Assembly (NCBI GenBank): GCA_038880755.1
Contig: JAVZRC010000002.1
Span: 31,821 to 95,820, forward strand
Source of the DNA: Candidatus Micrarchaeia archaeon
Lineage (GTDB): Archaea; Micrarchaeota; Micrarchaeia; CABMEP01
Reading direction: 5' to 3'
Length of the DNA stretch: 64,000 nt
Shown here: in pieces, positions 1 to 64,000 of the stretch
How positions within the stretch are numbered: the first letter of the stretch is position 1
How the letters are laid out: every line of letters starts with the position of its first letter
The notes under the pieces: generated by a model
The model's database searches: none
Seen by the model: the letters and a program-made list of their open reading frames with translations, nothing else
What the model was told of the DNA's origin: nothing
Program-made: the position numbers and the translations under genes

Positions 1-1
1 C

Positions 2-1687
2 TTAAGATATGTTTTTAATGCTAAAACTCCAAGTAATATTGAAGTTTTAAAAATCCCTGGAAATAGACAAGAATTGGTTTTAAAGTTAAGTACTACTGAA
101 AAACCATTCGCTTTAATAAAAATCGGTGATATTTCCAGCTGGCTAAAAGATAAACTCGAAGGATATGAAATAAATGAAAGTTTTGATAATCAAAGCTATT
201 TTTTACGAATCAATAGTGATGATTCAGATATAAATATCTTAATGGGTTCTCGTTCTTTTTATGAAGGTTGGGATTCTAACAGACCAAATATTCTTTTATT
301 TATAAATATTGGAGTTGGAAATGATGCTAAAAAATTTGTTCTTCAATCAGTGGGCAGGGGCGTACGAATAGAACCACAAAAAAATCAGAGAAAGCGACTT
401 CAGAATTTATACAACGATAAAGAAATAGAAGAGGAAGTTTTTAAGAAAGTCAAAGATCTGATCATGCCGATCGAGACTTTGTATGTTTTTGGAACCAATG
501 CCAAAAATTTAAACGAAATAATCAAAACTTTAAAAGAAGAAAAACAAGATATGACTTTAGGTAATGAGTTTATTATAAATCCTGAAGCAAAAGATAAAAC
601 ACTTTTAATACCGATTTATAAAACAGCAGAAAGAATTTATTCTGAAGAAAGTGAGCTGCAAAAATATTTCATTAGCAAAGAAGATTTTGAAATTACAAAA
701 CGTTACTATGAGTATTTAACTGATAAAATTATCTTGATCAAATATAATTGTGACGTAAATATTTTGAAGCAAGCAAAGAAAAGTTTTGCTGAAAAAGAGA
801 AATACTATAATTTTAGTGAGACTAATTCTCTTTTTGAGCCAGAGTTAATTCTTGAACGAATTCTTGGATATCTGGGAGTTAAACCTAAAGAGTTTGATAA
901 ATTCAAGGAATTGGAAAATGAAATCGTACATTTCAAAAAGATTAGATTTAGTGATGGCAAAAAATATGAGGAAATTAAAACGAAGATTGATCTTATAAGG
1001 CAATATCCAGAAAAGAAAAAAGAATTACAAAACAATTATGGAAAGATTCCCCTTGAAGAATATGGGAAACAATTAAAGTTATTTGAAGATGCTGAAAAAT
1101 TCGAAGTAAAAGATCAAAAAATTAAAATCAAGTACTTAGCAAATCATTATTATCTACCAGTTATAATCTCAGAGACAGAAAAAATTGAGTATCTCAATCA
1201 CATTATTAATGTAAAAAGCGAAGTAAAATTTATTGAAGAATTGGAAAAATATCTAGATAAACCAGATAATGTATTTAAGCAATTTGACTGGTGGATGTTT
1301 TCAAAACTTGACCAAACACTCGATGAAGTTTTCATTCCGTATTACAATAAAAAAGAAAATAAAATTACTCATTTTAAACCAGACTTTATCTTTTGGGCGC
1401 AAAAGGGTAAAAGATACTTAATTTTGTTTGTTGACCCTAAAGGAACTGAATACGCAGATGGCTATAGGAAGATTGAGGGGTATTCAAAGATATTTGAAAT
1501 CGATGTTAACGGGCAAAAACAAAGCAGAGAATTTTCATATAATGGATTTACCATAAGCACGAAACTACTACTATTTAATCAAGGTGGTATAGCAAATGTT
1601 TTAGAACAATATAAGCGATACTGGTTTGACAACTTCAATGATTTTGCTGATAAGGTAAAATCTTTCTTTATTACAGAGAATATATAA
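2..1687 (+). CDS. Type III restriction Res-like helicase/endonuclease, C-terminal part (5' end lies off the window)
   Basis: The frame is open from nt 2, with no stop upstream of the TTG at 74. SF2 helicase motif VI 'QSVGRGVRIEP' follows 'GWDSNRPNILLF'. C-terminal PD-(D/E)xK-like motif 'FKPDFIFW...ILFVDPKGTEY'. Confidence 0.6.
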   Translation, partial: LRYVFNAKTPSNIEVLKIPGNRQELVLKLSTTEKPFALIKIGDISSWLKDKLEGYEINESFDNQSYFLRINSDDSDINILMGSRSFYEGWDSNRPNILLFINIGVGNDAKKFVLQSVGRGVRIEPQKNQRKRLQNLYNDKEIEEEVFKKVKDLIMPIETLYVFGTNAKNLNEIIKTLKEEKQDMTLGNEFIINPEAKDKTLLIPIYKTAERIYSEESELQKYFISKEDFEITKRYYEYLTDKIILIKYNCDVNILKQAKKSFAEKEKYYNFSETNSLFEPELILERILGYLGVKPKEFDKFKELENEIVHFKKIRFSDGKKYEEIKTKIDLIRQYPEKKKELQNNYGKIPLEEYGKQLKLFEDAEKFEVKDQKIKIKYLANHYYLPVIISETEKIEYLNHIINVKSEVKFIEELEKYLDKPDNVFKQFDWWMFSKLDQTLDEVFIPYYNKKENKITHFKPDFIFWAQKGKRYLILFVDPKGTEYADGYRKIEGYSKIFEIDVNGQKQSREFSYNGFTISTKLLLFNQGGIANVLEQYKRYWFDNFNDFADKVKSFFITENI

Positions 1688-1779
1688 GGCCACAAGAAAA
1701 TCAATAGAAGATAAACTCTACAATATAACTGAAGAGGAAAAGAAGATAATTGAGGAAAGTTTGAAGTGAAGGAGAAAAG

Positions 1780-2442
1780 ATGTGTTCTCAGGATCAAATA
1801 AAAAATGTATCATCAATTTCTTTTCTTCTTCTATCCTGCATTGCAATCGGATTTTTGGTTGGTATTCTGGTTTGGTATATTTGTTCCTTGCCTTCGGAAG
1901 AAAGAGGTTCAAATATCGAACCATTAGAAGTAAGTTTCAATTTCTTTATAGTTGATTATGCGATCAGCGCTGAAGAATTAAGTCAGTATATAAGAGAGGC
2001 TAACAACATATGGAATAAATACAATATTTCAATTAAAATTAATAAAACCATATTTGTAAATGGAAAAATCACAGATTCCGAAAAGAAATTTCTATTTGAT
2101 AATATCACAATGATACAAACTAATGATGAAATCGAAAAAATTTGTACTGAACAATACATTCCTCTATTAAATAAAATAACCAACAATCAAATTAATATGG
2201 GCATTATATTTATGAACATTAAAACAATTTACGGTGGAAGAAGTAGTCTATGTGGTTATAAGTTTGCAATTTTGACAAAAGAGAATGGTTTAACAGGCTG
2301 GAATTTGGCTCATGAAATAGGACATATTTTTGGATTAGAAGATATAAGAAATGAAACAAAACAGAATCTAATGAATGATAAATGTAAAATATTTTTAGCT
2401 TCAGATTTTTTAAATCAAAAACAAATCAATGTTGTTATGTAG
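1780..2442 (+). CDS. Membrane-anchored zinc metalloprotease (metzincin-like)
   Basis: N-terminal TM helix 'ISFLLLSCIAIGFLVGILVWYI'. Zinc site 'HEIGHIFGLED' (HExxHxxGxxD). AGGAG-type SD just upstream. Confidence 0.6.
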   Translation: MCSQDQIKNVSSISFLLLSCIAIGFLVGILVWYICSLPSEERGSNIEPLEVSFNFFIVDYAISAEELSQYIREANNIWNKYNISIKINKTIFVNGKITDSEKKFLFDNITMIQTNDEIEKICTEQYIPLLNKITNNQINMGIIFMNIKTIYGGRSSLCGYKFAILTKENGLTGWNLAHEIGHIFGLEDIRNETKQNLMNDKCKIFLASDFLNQKQINVVM

Positions 2443-2577
2443 AGAATAAAAACTTTGAATTAAGGTAGTTAGTAGAAAAATAGCTGTAAGAACAAAAATC
2501 TAACTTTTCATAAAAAGTGATTACCGTGCAACATAAAATATATTAATGCCTAATGTGTTTGGAAAGTGTGATGCTTT

Positions 2578-3522
2578 ATGCATGATCCATTGTTGGATTT
2601 TATAGTAAGAAAGGAGAAAAATATAGAAAGAACAGCAGAAGCCTTGTTTGAAGAAGATACAGTTAAAAAAATAGAAAAAGTCCTTGATGAGGAACCCGTT
2701 AGAATTGGGATAGAAAAGTTACTTAGCCATTTCGAACAGAATGGAGGAGCACTTCCATCCCACAATTTTGCGCATGCTATTGATGTATGTGTTTTTGCTT
2801 TAGGCATCGCAATTGAAAACAAAGTTGAGGATAAAGAAGCTTTGATTGACTTAGCACTTGCTTCTTTATTCCATGATTCAGTTAGATACTATAAAGATGA
2901 GGATGATACAGCAATTAAAGAGATTAAAGGAGAGACAAGTTCTGAAAACATAGAATCTATAGAGGATTCAATTGAATTAGTAGGTAAATTACTAAATAAT
3001 GTTAGAAATTCTAAAAATATTAAAGAAATACAAAAAATGATAAAGGAAGCATCCCATCCTATAGGTAAATATCTGCATATGGCTGATTGCATAGATCTGG
3101 GGGAACCGCTAAGAAACTCTTCTATAGCAATTGAGCACAAGACCGCGAGGAAGGCAGGCTGGTGGTGGGTTGCTTGGAAATATAAGAAAGTATACAAAGA
3201 AAAAACAAATGCACTGCCACCACTTGAGCAAACACATATTGAAGTATACAGCATGAAATTGGGAGGAACAGGAATCTCACGCGGTCTGCAAACACTACTT
3301 GCAGAAGGAAGAGGTTTGATTGAAAAAGCAAAAGGTTTTATCCCAGTTGGACTAAAGCCGCATGAGCTTAGAAAGGAAAGTCTTGAAGGTAGAGAGATAT
3401 TGACAAAGAAAAGGCTTGTCTCGCTTGCATGGCAATACAGAAAAACTGACAAATCATTTTCAAAAAGAATATTCCAATATGCCAAGGATCCTAAAAGGAT
3501 TGAAAAGCAGATCAAAATATAA
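2578..3522 (+). CDS. HD-domain phosphohydrolase-like protein
   Basis: 'HNFAHAIDV' followed by 'SLFHDSVRY' gives the H...HD metal-binding signature. The C-terminal ~150 aa are unrecognised. Confidence 0.55.
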   Translation: MHDPLLDFIVRKEKNIERTAEALFEEDTVKKIEKVLDEEPVRIGIEKLLSHFEQNGGALPSHNFAHAIDVCVFALGIAIENKVEDKEALIDLALASLFHDSVRYYKDEDDTAIKEIKGETSSENIESIEDSIELVGKLLNNVRNSKNIKEIQKMIKEASHPIGKYLHMADCIDLGEPLRNSSIAIEHKTARKAGWWWVAWKYKKVYKEKTNALPPLEQTHIEVYSMKLGGTGISRGLQTLLAEGRGLIEKAKGFIPVGLKPHELRKESLEGREILTKKRLVSLAWQYRKTDKSFSKRIFQYAKDPKRIEKQIKI

Positions 3523-3554
3523 GTTTTCAACCTTTTATTCGTATTTTTCGTCTC

Positions 3555-3607
3555 AAAAACGTCCGTATATGAGAGATGGGGGTTTTACGTCGGTGGAAGA
3601 CGTTTTT
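3555..3607. repeat. Perfect 9-bp inverted repeat (AAAAACGTC / GACGTTTTT) with a nested ACGTC/GACGT hairpin and T5 tail
   Basis: Arms at 3555-3563 and 3599-3607. Inner stem 3587-3591/3599-3603, followed by TTTTT. Lies in the convergent gap between the HD gene and the Cas4-like gene, so it may be a terminator. Confidence 0.5.
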
Positions 3608-3725
3608 GTGACAGATTTTTCTTTATCTTTTAAACAATATAAAAGATCTACTACCAAAATTTTAATAGATTTTCCAATATTTTTTTATCTTTCTATTAGT
3701 TTGGTATTTTCTATACTATTTGCTT

Positions 3726-4787
3726 TTATTTTGAGGTTATTCTGCATTCAGAGCGATATTCACAAGATTTACACTTCCATTGTTTTGGTGGAATGGGATT
3801 CATTTTATTTGTGAGTAGTTTATCCATAGTGTTTAGAGTATGCACAGCATGCCTTTCATCTGTTTTTTGTTCAATAATTATTGATCTTTCATTTACTTTG
3901 TTCATTAACTTTATTTGAACTTTAATCTTTGGCTTTCCAAATAGATAGGAATAAATATTTGCCTGCGCGATTGCCATTGGTTTTATGAAATGACAAAGAA
4001 ATTCATTTGCTGTTGTTTTAAATTCATAACAGAAGTCAGGCCCTATTCCATCTGGTGCTCCTTCAATTATATAGTTTTTCCAATTGAAATGATATCTAAA
4101 AGTTGGATAATGCTCTGCTCTATTTAATTCTTCAAATATCCCTCTTTCTAATGGATTATCATATATAGTTTTTCTATTAGCAGTATCGTTTGACATTTCT
4201 GCTATTGCTAAATAAGGTATATTATTTTTTTTAAGTTCATTCTCTAATTTTATTAATGCAGATCTATAATTCTTACATTTATTTAGAATTTCTATAAAAT
4301 TATTAGTCAGAATCTTTTTTAATGGGTAATCGAATTTATTTATATCTGATTCATCTGGTATTATCGTTATCGCTCTTCCATGTATGTTTATGGTTGTATA
4401 ATCCTCCATAAATTGTGACAATATTTTATGCACCTCTTTTTTAGATAGTTGGCCGTATTTTTCAATATCTTCTTTATAAGATGCGAATATATTTTTCTCA
4501 TTGTTTCTAATCTTGAAAATCATTTGTTGATGACACCAGTACATACGTGCAATATCTGCAACTGCAACAAAACAGATTTGGTCTTTTTTAATGGATAATT
4601 TTTTCTTTTCTCTGATCATTTCTTTCTCTAAAATTTTATTATCAATTATATTCTCAGAGATTGGCAATTTCTTCATTGACCTGCTCTCTTCAGTCTTGCT
4701 TCCTATAGAAAATAAATCCTGATCTTTATTATCAATTTTTATTCTTTTTATTTTATCAGGCTTCTTCATATCCTTACACCAATTCAT
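3726..4787 (-). CDS. Cas4-family (DUF83/RecB-like) PD-(D/E)xK nuclease with a 4-Cys cluster, not CRISPR-associated here
   Basis: N-terminal Cys 'YWCHQQ'. Nuclease motifs 'GAPDGI', 'YEFKT' (ExK) and 'QANIY' (QxxxY). C-terminal 'CKSCEYRSEC' (CX2CX5C), typical of the Cas4/AddB Fe-S nuclease fold. Confidence 0.65.
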   Translation of the reverse strand: MNWCKDMKKPDKIKRIKIDNKDQDLFSIGSKTEESRSMKKLPISENIIDNKILEKEMIREKKKLSIKKDQICFVAVADIARMYWCHQQMIFKIRNNEKNIFASYKEDIEKYGQLSKKEVHKILSQFMEDYTTINIHGRAITIIPDESDINKFDYPLKKILTNNFIEILNKCKNYRSALIKLENELKKNNIPYLAIAEMSNDTANRKTIYDNPLERGIFEELNRAEHYPTFRYHFNWKNYIIEGAPDGIGPDFCYEFKTTANEFLCHFIKPMAIAQANIYSYLFGKPKIKVQIKLMNKVNERSIIIEQKTDERHAVHTLNTMDKLLTNKMNPIPPKQWKCKSCEYRSECRITSK

Positions 4788-4905
4788 TATTGAAAGACAA
4801 TAATAAAAATCATATTTTGTTAATAAATTTTTCTATCGTTTTCAACAATTGAGCCTTAATCTATAATAATGTTGGAATTTCCAATATATTATTAAAAATA
4901 TTAAA

Positions 4906-6777
4906 TTACATCCTAGAAACTATAGGAGATTGGGATTTTCTTAAATCAATTGACATATATTTAGAAATAACATAAATGTCAGAAGCAAATATTCGCGCAA
5001 TTTGGTTTTTAGCATTCTTCTTTTTACCGTTTTTCATTCTTCTCAGCTCAAGAAACTTTGAATATCTTTTATCTAGAAGATTCACATATGTTATTATTTG
5101 ATCGCACAGCTCGTCTATTGTTTTATAATCTTTCTTATCATACGCCTCAATGATTCTTTTTACTGCATTTAACGGCATATTTATTGCTTCAAGTTCTTTC
5201 AATAGCTGCTTAATAAATTCTCTTTTTGCTTTACTTCTATTCCTTGCCATCACTCTCATTAATATTTTTCTAACAGAACCGTCAGATTTGTCAAATGTCT
5301 TTAATACAGCTATTATCCCCTCAATATTATTGTTTTCAGCAAGATTTATGAGGATCTTTATTTTCTCATCTAATATCTTAAGTCTTTGGAAAATATTTTC
5401 TAGAATTTTTTTCATATCTTCTTTTTTGTCTGCTTCAACTACATCTTTCAGCTTGATTGCATATATCTCTCTCTGCAGGGTTCTCGCAATTTCTCTTAGA
5501 TAGGAAGAAACAGCATGCTTTGCAAACTTGACTGCAGATAGGTAGTCATCTTTTGTAAGGTTCTTTCTTAGTTCTTTGTCAAATCTATCTATTTCCTTAA
5601 ATCGTGATGTTCTTTCCAATGTGTTCTTCCAATATCTTTCTTTATTCTCTTTCTTTGCTTGTTTTGCTTTTAAGATCTGGCTGTTTATGAATGTGACAAC
5701 TGAATTTATCCATACAGAATTTAATACGTCTATTATTTCGCCTTTTTTGATTATCAGTCTCTTCCCTTCCATTTCTTGGAGTGATTCCTCTATCTTTTTT
5801 ATCACTGCTTTATTTAGTTCTTCTATTTTCTCGTCAATCATTTCAATTTTTCTTGCTGCTTCCAGCAGTGATTTTGCAGTATTTAAAATATTCTCATGAA
5901 GTTGGTTTACTCTCTTCTTTATTTCATCTCTTGAGAGATGATCCCAGTCTATAAGGATGTTGTTTATTTCTCTGAAGATTTCTCGCTCAGCTGAATGCTT
6001 TTTAATGAATTCTTTTGCCTTTCTTACTGCTGCATCTGGATTAGTTTTTTCTAGCTCTTCTATTTCTTTTAATAGTTTCTCGATTTCTTTTTGAAATGTT
6101 TCCTTATCTATTTTTGATATTTCTTTTGATATCTGTTCGATATCATTCAAAAGACCCTCAGCGCCTTTTCCGTCTTTTTCTGCATTTTCAATTCTCTCTT
6201 CAATTTTATCTAAAATCTCCACTCTTTCTTTTATCTCTTCTTTTGTTTCTTCAATATACTCTTTCAGTTCTTCCAATCTTTCTTTTTCACTGTATTCTTT
6301 AATGGTTTCGGCTAATTCAAGAAGTCCGCTTTCTTGAACAGCAAGGATCTCAGCTTCCAATCTTTCCTTAATCACTTCCTCCTCATCCAAATTCTTCTCG
6401 ATTATCCTTGCAGCTTCTTCTTCAATTCTTTCTTGAATCTCTTCCCTTTCTCTTTCTTTATTTTCTATTTCCTCTATGAATTTTTCATGTTCTTTTTCTT
6501 TTATCTCTTCCTTTTCTTCTATTCGTTCCTTCAAGTCTGTGTCGGATGTTTCTTTTTCCCTTTCTTCCTTTTCCTTCATTTCTAGCTGTGCAATTAATGA
6601 TGCAAGATGTTCAACATACGCCTTCATTGCTTCAGGAGAAAGAGTGGTTGATTCATTGAGGAGTGAAGTCATGTGTTGATGAGGGAGAGAAGGAGTATGA
6701 ATGGGACTGTAAGTGGCTGGCTTACTATTATTAGATTTGGGCTCTCTATTAATATCCTTTCCAATGTTTAAACCCAT
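4906..6777 (-). CDS. Large E/K/I-rich coiled-coil protein, function unknown (full-length member of the duplicated module)
   Basis: 623-aa ORF. The N-terminal module 'PSLPHQHMTSLLNESTTLSPEAMKAYVEHLASLIAQLEMKEKEEREKE' is repeated at 7596-7904 and 10187-10339. Long heptad-like charged region, no TM segment. Confidence 0.7.
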   Translation of the reverse strand: MGLNIGKDINREPKSNNSKPATYSPIHTPSLPHQHMTSLLNESTTLSPEAMKAYVEHLASLIAQLEMKEKEEREKETSDTDLKERIEEKEEIKEKEHEKFIEEIENKEREREEIQERIEEEAARIIEKNLDEEEVIKERLEAEILAVQESGLLELAETIKEYSEKERLEELKEYIEETKEEIKERVEILDKIEERIENAEKDGKGAEGLLNDIEQISKEISKIDKETFQKEIEKLLKEIEELEKTNPDAAVRKAKEFIKKHSAEREIFREINNILIDWDHLSRDEIKKRVNQLHENILNTAKSLLEAARKIEMIDEKIEELNKAVIKKIEESLQEMEGKRLIIKKGEIIDVLNSVWINSVVTFINSQILKAKQAKKENKERYWKNTLERTSRFKEIDRFDKELRKNLTKDDYLSAVKFAKHAVSSYLREIARTLQREIYAIKLKDVVEADKKEDMKKILENIFQRLKILDEKIKILINLAENNNIEGIIAVLKTFDKSDGSVRKILMRVMARNRSKAKREFIKQLLKELEAINMPLNAVKRIIEAYDKKDYKTIDELCDQIITYVNLLDKRYSKFLELRRMKNGKKKNAKNQIARIFASDIYVISKYMSIDLRKSQSPIVSRM

Positions 6778-6801
6778 AAATCACTTTTCAAAAGGACATT
6801 T

Positions 6802-7599
6802 TTAATCCTTTCGTTTTTCTTTTTGTATTTCCTCATACATCCTTTCATTTTCTTTGAGATCTTCTTTTATATATTCTTTAATATTATCCTTCTCACTGTC
6901 AGATATTTCCCTGAAACCTTTTGAAGTATACTCTTTAAGCATAGAATTGGCAATATTTGTCATTAATTCCTTTTCAAATTCAATCAGTTCTTTTCCATAT
7001 TTAATTGCATCTTCGTAATAAAGATCTATTTCTTTTTCCTTTCGATATTCTCTATATCCCTCTTTATTAAAGTATAAACCATGTGCTGCATAGAATAATG
7101 CCTTTAAAGTTATATGTTTCTCAATTATACTCCGAGCATCGTCTGTATAGATTTTCAATCTTTCTTCGATTGCTTGTAATTTCTTTAGTAATATTTCTTT
7201 TGATTCACGATAAGTTTTCTTTTCTATCGCAAGATAATGATCTGTGGTGTAATCTAAAATCAACGCAGCTGGGTTCCCTGTTTTTTTATATACAGATTCG
7301 AAAATTTTTTTAGCAATTTCCAAACTCGCAGGAGTACCATCGCCATACCAATAGTTATCGAGAATTTTCAATCCTTTCTTTAATAACTTATCGTTTTCCA
7401 CTTCACTAGCAATATATGGTGGCGGATTTGCGCGAAGATATATCGCATCTGCCTTTTTTGCAGGATGCAAAAGTAATGAAGCACCTAATAGACCTGCAGC
7501 TAATGGTTTTTTCATTCTCTGCCATAATGAAGGCTTCTTTTCTTCCTTCTTTTCTCCTTTCTTTATTATCTTCTCCTCTCTTTCTGCCATAAATATCAT
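6802..7599 (-). CDS. Membrane-anchored/secreted helical protein, paralog A (function unknown)
   Basis: K/E-rich N-terminus, then signal-anchor 'KKPLAAGLLGASLLL'. The first ~45 aa are identical to 10365-11168; the rest is about two-thirds identical by eye. The true start may be the second ATG (7588-7590). Confidence 0.7.
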   Translation of the reverse strand: MIFMAEREEKIIKKGEKKEEKKPSLWQRMKKPLAAGLLGASLLLHPAKKADAIYLRANPPPYIASEVENDKLLKKGLKILDNYWYGDGTPASLEIAKKIFESVYKKTGNPAALILDYTTDHYLAIEKKTYRESKEILLKKLQAIEERLKIYTDDARSIIEKHITLKALFYAAHGLYFNKEGYREYRKEKEIDLYYEDAIKYGKELIEFEKELMTNIANSMLKEYTSKGFREISDSEKDNIKEYIKEDLKENERMYEEIQKEKRKD

Positions 7600-7904
7600 T
7601 CGCTGTTTAGATATTTAAAGGTAACTTTTTCTTTTATCTCTTCCTTTTCTTCTATTCGTTCCTTCAAGTCTGTGTCAGATGTTTCTTTTTCCCTTTCTTC
7701 CTTTTCCTTCATTTCTAGCTGTGCAATTAAGGATGATAAGTGTTCAACATATGCCTTCATTGCTTCGGGAGAAAGAGTGGTTGATTCATTGAGGAGTGAA
7801 GTTATATGTTGGTGAGGGAGAGAAGGAGTGGGGGTGGTAGCAGAGGTAGGAGAGGGATTAGAAGGAAACAGAAGCTTTATTTTATCGTAGTTATAATCTG
7901 TCAT
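7596..7904 (-). pseudogene. Truncated duplicate of the coiled-coil gene 5' end (102-aa ORF)
   Basis: 'SLPHQHITSLLNESTTLSPEAMKAYVEHLSSLIAQLEMKEKEEREKETSDTDLKERIEEKEEIKEK' matches residues ~30-95 of 4906-6777. The ORF then reads into the promoter module of paralog A ('VTFKYLNSE*') and overlaps its ATG by 4 nt. Confidence 0.6.
7612..7619 (-). promoter_or_regulatory. Archaeal TATA box (TTTAAATA) of paralog A
   Basis: TTTAAATA on the minus strand. Its 5' end is 29 nt upstream of the second ATG (7590), which fits a leaderless transcript. The same element recurs at 8736-8743 and 11181-11188. Confidence 0.55.
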
Positions 7905-7928
7905 GAATTACTTTTCTCTGCGATATTT

Positions 7929-8723
7929 TTAATCGTTTCGTTTTTCATTTACTAGTTCTTCGTACATTTTTTCATGTTGTGGAAAATTTCTTTTTGTCCA
8001 ATTTATAATCCCATTTTTTTCAGTATCAGATAATTGTCGTAATTCGGTTGAAGTATACTCTTTAAGCACTAAATTAGAAATATCTGTCATTAATGCCTTT
8101 TCAAATTCGATCAATTCTTTTACATATTTAATTGCATCTTCATAATAAAGATCTATTTCGTCTTTCTTTCGATATTCTCTATATTCCTCTTTATTAAAGT
8201 ATAAACCATATGCTGCATGGGATAATGCCATTAAAGTTATATGTTTTTCAGTTATGCTCCGAGCATCATCTGGATAGATTTTCAATCTTTCTTCAACTGC
8301 TTGTAATTTCTTTAACAGAAGTTCTTTTGATTCTTGATATGTCTTCTTTTCTACAGCCATATAATGATATGTAGTATTTTCTAAATCTAAAGCTACCGGA
8401 TTTCCCGTTTTTTTGTATACTGAATCAAAAATTTTTTTAGCAATTTCCAGACTCTCAATAGTGCCATTTCTATTCCAATAATTAACAAGAATTTCGTATC
8501 CTTTCTTTAACAACTTATCTTCTTCATTAGCAGCATATTCTGGTGGCGGTCTTGCAAGAATAGGAAGAGCACCCACCTTTTTTGCAGGACTGAAAAGCAA
8601 TGAAGCACCTAACAGACCTGCAGCTAATGGCTTCTTCATTCTCTGCCATAAAGAAGGTTTCTTCTCTTCCTTCTTTTCTTCTTTCTTTATTATCTTCTCC
8701 TCTCTTTCTGTCATAAATATCAT
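7929..8723 (-). CDS. Membrane-anchored/secreted helical protein, paralog B
   Basis: Same N-terminus ('MIFMTEREEKIIKKEEKKEEKKPSLWQRMKKPLAAGLLGASLL') and overall similarity to 6802-7599 and 10365-11168. Confidence 0.7.
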   Translation of the reverse strand: MIFMTEREEKIIKKEEKKEEKKPSLWQRMKKPLAAGLLGASLLFSPAKKVGALPILARPPPEYAANEEDKLLKKGYEILVNYWNRNGTIESLEIAKKIFDSVYKKTGNPVALDLENTTYHYMAVEKKTYQESKELLLKKLQAVEERLKIYPDDARSITEKHITLMALSHAAYGLYFNKEEYREYRKKDEIDLYYEDAIKYVKELIEFEKALMTDISNLVLKEYTSTELRQLSDTEKNGIINWTKRNFPQHEKMYEELVNEKRND

Positions 8724-8735
8724 TCGCTGTTTAGG

Positions 8736-8743
8736 TATTTAAA
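8736..8743 (-). promoter_or_regulatory. TATA box (TTTAAATA) of paralog B
   Basis: Conserved position within the 158-nt 5' module (8593-8750). Confidence 0.5.
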
Positions 8744-8896
8744 GGTAACTCTTTCTTGGCTTTGGAGAAGTCCTGTGATGAGAAAATAGGATTTCCACAT
8801 CTTATTATTTAGCTTTTAAACAAGTTTTTATTTTCTAAATCGAAACATTTATAATCTATGCTAATTATATTTATCATATAATAGAAAATAGGTTGA

Positions 8897-10180
8897 TTGC
8901 ATATGCCAAACATAAAAGAAGAAATGATAAATTTAAACCCTTGGTGGAAAGGCGAATTTAAATTATCTTTTAAAGATAGAGAGATCTATAGAAAAATTCA
9001 GAAATTCATACCTCTCCCGCAAATAATAGCTTTAACTGGGCTTAGGAGAGTTGGAAAAACAACTATACTTTTTAAGCTTGCTGAAGATGCAATAAACCAA
9101 GGGCTAGATCCTAAAAACATTCTTTATTTCTCTTTTGATGAATTCAAAGCGATCGAAATTAAAAAGATTGTTAGCGAATATGAAGAATTATTTGGAAAAA
9201 ACTTAAGAAATGGTAAATTTCTTTTTCTTTTTGATGAAATACAAAAGTTAGATGATTGGGAAAATCAATTAAAAGCATTTTATGATGTATATGGTAAAAA
9301 TGCAAAGATAATAATATCTGGTTCTGAATCGCTGTTTATAAAAAAGAAATCTAAAGAAACCCTTGCAGGAAGATTATTTGAATTTAAGGTAGAGCCCCTC
9401 TCATTCAAAGAATTTCTAAATTTTAAACAATTGAAATTTGAACCTGTTGAACTATATGAAAGAGAATTAAAAGAACAGTTTAAAGAATTTACTTTAACAT
9501 ATGGTTTTCCTGAGCTAGTAGGCATAAAGGATAAAGAGATCATTAAAAAATACGTTGTTGAAAGCATCGTAGAAAAAGTAATTTACAAAGATATACCCTC
9601 CCTAATGAAAGTAAAAGACATATCTATTATTGCGTCTCTTTTAAATACAATCATGGAGGAACCGGGACAACTTGCCGAAGTTTCTGAGTTTGCAAATAAT
9701 TTGAAAATCTCAAGATATACAACGGCTTCCTATCTTAGATATCTTGAAGATTCATTTCTAATTAGGAAACTCTATAACTTCTCTCGAAGCAGAAGAAAAG
9801 TGGAAAGAAAACTAAAGAAATATTATCCTACTATCATCTCTCCCAGTTTACTTTTCCGTAATGATGAACTTTCGCAATCAAAAGTATTTGAATGGATGAT
9901 TGTAAATCAACTTAGAGCTGAATTCTTTTGGCGAGATGCGTACAAAAATGAAGTGGACATTATCCTATTAAATGAGCAACCCACCCCTATTGAAGTGAAG
10001 TATGGAAAAATTGAATTCGAAGGCTTATCTACTTTCATGGAAAAATTCAATGTTAAGAGAGGTTATATTGTTTCTTTAGATACAGAAGAAAAGAAAAATA
10101 TCGGTGAGAAGGCAGTAGATGTAATTCCAGCCTTTAAATTCTTGTTAAGGCAAAGCACAGAAATTTATGATCAAGAATAG
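8897..10180 (+). CDS. AAA+ ATPase of the COG1373 / DUF4143-type family
   Basis: N-terminal 'NPWW'. Walker A 'GLRRVGKTT'. Walker B 'LFLFDEIQ'. The likely real start is the ATG at 8903. Confidence 0.65.
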   Translation: MHMPNIKEEMINLNPWWKGEFKLSFKDREIYRKIQKFIPLPQIIALTGLRRVGKTTILFKLAEDAINQGLDPKNILYFSFDEFKAIEIKKIVSEYEELFGKNLRNGKFLFLFDEIQKLDDWENQLKAFYDVYGKNAKIIISGSESLFIKKKSKETLAGRLFEFKVEPLSFKEFLNFKQLKFEPVELYERELKEQFKEFTLTYGFPELVGIKDKEIIKKYVVESIVEKVIYKDIPSLMKVKDISIIASLLNTIMEEPGQLAEVSEFANNLKISRYTTASYLRYLEDSFLIRKLYNFSRSRRKVERKLKKYYPTIISPSLLFRNDELSQSKVFEWMIVNQLRAEFFWRDAYKNEVDIILLNEQPTPIEVKYGKIEFEGLSTFMEKFNVKRGYIVSLDTEEKKNIGEKAVDVIPAFKFLLRQSTEIYDQE

Positions 10181-10186
10181 AACAGT

Positions 10187-10339
10187 TCATAAAAGAGTGG
10201 TTGATTCATTGAGGAGTGAAGTCATGTGTTGATGAGGAAGAGAAGGAGTGGTGGTAGCAGAGGCTGGTTTAGTATGATTATATTCTGGCTTTTGGGACCT
10301 CCCAATATGATCCCTATTCGAAACATGAAATAAGATCAT
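10187..10339 (-). pseudogene. 50-aa remnant of the coiled-coil gene 5' end (third copy), cut 7 nt from the ATPase stop
   Basis: My own translation gives 'MILFHVSNRDHIGRSQKPEYNHTKPASATTTPSLPHQHMTSLLNESTTLL*'. It matches the N-terminal module and stops where the full-length gene continues with 'SPEAMKAY'. Confidence 0.6.
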
Positions 10340-10364
10340 AAATCACTTTTTCTAAAAGACATTT

Positions 10365-11168
10365 TTAATCCTTTCTTTTTTCTTTTAATAATTCCTCATA
10401 CATGTTTTCGTTTTCTACGAGGTACTTTTTTAAGTGCTTTATAGCATCATCTCTTTCCGTATCATCAATTTCAATCGGTCCTGTTGAAGTATACACATTG
10501 AATTTTGAATTAGATAATAATTTATATAAATATTCTTTTTCAAATTCAATCAGTTTTTTTCCATATTCAATTGCATCTTTGTAATAAAGATCAATTTCCT
10601 TTTCATTTCGATATTTTCTGTATTCCTCTTTATTAAAGTATAAACCATGTGCTGCGTGAAATAATGCCTCTAAAGTTTCTTCTTTTTTATCTAAAGCACG
10701 AATATCATCTGGATATGATTTTAATCTTTCTTCAACTGATTTCAATTTATTTAACAATCTCGCCTTTGACTGATAATAATTTCTGTCTTCTATAGCGAGA
10801 TAATGATCTGTAACATGATTCAAATCTAATGCAACCGGGTTTCCTGTCTTTTTGTATATAGATTCGAAAATTTTTTTGGCAATTTCTAAACTTTCAGGAG
10901 TACCGTCACCATACCAATAGTTATTGAGGATTTCCAATCCTTTCTTTAATAGCTTATCTTTTTCCACTTCAGCAGCGGCATAAGGTGGGGGCGGTCTTGC
11001 AAGAAGATATATAGCATCCACCCTCTTTGCAGAACTGAAAAGTAATGAAGCACCTAACAGACCTGCAGCTAATGGTTTTTTCATTCTCTGCCATAATGAA
11101 GGCTTCTTTTCTTCCTTCTTTTCTCCTTTCTTTATTATCTTCTCCTCTCTTTCTGCCATAAATATCAT
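10365..11168 (-). CDS. Membrane-anchored/secreted helical protein, paralog C
   Basis: N-terminal 45 aa identical to paralog A. Conserved blocks 'GDGTP.SLEIAKKIFES.YKKTGNP' and 'HGLYFNKE.YR.YR.EKEIDLYY.DAI.YGK.LIEFEKE'. Confidence 0.7.
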   Translation of the reverse strand: MIFMAEREEKIIKKGEKKEEKKPSLWQRMKKPLAAGLLGASLLFSSAKRVDAIYLLARPPPPYAAAEVEKDKLLKKGLEILNNYWYGDGTPESLEIAKKIFESIYKKTGNPVALDLNHVTDHYLAIEDRNYYQSKARLLNKLKSVEERLKSYPDDIRALDKKEETLEALFHAAHGLYFNKEEYRKYRNEKEIDLYYKDAIEYGKKLIEFEKEYLYKLLSNSKFNVYTSTGPIEIDDTERDDAIKHLKKYLVENENMYEELLKEKRKD

Positions 11169-11180
11169 TCGCTGTTTAGA

Positions 11181-11188
11181 TATTTAAA
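11181..11188 (-). promoter_or_regulatory. TATA box (TTTAAATA) of paralog C
   Basis: Same conserved element and spacing as at 7612-7619. Confidence 0.5.
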
Positions 11189-11351
11189 GGTAACTTGAAT
11201 GAGAAAGCAGATGCGTAGATGTTTTGAAGTTTGAGCGCATAGTGCAAACAACAGTAAAAAAGAAAAGTAGAAAAGTTTTTAAAGTATTATTTTGTATACT
11301 ATAAGTATAAGAATACTTTATGACGATTACAATTTGTGAAGGTGATATGGT

Positions 11352-11696
11352 ATGACTCAGAAACAAGCTTGGTTTGTAGGTATCTTGCTGTTGGGCATTT
11401 TCCTTACTAACATCATATATGCGCAAGATTCAAATCTAAGTAATTATACTAAAAATGCTACAGCAGAATTGTTAGGTAAAAATTCTGTAATATGCAAACT
11501 TCTTGGAGTACTTAATGTATTTGGTGCCGTCGCAATGACTTCTGGTATTTTATTAGCAGGTTATAACTTCTTATCTGCAAGCCAGGAAGCAAGGGAAAAA
11601 GGTAAAATCGGAACCGAGGGAGTGTTGATTGGCGGTGGCCTTATAATGATGGCTCCACAAATAGTGTCCTACATCTTCGGTTTCGCGGTTTGCTAA
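11352..11696 (+). CDS. VirB2/TrbC-like (or CedA1/A2-like) small membrane protein 1
   Basis: Signal peptide 'WFVGILLLGIFLTNIIYA', then two hydrophobic helices separated by the charged loop 'SQEAREKGKIGTE'. C-terminal 'IMMAPQIVSYIFG' is shared with 14446-14844. GGTGA SD. Confidence 0.55.
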   Translation: MTQKQAWFVGILLLGIFLTNIIYAQDSNLSNYTKNATAELLGKNSVICKLLGVLNVFGAVAMTSGILLAGYNFLSASQEAREKGKIGTEGVLIGGGLIMMAPQIVSYIFGFAVC

Positions 11697-11718
11697 TTAA
11701 CTACTTAAGGGCGTAGTT

Positions 11719-14373
11719 ATGGCATATCCAATTCCAAAATCAATCGCATACGAAGAAAAAATCGCATTTGGATTGACTTTGAAACAATTAGGTTATGCCA
11801 TAATTGGAATAGCAATCGCATATAATCTGTTTAATATTTTTGCTCCTTTTGATTTTACTATTGCAGCTGTCATTGCATATTTTGTAATTATGATCACTGC
11901 AGGTTTTATCTTTTTAGATTTGGAAGAAAAGCTGTTAATGCTTTTAGATTATCATTTAAACGTTAAACATGGTGGATTCGATTCTCCTGAAGTTAAAAAA
12001 TTCATGGAAGTTGCATCAATACGTGATGATATAATTTTTCTTAAAAATGGAGAAATGAGAGCAGTTATTCGTGTAAGACCGGTAAACTTTTCAACAATAG
12101 ATGAAGAAAAAAAAGAAAGAATAACAGCTCTTTTCGCATCTTTTCTGCAACAATTAGAAGGACCAATTCAACTTCATGTTAGAACTGTCAATGTGGATAT
12201 AAGAGATCAGTTGGATGCATGGGAAAAGCAAATAGAAAAGAGAAATAAAGAACTATTGCCACTTTTCAAAGATTTCAGAAAATATGAAGAACGATTATTA
12301 AGAGAAAATACAGTTAGAGAAAGGCTTTTTTATATCATCGTTCCATTCACTCCTGTAAAAAATGCAAAAGATAACATTGATCAATTAAATAGAAAGGTCC
12401 AAATTATTCAAGAAGCCCTTTTTGGAATTGGTTTAGCAAACAACCGCTTGACTTCTGATGAACTAGTCGCATTTTTAGCAAGTTACTTTGAAGAACGTCT
12501 GTTAGTAAGAAATGAGTATCTGGGAGGGAGGACATTACTATCTCGATGGATAGAAAGTCGAGATGAAAAAATAGCACCAAAACTTAAAGACGAAATGCTT
12601 TCAAGTATATTGTGTCCTTCAAGAATTGAAACAACTCCAGAATACATAAGAATAAATGAAATTTATTATCGTCCTATCATAGGAGTTGGTTTCCCAAAGT
12701 ATGTGGAAAGTGGATGGTTGGAAAGATTAATAGGAACGCGTGACAATTATGACATCTCTATACATATTGAACCAACTTCAATTGAAGCTGCAAAGGTTAT
12801 GTTGCATAAACAGATTGTAAAAGAAGAGGCAGATCTTGCCATATCAATGGCAAAAGGAGTTCCAAACCCATCTTTAGAAAACCTCCTTGCAGATACAAAG
12901 GAATTCTTTGATTGGCTAGATAGAGGAGAGGAACAATTATTTAGTGTAAGTATATATGTAGTCGCAAAAGCAAGAACAAAAGATGAGTTGGACTTCTTAA
13001 CAGCAAAATGTAAATCTGATCTTAATGCTGTATCAATAATACCAAAAATCCCATACTATCAAATGGCAACTGCATTAAAATCAGCAATGCCATTAGGGCT
13101 TGACAGAATTAAAAAGGTAAGAGAATTTCCAACATCAACCCTAGCAGCATCATTTCCCTTCATGACAACTACAGTTGAATCGGATGAGAGCGGAAATGGA
13201 ACTCTAATAGCACATGACAGAGCAACTCTTAATCCAATCATCGTTGATTTCAATAAGCTTTCCAATGCGCATTTCATGCTTCTTGCAAAGAGTGGCGCTG
13301 GTAAATCATACACTAGTAAACTATTGCTTACAAGAATGCTCATGAACGGTGCAAGAATATATGTCGTTGATCCTAATGGTGAATATAATCGACTATGTCA
13401 GCATTATGCTGGAGAACGTATAATTTTATCTAGAGACTCACCAAATATTATAAACCCATTAGATTTATTCAATGAAGACTATGCTGATAAGCGTATATCA
13501 CTCATTGCAATATTCTCAATAATCTGCAACGGATTATCCCCTGTTGCAGAAGGAATAATTGATCGTGTTTTAAATGCAGTATACGAAAAGAAAGGAATAA
13601 CAAATGATCCAGAAACATGGAACAAACGACCACCAATAATGAGTGATGTTCTGGCAGAACTTGAAGAAGAGAAAAAAAGACTTGAAAAAATACAAAATAA
13701 GACTGAACTTAAAGAAGTACAAATGCTGATTACAAAGATAAGCAGATATACAAAGAAGGGAGTTTATGGTTTTGTAGATAAGCAAACAAAATTAGATACT
13801 AGCAAGGGTTTTGTAGTATTTGATATTAATGAATTACCAGATGAAGTAAAGCCACTTTTCATGTTCTTAGTTTTGGATTACATCATAAATATTACAAAAA
13901 GCAATCTCGATAAAAAAGCAGTTGTAATAGATGAGGGCTGGTCATTATTAAATAATCCAAAAACTGCTGAACATCTTTTATGGTTGATAAAGGCATCAAG
14001 AAAATTCAATACCAGCATGATATTTATAACCCAGGAAGTAAATGACCTTTTAGGTACCAAAGCTGGAGAATCTATCCTAGCAAACACTGCAATCAAGATT
14101 ATGCTCGCACAAGATGAGACCGTAATCAACGCATTATCAGACATAATGCATTTAAATGAAACAGAAAAAACTCTATTGACTGTTGCTAAAAGAGGAGAAG
14201 GAATTTTATTCATTGAGAATTCTGTTAGAGTTCCAATCATAATTACAGCATCGCCAAAAGAACATGAATTAATAACCACCCATCCAGAAGAACTAAAGGC
14301 AATACAAGAAGAAAAGAAAGCAGTGAAAGAAAGGGAAAATGCAAGGTCAAAATCAAAAGGAAATGATAAATAA
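11719..14373 (+). CDS. VirB4/TrbE/CedB-like type IV secretion ATPase with an N-terminal VirB3-like 2-TM segment
   Basis: Two N-terminal TM helices. Walker A 'LLAKSGAGKSYTSK'. Walker B 'KKAVVIDEGWSLL'. 'MIFITQEVNDL' block. The size (884 aa) is typical of VirB4/TraC. Confidence 0.75.
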   Translation: MAYPIPKSIAYEEKIAFGLTLKQLGYAIIGIAIAYNLFNIFAPFDFTIAAVIAYFVIMITAGFIFLDLEEKLLMLLDYHLNVKHGGFDSPEVKKFMEVASIRDDIIFLKNGEMRAVIRVRPVNFSTIDEEKKERITALFASFLQQLEGPIQLHVRTVNVDIRDQLDAWEKQIEKRNKELLPLFKDFRKYEERLLRENTVRERLFYIIVPFTPVKNAKDNIDQLNRKVQIIQEALFGIGLANNRLTSDELVAFLASYFEERLLVRNEYLGGRTLLSRWIESRDEKIAPKLKDEMLSSILCPSRIETTPEYIRINEIYYRPIIGVGFPKYVESGWLERLIGTRDNYDISIHIEPTSIEAAKVMLHKQIVKEEADLAISMAKGVPNPSLENLLADTKEFFDWLDRGEEQLFSVSIYVVAKARTKDELDFLTAKCKSDLNAVSIIPKIPYYQMATALKSAMPLGLDRIKKVREFPTSTLAASFPFMTTTVESDESGNGTLIAHDRATLNPIIVDFNKLSNAHFMLLAKSGAGKSYTSKLLLTRMLMNGARIYVVDPNGEYNRLCQHYAGERIILSRDSPNIINPLDLFNEDYADKRISLIAIFSIICNGLSPVAEGIIDRVLNAVYEKKGITNDPETWNKRPPIMSDVLAELEEEKKRLEKIQNKTELKEVQMLITKISRYTKKGVYGFVDKQTKLDTSKGFVVFDINELPDEVKPLFMFLVLDYIINITKSNLDKKAVVIDEGWSLLNNPKTAEHLLWLIKASRKFNTSMIFITQEVNDLLGTKAGESILANTAIKIMLAQDETVINALSDIMHLNETEKTLLTVAKRGEGILFIENSVRVPIIITASPKEHELITTHPEELKAIQEEKKAVKERENARSKSKGNDK

Positions 14374-14445
14374 TTTTGATAAAATATAACATAAATTTTT
14401 AAATATAAATTTCTTATTAGATATATATTCGAATTTAAATTAAAT

Positions 14446-14844
14446 GTGATAACTATGAAAATCAAAAATGAAAAAAATTCAAAAGAAAAAAATAAAGAAA
14501 GGATGAACTTTAAAAAAAATAAAATATTGACATTGGTACTGCTTACATTTATCTTGAATATACTGGTTGCCGTTGTTTCTGCCGCAAACAGCAATGTTAG
14601 AGAAGTAATTGGTAAAATACATGGCTATGCAACGGTTCTAGCAGCAATAGGATTCAGTATAATTATCTTCTATTCAGGTTATAAATTTTATTTTGCAGAA
14701 AGTGAACTTGAAAGGAAAGATGCCTGGACGACTTTAGGGTATGGAATAATAGGTGCTTTGCTGGTTATTATGGCACCTAAGATTGGTAGTTATTTGATGG
14801 GAGATACGTCTCTTTTTTCTAGTGATCCAAAATGTACGATTTAG
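14446..14844 (+). CDS. VirB2/TrbC-like small membrane protein 2 (paralog of 11352-11696)
   Basis: Signal peptide 'LTLVLLTFILNILVAVVSA'. Two hydrophobic helices around 'AESELERKDAW'. 'VIMAPKIGSYLMG' motif. The probable start is the ATG at 14455. Confidence 0.55.
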   Translation: MITMKIKNEKNSKEKNKERMNFKKNKILTLVLLTFILNILVAVVSAANSNVREVIGKIHGYATVLAAIGFSIIIFYSGYKFYFAESELERKDAWTTLGYGIIGALLVIMAPKIGSYLMGDTSLFSSDPKCTI

Positions 14845-16724
14845 ATGATTCCCAGCATGCAAGAAATATAAATCTCAATCATTTCAACCATAATGTTTCA
14901 GACTATAGGGTTAAACAAAATCTAAGAATTGGATTAAATATAAAATTCTTACTACTATATTTTTTATTTCTTGGTTTATTTTCTTATTCTCATACACGGT
15001 CTGATGTTTTTTATGATAAAGATTATAGTATCCAAAATTTCAATAGCCCTTTGCTTGAATATAATTTATGTGAATTAATTGCGAAAAGTTATTATGCCAA
15101 TTGCACTAATGGTGATTTATTCAAACAAATGACAGATCTGTTAAATAGTTTTTTGACAAATTTATTTGGAAGTAAATCAGATACTAGTTGTATATCTCAA
15201 ACAACTAAGCTATTTTTTAACTGCAGTGAAATCTATGAATCAAACCTGACTGAGTATGAGAAAAAAATGTTAATCGCTAATTATCTAATTAATGAAAGTG
15301 GGCCGGAAATGTCTCTAAAAATAAATAAGATCAATAGTATTATTTTGGAGAGGATAAATTCTGATCTTGGTATTCATAGAAAAGTGGCACCATCAAATAC
15401 AAAAGTATACGAGGGTAAACTTTTTAGGAATACTTGGATAAAAATAGTTTACACGAATAATTCATTTGTTGATGAAAATAATAAAACATGGGTTCTTTTC
15501 GGCCAAAAACCAGAATTTATATATAATATTGACTTTGTTTATTTCTTACCAGAAAAAAATGAAGAGGATTGTGCTTCCCCTACAATTAGCAATAAAGGTA
15601 ATTATGATTTTACAATCCATACCTTATATGATGGATTAGAGACAGAATATTTCAATACAACTCAACACGGTAAAGAAGTGAACTTTACAGTTGTTCTTAA
15701 TTTCAATGGTCAATTTAGCTACAAACGATACCACGAAATAACTGTAGAAGTTTGTGATAATCAAACTTGTTGGAATGAAACTAGGTGCGAACCATATGAA
15801 ATAACAATAAAAGAAACAGGTTCGATCTCAGATTCAAAGCTGTTCACGATATTTGGGAATGATATCGCTTCAGCTTATATATTTACAGATAGCAAGAAAT
15901 TTTATAATATGAACAACATAGGAATAAATGGTTTTGCATTTGTCATTATCCCTCCAGTTTATAATTGTATTCTCTCCATCTATGGAAAAAATTTAACTAT
16001 TAGCCATACTCTAGTGTATCCAGATATTTTAGATTCTGCACCATATGATTTTTTAGTACATAGAAGAAATGGTGGCTTCACTCAATTATTCTTTCCGCTT
16101 GATCTTTCTGCTAATTCAATTATTAATTTACAACATGATTATGAGAACAACAACTCTAATCAAGAAGCGATCCAATTGATGTTAGATTATAATGTTCCAA
16201 TTGAGATAATCAATTTATTTAATCATAGCAAAATTATAAGTTTCATTCACTTTAATCTATATTCAAATAATATTTCTGATTGTAGTTTAATGTGTTATAA
16301 TATTTTTGGAACTGTATCGACACAGCAAATAAGTTGCAATTATAATTATTCAAGGAAGAGCTGGATTACAATTGAAAAGAAAAATATTTCAGATAGATAT
16401 ATGGAAGTTAAAATAAAACTAACTGATTCTTTGAACAACTCATTATCAGGAAAGAAACTAAAAATAATCTATCCCGGTTTTATTATCGATGGAATTACAG
16501 ATGCGAATGGAGAGTATATATTAAACATATCAAAAGGAGAGAGAGCGATTCTATTAGATGTCTACTTTGATACTGATGGAAAATATATGAGTTCTTCAAA
16601 TTCGATAGAAATAGATCCTTTACCTAAAGAATCGGAATTTTTATTCTGGATTAAGATTTTTATCGTTTTTGGTTTATTATATTACAGTTATAAGCAGATC
16701 TTGTATATGTATAGATATATCTGA
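14832..16724 (+). CDS. Sequon- and Cys-rich surface protein with N- and C-terminal TM anchors (function unknown)
   Basis: TM 'FLLLYFLFLGLFSY' near the N-terminus and 'FLFWIKIFIVFGLLYYSY' at the C-terminus. Many N-x-S/T sequons. The start overlaps the preceding gene by 13 nt. Confidence 0.6.
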   Translation: MYDLDDSQHARNINLNHFNHNVSDYRVKQNLRIGLNIKFLLLYFLFLGLFSYSHTRSDVFYDKDYSIQNFNSPLLEYNLCELIAKSYYANCTNGDLFKQMTDLLNSFLTNLFGSKSDTSCISQTTKLFFNCSEIYESNLTEYEKKMLIANYLINESGPEMSLKINKINSIILERINSDLGIHRKVAPSNTKVYEGKLFRNTWIKIVYTNNSFVDENNKTWVLFGQKPEFIYNIDFVYFLPEKNEEDCASPTISNKGNYDFTIHTLYDGLETEYFNTTQHGKEVNFTVVLNFNGQFSYKRYHEITVEVCDNQTCWNETRCEPYEITIKETGSISDSKLFTIFGNDIASAYIFTDSKKFYNMNNIGINGFAFVIIPPVYNCILSIYGKNLTISHTLVYPDILDSAPYDFLVHRRNGGFTQLFFPLDLSANSIINLQHDYENNNSNQEAIQLMLDYNVPIEIINLFNHSKIISFIHFNLYSNNISDCSLMCYNIFGTVSTQQISCNYNYSRKSWITIEKKNISDRYMEVKIKLTDSLNNSLSGKKLKIIYPGFIIDGITDANGEYILNISKGERAILLDVYFDTDGKYMSSSNSIEIDPLPKESEFLFWIKIFIVFGLLYYSYKQILYMYRYI

Positions 16725-16766
16725 TATGAATAAATATTAACTCGATGACAAAATTAGGTTGATTTA

Positions 16767-18242
16767 ATGATTTTAGAAAGTTTACTGAAAACAAATAAAA
16801 TAAAGAAGATAAATTTAAGCAGTTTCTTTCTCATTTCTATCTTCACACTATTTCTTATTCTTTTCCCAATCATAAATGCATACGAAGTAGATAAAAATCA
16901 GAGTTATATACTTATTTATGATCCGCAAAAAATTGATGAGTTGAGTGGATTTAATCCTAGTAATATAACATTATGCGAGGATAATACTTCTAATTGCGGC
17001 GGGGGCAGTACTAAATTTGATATAGTTTCCATAATCACTGCTGGTCTAGATATTATTCTAAAATTCATCCTAGATTTTTTCTCAGGTCTATTTACAAATG
17101 TTATTAGTGGAATAGTTAAAGCTTTTACAAAGATTTTCTTTTGGTTTATCGCTTCATTTCCAAATCTTTCTACGCCAAGTATAGCCTGTGAATACAATAA
17201 AGTTTATTCGCTTGTTGCATCACTTTATTCTTTAGCAATAGCAGTCGTCGGTTTATACTGGGTATTTGGTGCTACCGACACCTCAAAAAGAATTCAAGCC
17301 AAAGAATATACTGAATTATTATTCTTTATAATCATTGCAGAAACAGTAGCTCCATATCTATTTAACATACTTGTAGATTTAAGCTTATCATTAACTACTA
17401 TATTTTTGAATGAAGATACTATTGGTAAATTTCTTGGTACGATTGTAGTTGGGATTCTTAGTGGTGCTGCAATTATTGTAATGACATGGGGACCGACGAC
17501 GCCGTTTCTTTTATTGATTCTACTTATCATGTTTATACTTACTCTTCTTCTTTTATTTGTTAGAAATCTATTGATTGCCATCATGTACGTCTTGCTACCA
17601 CTTTCTATATTTCTATACTTCTTTCCTCTTACTAGGCGCGTAGGTGCTAACTTATTAAGATATACAGTGACGCTAATCTTTTCTCCTTTAATACTTGGGA
17701 TAGTGTTGTACGCTGCGATAGTTGTGAGTGAAGCAGTACTTGGTCCATTCTTCTATGTGTTGAGTGTTTTATATTTAATAATAATCCTTTATTTGATATA
17801 CAAGATTCTTTCAGCAATAACATTGGGTGCATTATCCGAAATGCTATCTAATATTCTTAACGCACAACTAAGTTTTCCAAGTGCATTATCGATGGGGAAA
17901 GAAGCTGCTACATACCTTATAGGTCCAATGGGTGGGGGAGGCAGTGCGCTTTCCTATTTGGCTCTTGGGGCAAAGGGTTATTTCGCCAGAACGGTGCCTC
18001 GTGTTATGAGATCATTTTCTCATATTAAAGTTCCTATGCCAACCATAAAGACCACGCAAAAAGGTTTGGGGGTTTCTATTAAAGAGGTACAGCCTTTTAA
18101 AGCATTTGAAAGACCACTTGCAGAAAGGATACCTGTCTTAGACCAGATCCAACGTATAAACCTATCTAAAGAGGTAAAGAAAAATATTGAGTATCTAAAA
18201 AGAAAGGATACAGAACCTGTTAAAAAGCAAAGACGAAAATAG
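16767..18242 (+). CDS. Polytopic membrane protein, VirB6/TrbL/CedA-like
   Basis: Signal-like N-terminus, a short Cys-containing ectodomain, then ~7-8 hydrophobic helices and a basic cytoplasmic tail. It is the last gene of the VirB4 operon. Confidence 0.5.
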   Translation: MILESLLKTNKIKKINLSSFFLISIFTLFLILFPIINAYEVDKNQSYILIYDPQKIDELSGFNPSNITLCEDNTSNCGGGSTKFDIVSIITAGLDIILKFILDFFSGLFTNVISGIVKAFTKIFFWFIASFPNLSTPSIACEYNKVYSLVASLYSLAIAVVGLYWVFGATDTSKRIQAKEYTELLFFIIIAETVAPYLFNILVDLSLSLTTIFLNEDTIGKFLGTIVVGILSGAAIIVMTWGPTTPFLLLILLIMFILTLLLLFVRNLLIAIMYVLLPLSIFLYFFPLTRRVGANLLRYTVTLIFSPLILGIVLYAAIVVSEAVLGPFFYVLSVLYLIIILYLIYKILSAITLGALSEMLSNILNAQLSFPSALSMGKEAATYLIGPMGGGGSALSYLALGAKGYFARTVPRVMRSFSHIKVPMPTIKTTQKGLGVSIKEVQPFKAFERPLAERIPVLDQIQRINLSKEVKKNIEYLKRKDTEPVKKQRRK

Positions 18243-18260
18243 AAAAAAAGAAATAAAAAT

Positions 18261-18282
18261 ATAAATAGAAAAATAGAAAAAT
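18261..18282 (-). terminator. Oligo-T terminator-like element (ATTTTTCTATTTTTCTATTTAT on the minus strand)
   Basis: Lies immediately downstream of the stop of 18286-19416. It is a tandem TTTTTCTA motif. Archaeal termination uses oligo-T tracts. Confidence 0.4.
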
Positions 18283-18285
18283 CCC

Positions 18286-19416
18286 TTATTCAGTTGTAAT
18301 AAATGCCCACCAGGGTCTTTCAATTTCTAAAGCTCCTGCATTTTCAACATTTATCTTTGCCCTGGTTTCCATTGCAACTGGAATAATTCCCAATATCTTT
18401 CTGTTTTCTTTGAGATCTGCACTGTATATTAGTTTATTATTTTCAATCTTTATCTGTAATTTGCTCATTACTGAATTTTTGATTCTTTCTTGAAGCCTTT
18501 CTTTTACTTCAGCAGGAGTTATAGATAAGTTCTTATCATTTATCATTGTTTCATTTTCAGTTATAACAACATTTGCAGTTGGTTCTATCTCAGCTTCAGT
18601 GTCTTTTTCCACTATCTTTAATCTTTCTTGTATTCTTGTGATATTCATTTCTCTATCTTTTATTCTTGCTTTAATTGAAATGTTTGTTGAATTTATCTCT
18701 TCATCTCCAAGTTTAGCAACAGATCTATTTAGATGTATTGCAGTTGCGATTGGTAAAACATCTGCGGCGTTAATTTCTTTTCTTTCTGCAATAATCTGTT
18801 TGATCTGCATCATGGTCTCCTCTTTTATCTGTTCTCTTATTTGATTTCTTAGTTGAGTATCATTAATTGATGACAGATTCTGGATTCTTTCAACATATGT
18901 AGAAACCACCTGCCTCATTTCTTGATTAAGCTCCTGTTGTCTTATCGGAACTGTATTTGTCTTGCATCTGGAAACCTGTTCCATTACTCTTTCCCTTAGA
19001 GTTAAGGCTTCCTCCCTTAATAGAGGAATCATTTCCCTGTTTTTATTTTGCACTGCATTTCTGTATTTTAAGTAAAGATTAATTATCTCTGTCTTTGTTT
19101 CTTCATCTATGCATTGCATTATCCTTGTTTCATTTGCATACTTTATAGCCGAATAAATATCATCTACTTCTGCTATATTAAATTCAGATGTGCTAGTTTC
19201 ATTAGTTTTATTTGAAGATACATTAGAAGACATTGTTCCTTCCTTAAAGTCTTCTGAAACTCCAGTATCTTTTGTAACCATAGGCTTATCTGTAACATTT
19301 GGATTTCCAGAAGATCCAGGAGAAATCTGGCCTTGTGCAAAACTGAATGCAGATATCAGATTCAACATTATAAAAATAAGTAAGACATTCCAAATATTCA
19401 GATATTGTCTTCCCAT
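18286..19416 (-). CDS. Secreted protein, function unknown
   Basis: Signal peptide 'IWNVLLIFIMLNLISAFSFAQG', an S/T/N-rich linker, then a helical Q/E/R-rich body. Confidence 0.6.
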   Translation of the reverse strand: MGRQYLNIWNVLLIFIMLNLISAFSFAQGQISPGSSGNPNVTDKPMVTKDTGVSEDFKEGTMSSNVSSNKTNETSTSEFNIAEVDDIYSAIKYANETRIMQCIDEETKTEIINLYLKYRNAVQNKNREMIPLLREEALTLRERVMEQVSRCKTNTVPIRQQELNQEMRQVVSTYVERIQNLSSINDTQLRNQIREQIKEETMMQIKQIIAERKEINAADVLPIATAIHLNRSVAKLGDEEINSTNISIKARIKDREMNITRIQERLKIVEKDTEAEIEPTANVVITENETMINDKNLSITPAEVKERLQERIKNSVMSKLQIKIENNKLIYSADLKENRKILGIIPVAMETRAKINVENAGALEIERPWWAFITTE

Positions 19417-19486
19417 GCCAAACCACCTTTACTATCTATCAATCAATAAATATATAAAATTATTATACACATCAAACCTTCCAAAA

Positions 19487-20062
19487 TCACTTTGATTCTT
19501 CAAGGTTTTTTATTATCTGTTCTATATTCTCTCTTTTGAATATCTTTTTGTAGAGAAAATCAGGGACGCAATCAATCTTAAGGTGCAAACATTTTGCTTC
19601 GAAACGCTGCTTGAAATCAGTTAACAATACAATTTTAGGAGGTTTAATATTAATGCGTTCATATTTTTCTTTAATAAGATGTATATAATTCGAAGCGTAT
19701 AACATATCAACTTTCTCGAGAGCTTCATCGCTTATTATAATGGCGTCAAAAACTAAGTTTAAATCACTTCTATTAGTGATTAATTCATTAATGTGTGAAC
19801 AGGTATAAAAAGAAACATTAATGTCTGAAGTATTTTTTAAAATACATGTACGCTCTGCTAAAGAAGGTGAAATAAATAGTATTCTTTTTACATTTGCTTT
19901 GTTATCAATTGTAGTTTTATCTTCTTTCGATTTGCTGTCGTCTTTTACCTTGCCTATTCTATCATTGATTGATTCTTTTCTAAAAGTAATTTTTTCTTTA
20001 AATTTATTTTCATCTCTTTTTTTATACATATCACTAAATTTCACAGAACCACTTTTTAACAC
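19487..20062 (-). CDS. Receiver-domain-like protein (probable pseudo-receiver)
   Basis: (beta-alpha)5-like pattern: 'ILFISPS', 'FDAIIISDEA', 'KIVLLTDF', 'DFLYKK'. The N-terminal acidic pair of canonical receivers is replaced by 'SPS'. Confidence 0.45.
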   Translation of the reverse strand: MLKSGSVKFSDMYKKRDENKFKEKITFRKESINDRIGKVKDDSKSKEDKTTIDNKANVKRILFISPSLAERTCILKNTSDINVSFYTCSHINELITNRSDLNLVFDAIIISDEALEKVDMLYASNYIHLIKEKYERINIKPPKIVLLTDFKQRFEAKCLHLKIDCVPDFLYKKIFKRENIEQIIKNLEESK

Positions 20063-20074
20063 TGACTTACAGAT

Positions 20075-20653
20075 TCAATTCTGAGTTTTGAATTTTCTTA
20101 TACCTTTCATAATTGATTCTGTTATTTGATCTTTATTTTTAGGCAACAATTTTTTGATTAGTTTTATCCTTTCGTTAATCTCTTCCTCTGAATTATGAGA
20201 TGATATGAATTCTTTTGCATTTTTATTTGAATCCGATGTATCTACATAATTTTTAGTATCTTCAAAATTAAGTATATGAGTCTTTTCTCTAGAGATTAAA
20301 CTTAAAGGACCATAATCTATAACAGAATAGTAATCTATATTTTCTTTATCCATCCAACTTAAGATAGCTTTTTTATAAAGGTATATATTTTCTATTCTCT
20401 TTTTTACTCTTCTCCATATTAATTGAGTTTTATTATCATATAAATCCGTATACTTTATTTCGATTGGCTCTAAATAATAATTTATTTCGTTTCTATTGTA
20501 ATTGAACTCTATGAAATCAACTCTTATCTTAGAAAAATATATAACACCATGATGTTTTTTATCGATAATTTCAGCAATTGGATAATCAAAAATTTTACCA
20601 TTATACTTTTGATATTTGAAAAAACCAATGTTATTCTTTATATCATCAAACAA
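20075..20653 (-). CDS. Hypothetical protein
   Basis: 192-aa ORF packed in a same-strand operon. No recognisable motif. Confidence 0.5.
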   Translation of the reverse strand: MFDDIKNNIGFFKYQKYNGKIFDYPIAEIIDKKHHGVIYFSKIRVDFIEFNYNRNEINYYLEPIEIKYTDLYDNKTQLIWRRVKKRIENIYLYKKAILSWMDKENIDYYSVIDYGPLSLISREKTHILNFEDTKNYVDTSDSNKNAKEFISSHNSEEEINERIKLIKKLLPKNKDQITESIMKGIRKFKTQN

Positions 20654-20664
20654 ACTATCACCAA

Positions 20665-21111
20665 TTATTCATTATAAAATCTCTTTGGTAATTTCAATTT
20701 CTTTTTTCCAGACTTTATCTGTTTAATGAATGAGTCTGCTATTTCTTCCCTAGTCTCCTTATTTAATTGGAACAAAACTGCATCTTTAACTTTAACCGCT
20801 TCTCTGTCAAATAGCTTTCTTGCCATAGGCATATCTATGCAATCTTTTACCATTCTAAATGTATCTTTCAATTCTAAATTTGTATTTTGTGTAATTATCT
20901 TTGCAAAATCTAGGCTGATTATATCTCTGAAAATACTTATACCAAGATCATCTCTTCTTTGATCAAATCTTTTAACTTCCTTGAAGAATTGAGATGGTGT
21001 TTTAATTTTGTCCATATCCGGCAACATCTTACTCTCTAGATATAAAAGCTTCTTCATCTTCTCTCTTATTAAGAGATCTGGATTATTCTTATATTTTGAT
21101 ATAAAATCCAT
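20665..21111 (-). CDS. Hypothetical protein
   Basis: 148-aa ORF. Its ATG directly abuts the stop of the upstream gene (21112). Confidence 0.5.
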   Translation of the reverse strand: MDFISKYKNNPDLLIREKMKKLLYLESKMLPDMDKIKTPSQFFKEVKRFDQRRDDLGISIFRDIISLDFAKIITQNTNLELKDTFRMVKDCIDMPMARKLFDREAVKVKDAVLFQLNKETREEIADSFIKQIKSGKKKLKLPKRFYNE

Positions 21112-21363
21112 CTACTCCTCCTCTATTTTTTTCCATCTTTGATTATAAATTTCTATCCTCTTAGTAAATATATTTCTAGCTATGTTGTATTGATGTGTGT
21201 ATATTTCCTTCTTTTTATCATCTGCTTTTTTTATTAGATCTTCATAAATTAATTTAATTCTAGAATAAACTTGAAATTCCTTGGTTTTCTTTATTTCCTC
21301 TATTATGTATTCATTATGCCTCTTAAGCTTATCTTCATTACATTTGGAATTTTCAATTCCCAT
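21112..21363 (-). CDS. Hypothetical small helical protein
   Basis: 83-aa charged ORF, contiguous with the downstream gene. Confidence 0.45.
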   Translation of the reverse strand: MGIENSKCNEDKLKRHNEYIIEEIKKTKEFQVYSRIKLIYEDLIKKADDKKKEIYTHQYNIARNIFTKRIEIYNQRWKKIEEE

Positions 21364-21464
21364 AATAATCTAACAAATATGTTATATATAAATCTTTTGT
21401 TTTGTATATTGGCTAAAAATGGGCTTATGAATAGAATTTCTATTGCTAATAAAAATAGAATTAG

Positions 21465-21935
21465 TCAATAAAAAATTTCGAAATTTCCATTATCTTTATT
21501 TAATATTACATCAGGCTTAACCGAATATTTTCTTATGTTTATATTTCCCCTATAGGTTAAGAATATATTTATTTCTGAATTTGTCTTTTTTGACAAAGCT
21601 TTAAATAAAGAGACTAAAAGTGGAGCCATTCCATTTTCAATAGCATCATCAATAATGATCGCGGAAAGAGTTCTGTCCTCCATAGCCTTACTTGCATACT
21701 TTACCCCATCATTATGGGAAAATAATTTAATGAATTTATTTCCTGGAAAAAAGCTTTCATAAAAGTTATCATCTGCAGGATTCGGATCTATAATGACTAT
21801 AACAGAATGCTGCTGTGATTTAATGCTATTTTCAATTAATGGATTAGTTTCTAATTTATCAAATCTCTCTATTTTATCTAGAAGATAATCTTGTTTCCTT
21901 TCAATTTTTTTACTTTCATTATCCATATATATCAT
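21465..21935 (-). CDS. Stand-alone CheY-like receiver domain protein
   Basis: 'VIVIIDPNPADD', 'LSAIIIDDAIENGMAP' (phospho-acceptor Asp position), 'INIFLTY' (Thr), 'SVKPDVIL' (Lys-Pro). Overlaps the HAD gene by 17 nt. Confidence 0.55.
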   Translation of the reverse strand: MIYMDNESKKIERKQDYLLDKIERFDKLETNPLIENSIKSQQHSVIVIIDPNPADDNFYESFFPGNKFIKLFSHNDGVKYASKAMEDRTLSAIIIDDAIENGMAPLLVSLFKALSKKTNSEINIFLTYRGNINIRKYSVKPDVILNKDNGNFEIFY

Positions 21936-22590
21936 TTCCTATTATTTTTTCGTAAACAGATATGATATGGAAATGAGAAAGTGTAACCTTTGCTTTTTCG
22001 ATATTCTTCTCGACAAACTCAATCATATTTTTTTCTTCGCTAAAGCTGTATTGAGTTGCAAGACCTATAAACTTAATATCTGCAGAAATTGCCGCTTCAC
22101 CATCGGATACACAATCTCCTACATATACTATTTTAGTATTGGAAGTGTTTTTTAGTTGTTTAAGCGCTTCTAACTTTCCATCATGTGGAATTATTATTTG
22201 AGAAAAAACTTCATTTACCAATCTCTCTCCTAACTTATAAATCGTATTTTCATACAATTCAAGACTAAGTATATGCAAATCAATCTCCTTTGCCTTAAGA
22301 GCATAAAGAACATTTATTACATTGGGTATTATCTCAGGTTTATTTTTTCTTATTTCTTTTTTAAAGAATTCATAGACCCAATAATTAAATTCATCGGCTA
22401 GCTCCAAAGGAACGCCAATGGCTTTTGCAGTGTTTCGAAATTTATTTGATTGGTCATAATTCTTTCTTAACATTTCAAGTGACGGTTCCTTTAGCTTAAA
22501 TTTTTGACATGCTAGACAATAGCTTTTGTAAACATGCGGAAGAGTATTCACTAAAGTTCCATCTACATCAAATACTATCATATTTCGCAT
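21919..22590 (-). CDS. HAD-superfamily hydrolase (phosphoglycolate phosphatase-like)
   Basis: Motif I 'VFDVDGTLVNT'. Motif IV 'VYVGDCVSDGEAA'. Confidence 0.75.
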   Translation of the reverse strand: MRNMIVFDVDGTLVNTLPHVYKSYCLACQKFKLKEPSLEMLRKNYDQSNKFRNTAKAIGVPLELADEFNYWVYEFFKKEIRKNKPEIIPNVINVLYALKAKEIDLHILSLELYENTIYKLGERLVNEVFSQIIIPHDGKLEALKQLKNTSNTKIVYVGDCVSDGEAAISADIKFIGLATQYSFSEEKNMIEFVEKNIEKAKVTLSHFHIISVYEKIIGNDIYG

Positions 22591-22647
22591 AATAATCTAA
22601 AAATAGAAAACACAATCAAAAATATATATTTTTCCTTAAATCTAAAA

Positions 22648-22755
22648 TTATTCATCTTTCTCTTTGAGTTTTCTTATTCTTGCTCTTCTTTTAGAAGCTA
22701 AAATCTTTCCTTTCATTCTTAACAGCCTCTTAAGCTTTGGATCCGAAATCGACAT
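22648..22755 (-). CDS. Small basic protein (35 aa), not in the ORF track
   Basis: My own translation gives 'MSISDPKLKRLLRMKGKILASKRRARIRKLKEKDE*'. It is preceded by 'AAGAGGGGAATTCG' (SD-like) and an A/T-rich TATA-like 'ATATATTTAAAAAG'. Confidence 0.35.
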   Translation of the reverse strand: MSISDPKLKRLLRMKGKILASKRRARIRKLKEKDE

Positions 22756-22828
22756 CGAATTCCCCTCTTAACTTTTTAAATATATTCAATATGATAATAT
22801 TTTTTAATCTATCCAACATTAATCAATT

Positions 22829-23053
22829 ATGAAAAAATATTCAAAGAAAACTGAACGCTTATGGAAAATCGCATTAGTGGTCTTAATCGCAGGTACATTA
22901 TTGTATTTGCTAAATCAAATTATTTCAGATCCAAGATGGCTTTTTTCTGAAAATTCAAGCTTTATAGTCTTAATAATATTTATATTAGCAATTGTTGGAT
23001 ATCTATTAAGAAAAAGAAGAATGAACAGACTAGAAACAAATAGAAAAAAATAA
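22829..23053 (+). CDS. Small 2-TM membrane protein
   Basis: Two hydrophobic helices ('IALVVLIAGTLLYLL', 'FIVLIIFILAIVGYLL') and a basic C-terminus. Confidence 0.45.
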   Translation: MKKYSKKTERLWKIALVVLIAGTLLYLLNQIISDPRWLFSENSSFIVLIIFILAIVGYLLRKRRMNRLETNRKK

Positions 23054-23083
23054 TAATTTTTAAATCTTTACTACGAATATAAA

Positions 23084-24223
23084 TTGGCGACCATTATGAA
23101 TGCAACATATAAATCATTATTACTACAAAAAATACCTTCCCCAATAAATAAAGTTGATGTAAGAGAGGTAGAACAACAAAGTATTCCGTTTTTAAGAAGA
23201 AAAAGTGATAGTAAAATATTTTCAAATACTGTTAAGACAGAAGACATTATAACAAAAGAAGAGATTGAAAGATTAAAAGAAGATATAGCAAGAAAAGAAG
23301 AAGCAACTAGAATGAAGATTGAAAGATTGAAGAAAGAATTCATTTCTTATCAAATGGAAATGAATGTAGAACTTCTTTTCAAAGATAATACAATAAACGA
23401 ATTGAAAATAGAGATTGCTAAATTGAATGAAAAAATAGTTAACATGCAGCAAACTATAATTTTACAGAAAGAAACTATACAAAAACAAAAGCAGATAATA
23501 AATGAACAGACTACAGAATATATGAAGCATTTAAATGAACTTTTAAATGAAAAGAAAAAAACAGATCAAGAATACAGCAAATCACTCGCAAGAATAGTTC
23601 ATGATATGAAAAACCCTTTAACTGGGGTTAAGTCAGGAATAGAGGTTCTTCTTGAATACGATGACCTTAGCGATGATAAACGTCAAATTCTCAATCTAGT
23701 TTACAATTCCGCAATGGATCTTTCACGAATGATAGAGGAGATATTGTTAAATAACAAACTCTTACACGATGCTATTAAACTAAATAGAAATAAATTCAAT
23801 CTTTCAAAACAAATTCAGCATATTTTTGAATTACATAAATTATACGCAGAAAGAACGAACAAGAAAATATCTCTTTCTGGCGATGAGAATTTAGTAATAG
23901 AAGGAGATGAAGACAAAATAAAAAGAGCAATAGAAAACATAGTGCTGAATGCACTAAAATACTCTAATCAAGAAGTGCATATAGAACTTTCAGAAGGTGA
24001 AAAAGAGATCTATGTAAAAATTTCAGATGACGGAGAAGGCTTCAATGAAGATGTTAAAAGAAAAGTCCTCTCAAACAAAGACATGGCAACAACTGACCTT
24101 ATCAATGGAAATGGATTCGGCTTAACTAATGCGAAAAGGATAATCGAAATGCATGGCGGTAAAATAACAATAGACTCAAAGGAAGGAAATGGAACCACTG
24201 TAAGAATCACCCTTCCTAAATAA
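23084..24223 (+). CDS. Soluble sensor histidine kinase (coiled coil + HisKA + HATPase_c)
   Basis: H-box 'VHDMKNPLTG'. N-box 'NIVLNALKYS'. G1 'DDGEGF'. G2 'GNGFGL'. No TM segment. The start is TTG 23084 or ATG 23096. Confidence 0.8.
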   Translation: MATIMNATYKSLLLQKIPSPINKVDVREVEQQSIPFLRRKSDSKIFSNTVKTEDIITKEEIERLKEDIARKEEATRMKIERLKKEFISYQMEMNVELLFKDNTINELKIEIAKLNEKIVNMQQTIILQKETIQKQKQIINEQTTEYMKHLNELLNEKKKTDQEYSKSLARIVHDMKNPLTGVKSGIEVLLEYDDLSDDKRQILNLVYNSAMDLSRMIEEILLNNKLLHDAIKLNRNKFNLSKQIQHIFELHKLYAERTNKKISLSGDENLVIEGDEDKIKRAIENIVLNALKYSNQEVHIELSEGEKEIYVKISDDGEGFNEDVKRKVLSNKDMATTDLINGNGFGLTNAKRIIEMHGGKITIDSKEGNGTTVRITLPK

Positions 24224-24234
24224 CAAGCAAACAC

Positions 24235-24249
24235 TTTTTTTAATTTTTT
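24235..24249 (+). terminator. Oligo-T tract (T7 AA T6) after the histidine kinase gene
   Basis: TTTTTTTAATTTTTT begins 12 nt after the stop. Archaeal terminators are oligo-T runs. Confidence 0.4.
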
Positions 24250-24264
24250 CAAATAGAAATATTC

Positions 24265-25104
24265 ATGGAAATGGGGGCCTTGCGTATTGATCTTCGTTTT
24301 GTTTTTGTGATCATAATATTGCTGCTATTGTTAGCCATTTCTTTTCAAAATATTGCTAATGAAGCTAAAACACATCTTGATACAGATTTAAGTGTCGGAG
24401 AAAACGGCAGCATTAGAATCGCAGCTTGGAATCTCCAGGTCTTTGGAGACTCGAAGGCTGAAAACCAAACACTTTTGCATAAATACGCAGCCAGGATATC
24501 CAATTATGACCTTGTTTTCATTCAGGAGATAAGGGATGAGGATGGAAGCGCATTTGCGAGACTATGTGAAAAATTAGAAGGGTTCTCATGCTTTACAAGC
24601 AGCAGAGCAGGAAGAACTAATATAAAAGAGGAATATGGGGTTATTTACAACAAAAGCAAAATTATAATTAACAATATATGGGATTTCAATCCAGATATTC
24701 AAAATAGATGGGAGAGACCGCCATTGGCTCTAAATATAACAGCTAGAAACCAATTAGAAGAGGATAATTGGGTTATCGTTTATGTTCTTCATGCAAAGCC
24801 TTCTGACGCACCCAATGAAATAAGAAATTTACAACAATTAATTGGAAACGTAAGCTATCCCGTAATAGTGATGGGAGATCTTAATGCGGATTGTTCATTT
24901 TATAACGTTTCACAAAAAGATTTCAGAGATTGGATTTGGTTAATAAAAGATGATGAAGACACTACAGTTGGTAAAAGTAATTGTGCATATGACAGAATAA
25001 TCATAAATCAGGCTCTATTAAAGAGATATCTAGCCCATGGAATTGAAAAGAATATGACTTTAGACATGTCTGACCATTATCTAATCTGGATTATGATTAA
25101 TTGA
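24265..25104 (+). CDS. Membrane-anchored/secreted DNase I-family nuclease (EEP fold)
   Basis: Signal anchor 'FVFVIIILLLLLAISF'. Blocks 'IAAWNLQVFGDSK', 'YDLVFIQEIRD', 'ERPPLAL', 'LHAKPSDAPNEI', 'MGDLNADCSFY', 'DTTVGKSNCAYDRIII' and 'SDHYLIW' run collinear with the conserved blocks of mammalian DNase I. Confidence 0.8.
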   Translation: MEMGALRIDLRFVFVIIILLLLLAISFQNIANEAKTHLDTDLSVGENGSIRIAAWNLQVFGDSKAENQTLLHKYAARISNYDLVFIQEIRDEDGSAFARLCEKLEGFSCFTSSRAGRTNIKEEYGVIYNKSKIIINNIWDFNPDIQNRWERPPLALNITARNQLEEDNWVIVYVLHAKPSDAPNEIRNLQQLIGNVSYPVIVMGDLNADCSFYNVSQKDFRDWIWLIKDDEDTTVGKSNCAYDRIIINQALLKRYLAHGIEKNMTLDMSDHYLIWIMIN

Positions 25105-25148
25105 TTTTTAATCAAAACTGGATCTTTTCAGCTAAATTCAATTTGTTT

Positions 25149-26465
25149 TCATTTGGTGCTTTCTTTATTTAGTCTTTCTTCCAATTCTTTTAGTACACGT
25201 CTTAATCTCTCAAGTTCTTCATTATATTTTTGAATCTCATCTTTCCTTTCATTATTTTTCTTTGAGTCTGGTTGATCATTCTGTGTTTTTTGCAATTGTT
25301 CCTTCTCTTTTTTTGCTTCAGGTTTTATACTTAATGCACTAGGTTTTGAATCCGTTTTCCCAATAGGATTGGTTGTTTTAGCTTCGTTCTTTGTTTTCTC
25401 TTCTTTTTTGACTTCTTTTATCTGTTGGTCCTTTTTCTTTTTATTCTGAATGTGAAAATAAGAATTCCATATCTTGCTGATTATTGAATCTGATTCTTTA
25501 TTTACACGTATAAAATCATCTATGAATTTTTCAATTTCTGGATAAAGTCTGAGATACTTGCTTACACAAGTTGCAAAGTTGTCACCTTGCCACCAATTAT
25601 TCACAATATATTTGTTATGACCACGATTATAAAAGTGATAAATCATAAGGAGATCTTCTGCTTTAAGGCGCTCAATTTTTGCATCCGTTGGAGCTACAGT
25701 ACTTATTCCATCTCTTAGATAATAAAGCGCAAGTATTATCTGAGCAGTTGTATCTTTTCTCCAGTCTTTTCGTTCATTTATCAATTTATTTATGTACTCA
25801 TCACTTCTTCCATACTTATTGAACATCAATGCCATTGTATCTGGCATTACTTGCATGGGGGATAATTCGCCTGACTTTCCTATCTTTTTTACAAATCTGG
25901 ATTCTGCAACTGCAACTAAGTATGCAATTCTTGGATCTATACCAAGTCTCATTGCATGATATTTTATGTCTGGCCAGTGCTCAAGCGCTCCTCTGAATAT
26001 TGTTCGTTCTTCATCATTCAGATTTCCATTTAGCTTTTTGATCAGATTCTCAAGCTCTTCTTTATTCCATCTTCTTAACGTTTCCTTTATGATCTTCACT
26101 TCTTTTGATGTGTATCTCTTTCCTTCATCAGAATTAGATGAATTGATTCCCTTTTCAACCTTTTTTTGCATGCTTTCAATAGGAGTGTTCAGGACCCTTC
26201 CATCTTTGGTCCTGCATTCTGAACAAAAGTTTTTACCAAATTTTTCACCTTTGCATGTCTCGCCCGGTTGCAATGTAAATAGATACAGTCTACTTCCTTT
26301 AGGACAAAAGTCTGCTTTATCATAATCTGCATTACCCATTCTTGGAGAAGAAAAGATTAAAGAAGCTGATAGAAAAAGGGAACTCCAAATAATAGAAGAA
26401 TTTTTACTTTGATTAGATTTTGAAAACAAATTTTTATTTGGTTCATAATACTTATTTTCTTTCAT
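25149..26465 (-). CDS. Secreted lytic transglycosylase (SLT/GH23, VirB1-like) with a Cys-rich N-domain and K/E-rich tail
   Basis: Signal-like 'IIWSSLFLSASLIFSS'. Catalytic block 'AVAESRF', 'GELSPMQVMPDT' and 'HFYNRGHN' match the E-S / GLMQ / AYNxG motifs of Slt70-type domains. Confidence 0.7.
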   Translation of the reverse strand: MKENKYYEPNKNLFSKSNQSKNSSIIWSSLFLSASLIFSSPRMGNADYDKADFCPKGSRLYLFTLQPGETCKGEKFGKNFCSECRTKDGRVLNTPIESMQKKVEKGINSSNSDEGKRYTSKEVKIIKETLRRWNKEELENLIKKLNGNLNDEERTIFRGALEHWPDIKYHAMRLGIDPRIAYLVAVAESRFVKKIGKSGELSPMQVMPDTMALMFNKYGRSDEYINKLINERKDWRKDTTAQIILALYYLRDGISTVAPTDAKIERLKAEDLLMIYHFYNRGHNKYIVNNWWQGDNFATCVSKYLRLYPEIEKFIDDFIRVNKESDSIISKIWNSYFHIQNKKKKDQQIKEVKKEEKTKNEAKTTNPIGKTDSKPSALSIKPEAKKEKEQLQKTQNDQPDSKKNNERKDEIQKYNEELERLRRVLKELEERLNKESTK

Positions 26466-26590
26466 GTAAAATTTAATGCAAAAGATATATATAAATATTT
26501 CGTTATAGAGGCTTTGTAGAAATCTTCTTTCTCATTAAAGTTCTCTTTGTAGGATTTTTAGAAGCTGTTAAGCAGAACTCTAAAAGGATT

Positions 26591-26935
26591 TTATCCTATT
26601 AACTCTTTACCATTCTCTGGATTTCTTATCTTTTCAACAAGTGAGAGATATTCTTCTTTTATTTCTCTATAGTCACCCAATTCTGAAATTCTTTGTGAAA
26701 TTTCTTCTAAGATTAGTGAATGCTGAGGTCTCTGATCCTTCAGCCTATCTATTGCATACTGAGTTGCGCTGTTGTAGAAAAGAAATTCAGCGATTTCTTC
26801 TTTTGGCAGCTTAGACTTCTTTGACAAATCATCTAGCAGCTTCTTCTCTTTTTCATTTAATCTGTTAAAAAGTGCATTCATTTTTGACTCCTCTTTTTCT
26901 GTTCTGCCAAACTTCTGTGAACTTAATGCCAACAT
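26591..26935 (-). CDS. Hypothetical protein
   Basis: 114-aa ORF. The start may be the internal Met ('MNALFNRL'). Confidence 0.4.
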   Translation of the reverse strand: MLALSSQKFGRTEKEESKMNALFNRLNEKEKKLLDDLSKKSKLPKEEIAEFLFYNSATQYAIDRLKDQRPQHSLILEEISQRISELGDYREIKEEYLSLVEKIRNPENGKELIG

Positions 26936-26993
26936 CCCACCTTAATTATCCATACTTTTTAAGATTTATAAATCTAATTTTGCAGATTTATCT

Positions 26994-27746
26994 ATGGTCG
27001 TGTTTGAAGTTCTTATTTCTGTATTAGTAGTAAGTCTAATGTCACTGATCGGAATACTTACACTTTATTTTAAAGAAGAAACAGTAGAAAAAAGCCTTTC
27101 AATTCTTATAAGCTTGGCTGCTGGAACGTTGCTTGGAGCAGCATTCTTGGATTTGATACCTGAATCATTGGAACTCATGGAAGTAAAAAACGCAATGATT
27201 CTTGTGCTTATAGGATTTCTTTTATTTTTCGTACTAGAGAAATTTATTTTATGGCATCATTGTCACAATAAACAATGTAAACATAGAGAAAGAAAGAGAG
27301 CCCTTCCTTATTTAAATATAATTGGGGACGGAGTACATAATATAATTGATGGAATGGTTATTGCAGTCGCTTATCTGACAGATCCTTCCTTAGGAATAGT
27401 AACAACAATTGCAATTATAATGCACGAAATCCCACAGGAGATTGGTGATTTTGGAATTCTTCTATACAGTGGTTTAAACAAATGGACTGCACTCGCATTT
27501 AATTTCCTTACTGCACTAACTGCAATGATCGGAGCAATAGTAATACTGATTCTTGATGTATCATTTCAAAGCATTACTGCATTTCTCCTTCCATTAGCTG
27601 CAGGACACTTTATATATATTGCAGCTGCAGATTTAATACCTGAATTGCAGATAACCACAAGCAAGAAAGAATCTGCAATACAACTTGCAGTACTACTTAT
27701 AGGTATTCTACTTATTATATTTGTAGGTAGTATATTCGAACATTGA
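26994..27746 (+). CDS. ZIP-family metal (zinc) transporter, ZupT-like
   Basis: 'HNIIDGMVIA' and 'MHEIPQEIGDFGILL' signature helices. Multiple TM segments. Confidence 0.8.
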   Translation: MVVFEVLISVLVVSLMSLIGILTLYFKEETVEKSLSILISLAAGTLLGAAFLDLIPESLELMEVKNAMILVLIGFLLFFVLEKFILWHHCHNKQCKHRERKRALPYLNIIGDGVHNIIDGMVIAVAYLTDPSLGIVTTIAIIMHEIPQEIGDFGILLYSGLNKWTALAFNFLTALTAMIGAIVILILDVSFQSITAFLLPLAAGHFIYIAAADLIPELQITTSKKESAIQLAVLLIGILLIIFVGSIFEH

Positions 27747-28832
27747 TCAATATCTAAGTATCTCAATTAAAAAGAAAATAACTATCAAGGTTTCAAGTAT
27801 CAGCATTCTGACAGTTTGAATCCTATTTACGATAGTATTGTAAAAGCCTTCTATAATGTCAAGCTTTTCTTCTACGCTCTTTTTCCAGCTTTCAAGTTTA
27901 AATGAGTTTGAAGCTGCATTATAAACCTTGGCAAGATATGGATCGCCAACTAGTTTAAGTGCATTTTCTACTTTTTCGATAACCTGAGTTACATCAAGCT
28001 TTACCTCTTCTAATCTATTTAATGTCTTAGAAAATGGATCGATAGCTATTATTGTCCATTCAAGTTTAGATGGTGTTAATTTATCATAAGCTAAATCTAT
28101 CTCCTTATCTAATATATTATCATAAGTTCTAAGTTCAAGAAGTTCTATGTTTGCATATTCTAAAACCTCTAATGTATCTAGAGAATCTCTAGGATCGATT
28201 ATAAAAGCAGCATTCCAGTCAACAAATACTATATCATCTTCAAAGTAAGAAACAGATGTTTTAAGCGTATCTTTTATTTGTATTTCACTTAAATTTTCTG
28301 TTTCAGCTCTTAATACAGAAGCTATCTTTCCACTGTATTGACTTACAATCTCATTAACATTGATTTTTTTCTCAAATTCTTTTACAACGAATATTATATA
28401 ATCCTCATATTCAAATTTTTCTAATGGTTTTACTAATGCTTCACCTAATTCTTTCTTTATTCTCTCTATTTGTTTGATTGCTTCTTTTTCTACCACTTCG
28501 TTGTCTACAAGAACATTACTTAATTTTTCCAGTTCATCAAAAGAACCAGAAAATGGCAGTGAGAATCTTAAACTTACCACTCCGAAATCATACAATTTAA
28601 CTGTGACTTTAAAAGCTAGTTTATTATTTGGAGATATCTCTAATTGTTTTTCTCCTATAGTTATTAGATAGGGGGGCTGACTATATTTCACATATCTCGG
28701 CGTAAGCTTTGTATACTGGATCTGTGACTCGACAGGTCTTTTTCCTAATACCTTCTCAAGCTTTTCAAGATGAATCTCACTTGCGATGTCAAATGCATAA
28801 TAAATGTAAATTTTTCCTTCCTTTATTTTCAT
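27747..28832 (-). CDS. DUF155/RMD1-like protein with a C-terminal TM helix
   Basis: 'LYDFGVVSLRF', 'IVFVDWNAAFII' and a C-terminal 'LILETLIVIFFLIEIL' resemble the DUF155 pattern. Its stop abuts the ZIP gene stop (TGATCA). Confidence 0.45.
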   Translation of the reverse strand: MKIKEGKIYIYYAFDIASEIHLEKLEKVLGKRPVESQIQYTKLTPRYVKYSQPPYLITIGEKQLEISPNNKLAFKVTVKLYDFGVVSLRFSLPFSGSFDELEKLSNVLVDNEVVEKEAIKQIERIKKELGEALVKPLEKFEYEDYIIFVVKEFEKKINVNEIVSQYSGKIASVLRAETENLSEIQIKDTLKTSVSYFEDDIVFVDWNAAFIIDPRDSLDTLEVLEYANIELLELRTYDNILDKEIDLAYDKLTPSKLEWTIIAIDPFSKTLNRLEEVKLDVTQVIEKVENALKLVGDPYLAKVYNAASNSFKLESWKKSVEEKLDIIEGFYNTIVNRIQTVRMLILETLIVIFFLIEILRY

Positions 28833-29085
28833 GATCCCACCAGAATGATAATACGTGTTCGCAAAAATCAGTACTATACAATATATCGTGATGAAATATT
28901 ATAAATGAATAGCCTAATAGAAAGATTTATAAATATTAACTGCTTCATTATAAGCACTAATAATATAAATCTAAGTGTTTTATATAGACGGTGATCGTAA
29001 AACTTAATTCTTTTGCTTCAAGTGGTCAAATCTTTTAAAGATTTTGATTTACTTGTGGCCTTTCTATAATTCTAGAGGTGTATAA

Positions 29086-29994
29086 ATGGTTAAAGAAAAA
29101 TGCCCAGAATGTGGTAGCACAAAACTTATTAGAGACTATGAGCGAGGCGAAGTAGTCTGTGGAGAATGCGGATTCGTTATATCCGAGAATATGTTTGATT
29201 CAGGTCCAGAGTGGAGAGCCTTTGACAGCGAGCAGATGGAGAAGAGAGCAAGAAGCGGTGCTCCATTGAAGCTGACAAGGCCAAACAAGGGATTGGTAAC
29301 TGATATTGATCAGTACAATAGAGACATCAGAGGAGTAAAGATCAGCTCCAAGAAGCAGGCACAGTTCTATAGAATGAGAAAGTGGCACAAGAGAGCTTCA
29401 GTCTCATCCTCAATGGAAAGAAACCTTCAAATTGCTTTAAGTGAGCTTGCAAGAATATCCTCATATTTAGGACTTTCAGAATCTATCCAAGAAGCAGCTG
29501 CTTTACTTTACAGAAAGGCAGTTGAAAAGGGATTGATAAGAGGAAGACTCATTGAAAGCGTGGTTGCTGCAGTAGTGTATGCAGTATGCAGAGATTATGG
29601 AATCCCAAGAACCCTTGATGAAATAGCAGAAATTGCAGGAGTTGAAAAGAAGGAAATAGGAAGAACCTACAGGTTCATAATGCACGAGCTTGATATGAAA
29701 GTTCCGCTTACAGACCCAAGAGAATATATATCAAGATTCGTTACTGCATTAAAACTCAGCGGAAAGGTGCAGGAGCTTGCAATAAAATTATTGCAAAAAG
29801 CAATGAGCAAAGGACTTGTCTCTGGAAGAGGTCCGACTGGAGTGGCTGCAGCTGCAGTATACATTGCTTCTGCAATGATTGGAGAAAGAAGAACGCAAAA
29901 GGAAGTTGCTGAGGTTGCAGGAGTTACAGAGGTAACTATCAGAAACAGATACAGAGAACTCAAAGACGAACTCAAAATAGACGTAGATCTCTAA
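29086..29994 (+). CDS. tfb: Transcription initiation factor TFB (TFIIB)
   Basis: Zn-ribbon 'CPECGSTKLIRDYERGEVVCGECG'. Two cyclin-fold repeats ('RGRLIESVVAAVVYAVCR', 'GRGPTGVAAAAVYIAS'). GAGGTG SD. Confidence 0.95.
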   Translation: MVKEKCPECGSTKLIRDYERGEVVCGECGFVISENMFDSGPEWRAFDSEQMEKRARSGAPLKLTRPNKGLVTDIDQYNRDIRGVKISSKKQAQFYRMRKWHKRASVSSSMERNLQIALSELARISSYLGLSESIQEAAALLYRKAVEKGLIRGRLIESVVAAVVYAVCRDYGIPRTLDEIAEIAGVEKKEIGRTYRFIMHELDMKVPLTDPREYISRFVTALKLSGKVQELAIKLLQKAMSKGLVSGRGPTGVAAAAVYIASAMIGERRTQKEVAEVAGVTEVTIRNRYRELKDELKIDVDL

Positions 29995-30035
29995 ATTGTC
30001 AAAGCAATATAGTACAATGATTTAATGGTGAAAAT

Positions 30036-30476
30036 ATGAAAACAATAGAAAAAACAATTGGTAAAAATGAATATCTGAAATCAGTAGTTGAACAATACTA
30101 CTATAAGAAAAGTGAAAAACCTACACGAAAAGGCTGGAAGCTTCTTGAAGAAGGAGATAGAAAAGGATTTGAACAGCTGATGAAGGAATACAGAAAAGTG
30201 AAAAAGACATCAGACAAGGTATGCGTAATCCTAAAGGCTGTTGAAAAGGCTAACACTGAAGCAAGGATAAATACTATTTCCAAAGAGATTGCTTCAACAA
30301 CTGATACTGGAATGATAATAAACATAATAGATACTGCATATCCTGATAGCCAGATCGCAAGAAAAGTGATAGAAACAGTACATGCTGAATGCTATACAAA
30401 CATGGCAAGAAAAACAAGCGAAATAATTGAAAGAGCAAAGGAACTCAGAGACATAATAAAATCCTTTAATCTATAA
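30036..30476 (+). CDS. Hypothetical protein
   Basis: 146-aa ORF immediately downstream of tfb. No motif recognised. Confidence 0.5.
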   Translation: MKTIEKTIGKNEYLKSVVEQYYYKKSEKPTRKGWKLLEEGDRKGFEQLMKEYRKVKKTSDKVCVILKAVEKANTEARINTISKEIASTTDTGMIINIIDTAYPDSQIARKVIETVHAECYTNMARKTSEIIERAKELRDIIKSFNL

Positions 30477-30507
30477 TTTTCTTTTTTCTATTTTTTCTAT
30501 TTTTATT
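30477..30507 (+). terminator. Oligo-T terminator-like element with tandem TTTTTTCTA
   Basis: TTTTCTTTTTTCTATTTTTTCTATTTTTATT starts 1 nt after the stop of 30036-30476. Confidence 0.45.
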
Positions 30508-31660
30508 ACTGAATTTTTACATTCATCGCTTCAATTACGTCTTTTATATTTGCATTTGTCTTTATAGCAGTTAAATTGAAATTAGTCCTTGAAACAGAAA
30601 AGCCCTTTAATTTAAGTGCGTTGAACACATCCTCAAACTTTGGAGAAGGAATATCATATTTGTCAGCAATGGCATGCAGATCAAAATAAAATGGCGGCAT
30701 GCTGCTCTCTGCTTTCATCAGATTAAGAATAGAGTCTATCTCCTTCTTGCTTTCATAGCCTCTTTCTCTGTTCAGACCAATCATTCTCTCAATCAGTTCC
30801 GCATCATATATTTGCCCAAGCCAAAGATCGCCGGCCCAGTCAAGATTTGAACCGCAAAGCTCGCATTTTTTATCAATGTTTGGCCTATCAAAAGTCCTGA
30901 TGTCGCCACATCTTTGGCATAGCGAAACAAAGCCTAGCTGAAGCATTGAATCATAAGCTGATTTTGCTGACTTTTCAACTCTGAGGATTACTTTCATGTA
31001 ATGCCTCTTCGAAAGAGAAAATACCGGCTTTATTCCTAGATGAAGAGGGGCTGCAGTTTTGACTACATTTCCTATCAATATCCTTAATCCCACCTCATGA
31101 CATATTGAGCTTTGCATAGGCTTTGAACCATAATTGATTATGCATGCCCTAGGATGGGCGCCGCACAAAACTGCAGTATCTGTAGCTGTTACTGAAAGAA
31201 AGCCTTTTTTCGAAGCCCTAAGATTCAGAAGCGCAGCCCTTATGAAAGGCACTGGTGAACCGAATGGATCCAATTCAATGAAGTTATATTTCATTCCTCC
31301 CCTGTATAGATGATGATTTATATCATCATTCACGACGTTCGTAGAAATTGACTTCTCTTTTAGCATGTTCAATTCTATATTTTTAGAGATGATGTCACAT
31401 GCAACCTGATCTCCATCAACAAATGTAATATGCTCAATATTTCCATTTTCTATTGCATATCTGATTCCTCTTATCCCTGATGCTGCCATTCCGTCGCATA
31501 TTCTTAACGGCATTCCTTCGTTTTTTGATAATTCAGTTGCTAATCCACCCACCACTAGAGAAGAAATGTCTCTGTTAAATCTCATATGTGGATTATAAAA
31601 AACAGAGTCCATGACTATAATTTTTGCTTTTCCCTCTTCAATGAATTTAGTTTCGTTCAT
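30506..31660 (-). CDS. trm1: tRNA (guanine26-N2)-dimethyltransferase Trm1
   Basis: 'FYNPHMRFNRDISSLV' N-terminal signature. SAM-binding 'DGMAASGIRGIRYA'. Zn Cys pairs 'CQRCGD...CELCGS'. Confidence 0.85.
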   Translation of the reverse strand: MNETKFIEEGKAKIIVMDSVFYNPHMRFNRDISSLVVGGLATELSKNEGMPLRICDGMAASGIRGIRYAIENGNIEHITFVDGDQVACDIISKNIELNMLKEKSISTNVVNDDINHHLYRGGMKYNFIELDPFGSPVPFIRAALLNLRASKKGFLSVTATDTAVLCGAHPRACIINYGSKPMQSSICHEVGLRILIGNVVKTAAPLHLGIKPVFSLSKRHYMKVILRVEKSAKSAYDSMLQLGFVSLCQRCGDIRTFDRPNIDKKCELCGSNLDWAGDLWLGQIYDAELIERMIGLNRERGYESKKEIDSILNLMKAESSMPPFYFDLHAIADKYDIPSPKFEDVFNALKLKGFSVSRTNFNLTAIKTNANIKDVIEAMNVKIQ

Positions 31661-31751
31661 ATCTATTTAATATGCAACAAGATTAATAATATTTATCAAA
31701 AATATACTTCAAAATATTATATGATTTCAAAATATTGCGTAAAGTGATAAA

Positions 31752-32060
31752 ATGAAAAAAATTGCAAAGGTAAATGAAATCCCTGGCAACGGATGCAAAA
31801 TTTTTGAAGTTGATAGAAGGAAAATCGCTGTCTACAATATCTCTGGGAAAATATATGCGGCTGATGCCGAATGCACCCATATGAAAGGACCTCTTTGTAA
31901 AGGAAGAACGATAATAGAGGAAGGGAAACCTTATGTGCAATGTCCCTGGCATGGAGCTGTTTTTGATTTAGAAACAGGTCAACCAATGAGCGGTCCTGCA
32001 AAAAATCCAATTAAAATATACAAAATAAAGATAGAACAAGAAGATATATATCTAGAGTAA
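31752..32060 (+). CDS. Rieske [2Fe-2S] ferredoxin-like protein
   Basis: 'CTHMKGPL' and 'CPWHGAVF' give the CxH...CxxH Rieske ligands. Confidence 0.8.
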   Translation: MKKIAKVNEIPGNGCKIFEVDRRKIAVYNISGKIYAADAECTHMKGPLCKGRTIIEEGKPYVQCPWHGAVFDLETGQPMSGPAKNPIKIYKIKIEQEDIYLE

Positions 32061-32152
32061 GATTAAACAGATTAGACGGATTAAACTAATTTAAAGCCAA
32101 AAAAATAGAGAGGTAGAAAAGATAAAATAAAAAGATAAAACAAACAATCTAT

Positions 32153-32632
32153 TTAGTATAGGATTGAGTTTACTTTGTGCATTATCATGAATGCAGCAAA
32201 ATAGGAGACAAATGCATGAAGAGATGTCCATCCTCCAGTGTACATAAGCACGCCCTGGCTAACTAGGATTGCTTCTATTGCTGTTCCTGCTGCTGCAATC
32301 CATACGCTGCTAAAGAAACCTAATTTAGTATCAAATTTTCTTGGAAACAGAACTGCATATGTGAAGCCTGCGCAAAATGCAATTCCCATAACTTCTATTG
32401 GAACTGCCCCTAATTGCAATATGCTTCCAGATGTATACCAGTATCCTAGTAAAAGGCCAAGATTTTCAAATATAAAATCAAACACCAAAAGGAAAATTCC
32501 CAATTTGATTGCACGCGAATTCAATTCCTTTAATTTTGATTTTGGGGTCTTATCTTTTACAAGATAATAAATAGTGCCCCATATACCTATTGCTGTAAAG
32601 AGAAGAAAAACCCATATGCTCATTGTTAACAA
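32153..32632 (-). CDS. Integral membrane protein, unknown function
   Basis: 159 aa with ~5 hydrophobic helices. Confidence 0.5.
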   Translation of the reverse strand: MLTMSIWVFLLFTAIGIWGTIYYLVKDKTPKSKLKELNSRAIKLGIFLLVFDFIFENLGLLLGYWYTSGSILQLGAVPIEVMGIAFCAGFTYAVLFPRKFDTKLGFFSSVWIAAAGTAIEAILVSQGVLMYTGGWTSLHAFVSYFAAFMIMHKVNSILY

Positions 32633-32719
32633 ATCCTCACCTCATTAGCTTGATTTGATTAGTTGATCTTAATAATATTATTTTAAATAGTTCATATTAT
32701 TTTAAAGTATAGTATAGAT

Positions 32720-33805
32720 TCAGTCTTTCATAAGATATTCATCAATGCTCTCTAAATACTTCTTTACCTTTGGCTGGAATTCATTCAAATATTTCTCTAC
32801 ATGGAATGCAAGAAGTTGCTTTGTTTCTCCATCAAGTATTTTTCCTGCCCTATAGTCATCCTTCAGTTTTTGGAATTCAGAATCGCTCTCAATAAAATGT
32901 GCGCCTAAATATTCAATCACTACCGACTTCTCAGGATCTCCACCATATTTTCTTTGCTCTTCCACAGTTGGCTGGCCGCCGGTCAATGCCTGCATACAAA
33001 GCTTTGCTGCTTTTTTCGGATCCTCATCCAAGAAAATCGCACTTCCAGGCTTACTCTTTGACATCTTGCTTCCACCTTTCAATCCCCTAAGGAAGCGCAT
33101 ATGAACTGTTGCTGGCTTGATAAAGCTTGCTCTGTCAGCTATGTCTCTTGCAAGCCTAAGATGCGGATCTTGGTCTATTGCAATTGGAACAAGGACATGA
33201 TGTGGACCATCAAGCTCTTGTGGAAGTAAAATATCTGCAGCTTGAACAACAGGATAAAACCATTGACCTGGATTCTTTGACATATCAAATCCATATATTG
33301 CCTTTATCTCATTCATAGTGCAATGCCTTGATAGCTTTATTGCAAGATTGTATATTTTAGTATACTGCTGATGAATCAAAATCCTTGTCTTTTTAGGATC
33401 AAAACCCAATGCCAGCAGTTGAGCAGATATCAATTTTGCATTTTCAAGCGATTCTTTCTGGTCTTTTGCCTTTCCTGTTACATATGCCTCGTCATCAGAA
33501 ATTGTAAGAAGAACTGGAAGATTATATTCTTTTTGCAATGCAACTACTAGATCCATTGTCCATTTATGCCCAAGATGGAGCGAACCGGATGCATTTACTC
33601 CAGTTATTATTGATGCTTTATCTCCTTTCTCTATCGCAGATAGAAATTTATCGAAATCCCTGTGAGAGAATACAAAGCCTCGCCTGAAAGCCTTATAGTT
33701 TGGAAGCTTTTTGATTGTTGAAATAGGCTGCGTCCCAAATTCCTCTACAAGCTTCTGATAGTTTATTTCTTCATCTGAAACATCAAATGGATCAATATGC
33801 TGCAT
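32720..33805 (-). CDS. trpS: Tryptophanyl-tRNA synthetase (archaeal/eukaryal type)
   Basis: 'DPFDVSDEEINYQKLVEEFG' N-terminal signature. 'FRRGFVFSHRD'. HIGH-type 'GSLHLGH'. 'KMSKS'. Confidence 0.85.
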   Translation of the reverse strand: MQHIDPFDVSDEEINYQKLVEEFGTQPISTIKKLPNYKAFRRGFVFSHRDFDKFLSAIEKGDKASIITGVNASGSLHLGHKWTMDLVVALQKEYNLPVLLTISDDEAYVTGKAKDQKESLENAKLISAQLLALGFDPKKTRILIHQQYTKIYNLAIKLSRHCTMNEIKAIYGFDMSKNPGQWFYPVVQAADILLPQELDGPHHVLVPIAIDQDPHLRLARDIADRASFIKPATVHMRFLRGLKGGSKMSKSKPGSAIFLDEDPKKAAKLCMQALTGGQPTVEEQRKYGGDPEKSVVIEYLGAHFIESDSEFQKLKDDYRAGKILDGETKQLLAFHVEKYLNEFQPKVKKYLESIDEYLMKD

Positions 33806-33824
33806 ATCATCACTTTTCAGTAAT

Positions 33825-34526
33825 TCAGAAATAAAGATACTGATTTGGGTATACTTTTATTCCGTCCTTATCAATCTTGTATGGCACTGGCTTCTTTATG
33901 ATATCGCTGCCTCTCATCTTTACTACTTCAAGAGTTTTGATCGTGTATCCTTTATTCTGAATGTCAGTAAGCTTTATCACTCCGTCGCAAAGCGGCTCTA
34001 TTCCAATCTCTTCTGTTCCTGACTTTGCTTCTGAAATTAAGAGGGTGGTTGTACCCCAGCTTCTCAATGTATCAATCAATTTCATCATTTCTTGCCTTTT
34101 CTTTTGCTCATCTTCATAAAGCATTGTCAATGGAGTGATTGGGTCTATTACAAGCCGTTCTATCTCGAGCTCGACTATAAGGTTGAACAGAGTGTTTTCC
34201 TGAGAAAGGAATTCCTTAGCTTCATGGATTGGATACTCGATGAATATGAATTTCTTCTGCGCCTCGTAAGCTGAAAAATTCCATCCGAATTTTGCAAGGT
34301 TCCTGTACATTGATCTCTTTCTCTCGTCAAAAGATATATAGAAACCGCTTTCCTTGTAATCAGTTATCCCCTTATAAAGAAATTGTGATGCAAGAATAGA
34401 CTTACCAGAACCTGTACCTCCAGATACAAGAACCACGCTGCCTTTAGGCAATCCCCCACCAAGCATGTGGTCCAACCCTTCTATTCCAACTGGGGCAATT
34501 CCTGCCTTAATCGTCATTTTCTTCAC
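33825..34526 (-). CDS. KaiC/RadA-like RecA-superfamily ATPase
   Basis: 'GIEGLDHMLGGGLPKGSVVLVSGGTGSGKS' (Walker A). Walker B-like 'ERLVIDP'. Confidence 0.75.
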   Translation of the reverse strand: MKKMTIKAGIAPVGIEGLDHMLGGGLPKGSVVLVSGGTGSGKSILASQFLYKGITDYKESGFYISFDERKRSMYRNLAKFGWNFSAYEAQKKFIFIEYPIHEAKEFLSQENTLFNLIVELEIERLVIDPITPLTMLYEDEQKKRQEMMKLIDTLRSWGTTTLLISEAKSGTEEIGIEPLCDGVIKLTDIQNKGYTIKTLEVVKMRGSDIIKKPVPYKIDKDGIKVYPNQYLYF

Positions 34527-34582
34527 CTTTATCTATTAATTATCTATAACCTTTGTTCAATAAGATGAAACAAATTGCAAAT

Positions 34583-35098
34583 TCATTCCTTTTTATCTTC
34601 TTTTTGCAAAAGCTCCTTTCCTCTTTCAGCCCTTGCATCCAATATCTTTGCCAGTTTCTTTCTCTCCTCTGGAGTCATTGTTCTTTCAACTATCTCCTTC
34701 AGAAGGTTTGAGATTGTATGAACATGATCTAATATCAATGCCTGAGCATCGTGCTGCTTTATTACTATTTCATTTGGCTTTATTATTTCAACCCCTATCG
34801 GGCCGTAATTGTCACATATCCTTGCAAGGGATGGAAAATTCTTTGTAAGAATTGTTACCTTTGCTGCAGCTGAGAAATCCCCGCCTTCAAGAGGTATTGC
34901 TCTTTCGATATCTCCTACACAGTAAACAACATCCTTTTCTGAATTCAGCCTTCCCACTAACTCAACAAGAAGCTGCTCTATCTTTTCTTTGTCTTTTCCT
35001 ATAGCATCGAAATACAAAGTAGAAAGCACGCCACCTTCTTCTATTGTTTTTTCTGTTAATTGCTTTATATTTTTGATCTCTTTCTTTTCATTTGACAT
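34583..35098 (-). CDS. Hypothetical protein
   Basis: 171-aa ORF. No motif recognised. Confidence 0.5.
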   Translation of the reverse strand: MSNEKKEIKNIKQLTEKTIEEGGVLSTLYFDAIGKDKEKIEQLLVELVGRLNSEKDVVYCVGDIERAIPLEGGDFSAAAKVTILTKNFPSLARICDNYGPIGVEIIKPNEIVIKQHDAQALILDHVHTISNLLKEIVERTMTPEERKKLAKILDARAERGKELLQKEDKKE

Positions 35099-35219
35099 TA
35101 TAACACCTTCGTATTTAATCGTTTAATGCTTTAAATCTTAATAATATTATTTGCCAAGATATAATAATCTTGTTTTATAATGATCTAAGTAACCCCTGAT
35201 ATACGCAGTTAATAATACG

Positions 35220-36443
35220 TCACATTTCCTTTATTATCGCTATTACATCTTTTATCGGAAGCTGTTTTTCTTCTCCAGATTGCAGATTTCTAAGTGTCAC
35301 TCTCTGGAGTTCTGCTTCCTTTAACCCAATTATTGCAATATATTTGAATTTCATTGAATTTGCATATTCTAATTGCTTCCTAAGATCTCTCTCAGTAATA
35401 TTAAGTGAAACTTTTAATCCTGCTTTTCTCATTATTGATGCAACCTTTATTGAGTATTTGTATGACTCATCCTTTATGTTTGCAACATAAACATCGGCCT
35501 GTGAGAATGGAGAATCTGTTTTTATTCCTTCTCTTTCTTTTATTATCTCTGCAATTCTATCTATTCCTAATGAAATGCCTACTGCGGGTGAGGAGGAACC
35601 ATAAAGACCCAAAAGCTCATCATATCTTCCACCCCCACCTATACTAAGTTGCTGAGGTCCTGATTTAATTTCAAATATCGGCCCGGTATAATAATCAAGC
35701 CCCCTTGCTAGGGAATAGTCAATCTCTATATTGTCAACTCCGTACTCTTTTGCAATCTCAACTATTTCTGCAAGCTTGTCGCTTCCTACAAACTCCTTCT
35801 TTTTAGATATGATTGACTTGAATATTAGCTTTATTGATTCTTCTGATATTCCTGCCTCCATCATCTCATTTTTCACTCCTCCTTCTCCCTTTTTGTCAAG
35901 CTTGTCAAGTATTCTTATTGCTACAGGTACTAATGCCTTTTCCACTCCTGCCTTTTCCATCATGTCAAACAAACATTCTCTGTTATTTAATTTGAACTCA
36001 ACATCCCTGAAATCGAGTGCAACCAATGCATCGTTTGCACATGCTATCAGCTCTGCTTCGCATTTCATGCTGCTCGAACCGATGATATCTATGTCTGACT
36101 GCCAAAACTCCCTAAATCTTCCTTTCTGTGGCTCATCTCTTCTCCAGACAGGACCAGATCTAAATACCTTTATAGGCTTTGGAAGAGAGGTGTTGGATAT
36201 GAACCTTGCAAGACCTACTGTAAAATCAAACCTTAGCCCCATGTCATCTATCTGATATATCTGCTTCTTCACTTCCTCTCCTGATTTTCTTCCAAGAACT
36301 TCAAGATATTCCAATGCAGGAGTATCATATGGATCAAAGCCGTAAGACATGTAAACATTTTCAACTGTTGAAACTATTCTTCTCCGCATGCTGGCTTCGA
36401 TTGGATAAAAATCCCTCATTCCTCTTGGAGGTTGATTGATCAT
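35220..36443 (-). CDS. hisS: Histidyl-tRNA synthetase
   Basis: 'PRGMRDF', 'FRYERPQ-like WRRDEPQKGRFREF', 'GGGGRYD', and a C-terminal anticodon-binding domain. Confidence 0.9.
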   Translation of the reverse strand: MINQPPRGMRDFYPIEASMRRRIVSTVENVYMSYGFDPYDTPALEYLEVLGRKSGEEVKKQIYQIDDMGLRFDFTVGLARFISNTSLPKPIKVFRSGPVWRRDEPQKGRFREFWQSDIDIIGSSSMKCEAELIACANDALVALDFRDVEFKLNNRECLFDMMEKAGVEKALVPVAIRILDKLDKKGEGGVKNEMMEAGISEESIKLIFKSIISKKKEFVGSDKLAEIVEIAKEYGVDNIEIDYSLARGLDYYTGPIFEIKSGPQQLSIGGGGRYDELLGLYGSSSPAVGISLGIDRIAEIIKEREGIKTDSPFSQADVYVANIKDESYKYSIKVASIMRKAGLKVSLNITERDLRKQLEYANSMKFKYIAIIGLKEAELQRVTLRNLQSGEEKQLPIKDVIAIIKEM

Positions 36444-36453
36444 TTATAACACC

Positions 36454-37281
36454 TTAATCAGTTAAAACCAATTGATTCTTTACAAATTTATAACTATGCC
36501 AATTATTATCCCTTATAGTGATATATCCTGAAGCACTTAGCTTGTTGTCTTTTAATTTTATCACACATTCATTCAGAGAAGAAATTGATGTCTCTAGATT
36601 CTCACCGTGTACGCCAAGCTGCATTGTAGAAACAATTGTGACTCCTTCATTTCTTAATTTGCCTAAAAAGAACTGCAAAAATGAAAACACCTCATTTGCA
36701 CCAAATGTTTCTATCAAAGTTGAGATGGAATGAAGAACAACCAACGGTTTCTTACCTTCCTTTCTTATTTTGTCTAAATATTCGGAAACAGATATGGAAA
36801 GAGAACTTAATGTAAATGGAACTTCAAGACACTTTACATTTTGAGATGCAGAACAGACATTAAACTGCTGGGAATAACTATCTATGTAGAATATACTGCA
36901 TGTTTTTTTATTACAGCTCCAATTGTTTTTTTCAGCCATTGCAATCCAGTTGCTAACACCTAAATCAGTAAGTATTATGATTGGTGAGATACCAAGTTCA
37001 CAGCAATTGTCTCTAATCATCTTCATTAATATTGGTTTTTTTCCAGAATGAGGTGTTCCAAGTATCAATACTGATGTTCCTTCAATAATTCCTTTTCCAA
37101 GCAACCTGTCAAGCGACTTGCTTCCAGATGTTAAGAATTTATTTTTCGCAGTATTTGTCTTTGTAATTCTTTTTATGCTTGCAATTCGAGATTTTTTCTT
37201 ATTTGTTTTTTTCTTAATAGAATTTTTTTTCTTGGTGATTTTTTGCTTTTTTGTCTTCTTTTTACTCTTTTGCAAGACCAT
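36454..37281 (-). CDS. KaiC-like ATPase domain with a Lys-rich N-terminal tail
   Basis: ~50-aa K-rich N-terminus ('KSKKKTKKQKITKKKNSIKKKTNKKKSR'), then 'LDRLLGKGIIEGTSVLILGTPHSGKK'. Confidence 0.55.
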   Translation of the reverse strand: MVLQKSKKKTKKQKITKKKNSIKKKTNKKKSRIASIKRITKTNTAKNKFLTSGSKSLDRLLGKGIIEGTSVLILGTPHSGKKPILMKMIRDNCCELGISPIIILTDLGVSNWIAMAEKNNWSCNKKTCSIFYIDSYSQQFNVCSASQNVKCLEVPFTLSSLSISVSEYLDKIRKEGKKPLVVLHSISTLIETFGANEVFSFLQFFLGKLRNEGVTIVSTMQLGVHGENLETSISSLNECVIKLKDNKLSASGYITIRDNNWHSYKFVKNQLVLTD

Positions 37282-37400
37282 TCAGATCCACCTATTGCTA
37301 TCCGAATTAACGCTTTTAATTCAGATAATTATTAGACAGAAATAATTATAAATATGTTTTAAAGATATATTCACATCTTAAAATATAAGCGTGAAAAAAT

Positions 37401-38612
37401 ATGAAAGTAGGAATTCTTTCTGATACACACATCGGATATCCAAGGTTCTATGAAGATTCCATAGAACAGGCAGAGGAAGCTTTTAGAGAAGCATGCAACA
37501 ATTCAGACATTGTTTTGATAGCTGGAGATATATTCGATACAAAGACACCTAAATTCGAAGTTATTGCAAAGGCAATGGAAATCTTTTCTTACGGGAAAAA
37601 AATAGATTGGAAAGAAAAGGGAATAGAAAGCAAAGAAGGCCTTCTTCCAGTAGTTGCAATCCATGGAACACATGACAGAAGATCAAAAGGAATGGTAAAT
37701 CCAGTAGAACTGCTTGAAAGAGCTGGAATTATAACTAATGCAAGCGACAGAATTGTAGTTTTTGAAAAAAGAAACAAAGACGGAAGTATAGAAAAGATCG
37801 CGATTCACGGAATAGGTGGGACGACAGAGGATTCGATAAAGGAAACTATAAGACAACTAAATTTCAAGCCTATAGCTGGAGCATACAACATACTAATGCT
37901 GCATCAAACAATTAAGGAAGTAATACCTATGGCTGAAGGGATCTCTTTAGATGAGCTTCCAGATGGATTTGATCTTTATTTATGCGGCCACATACATAAA
38001 AGAGTAGTGATGGAAAAAAACGGAAAGAAACTGCTTATTCCTGGAAGCACTGTTATAACTCAACTAAAGAAAGAAGAAGAGGAACCTAGGGCATATGTGA
38101 TTCTTGACACCAATACAAATGAAATCAAATTTGTTGACATAAAAAGCAGAAAATTCCTTTATGGAGAGATAGAATTCAAGAATGTTGATCTTAAAGATGT
38201 AAACGATGGAATAAGAAATAAGATTGACGAGCTTTTACAAAAAGGAAAAGAAATCAAAGGAAAGGATGAAATTCCAATAATTAGAGTGGTTGTATCTGGA
38301 ACTCTGAAACAAGGAATAAAAAGAGAAAACCTAAGCCTTCAAGATATACATTCAGAATACGAAGATAAATGCATACTTCAGATAGACAATGAAATGGATG
38401 AACAAGGTTTAAAGGAAAAGCTTGAGTCACTAAGAAATATGTACAAGCAAAAGATGTCTGTAAGAGAGATTGGAATACAATCAATAAAAGAAAGGCTTCA
38501 AAGCACGAGCGCAAAAGATATCGATGTTGAATTCCTTATGGGCATGCTCCAGGATGAAGATAACATAGAACTTGTTCTGGAAGAGATGATAAAAAAGAAG
38601 CAGAACAAGTAA
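37401..38612 (+). CDS. mre11: DNA double-strand break repair nuclease Mre11
   Basis: Phosphoesterase motifs 'DTHIGY', 'GDIFD', 'GTHD', 'MLHQ' and 'GHIH'. Confidence 0.8.
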   Translation: MKVGILSDTHIGYPRFYEDSIEQAEEAFREACNNSDIVLIAGDIFDTKTPKFEVIAKAMEIFSYGKKIDWKEKGIESKEGLLPVVAIHGTHDRRSKGMVNPVELLERAGIITNASDRIVVFEKRNKDGSIEKIAIHGIGGTTEDSIKETIRQLNFKPIAGAYNILMLHQTIKEVIPMAEGISLDELPDGFDLYLCGHIHKRVVMEKNGKKLLIPGSTVITQLKKEEEEPRAYVILDTNTNEIKFVDIKSRKFLYGEIEFKNVDLKDVNDGIRNKIDELLQKGKEIKGKDEIPIIRVVVSGTLKQGIKRENLSLQDIHSEYEDKCILQIDNEMDEQGLKEKLESLRNMYKQKMSVREIGIQSIKERLQSTSAKDIDVEFLMGMLQDEDNIELVLEEMIKKKQNK

Positions 38613-38667
38613 AATAATAGAAACAAAAATAGATAGAAAACAGATAGAACGAATAGATATGACAAAA

Positions 38668-40053
38668 TCAAATTTTAGAATATTTATTAGAATACCATGC
38701 TAATTTTGAAAGTGCCTTAGCTGCGACATATGGCGAGGTGTATGTTGGCACCCCTCCGTTCTCCAATAGCACTCTGTTTTGCTCTGTATAATCCCCTCCA
38801 ATTGTAACAACCACAATTGGTTTCTCCATCTTTTGAGAATAAGAAACTATCAGATCTATTATGCTAGCATCAAGGCTTGCTGTCTGCATCAATGGAGTGA
38901 GCACCAACATGTCTACATTTTTATCTTTGAACATCTCTTCAAGTGCTATTCTAAATCTGGCAACATCTGCATCTCCCGCGAGATCAAGAGGATTAGATAT
39001 GTTAACATGCATCGGCATTGACTCGCGAAGCCTGACCTTTGTTTCTGTACTCAATTCAGCCATATTCAAGCCGTTTAAAATGATTTGATCAGAGGTAAGA
39101 ACGCCAATTCCCCCTCCATTTGTTATTATCCCAACTTTGTTTCCCTTAGGAAATGGCTGAAGAAATATTTTTGAAAAATCAAATAAATCAGTCAAGGATT
39201 CTACCTCTATTATTCCTGCCTGTCTGAATGCGGCAGAATAAACTGCGTAATCTCCAGCCAATGCAGCTGTGTGTGAAGCGGCAGCCTTGACACCTGCCTG
39301 CGTCTTTCCAGCTTTTATAAGTATGATTGGTTTTCTTTTTGTCACTTTCTTTGCAACCTCTAGGAACCTTCTTCCGTCCTTTACCGCCTCTATGTACATT
39401 GCAATTACCTTAGTTCTTTTGTCTTCATTTAAATATTCAATAAGATCTGTTTCATCAATTACCGTAGCATTTCCATAAGAAACAAACAAAGAGATTCCAA
39501 CACCCATTTTTGCAGCTAAGTCCATTACTGCAGCACCGACCGCTCCGCTCTGACTTATGAATGCGATTTCACCTGCCTTTGGCCTTCCTAATTTATATAC
39601 TGGATTAAAAACAGAATCCACTCTTGAATAAGGATTAATAAATCCCATGCAGTTTACTCCTATCACCGCCATTCCATATCTTTCCGCTATCTCTTTTACT
39701 CTTTTTTCATCTTCAACATTTCCAACCTCTGCAAACCCACTGGTTATTATTACGATATTCTTTATTCCTTTCTGCCCGCATTCATCAAGGACTTTAAGAA
39801 CTGCTTTCTCTGGAACAACAATTATTGCAAGATCAACAGGGCTAGGAATGTCTTTGACAGATGCGAATGCATGCTGATAAAGAATCACATCAGCGGAAGG
39901 ATTTACAGGATAAACAGGACCTGAGAAACCTCCTTCTACAAGATTCTTTAGTATTACATGACCTATTTTGTTTGGCTCTTTCGATGCTCCTATCACCGCT
40001 ATTGATTCCGGCTCAAACATTTTCTTAAGGTCAAATCTCATGATATCACTCAA
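38668..40053 (-). CDS. acdA: ADP-forming acetyl-CoA synthetase, alpha subunit
   Basis: CoA-binding 'IAVIGASKEPNKIGH', 'YPVNP', ligase-CoA domain with 'SHTAALAG'. 461 aa. Confidence 0.85.
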   Translation of the reverse strand: MSDIMRFDLKKMFEPESIAVIGASKEPNKIGHVILKNLVEGGFSGPVYPVNPSADVILYQHAFASVKDIPSPVDLAIIVVPEKAVLKVLDECGQKGIKNIVIITSGFAEVGNVEDEKRVKEIAERYGMAVIGVNCMGFINPYSRVDSVFNPVYKLGRPKAGEIAFISQSGAVGAAVMDLAAKMGVGISLFVSYGNATVIDETDLIEYLNEDKRTKVIAMYIEAVKDGRRFLEVAKKVTKRKPIILIKAGKTQAGVKAAASHTAALAGDYAVYSAAFRQAGIIEVESLTDLFDFSKIFLQPFPKGNKVGIITNGGGIGVLTSDQIILNGLNMAELSTETKVRLRESMPMHVNISNPLDLAGDADVARFRIALEEMFKDKNVDMLVLTPLMQTASLDASIIDLIVSYSQKMEKPIVVVTIGGDYTEQNRVLLENGGVPTYTSPYVAAKALSKLAWYSNKYSKI

Positions 40054-40669
40054 CTATTCTGACATCGACTACTTCGCAACCGCCGCCCCTGTCCTTTGAG
40101 TGCACTATGACTGGATTAAGATCCAATTCCTTTATTCTCTCTGTAAGTGCTATCGAGTTAACTTTCATTATTACATCAATCAAAGAATCAACGTCATATT
40201 CCTTTCCTCTTGCATTGAATATAGGATAAGACTTAAGTTCAGAAAGCATCTCCTTAACGTCGTCGATTTCAACAGGGCACACCCTTATAGATATGTCCTT
40301 CATTATCTCTGCGTATATTCCTCCTGCACCAACTAATATAACTGGACCGAAAGTAGGATCCTGCTTCAATCCTATTATCATTTCTATACCTGGTGCCGCC
40401 ATCTGCTGAACAATCACTCCTTCAAACTCAATTCCTGCAGAAACAGAACTTCTTAAGATATCTGTAAAAGTTTGTTGCACAGCGTCTGGAGGTATGTTCA
40501 GCCTAACTCCCCCTATCTCTGTTTTGTGCAAAGGCTGGGAAGAAGCTATCTTCATTGCAACAGGATAGCCTATGCTGTCAGCTATTCTTTGTGCCTCTTC
40601 CGGACTTTTTGCTATTGCATACTCCACCAAAGGGATTCTATATTTTGACAATAGATCAAATTGTTTCAT
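40046..40669 (-). CDS. acdB: ADP-forming acetyl-CoA synthetase, beta subunit (ATP-grasp)
   Basis: ATP-grasp-like 'YPVAMKIAS...HKTEIGGV'. Overlaps the alpha-subunit gene by 8 nt. Confidence 0.75.
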   Translation of the reverse strand: MKQFDLLSKYRIPLVEYAIAKSPEEAQRIADSIGYPVAMKIASSQPLHKTEIGGVRLNIPPDAVQQTFTDILRSSVSAGIEFEGVIVQQMAAPGIEMIIGLKQDPTFGPVILVGAGGIYAEIMKDISIRVCPVEIDDVKEMLSELKSYPIFNARGKEYDVDSLIDVIMKVNSIALTERIKELDLNPVIVHSKDRGGGCEVVDVRIVE

Positions 40670-40706
40670 AATTATCTTTCACAGTAATTAAATCCAATAA
40701 TGCGAC

Positions 40707-41438
40707 TTATATAGAGATGTATCCACCCAAGTATAGTACGGCAAGCACTATTATCAAAATTACAATTATTATAAATGGAGCATATTTGCCTATGAAGAAG
40801 GTAAGCTTGCCTAAGAATTTGTCTATCGCACCTAACTTCCTTCCTTCTTCACTGCCGACAGGTGTTGCATCTGCAGAGGAGAGAACAGACTTTATATCAA
40901 GCTGCTTTGTCGGCTTTACTTCTACCTGCCTTACCTGTTGAGCAGCCTGCTTCTCTTCAGCTTGAAGTGGCTGCTTCTTTGGAACATATCCAGTAAGTTT
41001 GAATCCCTTTTCTGTTATATTTAGAGTTAATTTACCAGCTCTTATTTCATAATCTGCATATCCTTGCTTTATTACTTTATAAAGATGGATTGCAAGATCA
41101 TCGCTCCTTATATTTAAATCGTTTTTCACATTCTCAAAAACCTTATTTCCTGATGCTATTGATTTTAATATCACATGATCCAATCCATCCAAAGGTTCAG
41201 TTGCCTTTTCCTCTGCATACATAAGAACCTTTTCTCCAAGCTCGCTTCTATTGACTATGCTCCTTCCTATTGCAGAGGATATCGAAACAAGCTGCTTTAC
41301 CTGCAAAGTTCCTAGAATGGAAGCAGTATCAAAGAAAGAGGAGTAGAGCTTACCGCTGAAGCTCTCCATAAGAGAATCTTTCTCAATTTTCTCAAGCACA
41401 ATCAAATCAAGTATTGTCAAATCTTTCGGCATTTCCAT
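40707..41438 (-). CDS. Tail-anchored membrane protein, unknown function
   Basis: 243 aa with a single C-terminal TM 'FIIIVILIIVLAVLYLGGY'. Confidence 0.5.
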   Translation of the reverse strand: MEMPKDLTILDLIVLEKIEKDSLMESFSGKLYSSFFDTASILGTLQVKQLVSISSAIGRSIVNRSELGEKVLMYAEEKATEPLDGLDHVILKSIASGNKVFENVKNDLNIRSDDLAIHLYKVIKQGYADYEIRAGKLTLNITEKGFKLTGYVPKKQPLQAEEKQAAQQVRQVEVKPTKQLDIKSVLSSADATPVGSEEGRKLGAIDKFLGKLTFFIGKYAPFIIIVILIIVLAVLYLGGYISI

Positions 41439-41582
41439 ATCTATCCACTCTCATTTCATATTATTTGTCTAATAAAACTTGTATCTAATGATTTAAAAAA
41501 TCTACTCTTAAATTCTATTTAATGGAATATGCTATTATTGTATAGTAACAATATGTTTATAGATTAAAATGGAAGTGAGTAA

Positions 41583-42866
41583 TTGAAAATACATGTTCTT
41601 GGAGCTGGAAGAGAAGTTGGAAGATCGATGATGCTTGTAGAGACAGAAGGAAAGAAGATTGCATTAGATGCAGGAATAAAGGTTAAGGATCAGGACATGG
41701 AAGTTACAGGACTTCCAAAGCTTGACATAAATGTCAAGATTGATGCTGCATTGATAGGACATGCGCATCTTGACCATTCTGGATTCTCTCCTGAACTTTA
41801 TAGAAGATACAATACTCCATTTTTCATGACAATTCCTACCCAAGGATTGGCAGACCTTCTGATAAAGGATGCTAAGAAGATAGACCCACAGCTTCCGTAT
41901 GAAAGAAATGATATAGATGGCACATTTAATAAAACAGTTGGAGTGCCATACGGAATGGAACATTCAATCGGCAGTGTTAAATTCACTTACTATGATGCAG
42001 GTCACATCCCAGGAAGCGCAATGATGGAGATAAAGACTGAAAGAAAAAGATTATTCTACACAAGCGACTTCAAATTAGATGAAACAAGGCTTCTTTCAGG
42101 AGCAACCATTCCAGAAGGAAGGTTCAATGCTCTTATTATAGAAAGCACTTATGCAAAGAGATACCATCCTCCAAGAAGAGAAACTGAAAGAAAGATCATA
42201 AACATAGTTAAAAAGACGCTGAATGATGGAGGAAATGTTCTGTTCCCGACATTCGCAGTTGGAAGAACTCAGGAGCTTGCAATGGTACTGGCTGATTATC
42301 AGATAAACGCCCCTATATTCATAGATGGAATGGGAAAAACAGCGTCTGAGATAACTATGAGCTATCCGAGATATGTCAAAAATCCAGGTAAATTAAAGAA
42401 TGCTCTTGAAAATTTAAAACCAGTAGGAAAAAACAAAAATGAAGTGCTTAAGGAACCATCGATAATAATAGCAACATCTGGTATGCTTGAAGGTGGTCCT
42501 GCAATAAGCTATTTGCTTGCTTTGAACGAGATGAAAAAAAGAGAGGACATAGATTCCTCTGTGATATTCACTGGCTACTGTGTTGAAGGAACAGGAGGAT
42601 GGCTGCTTCAGAATAAGCAGATGGCAAAGATAAAACCAAGAAGAGAAGGAGGAAAGACAAAAGAAGTGCCTATAAATCTAAATGTTTTCTACGAGCCATT
42701 AAGTGCACATGCTGGCAGAAATGAATTATTTAAATTCATAGAAACAGTTGAACCTGAAAAAATAATATGTGTGCATGGAGATGATTGCGAAGGATTTGCT
42801 TCTGAGCTGAAAGAAAACGGCTATGACGCAATAGCTCCAGACATAGGAGAAACGATTCAGATATAA
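41583..42866 (+). CDS. Metallo-beta-lactamase / beta-CASP ribonuclease (aCPSF2-like)
   Basis: 'GHAHLDHSG' (HxHxDH), 'DAGHIPGS', and a C-terminal 'VHGD' motif. TTG start in the track. Confidence 0.75.
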   Translation: MKIHVLGAGREVGRSMMLVETEGKKIALDAGIKVKDQDMEVTGLPKLDINVKIDAALIGHAHLDHSGFSPELYRRYNTPFFMTIPTQGLADLLIKDAKKIDPQLPYERNDIDGTFNKTVGVPYGMEHSIGSVKFTYYDAGHIPGSAMMEIKTERKRLFYTSDFKLDETRLLSGATIPEGRFNALIIESTYAKRYHPPRRETERKIINIVKKTLNDGGNVLFPTFAVGRTQELAMVLADYQINAPIFIDGMGKTASEITMSYPRYVKNPGKLKNALENLKPVGKNKNEVLKEPSIIIATSGMLEGGPAISYLLALNEMKKREDIDSSVIFTGYCVEGTGGWLLQNKQMAKIKPRREGGKTKEVPINLNVFYEPLSAHAGRNELFKFIETVEPEKIICVHGDDCEGFASELKENGYDAIAPDIGETIQI

Positions 42867-42998
42867 CAATTCGATTTAGAGTATTGTTTTTCAAATGAGC
42901 AGATTCGAGAAAAATAGAAAAATATAAATACGTTAAACGTGCTTCTTTTATTAGCATCTTAATCAATACGTTACACATCAAAATAATTAGGTGGAAGA

Positions 42999-43337
42999 AT
43001 GAAAATGAGAAATAAGTTTCAAAATTTTAACAGAAAAAAAGAGCTTGAAAAGTTCGTAAATTTAAACACTGAATTTGACAGAATAGAAGAAATCAGGAAG
43101 TCAATGGATAAATTAACTTATTTGCTTCCTAGCGAAAGAGAAAAGATAGAAAACATTCTCTTTGACATCCATATAAGGACATTAAGAAATATAGAGTGGC
43201 AGAGAAAAATACTAGATCTACCAACATCTCTTGTCGGAAATGTTGACGAGTTGATAAAGTCAGTCGAAGAGACAAGAAAAAGAGTAATTTCCAGAATAAA
43301 AGAAGGAAAAACAAAAACAGAAGAACTTTTTAAATAA
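42999..43337 (+). CDS. Hypothetical protein
   Basis: 112-aa charged helical ORF. Confidence 0.45.
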   Translation: MKMRNKFQNFNRKKELEKFVNLNTEFDRIEEIRKSMDKLTYLLPSEREKIENILFDIHIRTLRNIEWQRKILDLPTSLVGNVDELIKSVEETRKRVISRIKEGKTKTEELFK

Positions 43338-43445
43338 GCTATCAACGACAAAACCATAATAAAAACAATAAAATACAATAATAAAGATCAAATCGAAAAA
43401 TAAACAGAGATATATAACAGAGATGGATATATAAATGAGTTAATA

Positions 43446-44507
43446 TTACATCTCTCTGTTTATTACGAAGTCAAATAAAGCTTCTATAAACTTCTTTGAT
43501 TCGCTGTCTTTCATAAATTTGTAGTGTTTGTCAAAATTCTTTCTTGCTCTTTTTGCAAAGAATATTGCCTTTTCCTTTGCATAATCAATGCTTCCATATT
43601 TTTTCATCAGCGAAAGTATGTAATTAACTTCTTGCTCTGTCTTTTCATTTCTTTCCTTATTCATTATTTGAACTATTTTTTTCTTTTCATTATTAGATGC
43701 GTTTTTCATAAGATGTATAAGCATTAAAGTTCTTTTGCCCTCGTATATATCTCCAGCTATTTCTTTTCCATATTTGTCTTTCTCTCCCACGAGATTAAGT
43801 ATGTCATCCTCTATCTGAAACGCTAATCCAATATCGTCACCAATATCATAAAATGGCTTTAATTTTGATTCCTTGACCCCTGCGACTATCGCACCCAACT
43901 TAAATGGGGTTATGAATGTATAACCTGTGGTTTTTCCTTTGCACATAGTATAATAATCATCCTCGCTTATATTCCATCTCTTTTCATGAACCCATTCAAG
44001 CTCCATAGACTGTCCTTTTACGCACCTATCCATCATTTTTATGAATTCATCCATTACCTTGAAAGTAAGCGCATCTCCAAGAAGCTTTCTGTTCTGGAGA
44101 AGAACATCCCACATCTTTATATGCAAAGCATCTCCAGTGTTATTTGCCAAAGGCATTCCATATAAATGATGAAGAGCAGGTTTTCCTCTCCTCTCTTCTG
44201 AATAATCTTCAATATCATCATGTATAAGAATCCAGTGCTGGAAAAGCTCAAGCGCTATAGATATAAACTTCATTTTCTTAGGATTTCCATTGAAAGCCTT
44301 GCAAGATTCCAACGCAAGCACTGAGCGCAAATGCTTTCCTCCCCTCAATGGATAATCAAGCATCATTTCTTTTAACTTTGATTCAGGTTCCTTTTCCAGA
44401 TAAGCAATAGTATCCTTCTGTATCTGTTCCCCGTCCCTCTTTAAAATCTGCATTATGTCTATTTTGTCTATTTTATCATTTTTTGTATCTCCAGATAATT
44501 TTGCCAT
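43446..44507 (-). CDS. idsA: Polyprenyl (geranylgeranyl) diphosphate synthase
   Basis: First Asp-rich motif 'LIHDDIED'. Second motif 'FQIEDDILN'. 'GKxxGxD' block 'YGKEIAGDIYEGKRT'. Confidence 0.8.
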   Translation of the reverse strand: MAKLSGDTKNDKIDKIDIMQILKRDGEQIQKDTIAYLEKEPESKLKEMMLDYPLRGGKHLRSVLALESCKAFNGNPKKMKFISIALELFQHWILIHDDIEDYSEERRGKPALHHLYGMPLANNTGDALHIKMWDVLLQNRKLLGDALTFKVMDEFIKMMDRCVKGQSMELEWVHEKRWNISEDDYYTMCKGKTTGYTFITPFKLGAIVAGVKESKLKPFYDIGDDIGLAFQIEDDILNLVGEKDKYGKEIAGDIYEGKRTLMLIHLMKNASNNEKKKIVQIMNKERNEKTEQEVNYILSLMKKYGSIDYAKEKAIFFAKRARKNFDKHYKFMKDSESKKFIEALFDFVINREM

Positions 44508-44633
44508 AAAATCACAAAAGAAATTATATGGAAAAAAATAAAAAACTATGAATAACCTAGTATAAAATAAAAAATTAAGTTAAGTCGATAAAAATATATT
44601 AAAAAAGAAAAGAATCATATCGTTTAAATATAA

Positions 44634-44867
44634 CTATATCGTTTCCTTATCTATTCTTTGATTATCTGACATTGGTGTTCTCTTTGTTAATAAAAATCTC
44701 TTTAGCTCTTTATCTTTCTCAGAAAGCATCTTCAGCCAAATTCCTTTATTTCCCTTTCCGAGCGTTCTTTCTGATTTATCCTCCCATTTTTTACTCCATT
44801 TTTTCAATTGATCACCATTTAATGGCACCGAATGCTTGTCAGAATTGCAGAATAATTCGTGTACCAT
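44634..44867 (-). CDS. Hypothetical small protein
   Basis: 77-aa ORF in an otherwise empty gap. No motif recognised. Confidence 0.3.
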   Translation of the reverse strand: MVHELFCNSDKHSVPLNGDQLKKWSKKWEDKSERTLGKGNKGIWLKMLSEKDKELKRFLLTKRTPMSDNQRIDKETI

Positions 44868-44947
44868 TTAATAAATAACCTTTGTAATAGAACCACGCAT
44901 AACTTATTTATAAACCTTTCCTTTGCGTATTGATCTTGATTTCTGTT

Positions 44948-46819
44948 TTACATCTTCTCAGGAATAGAGATTCCTAATAAAGCTAAAGAAGAAGAAAGAA
45001 CATATAAAGTTGCCTGCGTCATGCCTAATCTTATCTTCTGCTCTTCTTCGCTTGATTTAAGGACAGGAGTAGATTCATAGAACCTGCTGAATGCGTCTGC
45101 AAGCCTAAGTGAGTATTCTGCGATTACATTTGGCTGGTAGCTGGAGGCTGCTTTTTCTACGACAGACTCGAATTCAAGAATTGTTTTCGCAAGCTGCCTT
45201 TCGCTATCGTTTAATGAATAGTTTTTCGCATGTGACGGTTTGATTGAAGGTTTCACATTTGACTTTTCAATTATTCTCTTAGCCCTCACACCTGCATATT
45301 GCAGATATGGTCCAGTATCTCCCTCAAAGCTTATTGCCTTATCCCATTCGAATATAACTCTCTTGTTTGGAGAGATTCTGAGGAATGAGAATTTAATTGC
45401 CGCGTTTACGATTTGTTTTGCAATTTTTTCCTTCTCCTTTTCATTTATTCCTGATTTTTCAATCCTTTTCTCTATTTCTGCGAGAGATCTTTTCATTCCT
45501 TCTGCAAAAAGATCATCCGCTGAATAGCCAAGCCATGTTCCCTCTCTGCCACTGAATGCTGCCTCTGGCAAGGTCACATGTTCATATGCAACATGTATGT
45601 AGTTATTAGCCTGCGCTTCATATCCCATCTTCCTAAGAACGTATCTAATTAAATCCTGGAGATAGGTCTGTTCTACCCCTATTATGTTCACAACAATGTC
45701 TCCTTTTCCAAACCCCTTTACATCCCTACCGTTAATATCTGTAGAATAAAGGGATTTCTTATTTGGCTGCTTTTCAAAAACGCTGTATTTCATATTCCCT
45801 TCTGCTAGGCCGAATTTCCACATTGCAAGTGCAATGTCTTTTGCAGTATATGTAGGGACCCCATCAGATCTCACTATAACCTTTTCATCAGACTTCAATG
45901 ACGGGAATTCAGATTCATCAAGTTTTACTACAACACATCCTTTCTTTTCGCCTTCTGTCTCCTTTACAAATATACCTGACTTTAGCATTTTTGAAAATAT
46001 AGAATCATAAAGCCTGAATCCGATTAAATCGCTTTCCCAAAGTAAAACATCCTCATAAATCTCATAGTTGAATGCAGTTTGTAGCTGTGCCCTAACTACT
46101 CTTTCACATATATTTCTTGCTGTTTTTGAAGATACCGGATCCCTTTCGTCAAGTTTTTTCATTAATCTCCTGACTTCTGTTTCTATCTTTGCTGGATCCT
46201 TACTTATCTCTACATATTGCTTTCCAATCAAGAGATCAAATTTCTCCTTTTCCTGCTCTTCTGTCCTAGGCAATGTAAGATATCCCCATATGCTTTGTGC
46301 CACCTGCAAGCCTAAGTCGTTTATGAAGTTTTCCCTTTCTACAGTGTATCCGTTGAATTCAAGTATGTTTGATATTGAATTACCTAGAAGTGCATTTCTT
46401 AGATGGCCTATATGCCATGGCTTGTTTGGATTAACTGAAGGATACTCTACAATCGCTTTCTTTCCCTTGCTTTCACTCTTTCCATAGTTTTCTTTTTTAT
46501 CTAAAACATCTGCAAAAACAGAAAGAATGAAAGAATCGCTGAAAATAAAGTTAATGTATGGACCTATTACCTTAACTTCCTTAACTAGTTTCTTGCTGCA
46601 TTTCATCTTTTTTGCAATTTCTTGTGCTAGTTCTGCAGGATTTTTAGAATATTTTTTAGCAAGGGTAAAACATATGTTTGTAGACAGGTCTCCAAATTCA
46701 GGTTTTGCTGGAATTATTGAGTTTGTACATTCCTCTAGCGTTGATTCATATTTAATCTTAATTATCGCATCTAAAAGGCTTTCAGCTATTTCCTGCTTAA
46801 TAGAACTTATAATTGACAT
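44948..46819 (-). CDS. argS: Arginyl-tRNA synthetase
   Basis: 'SVNPNKPWHIGHLRN' (HIGH region). C-terminal DALR anticodon-binding region. 623 aa. Confidence 0.9.
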   Translation of the reverse strand: MSIISSIKQEIAESLLDAIIKIKYESTLEECTNSIIPAKPEFGDLSTNICFTLAKKYSKNPAELAQEIAKKMKCSKKLVKEVKVIGPYINFIFSDSFILSVFADVLDKKENYGKSESKGKKAIVEYPSVNPNKPWHIGHLRNALLGNSISNILEFNGYTVERENFINDLGLQVAQSIWGYLTLPRTEEQEKEKFDLLIGKQYVEISKDPAKIETEVRRLMKKLDERDPVSSKTARNICERVVRAQLQTAFNYEIYEDVLLWESDLIGFRLYDSIFSKMLKSGIFVKETEGEKKGCVVVKLDESEFPSLKSDEKVIVRSDGVPTYTAKDIALAMWKFGLAEGNMKYSVFEKQPNKKSLYSTDINGRDVKGFGKGDIVVNIIGVEQTYLQDLIRYVLRKMGYEAQANNYIHVAYEHVTLPEAAFSGREGTWLGYSADDLFAEGMKRSLAEIEKRIEKSGINEKEKEKIAKQIVNAAIKFSFLRISPNKRVIFEWDKAISFEGDTGPYLQYAGVRAKRIIEKSNVKPSIKPSHAKNYSLNDSERQLAKTILEFESVVEKAASSYQPNVIAEYSLRLADAFSRFYESTPVLKSSEEEQKIRLGMTQATLYVLSSSLALLGISIPEKM

Positions 46820-46923
46820 AAAAAGATATGCGAATATAAATTTAAAAGAACTGCTGTAATTGATATAAGTTTAAATATTTGACAGCAATAATTAATAAAG
46901 AAGCATTATTAATCGATTTCTAA

Positions 46924-46996
46924 GGGGCCGTGGGCTAACCTGGTACGCTGCCAGCTTCGGGAGCTGGTGATTCGAGTTCAAATCTCGACGGCCCCA
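46924..46996 (+). tRNA. tRNA-Pro (anticodon CGG)
   Basis: Hand-folded cloverleaf. Acceptor GGGGCCG/CGGCCCC plus discriminator A. Anticodon stem CCAGC/GCTGG with loop TTCGGGA. T-arm TCGAG-TTCAAAT-CTCGA. No encoded CCA. Confidence 0.9.
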
Positions 46997-47023
46997 TATG
47001 TAGATCTTATATCATCTAACAAC

Positions 47024-50000
47024 TTAATCATAATTTTCTAATTCTTCTAAAAATGTATCTGTATCTTCCTCGTCTCCAATCAAATCAATCCTATCGAATT
47101 TCTTTATTGGAATGAGTGGAGAATCAGTGAAATCTATGTCTTTTCCATCTTTATCTTTAATGAAAAGGTAATCGCCCTTTGCACCGATGACATATAGATT
47201 TTTACCTCGTATCCATTCGCCTATTGTTTTATATACATTATCTATCAAAGTTCTGAAAGAGAATTGGCCTTCTGGGTTTATATGATATACTGCATTAAAA
47301 ACCTCTTTATAATGTATTGCACGCATATATTGGTTGAACAAAAATACCATGTTCTCTGCGGATATCTTATCAGTCATATCTGAGTATTCAGACGTTGCTA
47401 ATATTGAAGCAATCTTATTCTTTATCTCATTAAGACGTTCAAATTGTGATTTGAATCTATCTAATTTCTCTTTTGATGACTCTTCTAAAGCAGACTCTAA
47501 ATCAGTCGGAAGGTTGTAGAGCTTTATTATGTCGCTGTTTTCTTTTTCGAATAAATTAACGAAATTAAATGTAAGCTGATTATCTTCTCTTCTTGTGCTC
47601 CCTTTTCTTATGTGATTCTTTATCTTTCTGCTTGCCTTTTTGTCTTTTGTCTTTAATGATATGTAAAAAGATCTAAACTTATCCTTAACAGTCTCATAGG
47701 CAGCATAATACTGTCTAACTAAAGATTGCTTGTCAAGCTCTTTTTTACTTATAGTAGTTGTTGCCGTACCATCTGCCTTTGCAACAGCTACATAGTACTT
47801 CTGCATCATGCTTGTTGCTTCGTCTTTAGATATATTAAGTACTCTCAAAATTTCTCTGTAAATATCCATTTCTCTTCTATATAAGTAGTAATCAACATGT
47901 ATATTCTGTCTCATGAAATATTTTGGATATTGAAGTTCAGCTATTCTTATTATAGGATCATAATGTAATGTACTGAAATATAAATTCCATTCTGGTTGAG
48001 ATGGAAAGAATGTTGATGACAACATAAGTTCTAATGGAATGTATGTCATATAAGCATCATAGTATAATCCTGGCTTTACTTGAGGTATTCCTTCGTCCAT
48101 TAACTGCCTTTTCATATATTCATTAAGTCTCTTTTTGAAAATCTGCCTTTCATCCTCTCTCTTTTTTTGTTTGTAGCCGTAATGCAACTGAGTATGGCGG
48201 ACCTTCCATTCACGGAGATGAAATATTTCATTCATTGAAGTTGGAGAGAAGGCCACATCTGTTATTGGAACATGAGATACCATGGCAGCTGCTTTATACA
48301 AAAGTTTAAGTGTAGGCTCAAAATCAAATATCTCTATCAATGGGTCTATGTCGTGAGTAGAATAAAAGTCAAGCTTGTACTCTGCGTCCTTGTTTCCATT
48401 TATCGCCATTATCTCTAATTCTTTAAGTTCATCATGTGTAGCTATTTTATGAAATTCTGAATCCATAACTGTCTTAATGTACATCCGCTTTTTCTGCAAA
48501 TATATGAAATTTGCAACATCTGCAAGCTTATGTGAAAGATCAAAAGGTTTCGTCTTAAGATATGGGAACCAAACAGAAGCCAAACGATGAGTATCAAGGA
48601 TTTCCTGCGCTGCAAGAGATATCTTCTGGTAGAAATCCCTTCTCCAGAGCCTTGGTTCCTTTTTCTTCACTGCTATGTCAAAACGTTCGGTTTTATTCTT
48701 TCTTGCGCTATCTCTTATTTCTGAAAGATCATAAGGTATAACGTGGCCTACTATCCTATAAGGTTTTTCCTGCTTGATAAATTTAATCACTGCATTAAGT
48801 AATTCATATTCAGTATCAAAATAAAGAACTGTGAATCCATTTATTTCTTTTGTTTCATTATTGATTGCAGTATTTCTGAGCTTGAAATATAATCGTTTTA
48901 TAGAACCGTCTTCTTTTCTTAGATGGATCATTACTCTAGAAATCTGCTCTTTATACTTGTCCTCAAGTAGATTCACATCTCCAGACTGATTCGTTTTCAT
49001 TACCATTTTCTTAGTCAATTCCTGAATTTTTTCATTTATCTCGGATGGATCCATTGTTGAATTCTTATTTGCAAGTTCTGCTTGCAGCTCTGAAATTTCC
49101 TGCATTATCTTTCTTTCTTCTTCTGTTTTCCACATTGGCTTCTCAATGTCTATGAAACATGTTGAAAGTGACTTCCAACAAATATAAGGAATTCTTTCAT
49201 CTGTCAAAAGCATTCCTTCAGGTTCTGTTCCTCCTTTCACATATGGATTTACTTCGCTTTTAGGCTGCAACACTAATTCATATTGCCCGTTATCCCAATT
49301 GTAAATTACTGAATTCTGGCTATTTAAAGATTTTGCAGCAAGATCAAGAGAGAACCTAAGGCTTCCAAATTTCATTCCAATTTCTTCTAATTCTCTCGCA
49401 AAACTTTCATTTGACTTAAAAATTCTATATACGATAGGGTGCTTATCTCTTATTATCCCATTATTCTCTGTTAAGAAATCTGAAATCTTATGACCTTCTA
49501 AATAAAAATGCCGAAAATCATTGACTGCTCTAGTTATCTTTGCGGATAATACTTTATCATGGTGTTTTGAATCTTTTCCATAAAATTTAGAGATCTTATC
49601 AATCAAAATAGAATCTAATTCATTAAGCTCCTTAATCTTAGAAAAGATGTATTCTAGTTCGCTTGAAATTTTTACTTTTTTATACATCCAGCCCAACTGT
49701 CTCCTTATCGACTTGTTAATGTTTTTTGTTTGGAAGCCTAGCTTTTCAAAATTATCCAATATCCTTTTTTCGCATGGGACTGTTGCATTAACAACTGATG
49801 ATTTGATATTGTCAATAATGAATTCAAAATCAGGAAATTTTTTTTCTAATTCTGTTTTTTTATCTCTATCTGCATAAGAGAGATAACACGTAATCTTGTA
49901 TGTCTTGTCCATGGGTCTGTTCAATTTCTCAAGATAAGCATAGAACGAATCGTAATTATAAAAAGGACTTGTTGAAATAGTAATTGGATGATCGATATAA

Positions 50001-50281
50001 ACAGTAACAGTCTCAGGAGAGGACAAAGACCATCTCCTTAAATTCACAATCAGACGATTCCTTTTTGACTCGTACTCCTCAAAACCAACATGGCTAACAA
50101 ACCAGAAAGGCTGTATCTTTTTCTTCTCCTCTTCTTCTGAAAATAAATGAAGCTCATGCTTTGCATCGAAAGAGGGTTCTTCATCTAAAGGAGTATCATT
50201 CCAAAACGAATCATCCTCTTGCGAACCAATAGATTGATTTCTAATAATATGGTTATTCTCTTTTAAGTTATTATTATGCAT
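47024..50281 (-). CDS. Highly divergent family-B DNA polymerase-like protein (DEDDy exonuclease motifs clear, polymerase motifs degenerate)
   Basis: ExoI 'CFIDIEKP'. ExoII 'IVGHVIPYDLSEI'. ExoIII 'YSTHDIDPLIEIF'. Possible motif A 'GLYYDAYMTYIP'. Motif C position reads 'YVIGAKGDYLFI' instead of YGDTDS. ~370-aa N-terminal extension. Confidence 0.5.
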   Translation of the reverse strand: MHNNNLKENNHIIRNQSIGSQEDDSFWNDTPLDEEPSFDAKHELHLFSEEEEKKKIQPFWFVSHVGFEEYESKRNRLIVNLRRWSLSSPETVTVYIDHPITISTSPFYNYDSFYAYLEKLNRPMDKTYKITCYLSYADRDKKTELEKKFPDFEFIIDNIKSSVVNATVPCEKRILDNFEKLGFQTKNINKSIRRQLGWMYKKVKISSELEYIFSKIKELNELDSILIDKISKFYGKDSKHHDKVLSAKITRAVNDFRHFYLEGHKISDFLTENNGIIRDKHPIVYRIFKSNESFARELEEIGMKFGSLRFSLDLAAKSLNSQNSVIYNWDNGQYELVLQPKSEVNPYVKGGTEPEGMLLTDERIPYICWKSLSTCFIDIEKPMWKTEEERKIMQEISELQAELANKNSTMDPSEINEKIQELTKKMVMKTNQSGDVNLLEDKYKEQISRVMIHLRKEDGSIKRLYFKLRNTAINNETKEINGFTVLYFDTEYELLNAVIKFIKQEKPYRIVGHVIPYDLSEIRDSARKNKTERFDIAVKKKEPRLWRRDFYQKISLAAQEILDTHRLASVWFPYLKTKPFDLSHKLADVANFIYLQKKRMYIKTVMDSEFHKIATHDELKELEIMAINGNKDAEYKLDFYSTHDIDPLIEIFDFEPTLKLLYKAAAMVSHVPITDVAFSPTSMNEIFHLREWKVRHTQLHYGYKQKKREDERQIFKKRLNEYMKRQLMDEGIPQVKPGLYYDAYMTYIPLELMLSSTFFPSQPEWNLYFSTLHYDPIIRIAELQYPKYFMRQNIHVDYYLYRREMDIYREILRVLNISKDEATSMMQKYYVAVAKADGTATTTISKKELDKQSLVRQYYAAYETVKDKFRSFYISLKTKDKKASRKIKNHIRKGSTRREDNQLTFNFVNLFEKENSDIIKLYNLPTDLESALEESSKEKLDRFKSQFERLNEIKNKIASILATSEYSDMTDKISAENMVFLFNQYMRAIHYKEVFNAVYHINPEGQFSFRTLIDNVYKTIGEWIRGKNLYVIGAKGDYLFIKDKDGKDIDFTDSPLIPIKKFDRIDLIGDEEDTDTFLEELENYD

Positions 50282-50449
50282 GATATTTTGACATTTTTTT
50301 TATATATAAATGTTTCATTTTCCAGCGAAAAAGATGTCTAAAACCTCTAAATTAATGACGCTACTTTTATCCAGATAATGATAATATTTTAAACTTAAAA
50401 TTGCATATATGTTTCACTATTCGACTTCGATTACTTAGATTAATCAACT

Positions 50450-50535
50450 GCAGGGGTGGCAGAGCCTGGTCAAATGCGCCAGCTTCAGGGGTTGGTGCCG
50501 TAGTGGCTACGTGGGTTCAAATCCCACCCCCTGCA
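50450..50535 (+). tRNA. tRNA-Leu (anticodon CAG)
   Basis: Acceptor GCAGGGG/CCCCTGC plus A. D-arm GCA-GAGCCTGGTCAAA-TGC. Anticodon stem CCAGC/GTTGG with loop TTCAGGG. Long variable arm TGCCGTAGTGGCTAC. T-arm GTGGG-TTCAAAT-CCCAC. Confidence 0.9.
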
Positions 50536-50550
50536 CTAAGGGTGGATAAA

Positions 50551-51624
50551 ATGACATACGAAGAGATCCTAAAAATTAATATCTTTGGAAATACAGTATT
50601 TGATTATTTAGTTGCAATGGGAATTTTTCTACTTACGTGGCTAGTTATATTTGTAATAAAAAAAATAATTCTTGTACAACTAAAAGAGATAGCAAAAAGA
50701 ACGAAAACTACTCTTGATGACAAGATGATAGAATATGTAAACAGTATCAATATTTTCTTCTATATTGTGCTTTCTATATATGTAAGTACAACATTTTTAG
50801 TTATGCCAACTATAATACATACCTTGCTTTACTATTCTTTGCTTATAACTGTCGCATATTATGTTGTTAAATTCTCACACAAAATAATAGAGCATTTATT
50901 TGCAAAAATAGAACTGGAGCAAACAAAAAGATATCATGAAACAGACTTCTCACAACTGCACCTGATGAGAGATGTGGTAAAGTACATAATATGGTTCATT
51001 GCAATTCTATTATTCCTATCTAACCTTGGTTTTGATATAACTGCATTGATAGCTGGTTTAGGTATTGGAGGTATTGCGATTGCATTCGCACTTCAGAATG
51101 TGCTGGCAGATATTTTTGCTTCATTCTCTATTTATTTTGACAAGCCTTTCAAGAAAGGAGATTTCATAGTAGTCGGAAATGAGAGCGGTACGATTAAAAA
51201 GATAGGGTTAAAGACTACAAGGATAGAATCTCTTCAAGGTGAAGAAATAATAGTTGCAAACAAAATGCTTGTTGATTCAATAATACATAATTACAAAAAA
51301 ATGAATTATAGAAGAATAAACTTCACATTTGGAGTAACATATGAAACTCCTTCAAATAAACTTGAAAAAATACCAAATATAATAAAAGAAATAATAGAAA
51401 GCAGAAAACATGAAGGAAAGCAAATAGCAAAAGTTGAAAGAGTTTTCTTCAAAAGCTTTGGTGACTCTGCATTGATTTACGAAGTACTTTACACGATTTC
51501 ATCAAATGAGTATAACGTGTATGCAAAAATACAAAATGAAATAAATATTGAAATATTAAAGAGATTTAAGAAAGAAGGAATAGAAATGGCATATCCAACA
51601 AGAACTGTATATATCAAAAAATAA
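50551..51624 (+). CDS. MscS-family mechanosensitive channel
   Basis: 'GIGGIAIAFALQNVLADIFASFSIYFDKPFKKGDFI...GTIKKIGLKTTRIESLQGEEIIVANK' is the conserved MscS TM3/beta-domain block. The start is set at ATG 50551 because the track ORF's N-terminus runs through tRNA-Leu. Confidence 0.85.
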   Translation: MTYEEILKINIFGNTVFDYLVAMGIFLLTWLVIFVIKKIILVQLKEIAKRTKTTLDDKMIEYVNSINIFFYIVLSIYVSTTFLVMPTIIHTLLYYSLLITVAYYVVKFSHKIIEHLFAKIELEQTKRYHETDFSQLHLMRDVVKYIIWFIAILLFLSNLGFDITALIAGLGIGGIAIAFALQNVLADIFASFSIYFDKPFKKGDFIVVGNESGTIKKIGLKTTRIESLQGEEIIVANKMLVDSIIHNYKKMNYRRINFTFGVTYETPSNKLEKIPNIIKEIIESRKHEGKQIAKVERVFFKSFGDSALIYEVLYTISSNEYNVYAKIQNEINIEILKRFKKEGIEMAYPTRTVYIKK

Positions 51625-51633
51625 AGTGAAAAT

Positions 51634-52104
51634 ATGGATCTCAGACCTTTGTTTGTATTGGTTTTGATTCTTTCTAATTTATTTGCTTACAGATATGACA
51701 ATCAGTTGGGGACAAGGCAGACCATTGCTTTATGGCACATTTTAACCTCACTTGTTTCATCCATATTAATAGTATATCTGGCAATACAGTTCAGAATAAA
51801 GCAGAAAAAATTCCACAAAGAAATAGCATACATAATGGCAATCACTGGATTGGCAAGCCTATATTTCTCCTGGCAATATGGATTTGTCATCTCACTGAAC
51901 GCAGATATAAAAAATATACATTATATAACTGGCTTTTTAGCATTGATTCTCTCGCTATTACCAATACTAATAAAACCTGGTGGAAAAATGAAATTGCATT
52001 GCAGAATAGCAACAGCTGCTGCAGTTTTTGCTATTGTCTCGATAATAACTGGAATTATAGGATATCAAGATATGATAATTAACATACTGTCTAGATTAAT
52101 GTAG
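51634..52104 (+). CDS. Integral membrane protein (4 TM), unknown function
   Basis: 156 aa with four hydrophobic helices. Confidence 0.5.
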   Translation: MDLRPLFVLVLILSNLFAYRYDNQLGTRQTIALWHILTSLVSSILIVYLAIQFRIKQKKFHKEIAYIMAITGLASLYFSWQYGFVISLNADIKNIHYITGFLALILSLLPILIKPGGKMKLHCRIATAAAVFAIVSIITGIIGYQDMIINILSRLM

Positions 52105-52113
52105 AAAGGTGAT

Positions 52114-52314
52114 TTGATGGGAAATTTATCTGTAGCATCTGTTGAAAGAATTATAAGGGCAGCAGGTGGGAATAGAGTAAGCAGAGAAGCGGCTGAAGCG
52201 CTCGCAGTGATACTTGAGCAGAAAGGAATGGAAATTGCTTCAAAGGCTGCAAAACTTGCAAGACACGCAGGAAGAAAAACAATCACTGCTGACGACATTA
52301 GGCTTGCACAATAA
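52114..52314 (+). CDS. Archaeal histone (HMf family)
   Basis: 'RIIRAAGGNRVSREAAEALAVILEQKGMEIASKAAKLARHAGRKTITADDIRLA' is a full histone fold. 66 aa. Confidence 0.95.
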   Translation: MMGNLSVASVERIIRAAGGNRVSREAAEALAVILEQKGMEIASKAAKLARHAGRKTITADDIRLAQ

Positions 52315-52372
52315 TTCGATAAAAACTAAATTACAATAAAATTAGATAATAAAAATAAAACAGTTAAAAAAA

Positions 52373-52741
52373 TTATAGTTTTGACAATGCATAGATCAGA
52401 ACAATGTCAAGAACTATAAATGCTATAAGAAGTATATTGCCCGGCGATCCCAAAATTAAAAGGTTTGAAAATTTACTTAGCACTATATACTCCATTACGA
52501 TAGCGGATAAAACAACCAATGCTTTAGATACGAAAAGGTCGTAGTTTAGTATGATATAACCGCCAATTATAGCTATTAAAACCCATGCTATCAGCGCAAA
52601 ATCGCTGAACATTGTAAACCATAAGAATATAGAAGAAGCAAGAATCAGCATCAGATAGGATATGAACTTCGTCTTCAAACCAGCCTCTATTTTTTCCACT
52701 TTTTTCCTAGAAGCGACTGTTTCTTTTTTAACTTTTTTCAT
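52373..52741 (-). CDS. Small membrane protein
   Basis: 122 aa with 3-4 hydrophobic helices after a basic N-terminus. Confidence 0.45.
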   Translation of the reverse strand: MKKVKKETVASRKKVEKIEAGLKTKFISYLMLILASSIFLWFTMFSDFALIAWVLIAIIGGYIILNYDLFVSKALVVLSAIVMEYIVLSKFSNLLILGSPGNILLIAFIVLDIVLIYALSKL

Positions 52742-52770
52742 TAAAACAACCTCAATTTTTTATGACTGAT

Positions 52771-53016
52771 TCAAACCAGATTAACCTCTTCTATCTGGGC
52801 CTGGCTAACTCCTTCGATTGAATTTAGCTTCTCTTCCATGTCTCCGCCCAGATTATCAGGCACGATGAAAAGAACCTTGAGAGCCTTAACTCCAAATCCA
52901 ACATCCTCTATTCTTGAATCTGCAAGTCTGCCTATCTTTGCTATCTCTGCCTTTATTGATTCAAATTTAGATGGATCCTCTGAATAAATTTTTGCTGTTA
53001 CCATTACGTCTCCCAT
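52771..53016 (-). CDS. Translation elongation factor aEF-1 beta
   Basis: 'MGDVMVTAKIYSEDP...VGFGVKALKVLFIVPD..GGDMEEKLNSIEGVSQAQIEEV' matches the archaeal aEF-1beta layout and size. Confidence 0.8.
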   Translation of the reverse strand: MGDVMVTAKIYSEDPSKFESIKAEIAKIGRLADSRIEDVGFGVKALKVLFIVPDNLGGDMEEKLNSIEGVSQAQIEEVNLV

Positions 53017-53167
53017 GATATCACAATATTTATTTATAGAAAAAGAATTTAAATATTAATATCTGAGTTTATGAAATTTAAATCTATAGAGAAAGCTATA
53101 AAAACATAATCCACTATATTATTCTATTAAGGTCTATTTTTATAGATCATATTTCAAAGGTGAATTT

Positions 53168-53311
53168 ATGAAAACATGCATTAGCTGTGGAAAACAAGCA
53201 AAGAATTACACTGAATTCGAAAGCCCGGAAGGTGAAAAAATAGTAAGATGCAAACACTGCAAGGAGAATGGAATACCTTACAAGACACCTTCAGGATTTG
53301 AAGGTCCATAA
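53168..53311 (+). CDS. Small zinc-ribbon protein (47 aa), not in the ORF track
   Basis: My own translation gives 'MKTCISCGKQAKNYTEFESPEGEKIVRCKHCKENGIPYKTPSGFEGP*'. CxxC...CxxC motif. GGTGA SD 5 nt upstream. Confidence 0.5.
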   Translation: MKTCISCGKQAKNYTEFESPEGEKIVRCKHCKENGIPYKTPSGFEGP

Positions 53312-53340
53312 CCATCAAAAAATCATTTGCTTTTATCAGT

Positions 53341-54744
53341 TTATTCTGTCAACACTTTTGCCATGTAATGACCTTCAAGTTCGTAGCCTAATTTTCTATA
53401 ATATTCTCTTACCCCTACCCCGCTGATTACCAATAATTTCTTTATTCCGTTTTCCTTTGCAATTTGCTCTGCTTTTTGCATCAATTTTCTCCCAAGGCCA
53501 GAATGCTGCACTGGAATTGCCTTTTTAGTGCTTGTAGATTCAGTTGGGCTCTTTATCCTTAATTCTGGGCCATAAACATGCAATTCTCTTATAAATGCAA
53601 AATCTTTATTTCCATCTATAATCCTTAATCTGCACAATCCGAATAAGAAATCTTTATACTCATAAGAGATAAAATATTCCTGGCCGCCTGATGCACGATA
53701 CTTGTCAACAATAAGATGTAAATCATCTGAACTTATTTTTTCCACTTCCTCACGATTGATTTTTCCTTTAATTATTGAAAAACCTATCTCTCTACAACGT
53801 ATGCATTTGCATGCCTTTCCTTCCTTTTTTAATTCATCATAAACAAGATTGCGCATATCTATTTTCCTTGTTCCATTTGTTATGAAAGAAGGCGGAATTT
53901 CCCTCATCACTCTCATTATTCTTACCCATTTAGGAACCATGAGCTTTATTTCCTTAAGCAAATAAAGAATCTCATCATCAGAATAAGCTTTATACTTTCC
54001 TTCTTTATACCATAACTCAAGTTCGCTCCCCTTCATCACTTGTGTTGGATATATCTTCACTTGATCTGGCATAAATCTTTCATCATAGAATATTTCATGA
54101 AATCTTTTTAGATCATTTTCGATGCTCGAACCTGGTAATCCAGGCATAAGATGATAACCTACCTTGAATCCAGCATCCTTTAATCTTTTTGTTGCATCAA
54201 CCACATCCTTAACTGTGTGACCTCTCTTAATTAATTTATAAACACGATCATCTGGAAGCTGGACCCCTATCTCGCATCTGGTTGCACCTAGCTCAAGCAT
54301 TCTTTTGACATCATCCTCTTTACAATAATCAGGCCTTGTTTCTATACACAAAGCAACGCATCTGTGCTTTGCATTTTCATTAATCTTCTTTGCCTCTTCT
54401 AAATCCCTTGCTTCAATCCCATTCATTGCATCAAAGCATCTTTTGATAAACCAATATTGATAATCAACTGGATAAGCAGTAAATGTTCCTCCCATCACAA
54501 TTAACTCTATCTTTTCAGTAGGATGACCCATTGCCTCAAAAGATTTCATTCTAGCTAAAACTTGATTATAAGGGTCATATTTTAGTTCTTTTGCACGCAT
54601 AATTGCTGGACTAAGAGGAGTATATGATTGTGGAACACCAAGAGTTGGACAATAAACACAGGTTCCATGCGGACATGGCCTTGGTTCTGTCACTACTGCT
54701 ATTGGAGTTACTCCGCTCATTGTACGTGTTGGCTTTGTTGGCAT
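53341..54744 (-). CDS. elp3: Elp3-family radical-SAM/GNAT tRNA-modification enzyme
   Basis: Cluster motif 'CPHGTCVYCP', a radical-SAM barrel, and a C-terminal GNAT 'VQHSGLGRKLMQKAEQIAKENG'. Confidence 0.85.
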   Translation of the reverse strand: MPTKPTRTMSGVTPIAVVTEPRPCPHGTCVYCPTLGVPQSYTPLSPAIMRAKELKYDPYNQVLARMKSFEAMGHPTEKIELIVMGGTFTAYPVDYQYWFIKRCFDAMNGIEARDLEEAKKINENAKHRCVALCIETRPDYCKEDDVKRMLELGATRCEIGVQLPDDRVYKLIKRGHTVKDVVDATKRLKDAGFKVGYHLMPGLPGSSIENDLKRFHEIFYDERFMPDQVKIYPTQVMKGSELELWYKEGKYKAYSDDEILYLLKEIKLMVPKWVRIMRVMREIPPSFITNGTRKIDMRNLVYDELKKEGKACKCIRCREIGFSIIKGKINREEVEKISSDDLHLIVDKYRASGGQEYFISYEYKDFLFGLCRLRIIDGNKDFAFIRELHVYGPELRIKSPTESTSTKKAIPVQHSGLGRKLMQKAEQIAKENGIKKLLVISGVGVREYYRKLGYELEGHYMAKVLTE

Positions 54745-54788
54745 AAAAGAATAAAGCTACTAAAATATATAAAAATTAAGTGAAAGAT

Positions 54789-55496
54789 CTATTTAGCAGA
54801 GATTACATAAGTATCTGCTACTTTATCATGCACGCTTTGATTATTCTTATCATACCATACAAAAAATGCAGTTAAAATAAGAGGTATCAAAAATAAATAG
54901 GCTGATAAAAATAAAATTAATGACTTTGTAAACTCCCTTAAAAATAGTTTTTCAGGCTTAGGCAATTTTCCATTTCTATCAACTATCTTAATACTTAAGA
55001 TATATTTACCTGGAGTCTGGCCTGATTTCAATGTGGGAACGAAAAATACTGCCATAAAAAGTATAAATTCCAATAAAATAAAAAAACCAATATTAAATGC
55101 TCCTCTAGAGCCTAAAAATATTCCTATAATAAACACCAACAAAGTAAATAGTATTAGATCTATTATAAATGCAAATCCTCTTCTGACTATACCAACATAA
55201 TTACGTTTTTTCTTTTCAGCCTTGTTAGTTACCGTATTATTTTCCAAGTTGTTTTCTGTCTTGTAATTACTTCTTTCTGGTAATATAATTGCTAAAAGAA
55301 AATACATAAATATTAAAGTCAGCAATACAGCTGCTGCACCGAACAGATGATAATAAAAAAATCCAACAATCATAAAAAGAAGTGCAGTTACTAAGGATAC
55401 AATTCTTAAAACTGTTGGATTAACGTTTAGCCACTCTGCAAAACCACCTATTACGCCAGCTACTATTCTATTTTTCGAACGGACTAATTCATTCAT
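54789..55496 (-). CDS. PspC-domain + RDD-domain membrane protein
   Basis: 'IVAGVIGGFAEWLNVNPTVLRIV' (PspC). 'RRGFAFIIDLIL...HDKVADTYVI' (RDD). Confidence 0.65.
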   Translation of the reverse strand: MNELVRSKNRIVAGVIGGFAEWLNVNPTVLRIVSLVTALLFMIVGFFYYHLFGAAAVLLTLIFMYFLLAIILPERSNYKTENNLENNTVTNKAEKKKRNYVGIVRRGFAFIIDLILFTLLVFIIGIFLGSRGAFNIGFFILLEFILFMAVFFVPTLKSGQTPGKYILSIKIVDRNGKLPKPEKLFLREFTKSLILFLSAYLFLIPLILTAFFVWYDKNNQSVHDKVADTYVISAK

Positions 55497-55546
55497 GTTT
55501 TAATTTATAAAATAAACTATTTAAAAATTATGTTTTTAATTTTACT

Positions 55547-55981
55547 ATGGAAATACAGATTTTTAAATGGGAAGATATAGGCGAAATAATTAAAATTGAA
55601 AGAGAATCATTCGAAAAAGATATTTGGGACAAAGAGGAATTTATGAAATTTTTTGAAACATGTAAAGATAGTTTTTTAGTTGCTAAAGAGAATGAAAAAA
55701 TTATCGGCTATATTATTCTAGAGATGATTGAACCAAAAAAAGGATATATCAGATCAATTGCTGTAAAAAAAGAAAAACGAAAAAAAGGGGTAGCTAGAAA
55801 TCTAATAGAATACATTATAAAAAAGTTTGAAATAAAAGAGTTATCTTTGCATGTAAGGGCTGGAAATAATGCTATTAATTTTTATAAAAAGTTAGGATTT
55901 AAGGAGATTGAAAGATTAAACGGCGTTTATCATGACGGGGAAGATGCAATCTATATGGTATGGAAAATAAAATGTGATTGA
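55547..55981 (+). CDS. GNAT N-acetyltransferase (RimI-like)
   Basis: 'IRSIAVKKEKRKKGVARNLIEY' acetyl-CoA-binding Q/RxxGxG/A-type block. Confidence 0.7.
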   Translation: MEIQIFKWEDIGEIIKIERESFEKDIWDKEEFMKFFETCKDSFLVAKENEKIIGYIILEMIEPKKGYIRSIAVKKEKRKKGVARNLIEYIIKKFEIKELSLHVRAGNNAINFYKKLGFKEIERLNGVYHDGEDAIYMVWKIKCD

Positions 55982-56638
55982 ATGAAATATAATAAAAAAG
56001 AGCAAATAAGTGTATGGGATTCTATAGCTAGTGGATGGAGCGGATGGAGAAATCAAGTAAGGAGAGATGTAATTGAGTTCTCTAAAGAATGGAAGCCTGG
56101 AAAATTGCTTGACATTGGCTGCGGCAGCGGAAGAAATCTTTTTCATTTTGCAGAGAAAGGATTTGACTGGTATGGGATTGACTTCAGCAAAGAAATGATA
56201 AACAAAGCGATTGAAAATTTCAAAAGAAAAAATATCGATGTTAAAGGAAGACTTAAAGTTGGAGATATGACAGAACTCCCTTTCCAAGATGAAAGTTTTG
56301 ATTATATTATTTCAATCGCTTCTTTTCATCACCTTCCTAAAGAAGAACAGCTAAAAACAATAAAGGAAATGAAAAGAGTACTAAAAGAAAATGGAGAAAT
56401 GATAATTAGCGTGTGGAATAAATATTCTTTTAAGAGAATTGGATTCTGGTTTTCTGGAAAAGAAACACTTATTCCATGGAAGAAAAAAGAAAAAGGAATT
56501 GAAAAGGAATATAATAGATACTACTACCTTTTCAGCTATGGAGAGTTGAAAAAATTGATTCAAATGAATGGATTTAAGATAAAGAAATCCAGCGGAAGGT
56601 TTGATGAGAACATAACTTTTTTAATAAAGAAATTGTAA
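55982..56638 (+). CDS. Class I SAM-dependent methyltransferase
   Basis: Motif I 'LLDIGCGSGRN'. Motif post-I 'YGIDFS'. Its start abuts the stop of the GNAT gene. Confidence 0.75.
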   Translation: MKYNKKEQISVWDSIASGWSGWRNQVRRDVIEFSKEWKPGKLLDIGCGSGRNLFHFAEKGFDWYGIDFSKEMINKAIENFKRKNIDVKGRLKVGDMTELPFQDESFDYIISIASFHHLPKEEQLKTIKEMKRVLKENGEMIISVWNKYSFKRIGFWFSGKETLIPWKKKEKGIEKEYNRYYYLFSYGELKKLIQMNGFKIKKSSGRFDENITFLIKKL

Positions 56639-56673
56639 AGAAATTGAAAACTAATAGTAGAATAAACTTATTT

Positions 56674-57429
56674 TTATTTTATTTGCTGCATTTTTCCAAA
56701 GCTTATTATTCCTATCCAAGAACAAATCAATCCCATCAAAATCAAGACTGCGATGTCTAGATACAATGGAAACGCCCCATGTCCTATTATAACTGTTCTT
56801 AATGCATCCACTCCATATGTCAATGGATCAATCTGAGACAGGTTCTTTATGAAATCTGGGAGATTTGAGGAGCTTACATCAAAAAGAGCACCGCTGAAAA
56901 AGAAAAGAGGCCAGATAACAAAGTTCTGTACTAATCCAAATCCTTCCTGTGTTGACATGTTTGAACCTATTATAAGCCCTAAAGATACCATTGACCATGT
57001 AATTAACAACATTATAAATAATACTGGCAATAAATTGATTATCGGAAAATTGACTATAAGCAGATAACCTAAAACAAGAAGAATCAAACCTTGTATCATT
57101 GAGTCTGTCATTCCTCCAAGCAGCTTTCCAAAGAAAACAGTAGATCTCGAAACTGGAGCAACTAAAACTTCCTTAAGAAAGTCGAGTTTTCTGTCCCATA
57201 TTATATAAACTCCAAAGAATATAGATGAAAACAATATTGACATTGTAAGTATGCCTGGAAAAATGAACTTTTGATAATCCCCACCTACACTTATTGAACC
57301 GCTGATGCCTCCTCCAAAAATAAACAACCATAACAATGGGGAGATGAATGATGCAATCACTCTTTCTTTCTCTCTAAAGTAAACCTTCACCTCTCTGAGC
57401 CAGATTGCATAAATCCCTTTCCATTCCAT
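56674..57429 (-). CDS. ABC-2 type transporter permease
   Basis: 251 aa with six hydrophobic helices. Lies downstream of the ABC ATPase. Confidence 0.7.
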   Translation of the reverse strand: MEWKGIYAIWLREVKVYFREKERVIASFISPLLWLFIFGGGISGSISVGGDYQKFIFPGILTMSILFSSIFFGVYIIWDRKLDFLKEVLVAPVSRSTVFFGKLLGGMTDSMIQGLILLVLGYLLIVNFPIINLLPVLFIMLLITWSMVSLGLIIGSNMSTQEGFGLVQNFVIWPLFFFSGALFDVSSSNLPDFIKNLSQIDPLTYGVDALRTVIIGHGAFPLYLDIAVLILMGLICSWIGIISFGKMQQIK

Positions 57430-57474
57430 AAAACCACTTTATATTTGTATGTTTATTCTACTATATGCTTTATT

Positions 57475-58455
57475 CTACCTGTTGGAAGTTCTGTATGTAG
57501 CTATTCTATTCATTATTGAATCGTTGCCTGATTCCTCATGTATGTAATGCCCTGTATAATGAAGAAAAACATCATCAAGTGAGACTCTTCTAACCTCAAC
57601 TGAATCAACATCTCCAACCTTTGCTAATAATCTCTGCAGGTTCTTTGCCGCATTGTCTACTACAAGCTCAACGTATCCTTCATGATTTTTTGAAATCTTC
57701 TTTATGAATTTCATTTTTGTAACATTATTTAGATTCGGACTTCCTTTTATTCTTATTATGTCCTCACCAATCGACCCCTTTAGCTCATCACTAGTCCCTT
57801 CAATAACTATCTTTCCTTTATCAATTATTGCTATTTTATCGCAAAGCGAATCTGCTTCCTCAAGATAATGTGTTGTTAGGATTGTGGTTATTCTTTTTTC
57901 TTTTGTTATCTTTTCAATATAGCTCCAAATCGCTCTTCTGCTTGCAGGATCAAGACCTAAAGTTGGCTCATCTAAAAACAATATCTTAGGGGTATGAAGA
58001 AGTCCTCTTGCTATCTCAAGCCTTCTTCTCATTCCTCCTGAATAAGTCCTTACAATACTATCCGCTCTTTCAGTCAAATCAACAAGCTCAAGCATCTCTT
58101 CTATTCTTTCTTTAGCAATTTCTTTATCCATGCCGTAAAGCATTGCATGCAGTTCAAGATTCTCTCTTCCAGTGAGAAGGTCATCGACACTTGGCTCTTG
58201 AAAAACTATACCTATGTTTTTCCTTACTTCAAGAGGATTTTTGCAAACATCAAAACCTGCCACCTTTGCTATACCTGAAGTTGGTCTTATAAGTGTAGAA
58301 AGCATGCTTATTGTTGTGGTCTTACCTGCCCCATTAGGTCCTAAAAGTCCAAATATCTCTCCCTCTTTTATCTTTAATGAAATCCTATCAACTGCTTTGA
58401 GAGTTCCAAATCTCTTTACTAAATTTTTCACTTCAATTGCATACATAAAAACCAC
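57475..58455 (-). CDS. ABC transporter ATP-binding protein (DrrA-like exporter)
   Basis: Walker A 'GPNGAGKTT'. Signature 'YSGGMRRRL'. Walker B 'ILFLDEPTLGLD'. Confidence 0.9.
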   Translation of the reverse strand: MVFMYAIEVKNLVKRFGTLKAVDRISLKIKEGEIFGLLGPNGAGKTTTISMLSTLIRPTSGIAKVAGFDVCKNPLEVRKNIGIVFQEPSVDDLLTGRENLELHAMLYGMDKEIAKERIEEMLELVDLTERADSIVRTYSGGMRRRLEIARGLLHTPKILFLDEPTLGLDPASRRAIWSYIEKITKEKRITTILTTHYLEEADSLCDKIAIIDKGKIVIEGTSDELKGSIGEDIIRIKGSPNLNNVTKMKFIKKISKNHEGYVELVVDNAAKNLQRLLAKVGDVDSVEVRRVSLDDVFLHYTGHYIHEESGNDSIMNRIATYRTSNR

Positions 58456-58459
58456 GAAA

Positions 58460-59179
58460 TCAAATGTCTAATTTAACCTGCTTTGTCTTGAATTTTGATT
58501 CTGCGATCAGTCTTTTTGATGTTGACCATTCTGTTCTTAGATATTTTAGCAAAACAGGATTATCTATGTTCTGTTTTATACAGTTTATAGCAAGCTCATC
58601 ATGAGGATAACCTGTGCCAAAATCGCAACCTATTTCTTTCTTTATCTTCTCAATCTCTTCGTCTCTAGTGACTTTTGCAATTATTGATGCAGCACTGCAT
58701 ATCGGATATTTTACATCTGCCTTATGTGATGAGTGGAGCTTAGAAGCAACTGCTAAATCAATTGGAAGGTTTGACTTTATTCTGTGGGTAAATCGTACTG
58801 CATCTGGATCCGGAGCGTCTATGTATATCTTTTCTATCTTTTCAGCTATGTCGGGTTCTATCTCCTTGAGTGCATTTGAAACGAATATTGCCTCAATCTC
58901 ATTTAAACTTATTCCTTTTCTCATTTGCTCGTTTATTTGCTTTGCAGTTACTTTTTGTATGTGAAGATGACAGCTTTCTTTAATTTTTTCTGCCAATTCT
59001 GTTCTTCTTTCAGGTGAAAGTAATTTAGAATCCTTAATCCCAATTGAACGCAGAAACTGCTCTTTATCTTTTTCAGTTATTGCTACACAAAGCACTAGTG
59101 GACCTAAAACTGCACCTCGTCCCGCTTCATCAACTCCTCCGATTAAAACACCTTCTAATTTAAGATGAGTGCTACGCAT
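58460..59179 (-). CDS. rnhB: Ribonuclease HII
   Basis: 'GVDEAGRGAVLGPLV' catalytic DEAG motif, 'IDAPD', 'ASIIAKV'. Confidence 0.85.
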   Translation of the reverse strand: MRSTHLKLEGVLIGGVDEAGRGAVLGPLVLCVAITEKDKEQFLRSIGIKDSKLLSPERRTELAEKIKESCHLHIQKVTAKQINEQMRKGISLNEIEAIFVSNALKEIEPDIAEKIEKIYIDAPDPDAVRFTHRIKSNLPIDLAVASKLHSSHKADVKYPICSAASIIAKVTRDEEIEKIKKEIGCDFGTGYPHDELAINCIKQNIDNPVLLKYLRTEWSTSKRLIAESKFKTKQVKLDI

Positions 59180-59256
59180 AAATAATCAAAAATAGATTAT
59201 GAATAAAATTTAATAAATCTGTGCTAAATTAGAAATAAAAAAATAAATGGAAAAAA

Positions 59257-60147
59257 CTATTTCTTATTTACATCTAAAAGAATGGCTATGCTTCTTGCGA
59301 GATTTCCTGCATTCTTTTCTTTTAGATATGCTATTGCATCAATAAATAGTTTTGTATGGGAAACCCCAGGTGTCTTTATTGCTTTTGATGTTATTTCTGC
59401 TAATGTTTTTACTTTGTATTCATCAGACAATTTTTCATTAGATTTTATATAAGTATATACATCTTCATACATATCTCTGCAAACTTCTGGATCTAATTTT
59501 GCTGAAAATGCCTGTTCAAGTATTTCAACCATTCTATTTGGTTTTTCTTCCACTCTTTTTTCATTTGCAATGATTGAAGTTTTAACTCTTTCTAATGCTA
59601 GTTTAAAAGCAGAAGCAGCCTCTATTTTTCCACATTCCATTCTTTCATTTGAAATTGCGATACTTGCCAATAGCCTGCACGCGCTTTCTATATTCTGTGG
59701 TTGAATGACTGGAAATGGAGATAGTTCTAAATCTCTTTGTGTGAGAAGATAATCTATTGCTTCTTCATAGATTCCTCCATTAGTTATACATGCAATTGCT
59801 GCACTTTGTGCAATAGATTCAACAGAAAGATAATATCTCTCGGGAGGTTGTTGTTTCATTATAGTTCTTAATGCCTTATAATAAAATGTTGGATCCTTAA
59901 CTGCATTTTTACCTTCGCATGATTTTTCAACTAAATGCACAATACCTGTATAATTCTTATTTTCTATGAGCTCCTCTAGTTTTGCTAACAAATTATAGTC
60001 TTTCTTTTCCACATTAGTTTCTTTATTTTTCATTATGTTGTAATTATCTTTTTTCTCTATTTTTGCAATAGAACCTGCAAAATTATGTTTTACAATTTTA
60101 CTAAAATCTTCCATAATAGCCCTCCCAATAATAAAATAGTTTAACAT
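59257..60147 (-). CDS. Hypothetical helical protein
   Basis: 296-aa ORF. No motif recognised. Confidence 0.5.
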   Translation of the reverse strand: MLNYFIIGRAIMEDFSKIVKHNFAGSIAKIEKKDNYNIMKNKETNVEKKDYNLLAKLEELIENKNYTGIVHLVEKSCEGKNAVKDPTFYYKALRTIMKQQPPERYYLSVESIAQSAAIACITNGGIYEEAIDYLLTQRDLELSPFPVIQPQNIESACRLLASIAISNERMECGKIEAASAFKLALERVKTSIIANEKRVEEKPNRMVEILEQAFSAKLDPEVCRDMYEDVYTYIKSNEKLSDEYKVKTLAEITSKAIKTPGVSHTKLFIDAIAYLKEKNAGNLARSIAILLDVNKK

Positions 60148-60243
60148 AAAATAGACACTTAAGTTGTTTATATAGTTTTCGGTAAAATAAGAAATAAATA
60201 GAAATAAAAGAAAAAATAAAAAAATTAAAACTAATAAAAAAAA

Positions 60244-60621
60244 TTAAACTTCTCTTGCAACTTCAAAGATTTCTCTTAAGCAGACAACTGCAAGGCCTGG
60301 AGCTACAAAGAAGACTATATTTTGTGTTATCGACACTAATGCAACACTTACGTCTCCAAGCTGCAATGCTCTTAAAAGAGATTCAAACATTGCTGCTGCA
60401 ATTAAAAATCCAATGTTTGCCAATACGTATCTGTCAAGTTCTTTGTCAGTTACGTTTGCAATTCCTACAATTATACCTAATATTCCCAATACTACAAGAT
60501 TTACACTTAATCCTCCTATTGCCTTTGGGAATAATCCAAGTATAATTGCAGCCACCATTCCTAAGATAAAGGCCCATGGTCCTATTTTCTGCAATGCTTC
60601 ATTCATTTTTTCACCTCTCAA
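60244..60621 (-). CDS. Small membrane protein, co-transcribed with the giant surface protein
   Basis: 125 aa with 3-4 TM helices. Its ATG abuts the stop of 60622-64000. Confidence 0.5.
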   Translation of the reverse strand: MRGEKMNEALQKIGPWAFILGMVAAIILGLFPKAIGGLSVNLVVLGILGIIVGIANVTDKELDRYVLANIGFLIAAAMFESLLRALQLGDVSVALVSITQNIVFFVAPGLAVVCLREIFEVAREV

Positions 60622-63600
60622 TTAATATTTGAATAACTTGAATTCTGGAAGAGTTGATTTCTTTGTAAGATAGAATTCTAATAAGATAAATAATGTTATT
60701 AGGATTGCTGCTATTAATCTTATGTTGTGTGTTGAATCAGAGAATACGATTTCTTCTGGTGTGGGTAGGTAAGGAATTCCTGTATGTATTAATCCGATTG
60801 AATAGGATTGGGAAGAGTAGGATGGAAGTTTCTTGTTTATGGTGTAAATTACTGATTTTGTTTCACCTAATGCAGCTGATCCTAAGTTGAATTGTATTAC
60901 TGGATCTTCATTAAGTATTGTGAAGTTGTATAGAGATTGAATATCTGAGACTGAAATTCCTTTAGGTATGTATTCGTATATTGTTAAGTTGTCTAATTGA
61001 GATGGGGAGATAACTGAAAGTTTAACTATTGTAATGTTTGTTTCTTTATCTGTATATTCTTCATTCTTTAATGAATAGCTGAATACTGATTTCATAACTG
61101 TTAGCTTTTCTGAATCAGTTGAATTCTTCATTTCTTCTAATCTTTGCCTTTCATCTTCTGGAATGTTTGAAATGATTGATTGATAGGTGATTTCAGAAGG
61201 ATCTTGATCAACTGAATAGGACAGGATTCTGTTTATTTCAGGGAATTTAAGCATTGATTGTTGGATAAGGTTCAATGATTGAGATGTAAGCTGGAATTTC
61301 TTTTCATTATTAGTTTCTGTTGATGCTTGAAGGATTATTTCTGATGCGTCATCTAAATCAGAGAGAGCAGATGACATTGATTGCATAGAAATGCCAAGTT
61401 CATTAAGTTTTAGTAATGAATCAGGATCTAATCTGTTTCTTTGCAGTTCGTCAATTAATTTGAATTGTGATTGGAATGATTGTTTTAATGATTGAATTAA
61501 TGAATTAAGGAAGGAAATTAATTCATCAGGTTTGTTTGCTGAGAAGAATTGACTTGATTTCTGGAGTAATGAATTAGTTAATTTGTTTGCATAAGATGCA
61601 TCAATCTGTGATAAGAATGGGATTGTAGCTGAGATGTTTGAAAGAATATTTGAAGAAGAAGAGAATTGACCTTCCTGCATTAAAGAGTCTGATAATTGTA
61701 ATCCGTTGTTTATCACTGTTTGTGAGATATTTAGATTGTTTGTAGTTGGCGATGTTCTTAATAGGAAGTTTGTTTGATCAATTGCAGATGAGAAGAAAGA
61801 TTCTACTTTATCATAGTCTTTATCTTCTAATGATTGGAATAGGTTAATAAAGTTGGATTGGATTGCTGAAATAGTATTAAGATCTGTTTGATCTGAATTT
61901 GCTGTTAATTCTTTAGGTATGTATAAACAGGATCTAGATGTAGATGGAGAAGATAGACCGCAGTTATTATTATCTATGCATGTTCTTGTTTGTATTCCTG
62001 ATGGTGAACATTCTGACCATGGAGAACATTTCCAGTCTGGCATGCATGCATATATGCATGCTGCTGTTTCTGGAGGCTTACCTGTTGTTATTCCACAGTT
62101 GTTTATGTCAATGCATGTTCTTGTTCTTATTCCTTCTTTTGAACATTCAGTCCATTCGCTGCACTGCCATATTGGTGAACATCCTCCGCCACCTCCACCA
62201 GATGGTGGAAGAATTATTTGATTAACAGTGTATGTTATTTCTTCATATATTGAATTTCCTGCTGTATCTGTTGCAGTACATCTTGCTGTTTTTGTTCCTG
62301 CCGATGATGTATCAATTCCTGTTACAACTGTTGTTACAGATCCTCCATAGGATTCTGAATTGTCAGATGCTGTACAGTTGTAGGTTATTGTGTCGCCTAC
62401 ATATACGACTGTTGAAGAGAGAGTGAAGGATGAAATGGTTGGATTTATGTTGTCAAAGTATATTGTAATCAGGTTGGATATGTTTGAATTTCCTGCCTGA
62501 TCGCTGCAGTTAAGATAGATGTCATGCTTTGCATTTGTAAGCGGAGGAGTGACATTAGTTAATGTATTATTTGTAATCTGCATTGTTCCTTTATTATCAT
62601 TGTTGTCGTAGAATGTACAGTTTATAGTTGAACTCATATCATCTGTCACAATGAAAGAAAGTGTGACATTTGATTTATGCCATGTGTTGTTTGATGGTGA
62701 GAGGATTTGAACTGATGGTGGTGTGGTGTCGGGAGGAGCAGTGTATACTGCCAAGGGTAAGAAATCTATGTTATTTGTTTGTAAATAATATTCTGAATCA
62801 CAGATTCCATCATCATTATTGTCTGTACATGTTTCAGAAAATCCATTACCATCTGGAGTTGCATAGAAGTTACCACCTATACATGGTCCTCCTACTATGT
62901 TAGGACCTGCAGAACAGTCACGAGTGGTATTCCAATAGTTTTCGTAAATGTCACCACCGAAATAAATATTGTTGGTGTTGTTAAAGAAGTTGTTGTAAAT
63001 ATATGATATACCGCCAGATATAAATAAACCTGCCTCTTCAGGTGACAATCCTAGTAAAACTCCATCTGTTATTCTATTATTACGTATTGAAGAATTTGTA
63101 TGATCTAAATACATAGAAATCGCATTTCTTGTAAAATTACTATTTGAGACATTAATTGAAGAAGAAAAGACAGACAGTCCATAATAAGAGTCATGGACTA
63201 ATAAATTAATAATATTTATATCTGATGAATCAAATAAATTTATTTCAAAAATACTTCCATCACGCAAAGTAATGTTGACACAATTATTCATAATAAGCCC
63301 GGAATAATTTTCACCAAGAGTAATTGCAGAATTATTTGGACAAGGTGTATCTTCATCTCCTAAATAAATATATGATTTTCCATTCATTACATTTCCATTA
63401 AAGTATTTAATAGTGCTTTCTGCAAATAAGTAACCTTGTTGAGTGTTGTTCTTGACAATAGTATTGTTCGCTATTGTTAAATCAAAGTTAGTTAAAGAAA
63501 ATAAAGAGAAATTATTGTTGAAGAGGTTGTTTCCAACAACTGAATTATTATAACGTATTGCTCTATCTGGAACCAATAAGATAGCCAAAGTACTATTAAA

Positions 63601-64000
63601 AATACTGTTGTTTGCTGTTTTAATATCGTCTGCATCTAAATATATTCCAACTTCTAAATTGTTTAATTGGTTTTGTTCGATACTGTTTTTCTCACCAAAT
63701 ATTAAAATACCCATAGAAGAATAATCGAAAATCGGATCTTTAACGCCAAAAATAGTATTATTAAATAAGTAACTTGAACTTAAATGACCTGAAATTCCAT
63801 AACCTGTATCCTCCAAAAATATATTACAATTCTTTATAGTAATATTAGTTGTTTCGTATACTTCGATTACAGAGTCAAAGCCAGAGCCTGTGTGAGTGAT
63901 TGTAAATCCTTGACAGTCAAGAGTAATGTTGTCAGCTGCAATTGTGAAACATGTGCCTGATGAAGAGACGTTTTGAGTAAGAATATAAGTCCTTCCTGCT
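60622..64000 (-). CDS. Giant surface protein: parallel beta-helix (NosD/pectate-lyase-like) repeats + Ig-like domains + Cys-rich repeats + helical stalk + C-terminal TM anchor (5' end off the window)
   Basis: The frame stays open from the TTG at 63816 to nt 64000; I read '...FTIAADNITLDCQGFTITHTGSGFDSVIEVYETTNITIKNCNIF' there. Repeated 'N.I..N......GI.L' beta-helix pattern. 'C.A.D.AGN' Ig-like blocks. C-terminal TM 'LIAAILITLFILLEFYL'. Confidence 0.7.
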   Translation of the reverse strand, partial: AGRTYILTQNVSSSGTCFTIAADNITLDCQGFTITHTGSGFDSVIEVYETTNITIKNCNIFLEDTGYGISGHLSSSYLFNNTIFGVKDPIFDYSSMGILIFGEKNSIEQNQLNNLEVGIYLDADDIKTANNSIFNSTLAILLVPDRAIRYNNSVVGNNLFNNNFSLFSLTNFDLTIANNTIVKNNTQQGYLFAESTIKYFNGNVMNGKSYIYLGDEDTPCPNNSAITLGENYSGLIMNNCVNITLRDGSIFEINLFDSSDINIINLLVHDSYYGLSVFSSSINVSNSNFTRNAISMYLDHTNSSIRNNRITDGVLLGLSPEEAGLFISGGISYIYNNFFNNTNNIYFGGDIYENYWNTTRDCSAGPNIVGGPCIGGNFYATPDGNGFSETCTDNNDDGICDSEYYLQTNNIDFLPLAVYTAPPDTTPPSVQILSPSNNTWHKSNVTLSFIVTDDMSSTINCTFYDNNDNKGTMQITNNTLTNVTPPLTNAKHDIYLNCSDQAGNSNISNLITIYFDNINPTISSFTLSSTVVYVGDTITYNCTASDNSESYGGSVTTVVTGIDTSSAGTKTARCTATDTAGNSIYEEITYTVNQIILPPSGGGGGGCSPIWQCSEWTECSKEGIRTRTCIDINNCGITTGKPPETAACIYACMPDWKCSPWSECSPSGIQTRTCIDNNNCGLSSPSTSRSCLYIPKELTANSDQTDLNTISAIQSNFINLFQSLEDKDYDKVESFFSSAIDQTNFLLRTSPTTNNLNISQTVINNGLQLSDSLMQEGQFSSSSNILSNISATIPFLSQIDASYANKLTNSLLQKSSQFFSANKPDELISFLNSLIQSLKQSFQSQFKLIDELQRNRLDPDSLLKLNELGISMQSMSSALSDLDDASEIILQASTETNNEKKFQLTSQSLNLIQQSMLKFPEINRILSYSVDQDPSEITYQSIISNIPEDERQRLEEMKNSTDSEKLTVMKSVFSYSLKNEEYTDKETNITIVKLSVISPSQLDNLTIYEYIPKGISVSDIQSLYNFTILNEDPVIQFNLGSAALGETKSVIYTINKKLPSYSSQSYSIGLIHTGIPYLPTPEEIVFSDSTHNIRLIAAILITLFILLEFYLTKKSTLPEFKLFKY

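Follow-up and report, generated by a model that had tools for sequence, protein, structure and literature searches.

On the minus strand of contig JAVZRC010000002.1 from a Candidatus Micrarchaeia archaeon (GCA_038880755.1), three related genes, paralogs A, B and C, are found next to genes for coiled-coil, ATPase and secretion-like proteins (Table 1). The window is the whole stretch analysed, 64,000 nt from 31,821 to 95,820 of this contig, and all positions follow window numbering. The repeat is real. When the region was compared with itself by blastn, unit A (6492–7633) was 81% identical to unit B (7625–8757), and unit C (10192–11196) was 80% identical to unit A. The initial annotation had described three tandem units of about 1.1 kb. 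A and B are indeed arranged head to tail with copy A abutting copy B, and the junction at 7625/7626 lies within a 9-nt microhomology, AAGAAA[A/G]AG, which agrees with the proposed tandem duplication. C is not in tandem, since B and C are 1.44 kb apart and the plus-strand AAA_14/DUF4143 gene lies in between. The near-identical ends and diverged centres were recovered as non-uniform sliding-window identity, which was 100% in the 5′ module, 55–75% in parts of the centre and 94–98% in the coiled-coil module. The mature domains of A, B and C share 61–69% protein identity, close to the two-thirds estimated by eye for the ectodomains.

Table 1. Coordinates of the features at the array (window numbering)
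Feature	Position	Strand	Description
Duplicon A	6492..7626	-	promoter/leader module, paralog A, 24-nt spacer and start of the intact coiled-coil gene (first ~95 codons)
Duplicon B	7625..8757	-	head to tail with A; from self-blastn and sliding-window identity
Paralog A CDS	6802..7590	-	262 aa from MAE; mechanical ORF start 7599
Paralog B CDS	7929..8714	-	261 aa
Paralog C CDS	10365..11159	-	264 aa
Promoter + leader module A	7469..7626	-	GTTACC, TTTAAATA at -29, ATG, then 49-residue leader
Promoter + leader module B	8593..8750	-	10/158 nt different from A
Promoter + leader module C	11038..11195	-	1/158 nt different from A; 137 nt identical
Full-length coiled-coil gene	4906..6777	-	623 aa
Duplicated coiled-coil segment	6492..6696	-	codons ~28-95; second copy 7625-7829 in unit B
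Truncated coiled-coil ORF	7596..7904	-	102 aa; ends inside A's promoter module
Coiled-coil 5′ remnant after C	10187..10339	-	50-aa ORF; clear homology 10192-10260
AAA_14/DUF4143 ATPase gene	8897..10180	+	Pfam 4.8e-34 and 7e-20; PADLOC candidate defence family PDC-S01, 2.8e-66
Cas4-like PD-(D/E)XK nuclease	3726..4787	-	C-terminal Cys cluster; next after coiled-coil gene
Type IV secretion-like cluster	11207..18239	+	begins 11 nt upstream of promoter + leader module C
VirB2-like pilins	11352-11696, 14446-14844	+	in type IV secretion-like cluster
PrgI/VirB3-VirB4 fusion	11719-14373	+	in type IV secretion-like cluster
630-aa protein rich in N-x-S/T sites and polytopic 491-aa protein	within 11207..18239	+	in type IV secretion-like cluster

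The two copies of the coiled-coil segment differ at 11 of 205 nt (95% identical; pS 0.19, pN 0.019), consistent with the near identity first noted. About 200 nt of the coiled-coil 5′ end had been assigned to every unit. This holds for A and B (205 nt each), but C keeps only a short remnant, which stops 11 nt from the AAA_14 stop codon. As had been described, the truncated ORF lying between B and A extends into the TATA module of A; it carries a gene annotation, and its exact protein occurs on 8 contigs. Coiled-coil fragments are also present at other loci (256 aa in L006, 287 aa in L013). The full-length coiled-coil protein gave no Pfam match. It has neither a transmembrane segment nor a signal peptide, so a physical partnership with the paralog across the membrane is not obvious. 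Just 5′ of its gene an SD-like GTGAT takes the place of a TATA box, and the gene is therefore probably co-transcribed with paralog A. At most family members examined, L012 being an exception, a large coiled-coil gene is next after about 25–30 nt and an SD-like motif, and this arrangement suggests that the pair probably forms one operon there.

Promoter, leader and mature domain

The promoter-leader modules of A and C proved essentially identical and that of B carries a few mismatches (Table 1), as the initial annotation had it; the unbroken run shared by A and C is at 7490–7626. The 21-nt motif GTTACCTTTAAATAYCTAAAC has exactly 3 occurrences in the 64 kb, where chance predicts 0.01. Translation most likely begins at the second ATG (MAE/MTE; 7590, 8714 and 11159), which places the TATA box at -29 like in other leaderless genes of the window and fits the range of -26 to -30 of eight other first genes. 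By these predicted positions, each gene shows its own archaeal promoter with TATA at -29 and a leaderless start.

The 49-residue leader is nearly invariant: its N-region is long and rich in Lys and Glu, its hydrophobic core spans about 12 residues, and it carries an AxA motif. No 19-residue window reaches transmembrane hydrophobicity, although a 12-residue core does. The membrane anchor proposed earlier was thus replaced by another assignment: a core this short followed by AxA suggests a cleavable signal peptide rather than a transmembrane helix. The charged N-region of 30 residues is unusual for a Sec signal and counts against export.

The mature part (about 210–215 residues) was modelled by AlphaFold2 as an all-helical repeat domain plus one small hairpin, and the model is confident, with blockwise pLDDT of 84–97 over residues 61–260. 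Fold searches of PDB and BFVD gave no significant structural match. The top matches, all insignificant, were COA7, TTC5, BamD and Tom20, and because the best Foldseek E-value was 0.14, "TPR-like" denotes a fold class only. No significant Pfam match was obtained either; the best was TPR_14 (E = 0.13) in 1 of 13 family members.

The paralogs belong to an orphan family of very few members, all of them from Micrarchaeia/Micrarchaeota (DPANN) genomes. Among 5.8 billion clusters 16 matches were detected, all from Micrarchaeia, and 24 representatives were present among 1.84 billion proteins. GTDB contains nine loci in four Micrarchaeia/Micrarchaeota genomes, and JGI contains two short contigs with family members. 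P0014 and P0016 are fused double proteins (independent duplications).

Strain variation, gene conversion and selection

Among related strains and species the number of copies varies, and so do the neighbouring genes and the variant found at a given position. L001 and L003 match the window at 99.98% identity. In L002 the part right of 8752 matches at 99.8%, and the sequence left of 8752 is replaced. L010 and L011 carry other paralog variants, and in L005 the AAA_14 gene is followed by three units; the position of this gene is kept in L002, L010, L011 and L005. The two identical units of L005 are on a 9.4-kb short-read contig, and an assembly effect is possible for them. The same kind of duplication recurs at other loci, also in another species. 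The whole array with identical proteins was found on 6–8 contigs, with the exact A and B proteins each on 8; protein A is annotated there as hypothetical protein, Candidatus Micrarchaeia archaeon. Such constancy argues against fast switching. No invertase or recombinase gene was detected among the 20 largest ORFs scanned between 74 and 22590. With no switching machinery among these ORFs, an own promoter for every copy and an identical array on these contigs, the word "cassette" does not apply in its antigenic-variation sense.

The initial annotation offered two explanations for the pattern, homogenization of the 5′ ends by gene conversion or diversifying selection on the exposed domains, and the comparisons favoured the former. 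A and C share 137 identical nt, which cover about 37 codons and the promoter, whereas dS in their mature regions is 0.76. Their leader dS is 0.15, with every difference within the last 12 codons. Among unlinked paralogs, 12–16 of about 30 leader synonymous sites differ (leader dS 0.58–0.96), so these sites are free to change and not frozen. At informative sites the closest partner switches along the gene (triplet heterogeneity, P = 2e-4). Leader identity is 96–100% between subfamilies with mature identity of only 21–28%, and it is only 46% for a same-subfamily protein of another lineage. The nucleotide variant encoding LFSSAKRVDA is common to C and an unlinked gene in L014. Taken together, the synonymous-site contrasts, the significant mosaic and the leader variants common to unlinked subfamilies show that gene conversion has acted among the copies.

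Diversifying selection is not supported, because dN/dS is below 1 throughout. Pairwise values for the mature regions of A, B and C are 0.27–0.37, and no 20-codon window exceeds 0.84. In the A–B comparison, pS (synonymous differences per site) rises from 0.19 in the coiled-coil block to 0.30 in the leader and 0.39 in the centre. This contrast is modest, and for this pair constraint accounts for much of the difference between ends and centre, in that purifying selection acts more strongly on the leader and the coiled-coil N-terminus.

Origin of the array and comparison with known systems

A neutral paralog array, in which a segmental duplication took place, the ends are conserved by purifying selection acting on promoter, signal peptide and coiled-coil N-terminus, the weakly constrained centres drift, and neither adaptive diversification nor conversion has a special role, would agree with dN/dS below 1 in every window, with the mostly non-synonymous identity contrast between A and B, and with stability over the 6–8 contigs. 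It does not account for the A–C identity beside variable leader synonymous sites in other members, the mosaic, or the leader variants common to different subfamilies and loci; like duplications elsewhere and the swapping of divergent variants at the same position between strains also argue against it, and we regard it as unlikely, while giving it more weight than any other alternative. Alternatively, the paralog, coiled-coil and nuclease genes might make up a variable module, of defence or mobile-element type, within a defence island, with the exported protein as sensor or receptor decoy and strain variation reflecting a virus arms race. The AAA_14/DUF4143 gene, the Cas4-like nuclease and a type III restriction-like helicase are defence-like neighbours, the trio with the nuclease after the coiled-coil gene also occurs in L002 and L010, an HTH gene and a second small gene (toxin-antitoxin-like by eye only) accompany family members in L002, L010 and L013, and strains that match at 99.8% on the right have their entire left side replaced. 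However, the members in L006 and L007 are among housekeeping genes without the nuclease, neither the paralog nor the coiled-coil protein has a PADLOC or PHROG match, and IMG/VR contains no relative of the family, which leaves this account doubtful.

It is very improbable that the paralogs belong to the neighbouring type IV secretion-like machine as accessory components, for example as a VirB5-like pilus-tip adhesin or VirB8-like bitopic subunit, and vary to match different target cells. C starts 11 nt from the cluster, divergent to a VirB2-like pilin gene, and the roughly 215 mature residues, signal peptide and helical fold are presumably broadly VirB5-like. Against this, no VirB5, VirB8 or other T4SS family match was found in Pfam or in PDB or BFVD fold searches, the members at L006 and L007 are without any T4SS gene, and the cluster is absent or deleted in related genomes, with L010, L011 and L005 keeping paralogs without it. 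A mis-joined or expanded repeat is a concern with source genomes that are short-read MAGs from Tengchong springs (the archaeon being a hot-spring one); one MAG splits the region into 2.5–2.8 kb contigs ending at the same coiled-coil coordinate, and the identical units of L005 are suspect. The chance of such an artefact is nevertheless negligible, given the same architecture at 99.98–100% identity in L001, L003 and L009, the exact A, B and 102-aa proteins on 8 contigs, 20% overall divergence of the units with near-identical stretches of only 137–205 nt, intact ORFs throughout and a clean microhomology at the joint.

We prefer, with a probability of roughly 0.6, a lineage-restricted small gene array shaped by duplication and by exchange between copies, which would encode exported helical proteins. 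A 1.13-kb segment that starts at the promoter and reaches roughly codon 95 of the coiled-coil gene was duplicated head to tail, with the joint in the microhomology, leaving the truncated ORF between B and A; copy C is an older unit whose coiled-coil gene was cut off beside the AAA_14 gene. Since the duplication, segments have been exchanged among the copies. The promoter-leader module is kept alike by strong purifying selection (dN/dS 0.04–0.06) together with short-tract gene conversion, which extends to unlinked members of other subfamilies, and the mature domain is a mosaic under relaxed purifying selection (dN/dS 0.3–0.8). If the leader is a Sec-type signal peptide, the helical domain would be exported, and its TPR-like scaffold may bind an extracellular partner. 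With several different copies, binding specificity could be broadened or shifted, possibly toward the host cell to which these episymbionts attach. A variable surface or host-contact role is plausible from the signal-peptide-like leader and from the strain differences in copy number and variants, and host-cell binding specificity is the weakest step of this functional account.

The array resembles the variable surface lipoprotein families of Mycoplasma, Vlp (M. hyorhinis), Vsp (M. bovis), Vpma (M. agalactiae) and Vsa (M. pulmonis), in its clustered paralogs with near-identical promoter and signal peptide and divergent mature parts, in the small-genome, surface-dependent organism, in mutual recombination of the copies and in a repertoire that varies by strain. 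Unlike those families, it has neither a lipobox cysteine nor a promoter homopolymer tract, its mature part is a folded helical domain and not tandem short repeats, all copies have the same intact promoter with nothing suggesting on/off switching, and every gene has a coiled-coil gene as its partner. The secreted Sel1-like/TPR-like families of host-associated bacteria (Hcp/SLR of Helicobacter pylori, LpnE and EnhC of Legionella) likewise have a signal peptide followed by helical repeats, several paralogs per genome and presumed protein binding at the surface, and the weak top fold matches here are of this class; but the family here is archaeal, without a Sel1/TPR sequence signature or paired cysteines, and its fold matches have E-values of at least 0.14. 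Neisseria pilE/pilS and Borrelia vlsE use a single expression site and promoterless partial cassettes. Conversion between related copies yields mosaic coding sequences with a conserved 5′ part flanking variable parts in those systems as here, whereas each copy at this locus is a full gene, including promoter, start codon and leader, in an array identical on 6–8 contigs. Concerted evolution by unequal crossing-over and ectopic gene conversion shares with this locus the head-to-tail units, a novel microhomology joint, lowered synonymous divergence in converted tracts, and similarity of some gene parts that tracks lineage and not subfamily. Concerted evolution of tandem and dispersed paralogs is the mechanism proposed here, with no essential difference; particular to this locus is that the converted tract is the promoter-leader module, common to subfamilies only 21–28% identical elsewhere in the protein.

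Layout of the paralog array and its duplication joint

The features discussed here are collected in the table. In a self-comparison of the region, unit A (6492-7633) was 81% identical to unit B (7625-8757), and unit C shared 80% identity with A (10192-11196 against 6639-7627) and 75% identity with B (10192-11195 against 7772-8750). Identity was far from uniform along the units: sliding windows gave 96-100% in the 158-nt promoter-plus-leader module at the 5' end, 55-75% in several central stretches and 94-98% in the coiled-coil piece. The modules of A and C differ by one mismatch, with 137 nt identical counting from the 5' edge; the B module has 10 mismatches to that of A, and the coiled-coil piece at 6492-6696 is mismatched with 7625-7829 at 11 of 205 positions. 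The 21-nt core motif of the module has three exact copies in the window (0.01 expected). The initial annotation, which described near-identical ends and diverged centres and placed the modules accurately, is thus essentially correct, and the pattern is beyond chance.

Its description of three tandem units, each holding the 5' end of a coiled-coil gene, applies to A and B. These two are direct repeat units arranged head to tail, with a definable new joint at 7625/7626. In contrast, C is not contiguous with B, since the plus-strand AAA_14/DUF4143 ATPase gene lies in between, and its coiled-coil gene is a short stub, with 11 nt between the end of the stub and the stop codon of the ATPase gene.

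The A/B joint reads ...GATAAAAGAAAAAG/TTACCTTTAAATA, the same place in the intact coiled-coil gene reads ...GATAAAAGAAAAAG/AACATG, and the sequence upstream of B reads ...GCCAAGAAAGAG/TTACC. From the comparison of these three sequences, the joint sits in an imperfect 9-nt microhomology, AAGAAA[A/G]AG, which marks an illegitimate or unequal exchange by which 1,133 bp were duplicated. The by-product of the exchange is a 102-aa ORF, in which the first ~95 coiled-coil codons run on into the promoter of A. Within the block common to this ORF and the intact gene, 8 synonymous and 3 non-synonymous changes were counted (pS 0.19, pN 0.019); the first ~30 codons of the ORF are unrelated. Such a ratio suggests either that the 102-aa ORF is itself under constraint or that it was converted from functional alleles.

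Comparable independent events were found elsewhere. At L006, a 256-aa coiled-coil fragment stands ahead of a family gene, and at L013, which is from a different species, a 287-aa fragment lies between two family genes. L006 is an unlinked housekeeping locus, and the partial duplication there is independent; its 256-aa ORF, which continues into the promoter of the family gene immediately after it, is nearly identical to residues ~146-400 of the 661-aa coiled-coil protein encoded downstream, and a 727-aa ankyrin-repeat protein follows the coiled-coil gene. In P0014 and P0016 (414-415 aa), two family genes are fused in frame, in the order leader, partial helical domain, second leader-like stretch and full domain.

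Coordinates of the features discussed (window positions unless a related locus is named)
Feature	Position	Strand	Remarks
Stand-alone Cas4-like nuclease	3726-4787	-
Same, L002	16757-17725
Same, L010	14718-15710
Coiled-coil gene	4906-6777	-	623 aa
Paralog A ORF	6802-7599	-	264-267 aa (A-C), mechanical ORF calls
Paralog B ORF	7929-8723	-
Paralog C ORF	10365-11168	-
Module of A	7469-7626
Module of B	8593-8750
Module of C	11038-11195
102-aa ORF	7596-7904	-
AAA_14/DUF4143 ATPase	8897-10180	+
Type IV secretion-like cluster	11207-18239		7.0 kb
Cluster gene	11352-11696
Cluster gene	11719-14373
Cluster gene	14446-14844
Cluster gene	14832-16724
Cluster gene	16767-18242
ORF of ATPase length	41583-42866		427 aa
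ORF of Cas4-like length	43446-44507		353 aa
ORF of coiled-coil length	44948-46819		623 aa
Membrane-protein ORF	50401-51624		mechanical start
tRNA-Leu gene	50450-50536
1064-aa ORF	60622-63816
63-nt repeat, copy 1	61958-62020
63-nt repeat, copy 2	62093-62155
Coiled-coil fragment, L006	9214-9984		256 aa
P0014, L007	10001-11245
P0016, L017	7527-8783

Promoter, leader and gene conversion

In an alignment of the fetched family 5' regions, which included unlinked genes and other loci and genomes, similarity starts abruptly at GTTACC-TTTAAATA and runs on through the start codon and the first 49 codons. Operon-first genes of the window have a TTTAWAWA box that starts 26-30 nt upstream of the ATG and lack a Shine-Dalgarno motif, and operon-internal genes have GGTG/GTGA-type motifs. 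The TATA box of the family starts at -29 from the second ATG (MAE/MTE), as in the first genes of the window, therefore the second ATG is the likely start of a leaderless mRNA. Paralog A and the coiled-coil gene are spaced by 24 nt, with GTGAT just upstream of the latter, and the two are probably co-transcribed. An RNA element in the conserved 5' module was considered and rejected (fold z-score -0.96; the only Rfam hits in the window were two tRNAs). A bacterial promoter and terminator scan was also run on the window, and is uninformative for an archaeon.

The leader (MAEREEKIIKKGEKKEEKKPSLWQRMKKPLAAGLLGASLLFSPAKKADA) comprises ~30 charged residues, a hydrophobic core of ~12 residues and small residues at -3 and -1. 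Its hydrophobicity maximum is 2.2 for KD12 and 0.85-1.18 for KD19, and 19-residue windows never reach transmembrane values. The AxA cleavage motif is ADA, VGA or VDA, and no leader contains Cys. Judged from its sequence, the leader is predicted to be a cleavable signal peptide with an unusually long N-region. A Tat signal was rejected: the leader of one distant member (P0031) contains TRRLLV, which resembles a twin-arginine motif, and twin arginines are missing from the other members. Tat-like traits shared by the leaders are Gly/Ala/Ser-rich cores and basic residues before the AxA site.

By Nei-Gojobori estimates, dS between A and C is 0.15 in the leader versus 0.76 in the mature region. All of the A-C leader differences fall within the last 12 codons, and the identical first 137 nt include the non-coding part of the promoter. 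When A, B or C was compared with the unlinked L006 member, the leader dS was 0.58-0.96, and the mature dS was 1.25-1.44, which is near saturation. Because unlinked members vary at the leader synonymous sites, these sites are not intrinsically frozen, and the A-C identity at such freely varying sites therefore needs recent gene conversion. Consistently, the sites supporting A=B, A=C and B=C are unevenly spread along the gene (permutation P = 2e-4), and the heterogeneity of informative sites has P = 2e-4 to 8e-4 in four triplets, including triplets with alleles from other genomes.

Leaders are also alike across subfamilies. The leader of A is 96% identical to those of other-subfamily members and that of C is 100% identical to that of P0008, whereas the mature domains are only 21-28% identical. 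P0017, from another lineage, has 44-47% mature-domain identity to P0007/P0010, and its leader is only 46-49% identical to theirs. Judged by these identities, leader similarity tracks lineage and not subfamily. C and the unlinked L014 gene also have specific leader variants at the nucleotide level in common, for example the block encoding LFSSAKRVDA. With head-to-tail units and their joint, low-dS tracts and a mosaic of informative sites, the array shows concerted evolution, and the proposal of duplication followed by conversion of the 5' ends is supported.

The end/centre contrast is in part plain differential constraint, because at synonymous sites it is only modest between A and B, with pS of 0.30 (leader), 0.39 (centre) and 0.19 (coiled-coil block). 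Pooled over six close family genes, dN/dS was 0.04-0.06 in the leader and reached at most 0.84 in any 20-codon window of the mature region. For the mature region, pairwise values among A, B and C were 0.27-0.37. These values do not support diversifying selection on exposed domains, which the initial annotation had offered as the alternative; single sites may still be under such selection, the sequences being too few for site models.

The protein family, its neighbours and strain variation

Residues 58-257 were confidently modelled by AlphaFold2 (13-sequence alignment) as nine helices and a small hairpin (219-228), with blockwise pLDDT of 84-97 over residues 61-260. The model had no match at E <= 0.001 in PDB or BFVD by Foldseek, and A, B and C had no Pfam match at E <= 0.01. 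For neither the paralogs nor the coiled-coil protein was a significant match found in Pfam, PHROGs, PADLOC or PDB sequences. The family is very small; it has 24 representatives among 1.84 billion proteins and is found on two short JGI contigs. All relatives of the paralogs come from Candidatus Micrarchaeia/Micrarchaeota MAGs with isolate names prefixed DRTY-6, DRTY-7 or JZ-3; the MAGs are probably from Tengchong hot springs, because the papers found for DRTY Micrarchaeota concern Tengchong geothermal-spring metagenomes. A virus or plasmid origin was rejected, as no relative was found in IMG/VR.

In most members examined, a coiled-coil gene is immediately downstream. A homologue search with the C-terminal half of the coiled-coil protein found nothing, probably because its cluster representative is a 174-aa fragment, and AlphaFold2 gave an unusable model of the C-terminal 324 residues (pLDDT 38.7, 3 sequences). 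One homologue of 69% identity, P0041, is labelled Candidatus Aenigmatarchaeota in NCBI, which may reflect mis-binning or transfer between DPANN lineages.

Upstream of C is a compact type IV secretion (T4SS)-like cluster with two VirB2/TrbC-like pilins, a PrgI(VirB3)-VirB4 fusion, a 630-aa protein rich in N-x-S/T sites and a polytopic 491-aa membrane protein. No relevant description of a T4SS or surface-protein family in Micrarchaeota was found in the literature searched. Downstream of the array are the 623-aa coiled-coil gene and the Cas4-like nuclease, followed at some distance by a metalloprotease-like gene and a restriction-type helicase. The Cas4-like PD-(D/E)XK nuclease has a C-terminal CxxC...C cluster and follows the coiled-coil gene in three locus variants; no CRISPR array or other cas gene was seen near it. 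The ATPase matches the PADLOC candidate defence family PDC-S01 (2.8e-66), and its position between family members is conserved in several species.

Three further features of the window were inspected. The ORFs at 41583-46819 have exactly the lengths of the ATPase, Cas4-like and coiled-coil genes. A second locus copy was rejected, since blastp found no similarity and the lengths are a coincidence; by eye, they look like a metallo-beta-lactamase-fold protein, a polyprenyl synthase and an arginyl-tRNA synthetase. In the 1064-aa ORF, the 63-nt direct repeat (copies 78% identical and 135 nt apart) suggests an internal repeat domain. The mechanical start of a protein that is multi-pass membrane by eye overlaps the tRNA-Leu gene, and the protein probably starts further downstream.

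Over 20.8 kb, the window and a contig of GCA_038873075.1 are 99.98% identical. The array is found at 99.98-100% identity in L001, L003 and L009, and the exact A, B and 102-aa proteins are present on 8 contigs, so the array is real and stable in its strain. The related contig L002 is 99.8% identical to the window from 8752 rightwards. On its left side are genes for an HTH protein and a 207-aa protein, a family member belonging to another subfamily, and coiled-coil and Cas4-like genes that are 74% and 65% identical, respectively. The strain-variable segment starts at 8752, just after the ATPase gene. A single MAG holds both L009, of the window type, and L014, with the type II member P0008 like that of L002; these short contigs end at the same coiled-coil coordinate, from which we infer that the two variants coexist in that sample. 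In L005, the ATPase gene is followed by three units. The one next to it is a different allele that resembles C in patches, and the remaining two, mutually identical and 98-100% identical to A, may have arisen by very recent duplication or from the assembly. The T4SS-like cluster is cleanly absent from L010, where 11207-18239 is missing. Deletions with other ends remove it in L011 (10264-17930, where a stub of the 491-aa gene remains) and L005 (10258-18260).

Functional readings and comparison with known systems

These results show a duplicated, recombining, lineage-restricted family with a conserved promoter-leader module and a folded helical domain. We infer that the cell exports the helical domain, that the domain binds something extracellular, and that multiple diverged copies widen or alter this binding. 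Because Micrarchaeota are generally regarded as host-attached episymbionts, host contact would be the most attractive target. On the full reading, the paralogs would be DPANN-specific exported binding proteins. Conversion would keep the promoter-leader cassette uniform across the genome, and new or imported mature domains would always be expressed and exported alike. The differing helical domains and coiled-coil partners, perhaps with the retained 102-aa N-terminal fragments, would set which host cells can be attached, and the array, with its strain-level turnover, would be an archaeal equivalent to the variable surface-protein loci that bacterial parasites have. This reading is tentative, with a probability of about 0.2.

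A role of the paralogs in a defence island rests on the neighbours, but does not account for the family members at housekeeping loci. Proximity to the secretion-like cluster might make the paralogs a T4SS subunit of VirB5/TraC or VirB8 (NTF2-like) type, which is not supported: no such similarity was found in Pfam, PDB sequence, PDB fold or BFVD searches, and the linkage of VirB5/VirB8 to VirB4 and other T4SS genes is not conserved in the family, as members at L006 and L007 have no T4SS neighbours and L005, L010 and L011 keep the paralogs without the cluster. If the proteins are cytoplasmic or unrelated to host contact, an ordinary paralog array remains.

To our knowledge, there are almost no candidate host-specificity factors for Micrarchaeota, and how DPANN archaea recognize and hold their hosts is largely unknown. 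The array provides a small, well-defined set of candidates for recognition and attachment: the family is an orphan, its fold model is confident, its leader resembles a signal peptide, its gene partner is fixed, and its natural variants differ between strains that occur together. In addition, the array is a clean archaeal case of concerted evolution confined to the module of promoter plus leader. The family is new and unannotated, the evolutionary pattern is well known, and the archaeal group is poorly understood.

The all-helical model may or may not have the stacked antiparallel helix pairs of TPR/Sel1-like proteins: its top PDB fold matches are of this type and non-significant (E 0.14-1.2, TM 0.16-0.38). 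No TPR/SEL1 profile match was found in Pfam, where TPR_14 reached only E = 0.13 in 1 of 13 members. The family resembles Mycoplasma-type phase-variable lipoproteins in its near-identical promoter and signal-peptide region and divergent mature regions. In contrast to their lipobox with an invariant Cys, the family leaders have the AxA motif, and their switch, which is either a promoter tract (homopolymer or short repeats) or a site-specific recombinase and its inverted sites, is absent from the array: the 21 nt from TATA to ATG contain no repeat tract, the paralogs are not flanked by convincing inverted repeats (best pairs 70-77% complementary over 30-42 nt), and a scan of the 20 largest ORFs between 74 and 22590 found no recombinase. 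Silent-cassette systems such as pilE/pilS and vlsE have one expressed locus and promoterless partial donors. In contrast, A, B, C and all unlinked members have the promoter module, an ATG and a full ORF, and what had been called a cassette is a set of complete genes.

Follow-up and report, generated by a model that had tools for sequence, protein, structure and literature searches.

A probable minimal type IV secretion cassette without a coupling protein in a Candidatus Micrarchaeia genome

A cassette of five co-directional genes found in a metagenome-assembled genome (MAG) of Candidatus Micrarchaeia (DPANN; kingdom Nanobdellati) very probably represents a minimal type IV secretion system (T4SS), chromosomal and self-contained, without a coupling protein (T4CP). 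Overall, it is best read, with middling confidence, as a T4CP-less pilus or channel at host contact, probably importing macromolecules. The cassette lies in a 64-kb stretch of DNA, hereafter the window, for which a preliminary description made from the sequence alone had correctly pointed to a DPANN archaeon and to a compact five-gene operon: all five ORFs are present on the plus strand, with intergenic gaps of 22, 72, −13 and 42 nt, in order. The operon, with an identical VirB4, was found in at least six assemblies (five MAGs and one Logan assembly); some MAG annotations give a later start of p630 (531 aa) and a pil2 of 129 aa. The proposed parts list, namely, VirB2/TrbC-like pilins, a VirB3–VirB4 fusion and a VirB6-like polytopic protein, was supported, the last on weaker evidence. 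A literature search found no paper on such a module in Micrarchaeota, in agreement with the claim that it is uncharacterised.

The motor of the machine is a PrgI(VirB3)–VirB4 fusion ATPase of 884 aa, encoded at 11719–14373. Its assignment to VirB4, on which the preliminary description had made its reading depend, is backed by Pfam, NCBIfam and PDB alike: the Pfam matches are P-loop_TraG (1.6e-27), DUF87 (2.1e-18) and AAA_10; the best PDB match is 4ag5, the VirB4 C-terminal domain (1.4e-37); and the NCBIfam matches, all under the curated cut-offs, are VirB4_plasma (1e-87, full length), the CD1110 family (1.1e-85), TraC (1e-51) and VirB4_CagE (1e-40). The PrgI/VirB3-like N-terminal membrane domain (11728–11910, residues 4–64; Pfam PrgI, 35.3 bits, cut-off 27) contains two hydrophobic helices, and hydropathy supports the two claimed transmembrane helices at residues 15–70. 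Both Walker motifs are intact, as had been noted: Walker A AKSGAGKS (13285–13308, found by regular expression, starting at residue 523) and Walker B AVVIDEGW (13918–13941, located from the translation). Residues G526, G528, K529 and S530 of the former and D738, E739 and W741 of the latter are invariant in VirB4 alignments of relatives, the catalytic residues being unchanged over relatives at 38–85% identity. In the sister archaeal clade, the PrgI part is a separate ORF of 281–333 aa, whereas here it is fused to VirB4.

Two genes for VirB2/TrbC-like pilin precursors, pil1 (11352–11696, 114 aa) and pil2 (14446–14844, 132 aa), lie on either side of the VirB4 gene, and their products are paralogs, as claimed (phmmer E ~1e-8). 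The Pfam model TrbC PF04956 (cut-off 27.9 bits) matches pil1 with 29.8 bits and pil2 with 36.0 bits, and T4SS_pilin matches them with 23.7 and 31.9 bits, respectively (cut-off for the latter match 26.6); pil2 is also matched by the NCBIfam Mbov_0395 pilin-like model (2.4e-5). Hydropathy analysis of pil1 showed the leader and two hydrophobic helices described earlier. The leader ends at approximately '...IIYA/QD', and the mature protein has three sequons in its N-terminal part; the leader of pil2 is long and basic, ending at approximately '...VVSA/AN'. The operon position of pil1 is kept in relatives with 66% and 43% pil1 identity, and pil2 is kept 3' of VirB4 in relatives.

The last gene of the operon (16767–18242) encodes a polytopic membrane protein of 491 aa, the presumed channel and pilus-assembly platform, which is probably VirB6-like, as judged from a fold search, from synteny and from a pilin-like hairpin within it. 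Hydropathy and the AF2 model (pLDDT 74, core >90) are consistent with the approximately 7–8 helices proposed, and the top Foldseek match of this model against PDB is R388 TrwI/VirB6 (E=0.03, TM 0.46). The family comprises 816 proteins in the representative library, and its HMM recognizes the polytopic ORF adjoining VirB4 in archaeal loci (1e-96 to 1e-24), as well as polytopic ORFs of 540–1110 aa upstream of VirB4 in Patescibacteria loci. Pfam TrbL matched 3 of 72 family members, with E of 1e-3 or worse, and hhalign of the family against a two-sequence Firmicutes VirB6 profile was non-significant. The hairpin (17199–17411, approximately residues 145–215) is supported by HMM matches in both directions: in about 40 family members this region is recognized by a short-pilin HMM, and free pilins are in turn hit by the family HMM at profile columns ~76–145. 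Pfam T4SS_pilin and NCBIfam Mbov_0395 pilin-like models matched 23 and 10 of the 72 members, respectively, and the hairpin stretch '...VAPYLFNIL' is comparable to 'MAPQIVSYI' and 'MAPKIGSYL' of the pilins. The same pilin/polytopic relationship was reported for VirB2–VirB6 and CedA1–CedA (PMC9905601).

The product of the gene p630 (14832–16724), an extracellular accessory protein of 630 aa rich in Cys and sequons, belongs to no known family: no matches were found in Pfam, NCBIfam, PHROG or PDB, and a word-index search retrieved two relatives only. The protein contains 19 N-X-S/T sequons against 9.4 expected, and 12 of 12 cysteines are invariant in the two closest homologues. Homologues occupy the same operon position in loci L184 (48%), L101 (26%), L105, L111 and L125, while none is present in locus L103. 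The richness in cysteines and sequons was thus described correctly, but anchoring at both ends is only plausible, since a signal peptide that is cleaved off, instead of an anchor, could account for the hydrophobic stretch at the N-terminus, and the C-terminal hydrophobic tail (~603–620), although the most conserved part, is under the hydropathy cut-off used. We infer that this lineage-specific, fast-evolving glycoprotein acts as an adhesin or a tip/host-recognition component.

Genes for T4CP, relaxase or integrase were not detected in Pfam scans of the larger ORFs of the window, and a six-frame search with an archaeal-clade integrase profile was negative. The earlier statement that a VirD4-type ATPase, relaxase and integrase are missing holds for the 64-kb window and the 8 kb to its left, the latter containing only a restriction–modification (R-M) system and housekeeping-type genes. 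No VirB7–11 genes were found near the cassette, and no att-like boundary was found in the 72 kb around it. Beyond the window and the 8 kb upstream, the genome may still contain genes for a T4CP or relaxase. No relaxase is recognizable in conjugative plasmids and genomes of archaea (PMC9905601, PMC12857230), so its absence here is weak evidence. The P-loop proteins encoded between 0 and 29 kb are VirB4 and an AAA_14/DUF4143 ATPase only (8897–10180, plus strand; Pfam AAA_14 4.8e-34, DUF4143 7e-20). The latter is a recurrent neighbour and a candidate member of the machine; its homologues precede the pilin gene by two to three genes in loci L126, L138, L152 and L175 of archaea, and are also present in CPR loci L023 and L057. 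A membrane-anchored DNase I homologue (24265–25104; bovine/human DNase I, E=4e-27; N-terminal TM segment) and an SLT protein (25149–26465; 22.7 bits, cut-off 21.3) are encoded as described, but their proposed link to the cassette is not conserved in the relative with 65% VirB4 identity (L101), where genes for Nop5, an aminoacyl-tRNA synthetase and fibrillarin are located directly 3' of the cassette.

The GC content of the first 28 kb of the window is 0.26–0.34 versus 0.35–0.37. ORFans are numerous in this part, which also encodes a Cas4-like nuclease and an R-M system. The upstream flank of the cassette is hypervariable between strains. It encodes three paralogous proteins of 264–267 aa, in which an N-terminal hydrophobic stretch is visible by eye (p267 translation) and was not flagged in the hydropathy scan.

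The cassette was found in relatives with 85%, 65% and 54% VirB4 identity, where only the five genes are kept and the flanks differ, representing different housekeeping neighbourhoods. Identities of VirB4, pil1, pil2, p630 and the VirB6-like protein are 85%, 66%, 56%, 48% and 43% with L184, and 65%, 43%, 36%, 26% and 32% with L101, respectively. The envelope parts diverge much faster than the motor, a pattern expected of surface or host-contact components. VirB4 falls into an archaeal clade that has good support and is widespread in metagenomes, and 30 of 36 long metagenomic loci contain the same minimal core. In 12 loci of a sister archaeal subclade, a tyrosine integrase gene is located 3–7 kb upstream of the VirB2–VirB6–VirB4 core, and three loci (L137, L147 and L152) have a tRNA gene directly before the integrase gene; the cargo of integrase-linked loci includes Fic, Schlafen/AlbA_2, AlwI endonuclease, DUF4145 and AAA_14, and no attR repeat was found in their available flanks. 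Because the module in the sister subclade often lies beside a tRNA gene and an integrase, it probably originated from a mobile element, and self-transfer may be its ancestral job. The Micrarchaeia group forms a clade apart from the integrase-linked loci and is not nested among them. Distant soil relatives (28–30% identity; L167, L170, L181 and L183) contain a P-loop ORF of 830–1013 aa directly 3' of VirB4, whereas no such ORF was found at this position in the archaeal clade.

The cassette might serve as the transfer module of an integrative conjugative element of a non-canonical archaeal type, perhaps now immobilised. It would then send the element's own DNA to other cells by means of an unrecognized protein for coupling or processing, a role that the neighbouring AAA_14/DUF4143 ATPase, for example, could fill. 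This is consistent with the integrases, tRNA genes and island cargo of the sister subclade, the low-GC first 28 kb with its R-M system, Cas4-like nuclease and ORFans, the hypervariable upstream flank, the conjugative VirB4s as closest curated family models, and archaeal conjugative elements without a recognizable relaxase. We nevertheless consider it unlikely, as the Micrarchaeia copy has no integrase, T4CP or att-like boundary within 72 kb, only the five genes are kept while the flanks switch to housekeeping genes, its clade is separate from the integrase-linked loci, these loci themselves show no attR repeat in the available flanks, and archaeal conjugative plasmids in the literature carry VirD4 homologues. 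The minimal gene set and the lack of VirB8, VirB1 and VirD4 nearby could point to a former mobile element that has decayed into a non-functional relic, but this is highly improbable given five intact ORFs, identical VirB4 over at least six assemblies, catalytic residues invariant at 38–85% identity and the recurrence of the core in 30 of 36 loci.

An outward host-contact device, namely, an adhesive pilus derived from a T4SS and/or a machine exporting proteins or effectors to the surface or interior of the host cell, would suit the presence of two pilins, of which one is rich in sequons, and of a rapidly diversifying Cys-rich surface protein; effector delivery was speculated for the T4SS of Saccharibacteria and for VirB4-bearing giant proteins of Nanohaloarchaeota, and the three 264–267-aa paralogs could be substrates. 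However, no T4CP or other recognizable substrate receptor is encoded and no candidate effector is kept alongside the cassette in relatives, which makes this alternative doubtful. To our knowledge, the T4CP-less exporters (Bordetella Ptl, Brucella) take their substrates from the periplasm, which is absent in the Micrarchaeia cell type.

For the preferred reading, an importing T4CP-less machine, a pilus or conduit at host contact is somewhat favoured, while the import direction and a nucleic-acid substrate, with host or environmental macromolecules taken up at the symbiont–host contact, are proposed tentatively by analogy. Import is favoured because a substrate-recruiting coupling protein is missing and, as far as we know, the characterized T4CP-less minimal systems Ced and H. 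pylori ComB are DNA importers, Ted being a proposed one. The VirB4 hexamer would dock on the membrane via the fused VirB3-like helices and use ATP for pulling signal-peptidase-processed pilins from the membrane; these would polymerise, with VirB6 as the platform, into a short pilus or conduit across the archaeal envelope. The p630 protein, held by its conserved C-terminal helix, would decorate or cap the structure and recognize the host surface.

Comparison with known systems showed that the term 'Ced-like' is justified by the shared parts list but not by sequence relationship: the NCBIfam Ced ATPase model covers only the P-loop stretch of VirB4, scoring 36 bits where the cut-off is 600, and VirB4 is matched best by the conjugative VirB4 families of monoderms and by VirB4s of Patescibacteria. 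The latter are the nearest non-archaeal VirB4s (339–367 bits), this proximity being one of similarity score, since the VirB4 tree does not fix the sister group. The best sampled conjugative-plasmid VirB4 reached at most 199 bits (phmmer) or 212 bits (tblastn), and a Halobacterium plasmid VirB4 52 bits. By similarity, the archaeal VirB4 clade is thus closer to the T4SS of Patescibacteria than to Ced/Ted or to the one sampled archaeal conjugative-plasmid VirB4. The T4SS of Patescibacteria is relaxase-poor and includes several VirB2 paralogs; epibiotic growth requires this system, and uptake was proposed as its role. Similarly, the Micrarchaeia cassette has two pilins and no relaxase nearby, and the import proposed here at the symbiont–host contact parallels that role. 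By sequence similarity, the nearest non-archaeal kin of the Micrarchaeia cassette are the machines that ultra-small Patescibacteria need for living on their hosts.

All five genes of the cassette are located on the forward strand, and the open reading frames (ORFs) were present exactly as given in the preliminary description. The genes form a compact operon, since the intergenic gaps are only 22, 72, -13 and 42 nt. A GGTGA Shine–Dalgarno-like motif and an A/T-rich TATA-like sequence, read from the sequence, are located upstream of the first gene, pil1. In some annotations of metagenome-assembled genomes (MAGs), the gene of the 630-aa protein, p630, is called from a later start (531 aa), and pil2, the gene of the second small protein, is called at 129 aa.

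The pilins are represented by the two small proteins, pil1 (114 aa) and pil2 (132 aa), the paralogy of which was confirmed. Both are of the VirB2/TrbC type characteristic of VirB4-based type IV secretion systems (T4SS): pil1 (29.8 bits) and pil2 (36.0 bits) exceed the gathering score of the Pfam family TrbC (27.9), and pil2 is additionally above the cut-off of the Pfam family T4SS_pilin. The second gene encodes an 884-aa ATPase, for which the described Walker A and Walker B motifs and N-terminal helices were verified. Residues 4–64 form a PrgI domain (Pfam, 35.3 bits against a cut-off of 27), equivalent to VirB3, and the VirB3/PrgI-like partner is thus present as a domain fused to VirB4. The protein aligns over its full length to four VirB4/TraC models of NCBIfam with E-values from 1e-87 to 1e-40, all of these matches being below the curated equivalog cut-offs; the top models are VirB4 of the Mycoplasma integrative and conjugative element (ICE), 1e-87, and the Firmicutes CD1110 family, 1e-85. 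Pfam families P-loop_TraG, DUF87 and TraC_F_IV and the precomputed TraC-like family PF26593 were also matched, and for the C-terminal half, a match at 1.4e-37 was obtained to the VirB4 domain of Thermoanaerobacter known from its crystal structure (PDB 4ag5). Both parts typical of the VirB4 family, the N-terminal TraC-like region and the C-terminal P-loop domain with Walker A/B, are present, and the Walker motifs are invariant among relatives. No match to any known family was found for p630, whose richness in sequons and cysteines was confirmed; 12 of 12 cysteines and the C-terminal hydrophobic tail are kept in close homologues. Profile searches with the alignments of p630, the pilins and the fifth protein against PDB sequences gave nothing even at E ≤ 10.

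The fifth gene encodes the 491-aa polytopic protein p491, for which no direct family match was found when it was searched alone. The profile of its family retrieved 816 proteins from a representative library of 1.8 billion proteins. The local HMM of the family matches the polytopic ORF adjoining VirB4 in other archaeal loci, as well as polytopic ORFs of 540–1110 aa upstream of VirB4 in loci of Patescibacteria (CPR), and the position next to VirB4 is kept across archaeal and CPR loci. An AF2 model built from 7 sequences was unusable (pLDDT 55); the rerun with 72 sequences gave a pLDDT of 74, with the membrane core above 90. Foldseek matches 1, 2, 4, 5 and 6 of this model in the PDB are R388 TrwI/VirB6, with a probability of 0.63–1.0 and weak scores (E = 0.03 or worse, TM 0.46 or lower). 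Inside the proteins of the family there is also a hairpin of two helices, with homology to VirB2-type pilins that occur as free proteins; a pilin-like relationship was also reported for VirB6/VirB2 and CedA/CedA1 by Beltran et al. (PMC9905601). Pfam TrbL was detected in 3 of the 72 family members at E = 1e-3 or worse, and NCBIfam VirB6 in none. Comparison of the family by hhalign with a two-sequence Firmicutes VirB6 profile, too shallow as a template, was not significant, and a Pfam scan of 10 members picked at random was uninformative, local HMMs being used instead. On the basis of the family HMM matches and synteny, the TrwI/VirB6 fold match and the pilin-homologous hairpin, p491 is called a putative VirB6-like protein.

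An identical VirB4 and operon were found in at least six assemblies, namely five MAGs and one Logan assembly. In relatives whose VirB4 is 85%, 65% and 54% identical, the gene order is unchanged (pilin, VirB3/4, pilin, (p630), VirB6-like), with p630 missing in the 54% relative; in the 65% relative (L101), the cassette is neighboured by genes of Nop5, an aminoacyl-tRNA synthetase and fibrillarin. Divergence of the envelope components outpaces that of the ATPase two- to threefold. In species-representative genomes, the next best VirB4 proteins belong to five MAGs labelled ‘archaeon’ (34–40% identity), followed by hundreds of Patescibacteria. Scanning of metagenomes with an archaeal-only VirB4 alignment gave about 55 further archaeal-clade loci. 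Metagenomic loci are assigned to Archaea only by membership of the VirB4 clade and by submitters’ labels (L011–L015), and none of the archaeal markers TFB, PolB, Nop5 and fibrillarin were found in their sequenced flanks.

The core of the archaeal-clade loci is represented by genes in the order VirB2, VirB6-like, a separate VirB3+VirB4N ORF (281–333 aa) and VirB4C, found in 30 of the 36 loci of at least 9 kb; a second large P-loop ATPase beside VirB4 is absent from all 36. In the sister clade (L011–L015, L110–L165), VirB4 is encoded by two adjacent, often overlapping ORFs, the first of 281–333 aa with one to three predicted transmembrane helices and the second of ~750 aa. A single fused gene, about 880 aa or more, is present in the Micrarchaeia group and also in L111 and L162. 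Distant soil metagenome loci (L167, L170, L173, L181–L183), with 28–30% identical VirB4, contain genes of a pilin, a VirB6-like protein (470–680 aa) and VirB4. Directly after VirB4, four of them (L167, L170, L181 and L183) carry a P-loop ORF of 830–1013 aa, presumably a coupling ATPase (T4CP), and the soil loci are a useful contrast of the conjugative type to the archaeal clade.

Phylogenetic analysis of VirB4 (neighbour-joining, NJ; 102 sequences, 574 columns, 100 bootstraps) showed an archaeal clade with 100% bootstrap and a Patescibacteria clade with 87% bootstrap, from which the archaeal clade is excluded. Nesting of the archaeal clade inside Patescibacteria, corresponding to a recent CPR-to-DPANN transfer, is rejected by these bootstraps. 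The node joining the two clades is weak (20–41%), with interference from a Carboxydocella plasmid sequence, and the NJ tree gave no robust sister relationship between them. Closeness to the CPR system is best taken as a statement of similarity and not of tree topology: Patescibacteria VirB4s are the nearest with 339–367 bits, the best sampled plasmid VirB4 reaches at most 199 bits by phmmer and 212 bits by tblastn, and the Halobacterium plasmid VirB4 gave 52 bits (20% identity, 76 bits by tblastn).

A deposited protein identical to this VirB4 comes from a Candidatus Micrarchaeia MAG, kingdom Nanobdellati, i.e., DPANN. The region of 29–64 kb contains genes of TFIIB, Trm1, an Elp3-like protein, B-family polymerase and archaeal-type housekeeping genes. 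GC content steps near 28 kb, from ~0.26–0.34 (1–28000) to ~0.35–0.37 (28000–48000), where the housekeeping genes begin (TFIIB at 29086). In the first 28 kb, the cassette is accompanied by the tail of a type III restriction–modification (R-M) system, a Cas4-like nuclease, an AAA_14/DUF4143 ATPase, a histidine kinase, a membrane-anchored DNase I homologue, an SLT-domain protein and several ORFans. The first ORF of the window (74–1687, forward strand) is the C-terminal part of the 987-aa ResIII-type restriction subunit of the type III-like R-M system; a gene of a 777-aa N6/N4 methyltransferase precedes the subunit (in the 8 kb upstream of the window, L001:4608-9908), and two Endonuc_Holl genes and a rhomboid gene are located further upstream.

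Just upstream of the cassette, three paralogous genes of 264–267 aa (6802–7599, 7929–8723 and 10365–11168, reverse strand) occupy direct-repeat units of ~1 kb with 75–81% nucleotide identity; the proteins match each other at E-values of about 1e-105 to 1e-118 and have no family match. In each of them the N-terminus is basic and a hydrophobic stretch comes after it, as judged by eye from the translation of the 267-aa protein, p267; the stretch was not flagged by a hydropathy scan. In another strain, a single full copy is present. Compared with strain L006, nucleotide identity is 99.8% over 8752–24357 and 64–74% across 3543–6697. A sharp recombination boundary lies at ~8750 between strains of one population, and their upstream gene content differs. 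A hypervariable island adjoins the cassette. Homologues of the AAA_14/DUF4143 ATPase gene (8897–10180) are found again in several archaeal-clade loci (L126:4712-6007, L138:1256-2500, L152:4811-6085 and L175:4811-6085), where they precede the pilin gene by two to three genes; the ATPase is also present in the Patescibacteria loci L023 and L057. This recurrence could reflect either chance, the family being abundant, or a functional partner.

Downstream, a gene of a 376-aa secreted protein, p376 (18286–19416, reverse strand), with a signal peptide, 13 sequons and a long coiled-coil, is placed convergently at the end of the cassette; the protein is kept in near-identical MAGs and is absent beside the cassette in L101. 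The DNase I homologue (24265–25104, forward strand; E = 4e-27 to bovine/human DNase I), with an N-terminal membrane anchor and seven sequons, weakly matches the model of the Mycoplasma membrane nuclease MnuA and is a plausible candidate for a nucleotide-scavenging enzyme. The preliminary description had grouped it with the cassette, with which it is not syntenic in relatives. The SLT (lytic murein transglycosylase) domain protein (25149–26465, reverse strand) has a long Lys/Glu-rich C-terminal tail and occurs in an archaeon without peptidoglycan; similar proteins are known from Woese- and Pacearchaeota, where they were explained as a means of attacking the walls of bacteria (PMC8204110, PMC9723730). 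It was not adopted as VirB1 of the cassette, because it is located 7 kb away on the opposite strand and synteny is absent in relatives. In distant loci, phmmer detected nothing next to VirB4 that corresponds to p630, p376, p267, the DNase or the SLT protein, and the latter four are therefore not conserved partners; counterparts of p630 beside VirB4 were recovered by its profile, despite the negative phmmer result.

In line with the preliminary description, T4CP, relaxase and integrase were not detected in the window, nor in the 8 kb to its left. No Pfam match for a T4CP of the VirD4/TraG/TcpA–FtsK type was detected on any large ORF of the window, nor was a T4CP present in the 8 kb beyond its left end; within 0–29 kb, the only Walker-A proteins are the AAA_14 ATPase and VirB4. 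Relaxase families were absent from Pfam, NCBIfam and PHROG scans of the flanking ORFs, the meaning of which is weakened by the fact that archaeal conjugative elements have no recognisable relaxase (PMC9905601, PMC12857230). Phage_integrase was not matched in the scanned ORFs of the window, a six-frame search with the archaeal-clade integrase profile gave no match for this copy, and neither relaxase nor integrase was found in the 8 kb to the left. The nearest tRNA genes of the window are at least 29 kb from the cassette.

A rival explanation is that the cassette is the transfer module of a non-canonical or immobilised ICE. In 12 loci of the sister subclade, a gene of a tyrosine integrase (Pfam Phage_integrase) is located upstream of the core, in 3 of the 12 with a tRNA gene immediately before it. 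The arrangement of tRNA, tyrosine integrase, island cargo and VirB2–VirB6–VirB4 core is represented by L137:703-2022, L147:4411-5731 and L152:3151-4621, with nine further integrase-bearing loci, the cargo including Fic, Schlafen/AlbA_2, AlwI endonuclease and DUF4145. These loci look like integrated elements carrying a T4CP-less T4SS, and attR repeats were absent from the available flanks of three of them. Judging by the integrase, tRNA and island cargo of the sister subclade, integrated elements carry at least a part of the lineage to which the cassette belongs. The Micrarchaeia group itself forms its own clade, not nested among the integrase-linked loci, and the integrase of the sister subclade is absent from its examined flanks. 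Downstream of the core in L152 (15600–17400), ORFs with tandem Cys-rich modules of ~60 codons were also observed (repeat family D1, five copies), which suggests repetitive secreted proteins.

The cassette encodes a motor, a membrane adaptor and two pilins, together with a putative VirB6-like platform and a surface protein. DPANN archaea cannot make some nucleotides, lipids and other building blocks and must obtain them, and to our knowledge a dedicated transfer apparatus is still to be defined in Micrarchaeota. In the proposed mechanism, VirB4 would extract leader-processed pilins, from which a pilus or conduit would be assembled by polymerisation on VirB6, p630 would be a host-facing accessory, and the machine would operate at the contact between symbiont and host. 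The direction is an entirely inferential step: import of nucleic acids would be the most likely one, because a coupling protein is absent, T4CP-less importers are known (Ced/Ted, ComB) and proposals of this kind exist for Patescibacteria. The same parts could alternatively be those of an outward-acting device for adhesion or effectors, or the cassette could be a relic. It is conserved as a unit, with intact motor and pilins and fast-evolving surface parts, and represents a concrete five-gene candidate for a transfer apparatus. A broader reading, to which we assign a low probability, is that DPANN archaea own a widespread minimal T4CP-less T4SS, the nearest non-archaeal kin of which is the T4SS essential to Patescibacteria. 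One machine would then be shared by two radiations of ultra-small episymbionts that are unrelated to each other, as a result of ancient transfer between the domains or of recruitment by both from monoderm conjugative elements, and would serve to draw nucleic acids or other macromolecules from their hosts.

A review of 2025 singled out the pilus-bearing monoderm-type T4SS of Patescibacteria as ‘the most exciting newcomers’, and the cassette extends these recently recognised systems into Archaea. The presence of integrase-linked and integrase-free versions within one clade is useful for studying the domestication of conjugation machinery. For Micrarchaeota and for DPANN other than halophilic lineages, no VirB2/VirB4/VirB6 module was found described in the open full-text literature; among DPANN, a related report exists only on the VirB4-like domain of giant Nanohaloarchaeota proteins (PMC10266531). 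For Archaea, a T4SS review of December 2025 lists only plasmid-borne systems.

Among known systems, the best curated matches for VirB4 and pil2 belong to the MPF-FATA class (pCF10 Prg/Pcf, Tn916/CD1110–CD1112, Mycoplasma ICE Mbov_0395/0397, with pilin-like Mbov_0395). The VirB6–PrgI–VirB4 neighbourhood is shared, and PrgI–VirB4 fusions occur in this class, e.g., in Vescimonas, but the scores are below all curated cut-offs and identity to plasmid VirB4s is 20–26%. Conjugative MPF-FATA systems carry T4CP, relaxase, VirB8-like proteins and a cell-wall hydrolase and are without VirB2 pilins; the cassette lacks their defining extras. ComB of Helicobacter pylori is a T4CP-less T4SS for DNA uptake, which provides a literature precedent for uptake, but it is a diderm system with a VirB7–10 core and is not known to have a close sequence relationship to the cassette. 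The conjugative plasmids and ICEs of Archaea (pNOB8, pT33-3, haloarchaeal plasmids) share with the cassette the domain, a VirB4 homologue and the lack of a recognisable relaxase, and the sister subclade of the cassette is integrase-linked; unlike the cassette, they have genes of VirD4 homologues, and none of their proteins was recognised as a pilin (PMC9905601, PMC12857230). The giant ‘SPEARE’ proteins of Nanohaloarchaeota, with a VirB4/TraG-like domain and a proposed role at the host interface (PMC10266531), also represent a VirB4-family ATPase in a DPANN archaeon, but the ATPase domain there belongs to a giant surface protein with Ig repeats, a second VirB4-like gene is located downstream and no VirB2/VirB6 cassette was described.

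The Ced (Sulfolobales) and Ted (Thermoproteales) systems are domesticated minimal archaeal derivatives of T4SS, responsible for DNA import (PMC9905601); the import that characterises these systems is induced by UV and depends on the aggregation of cells. Their parts list, a VirB2-like pilin, a VirB6-like channel and a VirB4-like ATPase without relaxase or T4CP, is also that of the cassette, as a functional analogy (PMC9905601) and not as membership of a sequence family; a cleavable pilin leader is shared with TedC, and a pilin-like segment within the VirB6-type protein is found on both sides of the comparison. The designation ‘Ced-like’, proposed earlier, is retained only for this analogy and not for the family: NCBIfam NF053655 (‘DNA-translocating ATPase CedD’) gave 36.3 bits against a cut-off of 600, over the P-loop stretch of residues 518–590 only, the other parts of the cassette have no such NCBIfam match, and no family-level sequence relationship to Ced/Ted was found. 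The hosts also differ, being hyperthermophilic Thermoproteota in contrast to DPANN, and HerA-, Rad50- or ParA-type neighbours are absent at the cassette.

The T4SS of Patescibacteria is likewise chromosomal and found in ultra-small host-dependent organisms (Quinonero-Coronel et al. 2025, PMC12102498; Wang et al. 2023, PMC10633639), and the cassette shows its set of features (cf. PMC12102498): chromosomal location, the usual absence of relaxase, several VirB2-like pilin paralogs, and PrgI/VirB3 and an adjoining VirB6-like polytopic protein near a virB4 related to the monoderm MPF-FATA class. The differences are that the host belongs to the domain Archaea, and VirB4 falls in a separate archaeal clade, outside the monophyletic Patescibacteria clade of the NJ tree; VirB3 and VirB4 are fused, while a CPR survey found no fusion (PMC12102498); the VirB6-like protein is shorter (491 aa against 540–1110 aa for the CPR polytopic ORFs matched); VirB8-, VirB1- and VirD4-like genes are absent nearby; and p630 is additional. 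Judged from sequence comparison, the cassette belongs neither to the Ced ATPase family nor inside the Patescibacteria VirB4 clade, and by analogy it probably works like a minimal T4SS of the Ced/Ted or Patescibacteria type.

Follow-up and report, generated by a model that had tools for sequence, protein, structure and literature searches.

A family-B polymerase derivative with an intact exonuclease site and a degenerate, probably inactive polymerase half in a Micrarchaeota genus

Introduction

Family-B DNA polymerases (PolBs) whose active sites deviate from the canonical pattern have been described in several settings. Archaeal PolB2 has been treated as an "inactivated" group (Rogozin 2008, PMC2527604; Kazlauskas 2020, PMC7544198; Feng 2022, PMC8764526), and its exonuclease site is also affected, with ExoI not conserved and ExoIII missing (PMC7544198). 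PolB2 (Dpo2) and piPolB each have a single motif C Asp and were for that reason predicted or expected to be impaired, but both do polymerise (PMC7544198, PMC8764526). Outside family B, prokaryotic PolX is cited in PMC12926913 as having a PHP 3'-5' exonuclease that is active beside an inactivated polymerase site.

The C-terminal half of eukaryotic Pol epsilon is likewise PolB-derived and is retained under selection with its polymerase motifs inactivated. To our knowledge, the inactivated PolBs described so far, namely PolB2, the exonuclease domains of Pol alpha and Pol zeta, and the C-terminal half of Pol epsilon, have lost either the exonuclease site or both sites. The locus described here encodes a stand-alone PolB relative in which the exonuclease motifs are intact and the polymerase half has diverged almost beyond recognition.

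The Gene and Its Surroundings

The gene was studied within a window of 64,000 nucleotides, the whole stretch of DNA analysed, from the 685-kb genome of a hot-spring Micrarchaeota host; coordinates are counted from the first nucleotide of that window. The ORF list and translation give a protein of 1085 aa on the minus strand, with the following features at and around the gene:

47024..50281, minus strand: entire gene for the PolB-derived 1085-aa protein, stop codon at 47024-47026 (ORF list, translation)
46924..46996, plus strand: tRNA-Pro(CGG), convergent with the 3' end of the gene (ARAGORN)
50450..50536, plus strand: tRNA-Leu(CAG), divergent from the 5' end of the gene (ARAGORN)
50300..50311, minus strand: TATA-like A/T-rich element, ~19-30 nt 5' of the ATG (read from the sequence)

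The original prediction, made from the DNA alone, had placed the gene between tRNA-Pro, ending 27 nt from the stop codon, and tRNA-Leu, and on this arrangement the ORF call and ARAGORN agree. It is the sole gene between the two tRNAs, and the surrounding genes are housekeeping genes. The AT-richness that had been remarked upon is real, in that the gene has a GC content of 0.33, but it is nothing special, as the GC content of the whole window is equal (0.26-0.37). The A/T-rich element could possibly be the archaeal promoter of a leaderless mRNA, although such a signal is weak at a genome GC of 33%.

Domain Architecture and the Exonuclease Half

The AlphaFold2 (AF2) model of the protein (pLDDT 84.6, pTM 0.84) resembles a PolB along most of its length. 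Its top structural matches in the PDB, by both Foldseek and VIA, are all family-B polymerases, and VIA aligns the whole model with Tgo, KOD and 9N, Pol delta and Pol epsilon at Z 21.8. About 500 residues are aligned to Tgo/KOD/9N, with model residues 61..1073 corresponding to Tgo 1..609. The layout of the protein is as follows:

50114..50281, minus strand: residues 1-56, N-terminal tail, disordered (residues 1-46 have pLDDT below 50; N-termini differ among congeners and are poorly conserved within the genus)
49172..50113, minus strand: residues 57-370, PolB N-terminal domain with a ~110-aa helical insertion at 207-319 (VIA, AF2 model)
48212..49171, minus strand: residues 371-690, DEDDy 3'-5' exonuclease domain (PF03104, hhalign, invariant residues, dN/dS)
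47072..48211, minus strand: residues 691-1070, degenerate half resembling palm and fingers, containing a large helical insertion (VIA; dN/dS 0.04-0.19)
47027..47071, minus strand: residues 1071-1085, short acidic C-terminal tail modelled at low confidence (pLDDT below 50)

The ~370 aa preceding ExoI had been taken for an N-terminal extension. They are mostly an ordinary PolB N-terminal domain, since residue 1 of Tgo/KOD PolB corresponds to ~57-61 of the model (VIA), and what is truly extra is a tail of ~46-56 aa together with the insertion at ~207-319, which is missing from the shorter family members (~825 aa).

The exonuclease domain is the part of the protein that profile methods recognise. 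PF03104 (PolB exonuclease) matches at 29.4 bits against a cut-off of 23 and is the sole Pfam domain detected in the protein. When the family is compared with canonical DPANN PolB by hhalign, the exonuclease domain alone aligns, with 96% probability over ExoII-ExoIII. The three motifs are located as follows, each invariant in all 41 family members:

49142..49150, minus strand: ExoI, D378-I-E380 (family motif DIEKPLWK)
48728..48730, minus strand: ExoII, Asp518 (Y-D)
48350..48364, minus strand: ExoIII, Y640-x-x-x-D644

The strings that had first drawn attention to these motifs (FIDIE at 376-380, GHVIPYDLSEI at 512-522 and YSTHDIDP at 640-647) were all found, and the DEDDy motifs are intact: D378, E380, D518, D563, Y640 and D644 are the same in 41/41 sequences. 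The domain evolves under strong constraint, with dN/dS of 0.05-0.07.

Remnants of the Polymerase Half

Sequence comparison finds almost nothing canonical in the C-terminal half. The polymerase-domain profile PF00136 has no match at E<=1 in the 1085-aa protein and is absent from eight relatives as well. A phmmer search of PDB sequences returned no match for the polymerase half, a family HMM run against the PDB matched the Pol delta exonuclease domain only, and hhalign of the C-terminal halves of the family and of canonical PolB gave 0.4%, i.e., no signal.

Structural searches with this half alone gave leads of limited strength. Foldseek found nothing significant (best E 0.17). With VIA, the top match among 48,161 chains is a PolB palm (5mdn_B 391-601) at Z 5.9, tied with helical noise, and the nearest ESM Atlas clusters carry PF00136 with scores of 0.87-0.89, which lie below 0.9 and serve as a lead only. 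The C-half-only search (Z 5.9) thus weakly supports identification of the C-terminal half with the PolB palm; because the half has no significant fold match by itself, the case for palm homology rests on collinearity together with such weak matches. It is nonetheless maintained and not decaying, as indicated by its dN/dS of 0.04-0.19 (0.04-0.11 in two palm segments), with purifying selection acting on the gene as a whole. Within this half, two remnants of canonical polymerase motifs can be placed, that of motif C tentatively:

48029..48070, minus strand: motif A remnant, G738...Y747-I-P-L-E751 (sliding profile test)
47168..47179, minus strand: putative motif C remnant, K1035-G-D1037-Y1038, on a beta-hairpin tip that follows helix 1009-1026 (AF2 secondary structure, VIA, sliding profile test)

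Both had been proposed as weak counterparts of motifs A and C on the strength of short strings, and both strings are present as quoted: GLYYDAYMTYIP at residues 738-749 and YVIGAKGDYLFI at 1030-1041. For motif A, a sliding profile test found residues 736-746 to be the best match to the canonical strand terminating in the motif A Asp (rank 1/779, z 4.8), and the 7-residue core of this pre-motif-A strand ranked 1/783 (z 5.3). The position of the canonical Asp is occupied by Tyr747, a Tyr shared by 90% of family members, and four residues on, E751 is Glu in 95%.

At motif C, VIA maps model residues 1012-1016 to Tgo 520. The ungapped reading offered earlier, in which the first Asp becomes Lys and the second is kept as D1037, was reproduced: this register (first Asp to Lys/Arg) ranked 2/773 in the sliding test, with a rival register on a KxY hairpin at 1/773. 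D1037 is Asp in 36/41 sequences (88%) and N, F or R in the other 5/41, and Y1038 is Tyr in 39/41. A sister clade has P, T, Q, N or K where the motif C Asp would stand (acidic in 0/6) and is acidic at the position of E751 in 2/6, while the exonuclease motifs persist. The structural alignments define residue ranges and not a residue-by-residue superposition of the active site; the profile registers place Tyr747 at motif A and at most one Asp at motif C.

Motif B is harder to place. No clear KxxxNSxYG had been noticed, and in the sliding test two candidates failed to align with canonical motif B; a KxxxRSxY[VI] string is, however, conserved at 866-874. Because this string sits within the helical insertion, it is a weak candidate for motif B. 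A second weak candidate is RA...F.A.YG at 987-1000. K866, R870, S871, Y873 and R1060 are conserved in the family, and the conservation of E751, D1037, Y1038, R870/S871/Y873 and R1060, combined with the low dN/dS, points to a functional and possibly catalytic site in this half.

Finally, the protein ends 48 aa past the motif C hairpin, the structural alignments stop at Tgo ~590-609, and many family members stop ~10 aa past the last palm strand. Judged from the model, the thumb domain is absent, the protein ending where the thumb would begin. Sister-clade members carry a further ~200 aa at the C-terminus, which might be a thumb.

Distribution, Companion Genes and Inheritance

The family is confined to DPANN archaea, with ~68 clusters from one Micrarchaeota genus and from Woese- and Pacearchaeota. 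Of 155 genera sampled in the phylum, one carries the gene, and it was not detected in the remaining 154. The sequences from Micrarchaeota form a nested clade among those from Woese- and Pacearchaeota, and some Woesearchaeota copies contain in-frame stops. In other lineages, read from loci in named genomes, the gene sits among core genes (S6e, eIF2-gamma, aIF5B). An Orc1/Cdc6 gene lies two genes from the family member in AR20. NCBI lists family proteins as "hypothetical protein" or "3'-5' exonuclease, partial", and a literature search found no published description of the family.

The protein is not the only polymerase relative in its host. A search of the genome for another PolB or PolD found both, including a 789-aa PolB of canonical type in which Exo I-III as well as motifs A, B and C are intact. 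PolD DP2 and a canonical PolB, the latter scoring above 200 bits with PF00136, are each encoded in this genome and in the four other carriers tested. The 1085-aa protein is a third, accessory paralog beside canonical PolB and PolD.

Signs of mobility were sought at the locus and beyond. No att-like repeats were found at the tRNA flanks, and no integrase, Cas1 or terminal-protein gene was found at the locus; a scan of viral contigs returned no relative of the protein, and PHROGs and PADLOC gave no match. A Cas4-like (PF01930) gene is never adjacent in this genome or in ten carriers, the nearest being ~5 kb and six genes off (AR19), with other PF01930 matches in carriers 34-170 kb off or on other contigs. 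The tRNA-Pro and tRNA-Leu neighbours are identical in the four congeners with sufficient flank, down to 54% protein identity. The gene is not a recent insertion, because its GC content equals that of the window, integrase and att repeats are missing, and the same flanks recur in those four congeners. It has been inherited vertically in one Micrarchaeota genus with its tRNA flanks conserved. The tRNA genes do not, in consequence, mark an integration site, and the suggestion of a possibly foreign origin survives only in the form of a transfer between DPANN archaea in the distant past, not as recent integration.

Many members of the family may be attached to the sliding clamp. C-terminal tails of a PIP-like form, Q-x-x-L-F, occur in 14 of 28 family members, versus 3.1 expected, and resemble the tail by which canonical PolBs of the same genomes bind PCNA. 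The canonical PIP box Qxx[LIMV]xx[FYW][FYW] is found at neither terminus of the 1085-aa protein, whose tail also lacks the LF motif present in half of the family tails.

Function and Alternative Explanations

The 1085-aa protein is probably a polymerase-dead, exonuclease-active PolB derivative. Of the readings first put forward, that of an exonuclease-proficient, polymerase-dead paralog is the best supported, with DEDDy residues invariant in every member, Tyr at the motif A Asp position, no thumb and no polymerase-domain profile similarity, although the loss of polymerase activity is deduced from sequence and model. The protein would most likely act as a stand-alone DNA-end-trimming enzyme, given that the proofreading site is conserved, a Tyr stands at the residue for synthesis and the thumb is absent. 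In such an enzyme, the C-terminal half would be a remodelled palm/fingers scaffold in which the motif A Asp has become Tyr747, motif C has at most one Asp, motif B is unrecognisable in place and the thumb is gone. With its conserved Lys/Arg and aromatic residues, the scaffold probably still binds DNA and may hand the 3' end to the exonuclease site, much as PolB does in editing mode, with extension presumably impossible. A likely role would be to proofread extrinsically or to clean up 3' ends in the course of replication or repair.

The constraint on the C-terminal half could also mean that it still synthesises. As an active, non-canonical DNA (or RNA) polymerase, it would use Glu751 and Asp1037 as a substitute metal pair, and the helical insertion carrying KxxxRSxY would replace fingers and thumb. 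The Leu of SLYPS lines the nucleotide pocket in canonical PolBs, and Glu751 stands at its position. The conservation of E751 and D1037, of K866/R870/S871/Y873, Y1038 and R1060, and the low dN/dS of the two palm segments speak for this reading, as does the precedent of PolB2/Dpo2 and piPolB, in which a single motif C Asp suffices for activity (PMC7544198, PMC8764526). It is nevertheless unlikely: nine-tenths of the family have Tyr in place of the motif A Asp, a residue that coordinates both metals in every PolB, D1037 is itself replaced in five sequences, all six sister-clade members are non-acidic at motif C and only two are acidic at the E751 position, and thumb, PF00136 match and hhalign signal are all missing. 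A bolder version, in which the active site was rebuilt and not lost, would have Tyr747 standing in for the motif A Asp, Glu751 and Asp1037 forming a metal site and the KxxxRSxY insertion binding substrate, for some new chemistry coupled to the intact exonuclease, such as distributive nucleotidyl transfer by a thumbless enzyme or an RNA-dependent activity; this is a long shot. A non-enzymatic scaffold or adaptor, kept like the C-terminal half of Pol epsilon for protein-protein contacts in the replisome, would agree with the degenerate polymerase half, the PIP-like tails in half of the family and the position of Orc1/Cdc6 in AR20. Yet none of the five DEDDy catalytic residues varies among the 41 sequences, dN/dS is lowest in the exonuclease domain, and inactive scaffolds such as Pol epsilon C and PolB2 lack these residues (PMC7544198), so that a purely structural role is very improbable.

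Two further explanations concern the origin and standing of the gene. The tRNA genes on both sides, the restriction to a single genus of the phylum and the nesting among Woese/Pacearchaeota might suggest cargo of a mobile element, of a pPolB, piPolB or casposon-like kind, recently integrated between the two tRNA genes. Against this are the unremarkable GC content, the presence of a single gene with housekeeping neighbours and no integrase, Cas1 or terminal-protein gene, the missing att repeats, the flanks shared with four congeners, the negative results from viral contigs, PHROGs and PADLOC, and the core-gene contexts elsewhere; recent arrival as cargo has only the slimmest chance of being correct. 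The original prediction had also entertained an extremely divergent replicative PolB, the single one of its lineage, which would fit its conservation across the genus beside unchanged neighbours. The gene does not encode the replicase of the lineage, since canonical PolB and PolD are encoded in the same genome, as in all four other carriers tested; its absence from the other genera sampled and the in-frame stops in some Woesearchaeota copies point the same way, and this reading is almost certainly wrong.

Comparison with Known Systems

The preferred reading, an exonuclease-active and polymerase-dead PolB derivative, can be set against the canonical enzymes and the deviant ones. The N-terminal and exonuclease domains match those of canonical archaeal PolBs (Tgo, KOD, 9 degrees N, Pfu and Pyrobaculum PolB 5mdn), and the domain order is collinear. 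The motif A strand is still recognisable (G-x-Y-x-N-V, compared with G-I-Y-E-N-I), and a helix followed by a beta-hairpin occupies the probable motif C position, with K/R-G-D here and D-T-D in canonical PolBs. The protein differs from these enzymes in a ~150-aa helical insertion between motif A and the fingers and in the ~110 aa added to the N-terminal domain; it also differs in having no PF00136 match, no thumb, no recognisable motif B and no PIP box of its own, and in the Tyr that replaces the motif A Asp.

An exonuclease-only, thumbless PolB under purifying selection in genome-reduced DPANN archaea would represent a trajectory opposite to that of the known inactivated PolBs. Should the exonuclease act in trans, with many members possibly tethered to PCNA, the family would be an archaeal counterpart, built from a polymerase, to a stand-alone proofreader or an enzyme that cleans up 3' ends, and an extra component of the minimal toolkit with which DPANN archaea replicate and repair DNA. 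The family also illustrates that PolB surveys keyed to the polymerase domain miss entire families.

Among the deviant relatives, PolB2 (Dpo2) is likewise an accessory PolB paralog with a deviant polymerase site and one motif C Asp. It has, however, lost its exonuclease site (ExoI unconserved, ExoIII missing) and acts as a translesion-synthesis extender, whereas the 1085-aa protein appears to be the reverse. Assignment to PolB2 or bacterial G2 was rejected, as Exo I-III are invariant here and lost there, and assignment to the inactivated PolBs of the Pol epsilon C type was rejected on the same invariance of the exonuclease residues. In Pol epsilon C, both exonuclease and polymerase sites are lost and the remnant is fused to an active PolB, whereas the protein described here stands alone with its exonuclease site intact. 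Finally, PolX follows the same logic, that of a nuclease-only polymerase relative, but does so in an unrelated fold and family (family X, with a PHP domain).

The PolB-like Gene and Its Locus

Conserved and carried on the chromosome, the PolB-like gene encodes an accessory derivative of PolB that has an intact exonuclease site, no thumb, and a Tyr at the position of the motif A Asp. Its predicted extent and placement between two tRNA genes were confirmed by the ORF call and ARAGORN, and all of the peptide strings originally quoted are present in the translation.

Features of the PolB-like locus (positions in the window)
46924-46996 (+), tRNA-Pro(CGG), called by ARAGORN; its end is 27 nt from the stop codon of the PolB-like gene
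47024-50281 (-), PolB-like gene, an ORF of 1085 aa
50450-50536 (+), tRNA-Leu(CAG), called by ARAGORN

Neighbors of the gene encode arginyl-tRNA synthetase, a polyprenyl synthase, and an MscS channel. The listed TTG-start ORF of the MscS-like gene (50401-51624, + strand) overlaps the tRNA-Leu, and translation of this gene probably begins instead at the ATG near position 50552, immediately past that tRNA. A Cas4-like ORF of 353 aa (3726-4787, - strand), with a C-terminal PF01930 match of 24.5 bits, lies ~43 kb from the PolB-like gene; the source genome carries a second Cas4-like gene on contig C1. Neither here nor in ten other carrier genomes does a Cas4-like gene adjoin the family member.

The AT-richness noted for the gene is real (33% GC), but is equal to that of the rest of the window (0.26-0.37 GC), and is therefore a genome property and no sign of foreign DNA. 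Neither an integrase nor att-like repeats were found around the gene, and the order tRNA-Leu/gene/tRNA-Pro is kept in the four congeners with enough flanking sequence. Together with the GC content, these observations largely rule out the tRNA bracket as a scar of recent integration; it is a stable feature of the genus.

The source genome (685 kb in 17 contigs, 83% complete) was also searched for other replicative polymerases, as the original prediction had proposed, and two were found. A 789-aa canonical PolB is encoded on another contig (PF00136, 223.6 bits; PF03104, 104.9 bits), with Exo I-III and motifs A, B, and C all intact, and a gene for PolD DP2 is also present. Because of these two polymerases, the PolB-like gene is a third, accessory paralog, and its proposed roles as a divergent replicase or as the single replicative PolB of the lineage are ruled out. 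Canonical PolB and DP2 were both found in all four further carriers tested. The DP2 open frame spans 1703 aa in genome G000 (locus L004; contig C4:~10823-11620) and 1655 aa in genome G405, versus about 1170-1190 aa in three Woesearchaeota carriers; the extra length could be an intein or other insertion.

An Intact Exonuclease Half

The only Pfam domain detected in the protein is the PolB exonuclease domain PF03104, at 29.4 bits (cut-off 23). In a family alignment of 41 sequences with a mean identity of 24%, the sole invariant columns are D378, E380, D518, D563, Y640, D644, L586, and K612, which bears out the claim of intact DEDDy motifs: D378 and E380 belong to ExoI, within the family motif DIEKPLWK, D518 to ExoII, and Y640 and D644 to ExoIII. 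The ExoII-ExoIII segment was aligned by hhalign to canonical PolBs of related DPANN genomes at 96% probability. Among orthologs 92-93% identical to the window's protein, the exonuclease region stands lowest in dN/dS, at 0.05-0.07.

A Predicted Polymerase Fold Without a Thumb

An AlphaFold2 model built with the family alignment (pLDDT 84.6, pTM 0.84) has only family-B polymerases among its top Foldseek matches, and in VIA-align it reaches Z 21.8 against Tgo, KOD, and 9 degrees N, and similar values against Pol delta and Pol epsilon. Model residues 61..1073 correspond to Tgo 1..609. It follows from this mapping that what had been taken for a ~370-aa N-terminal extension consists of an ordinary PolB N-terminal domain together with a helical insertion (~207-319) and a disordered tail, and that the protein ends where the thumb begins, the thumb of Tgo and KOD occupying roughly residues 590-773. 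Many family members likewise terminate ~10 residues past the last palm strand.

The ancestry of the C-terminal half is less overt. Pfam did not detect PF00136 in the protein; NCBIfam, PHROGs, and PADLOC returned no match, and sequence and profile methods (Pfam, family HMM, hhalign) found no polymerase similarity in this half. Folded alone (pLDDT 82.4), it had no significant Foldseek match, with PolBs appearing only at E 0.3-0.6. A scan of 48,161 chains that does not depend on Foldseek placed Pyrobaculum PolB palm/fingers 391-601 in the top row (143 residues aligned, model 14..380), at a Z of 5.9 that was tied with generic helical bundles, and the ESM-Atlas feature neighbors of the C-terminal half all carry PF00136, at scores of 0.87-0.89 that fall under the tool's 0.9 level. 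A derivation of the modeled C-terminal half from PolB palm/fingers is nonetheless likely, because it follows, in collinear order, an N-terminal and exonuclease module that is genuinely PolB, because three weak signals agree, and because of a register test.

In that test, family profile windows were slid ungapped along the whole canonical PolB profile. For family residues 736-746, the strand before motif A, the best of 779 offsets falls exactly on the canonical strand whose last residue is the motif A Asp (z 4.8); a 7-residue core (G-x-Y-x-N-V versus G-I-Y-E-x-I) ranks 1 of 783 (z 5.3), and an 18-residue window ranks 1 of 772. The canonical catalytic Asp therefore falls on Y747, and E751 on the Leu of SLYPS. 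In 90% of the family residue 747 is Tyr, and the sister clade has Tyr or Phe there. The prediction of degenerate polymerase motifs thus held for motif A. No motif B could be recognized on the helix where it is expected; a K-x-x-x-R-S-x-Y-[VI] string that is conserved occurs at 866-874, inside a ~150-aa helical insertion between motif A and the fingers. Motif C is less secure. In the model, helix 1009-1026 and hairpin 1029-1043 mirror the canonical helix-hairpin, and VIA-align matches 1012-1016 with Tgo 520, so that D1037 comes to lie no more than about 3 residues from the second Asp of DTD. The profile register for this placement ranks 2 of 773, behind a rival register on the canonical KxY hairpin (G-A-K-K-K-Y-A-L-V).

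Values of dN/dS are 0.07-0.11 in the motif A palm segment, 0.12-0.14 in residues 776-880, 0.10-0.19 in residues 881-1026, 0.04-0.08 in the motif C segment, and 0.10-0.12 for the whole gene. The C-terminal half is therefore functional, whatever its role.

Distribution and Descent of the Family

Of the 68 clusters recovered by an exhaustive phmmer search of 1.84 billion representatives, 32 match at E ≤ 1e-30. Each of the other five genomes of the genus has a full-length ortholog, and at E ≤ 1e-20 no copy was found in any of the 154 further genera sampled (about 396 genomes of the phylum). Outside the genus, every named relative belongs to Woesearchaeota, Pacearchaeota, or "Nanoarchaeota", one of them in the complete genome of archaeon GW2011_AR20; a scan of viral contigs found no relatives. 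In the Woese/Pacearchaeota phylum, 27 of 401 sampled genomes match at E ≤ 1e-20 (including the unpublished genome G647), four of them strongly and at full length and ~23 as a more divergent sister clade.

Sister-clade proteins (loci L041-L048; genomes G409, G665, G636, G406, G560, and G666) are 900-1070 aa long and keep Exo I-III, with the one exception of L048, where Glu replaces the ExoII Asp. In place of the motif C Asp they have P, T, Q, N, or K, and the E751 position is acidic in two of six members, with no conserved acidic residue there. PF00136 was not detected in any of them; their ~200 extra C-terminal residues are a possible thumb remnant.

A maximum likelihood tree (IQ-TREE quick, LG+G4) with its root at the sister clade groups the Micrarchaeota sequences into one clade (SH-aLRT 99). 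This clade is embedded among sequences that, where named, all come from Woese/Pacearchaeota, with family sequences P0003 and P0004 as its nearest rows. Of the suggested foreign origin, this tree is consistent with one ancient transfer into the ancestor of the genus, of putative direction, followed by vertical descent.

Relatives in other lineages lie in core-gene contexts (S6e, eIF2-gamma, aIF5B). In GW2011_AR20 (CP010426; locus L021), the family member at 7986-10874 adjoins a calcineurin-like metallophosphoesterase and a TatD DNase, and an Orc1/Cdc6 gene lies two genes away; this single case hints at an association with the replication origin or with nucleases. Some Woesearchaeota copies contain in-frame stops, and the gene is therefore probably dispensable in some lineages. 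In two groundwater MAGs of Woesearchaeota (L025:8784-8786 and the corresponding position of L026), a TAG within the exonuclease domain replaces the conserved Tyr of a P-Y-L motif and splits the gene into ORFs of 424 and 378 aa in the same frame. The copy in genome G773 has two in-frame stops, and that in G003 is in pieces. Such copies may be pseudogenes, read-through genes, or assembly errors. Records of proteins near-identical to the window's own come from hot-spring metagenomes.

Proposed Function

The most economical reading is a PolB turned dedicated 3'-5' exonuclease. At its invariant DEDDy site a 3' terminus would be hydrolyzed by a two-metal mechanism, and the remodeled palm/fingers scaffold would bind DNA and pass the 3' end to the nuclease, like a PolB in editing mode. 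This scaffold contains conserved basic residues (K706, K717, R718, K866, R870, R885, R987, and R1060) and aromatics (Y747, Y873, F995, and Y1038). Of the 28 tails of at least 8 aa in the family alignment (A1), 14 contain an LF motif, often as Q-G-x-L-F at the C-terminus or close to it, versus 3.1 expected by shuffling, with none of 2,000 shuffles reaching 14. In the same DPANN genomes, the canonical PolBs terminate in a PIP box, which in one of them is a bare K-Q-T-T-L-F, and the LF tails suggest PCNA tethering for part of the family; no LF motif occurs in the tail of the window's protein.

E751 (Glu in 95% of the family) and D1037 (Asp in 36 of 41 sequences, with N, F, or R in the remainder) are strongly conserved, which leaves room for a rebuilt polymerase active site in the C-terminal half. 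PolB2/Dpo2 and piPolB show that a PolB can be active with a single motif C Asp (PMC7544198, PMC8764526). Against a rebuilt site stands the prevalence of Tyr where the catalytic Asp of motif A is expected. From the sequence and the model, we infer a loss of DNA synthesis, and the exonuclease-proficient, polymerase-dead paralog of the original prediction is the most likely reading; that the protein is exonuclease-only we regard as reasonably probable.

Comparison with Known Systems

No description of the family was found in the literature searched, and none of the archaeal groups B1-B10 in the PolB survey of Kazlauskas et al. 2020 (PMC7544198) has this architecture. Inactivated PolBs known so far have lost either the exonuclease, like PolB2, or both sites, like the C-terminal half of Pol epsilon, whereas the exonuclease site of the PolB-like protein is intact. 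In its logic, the nearest precedent is PolX, in which the polymerase is dead and the PHP exonuclease still active (PMC12926913).
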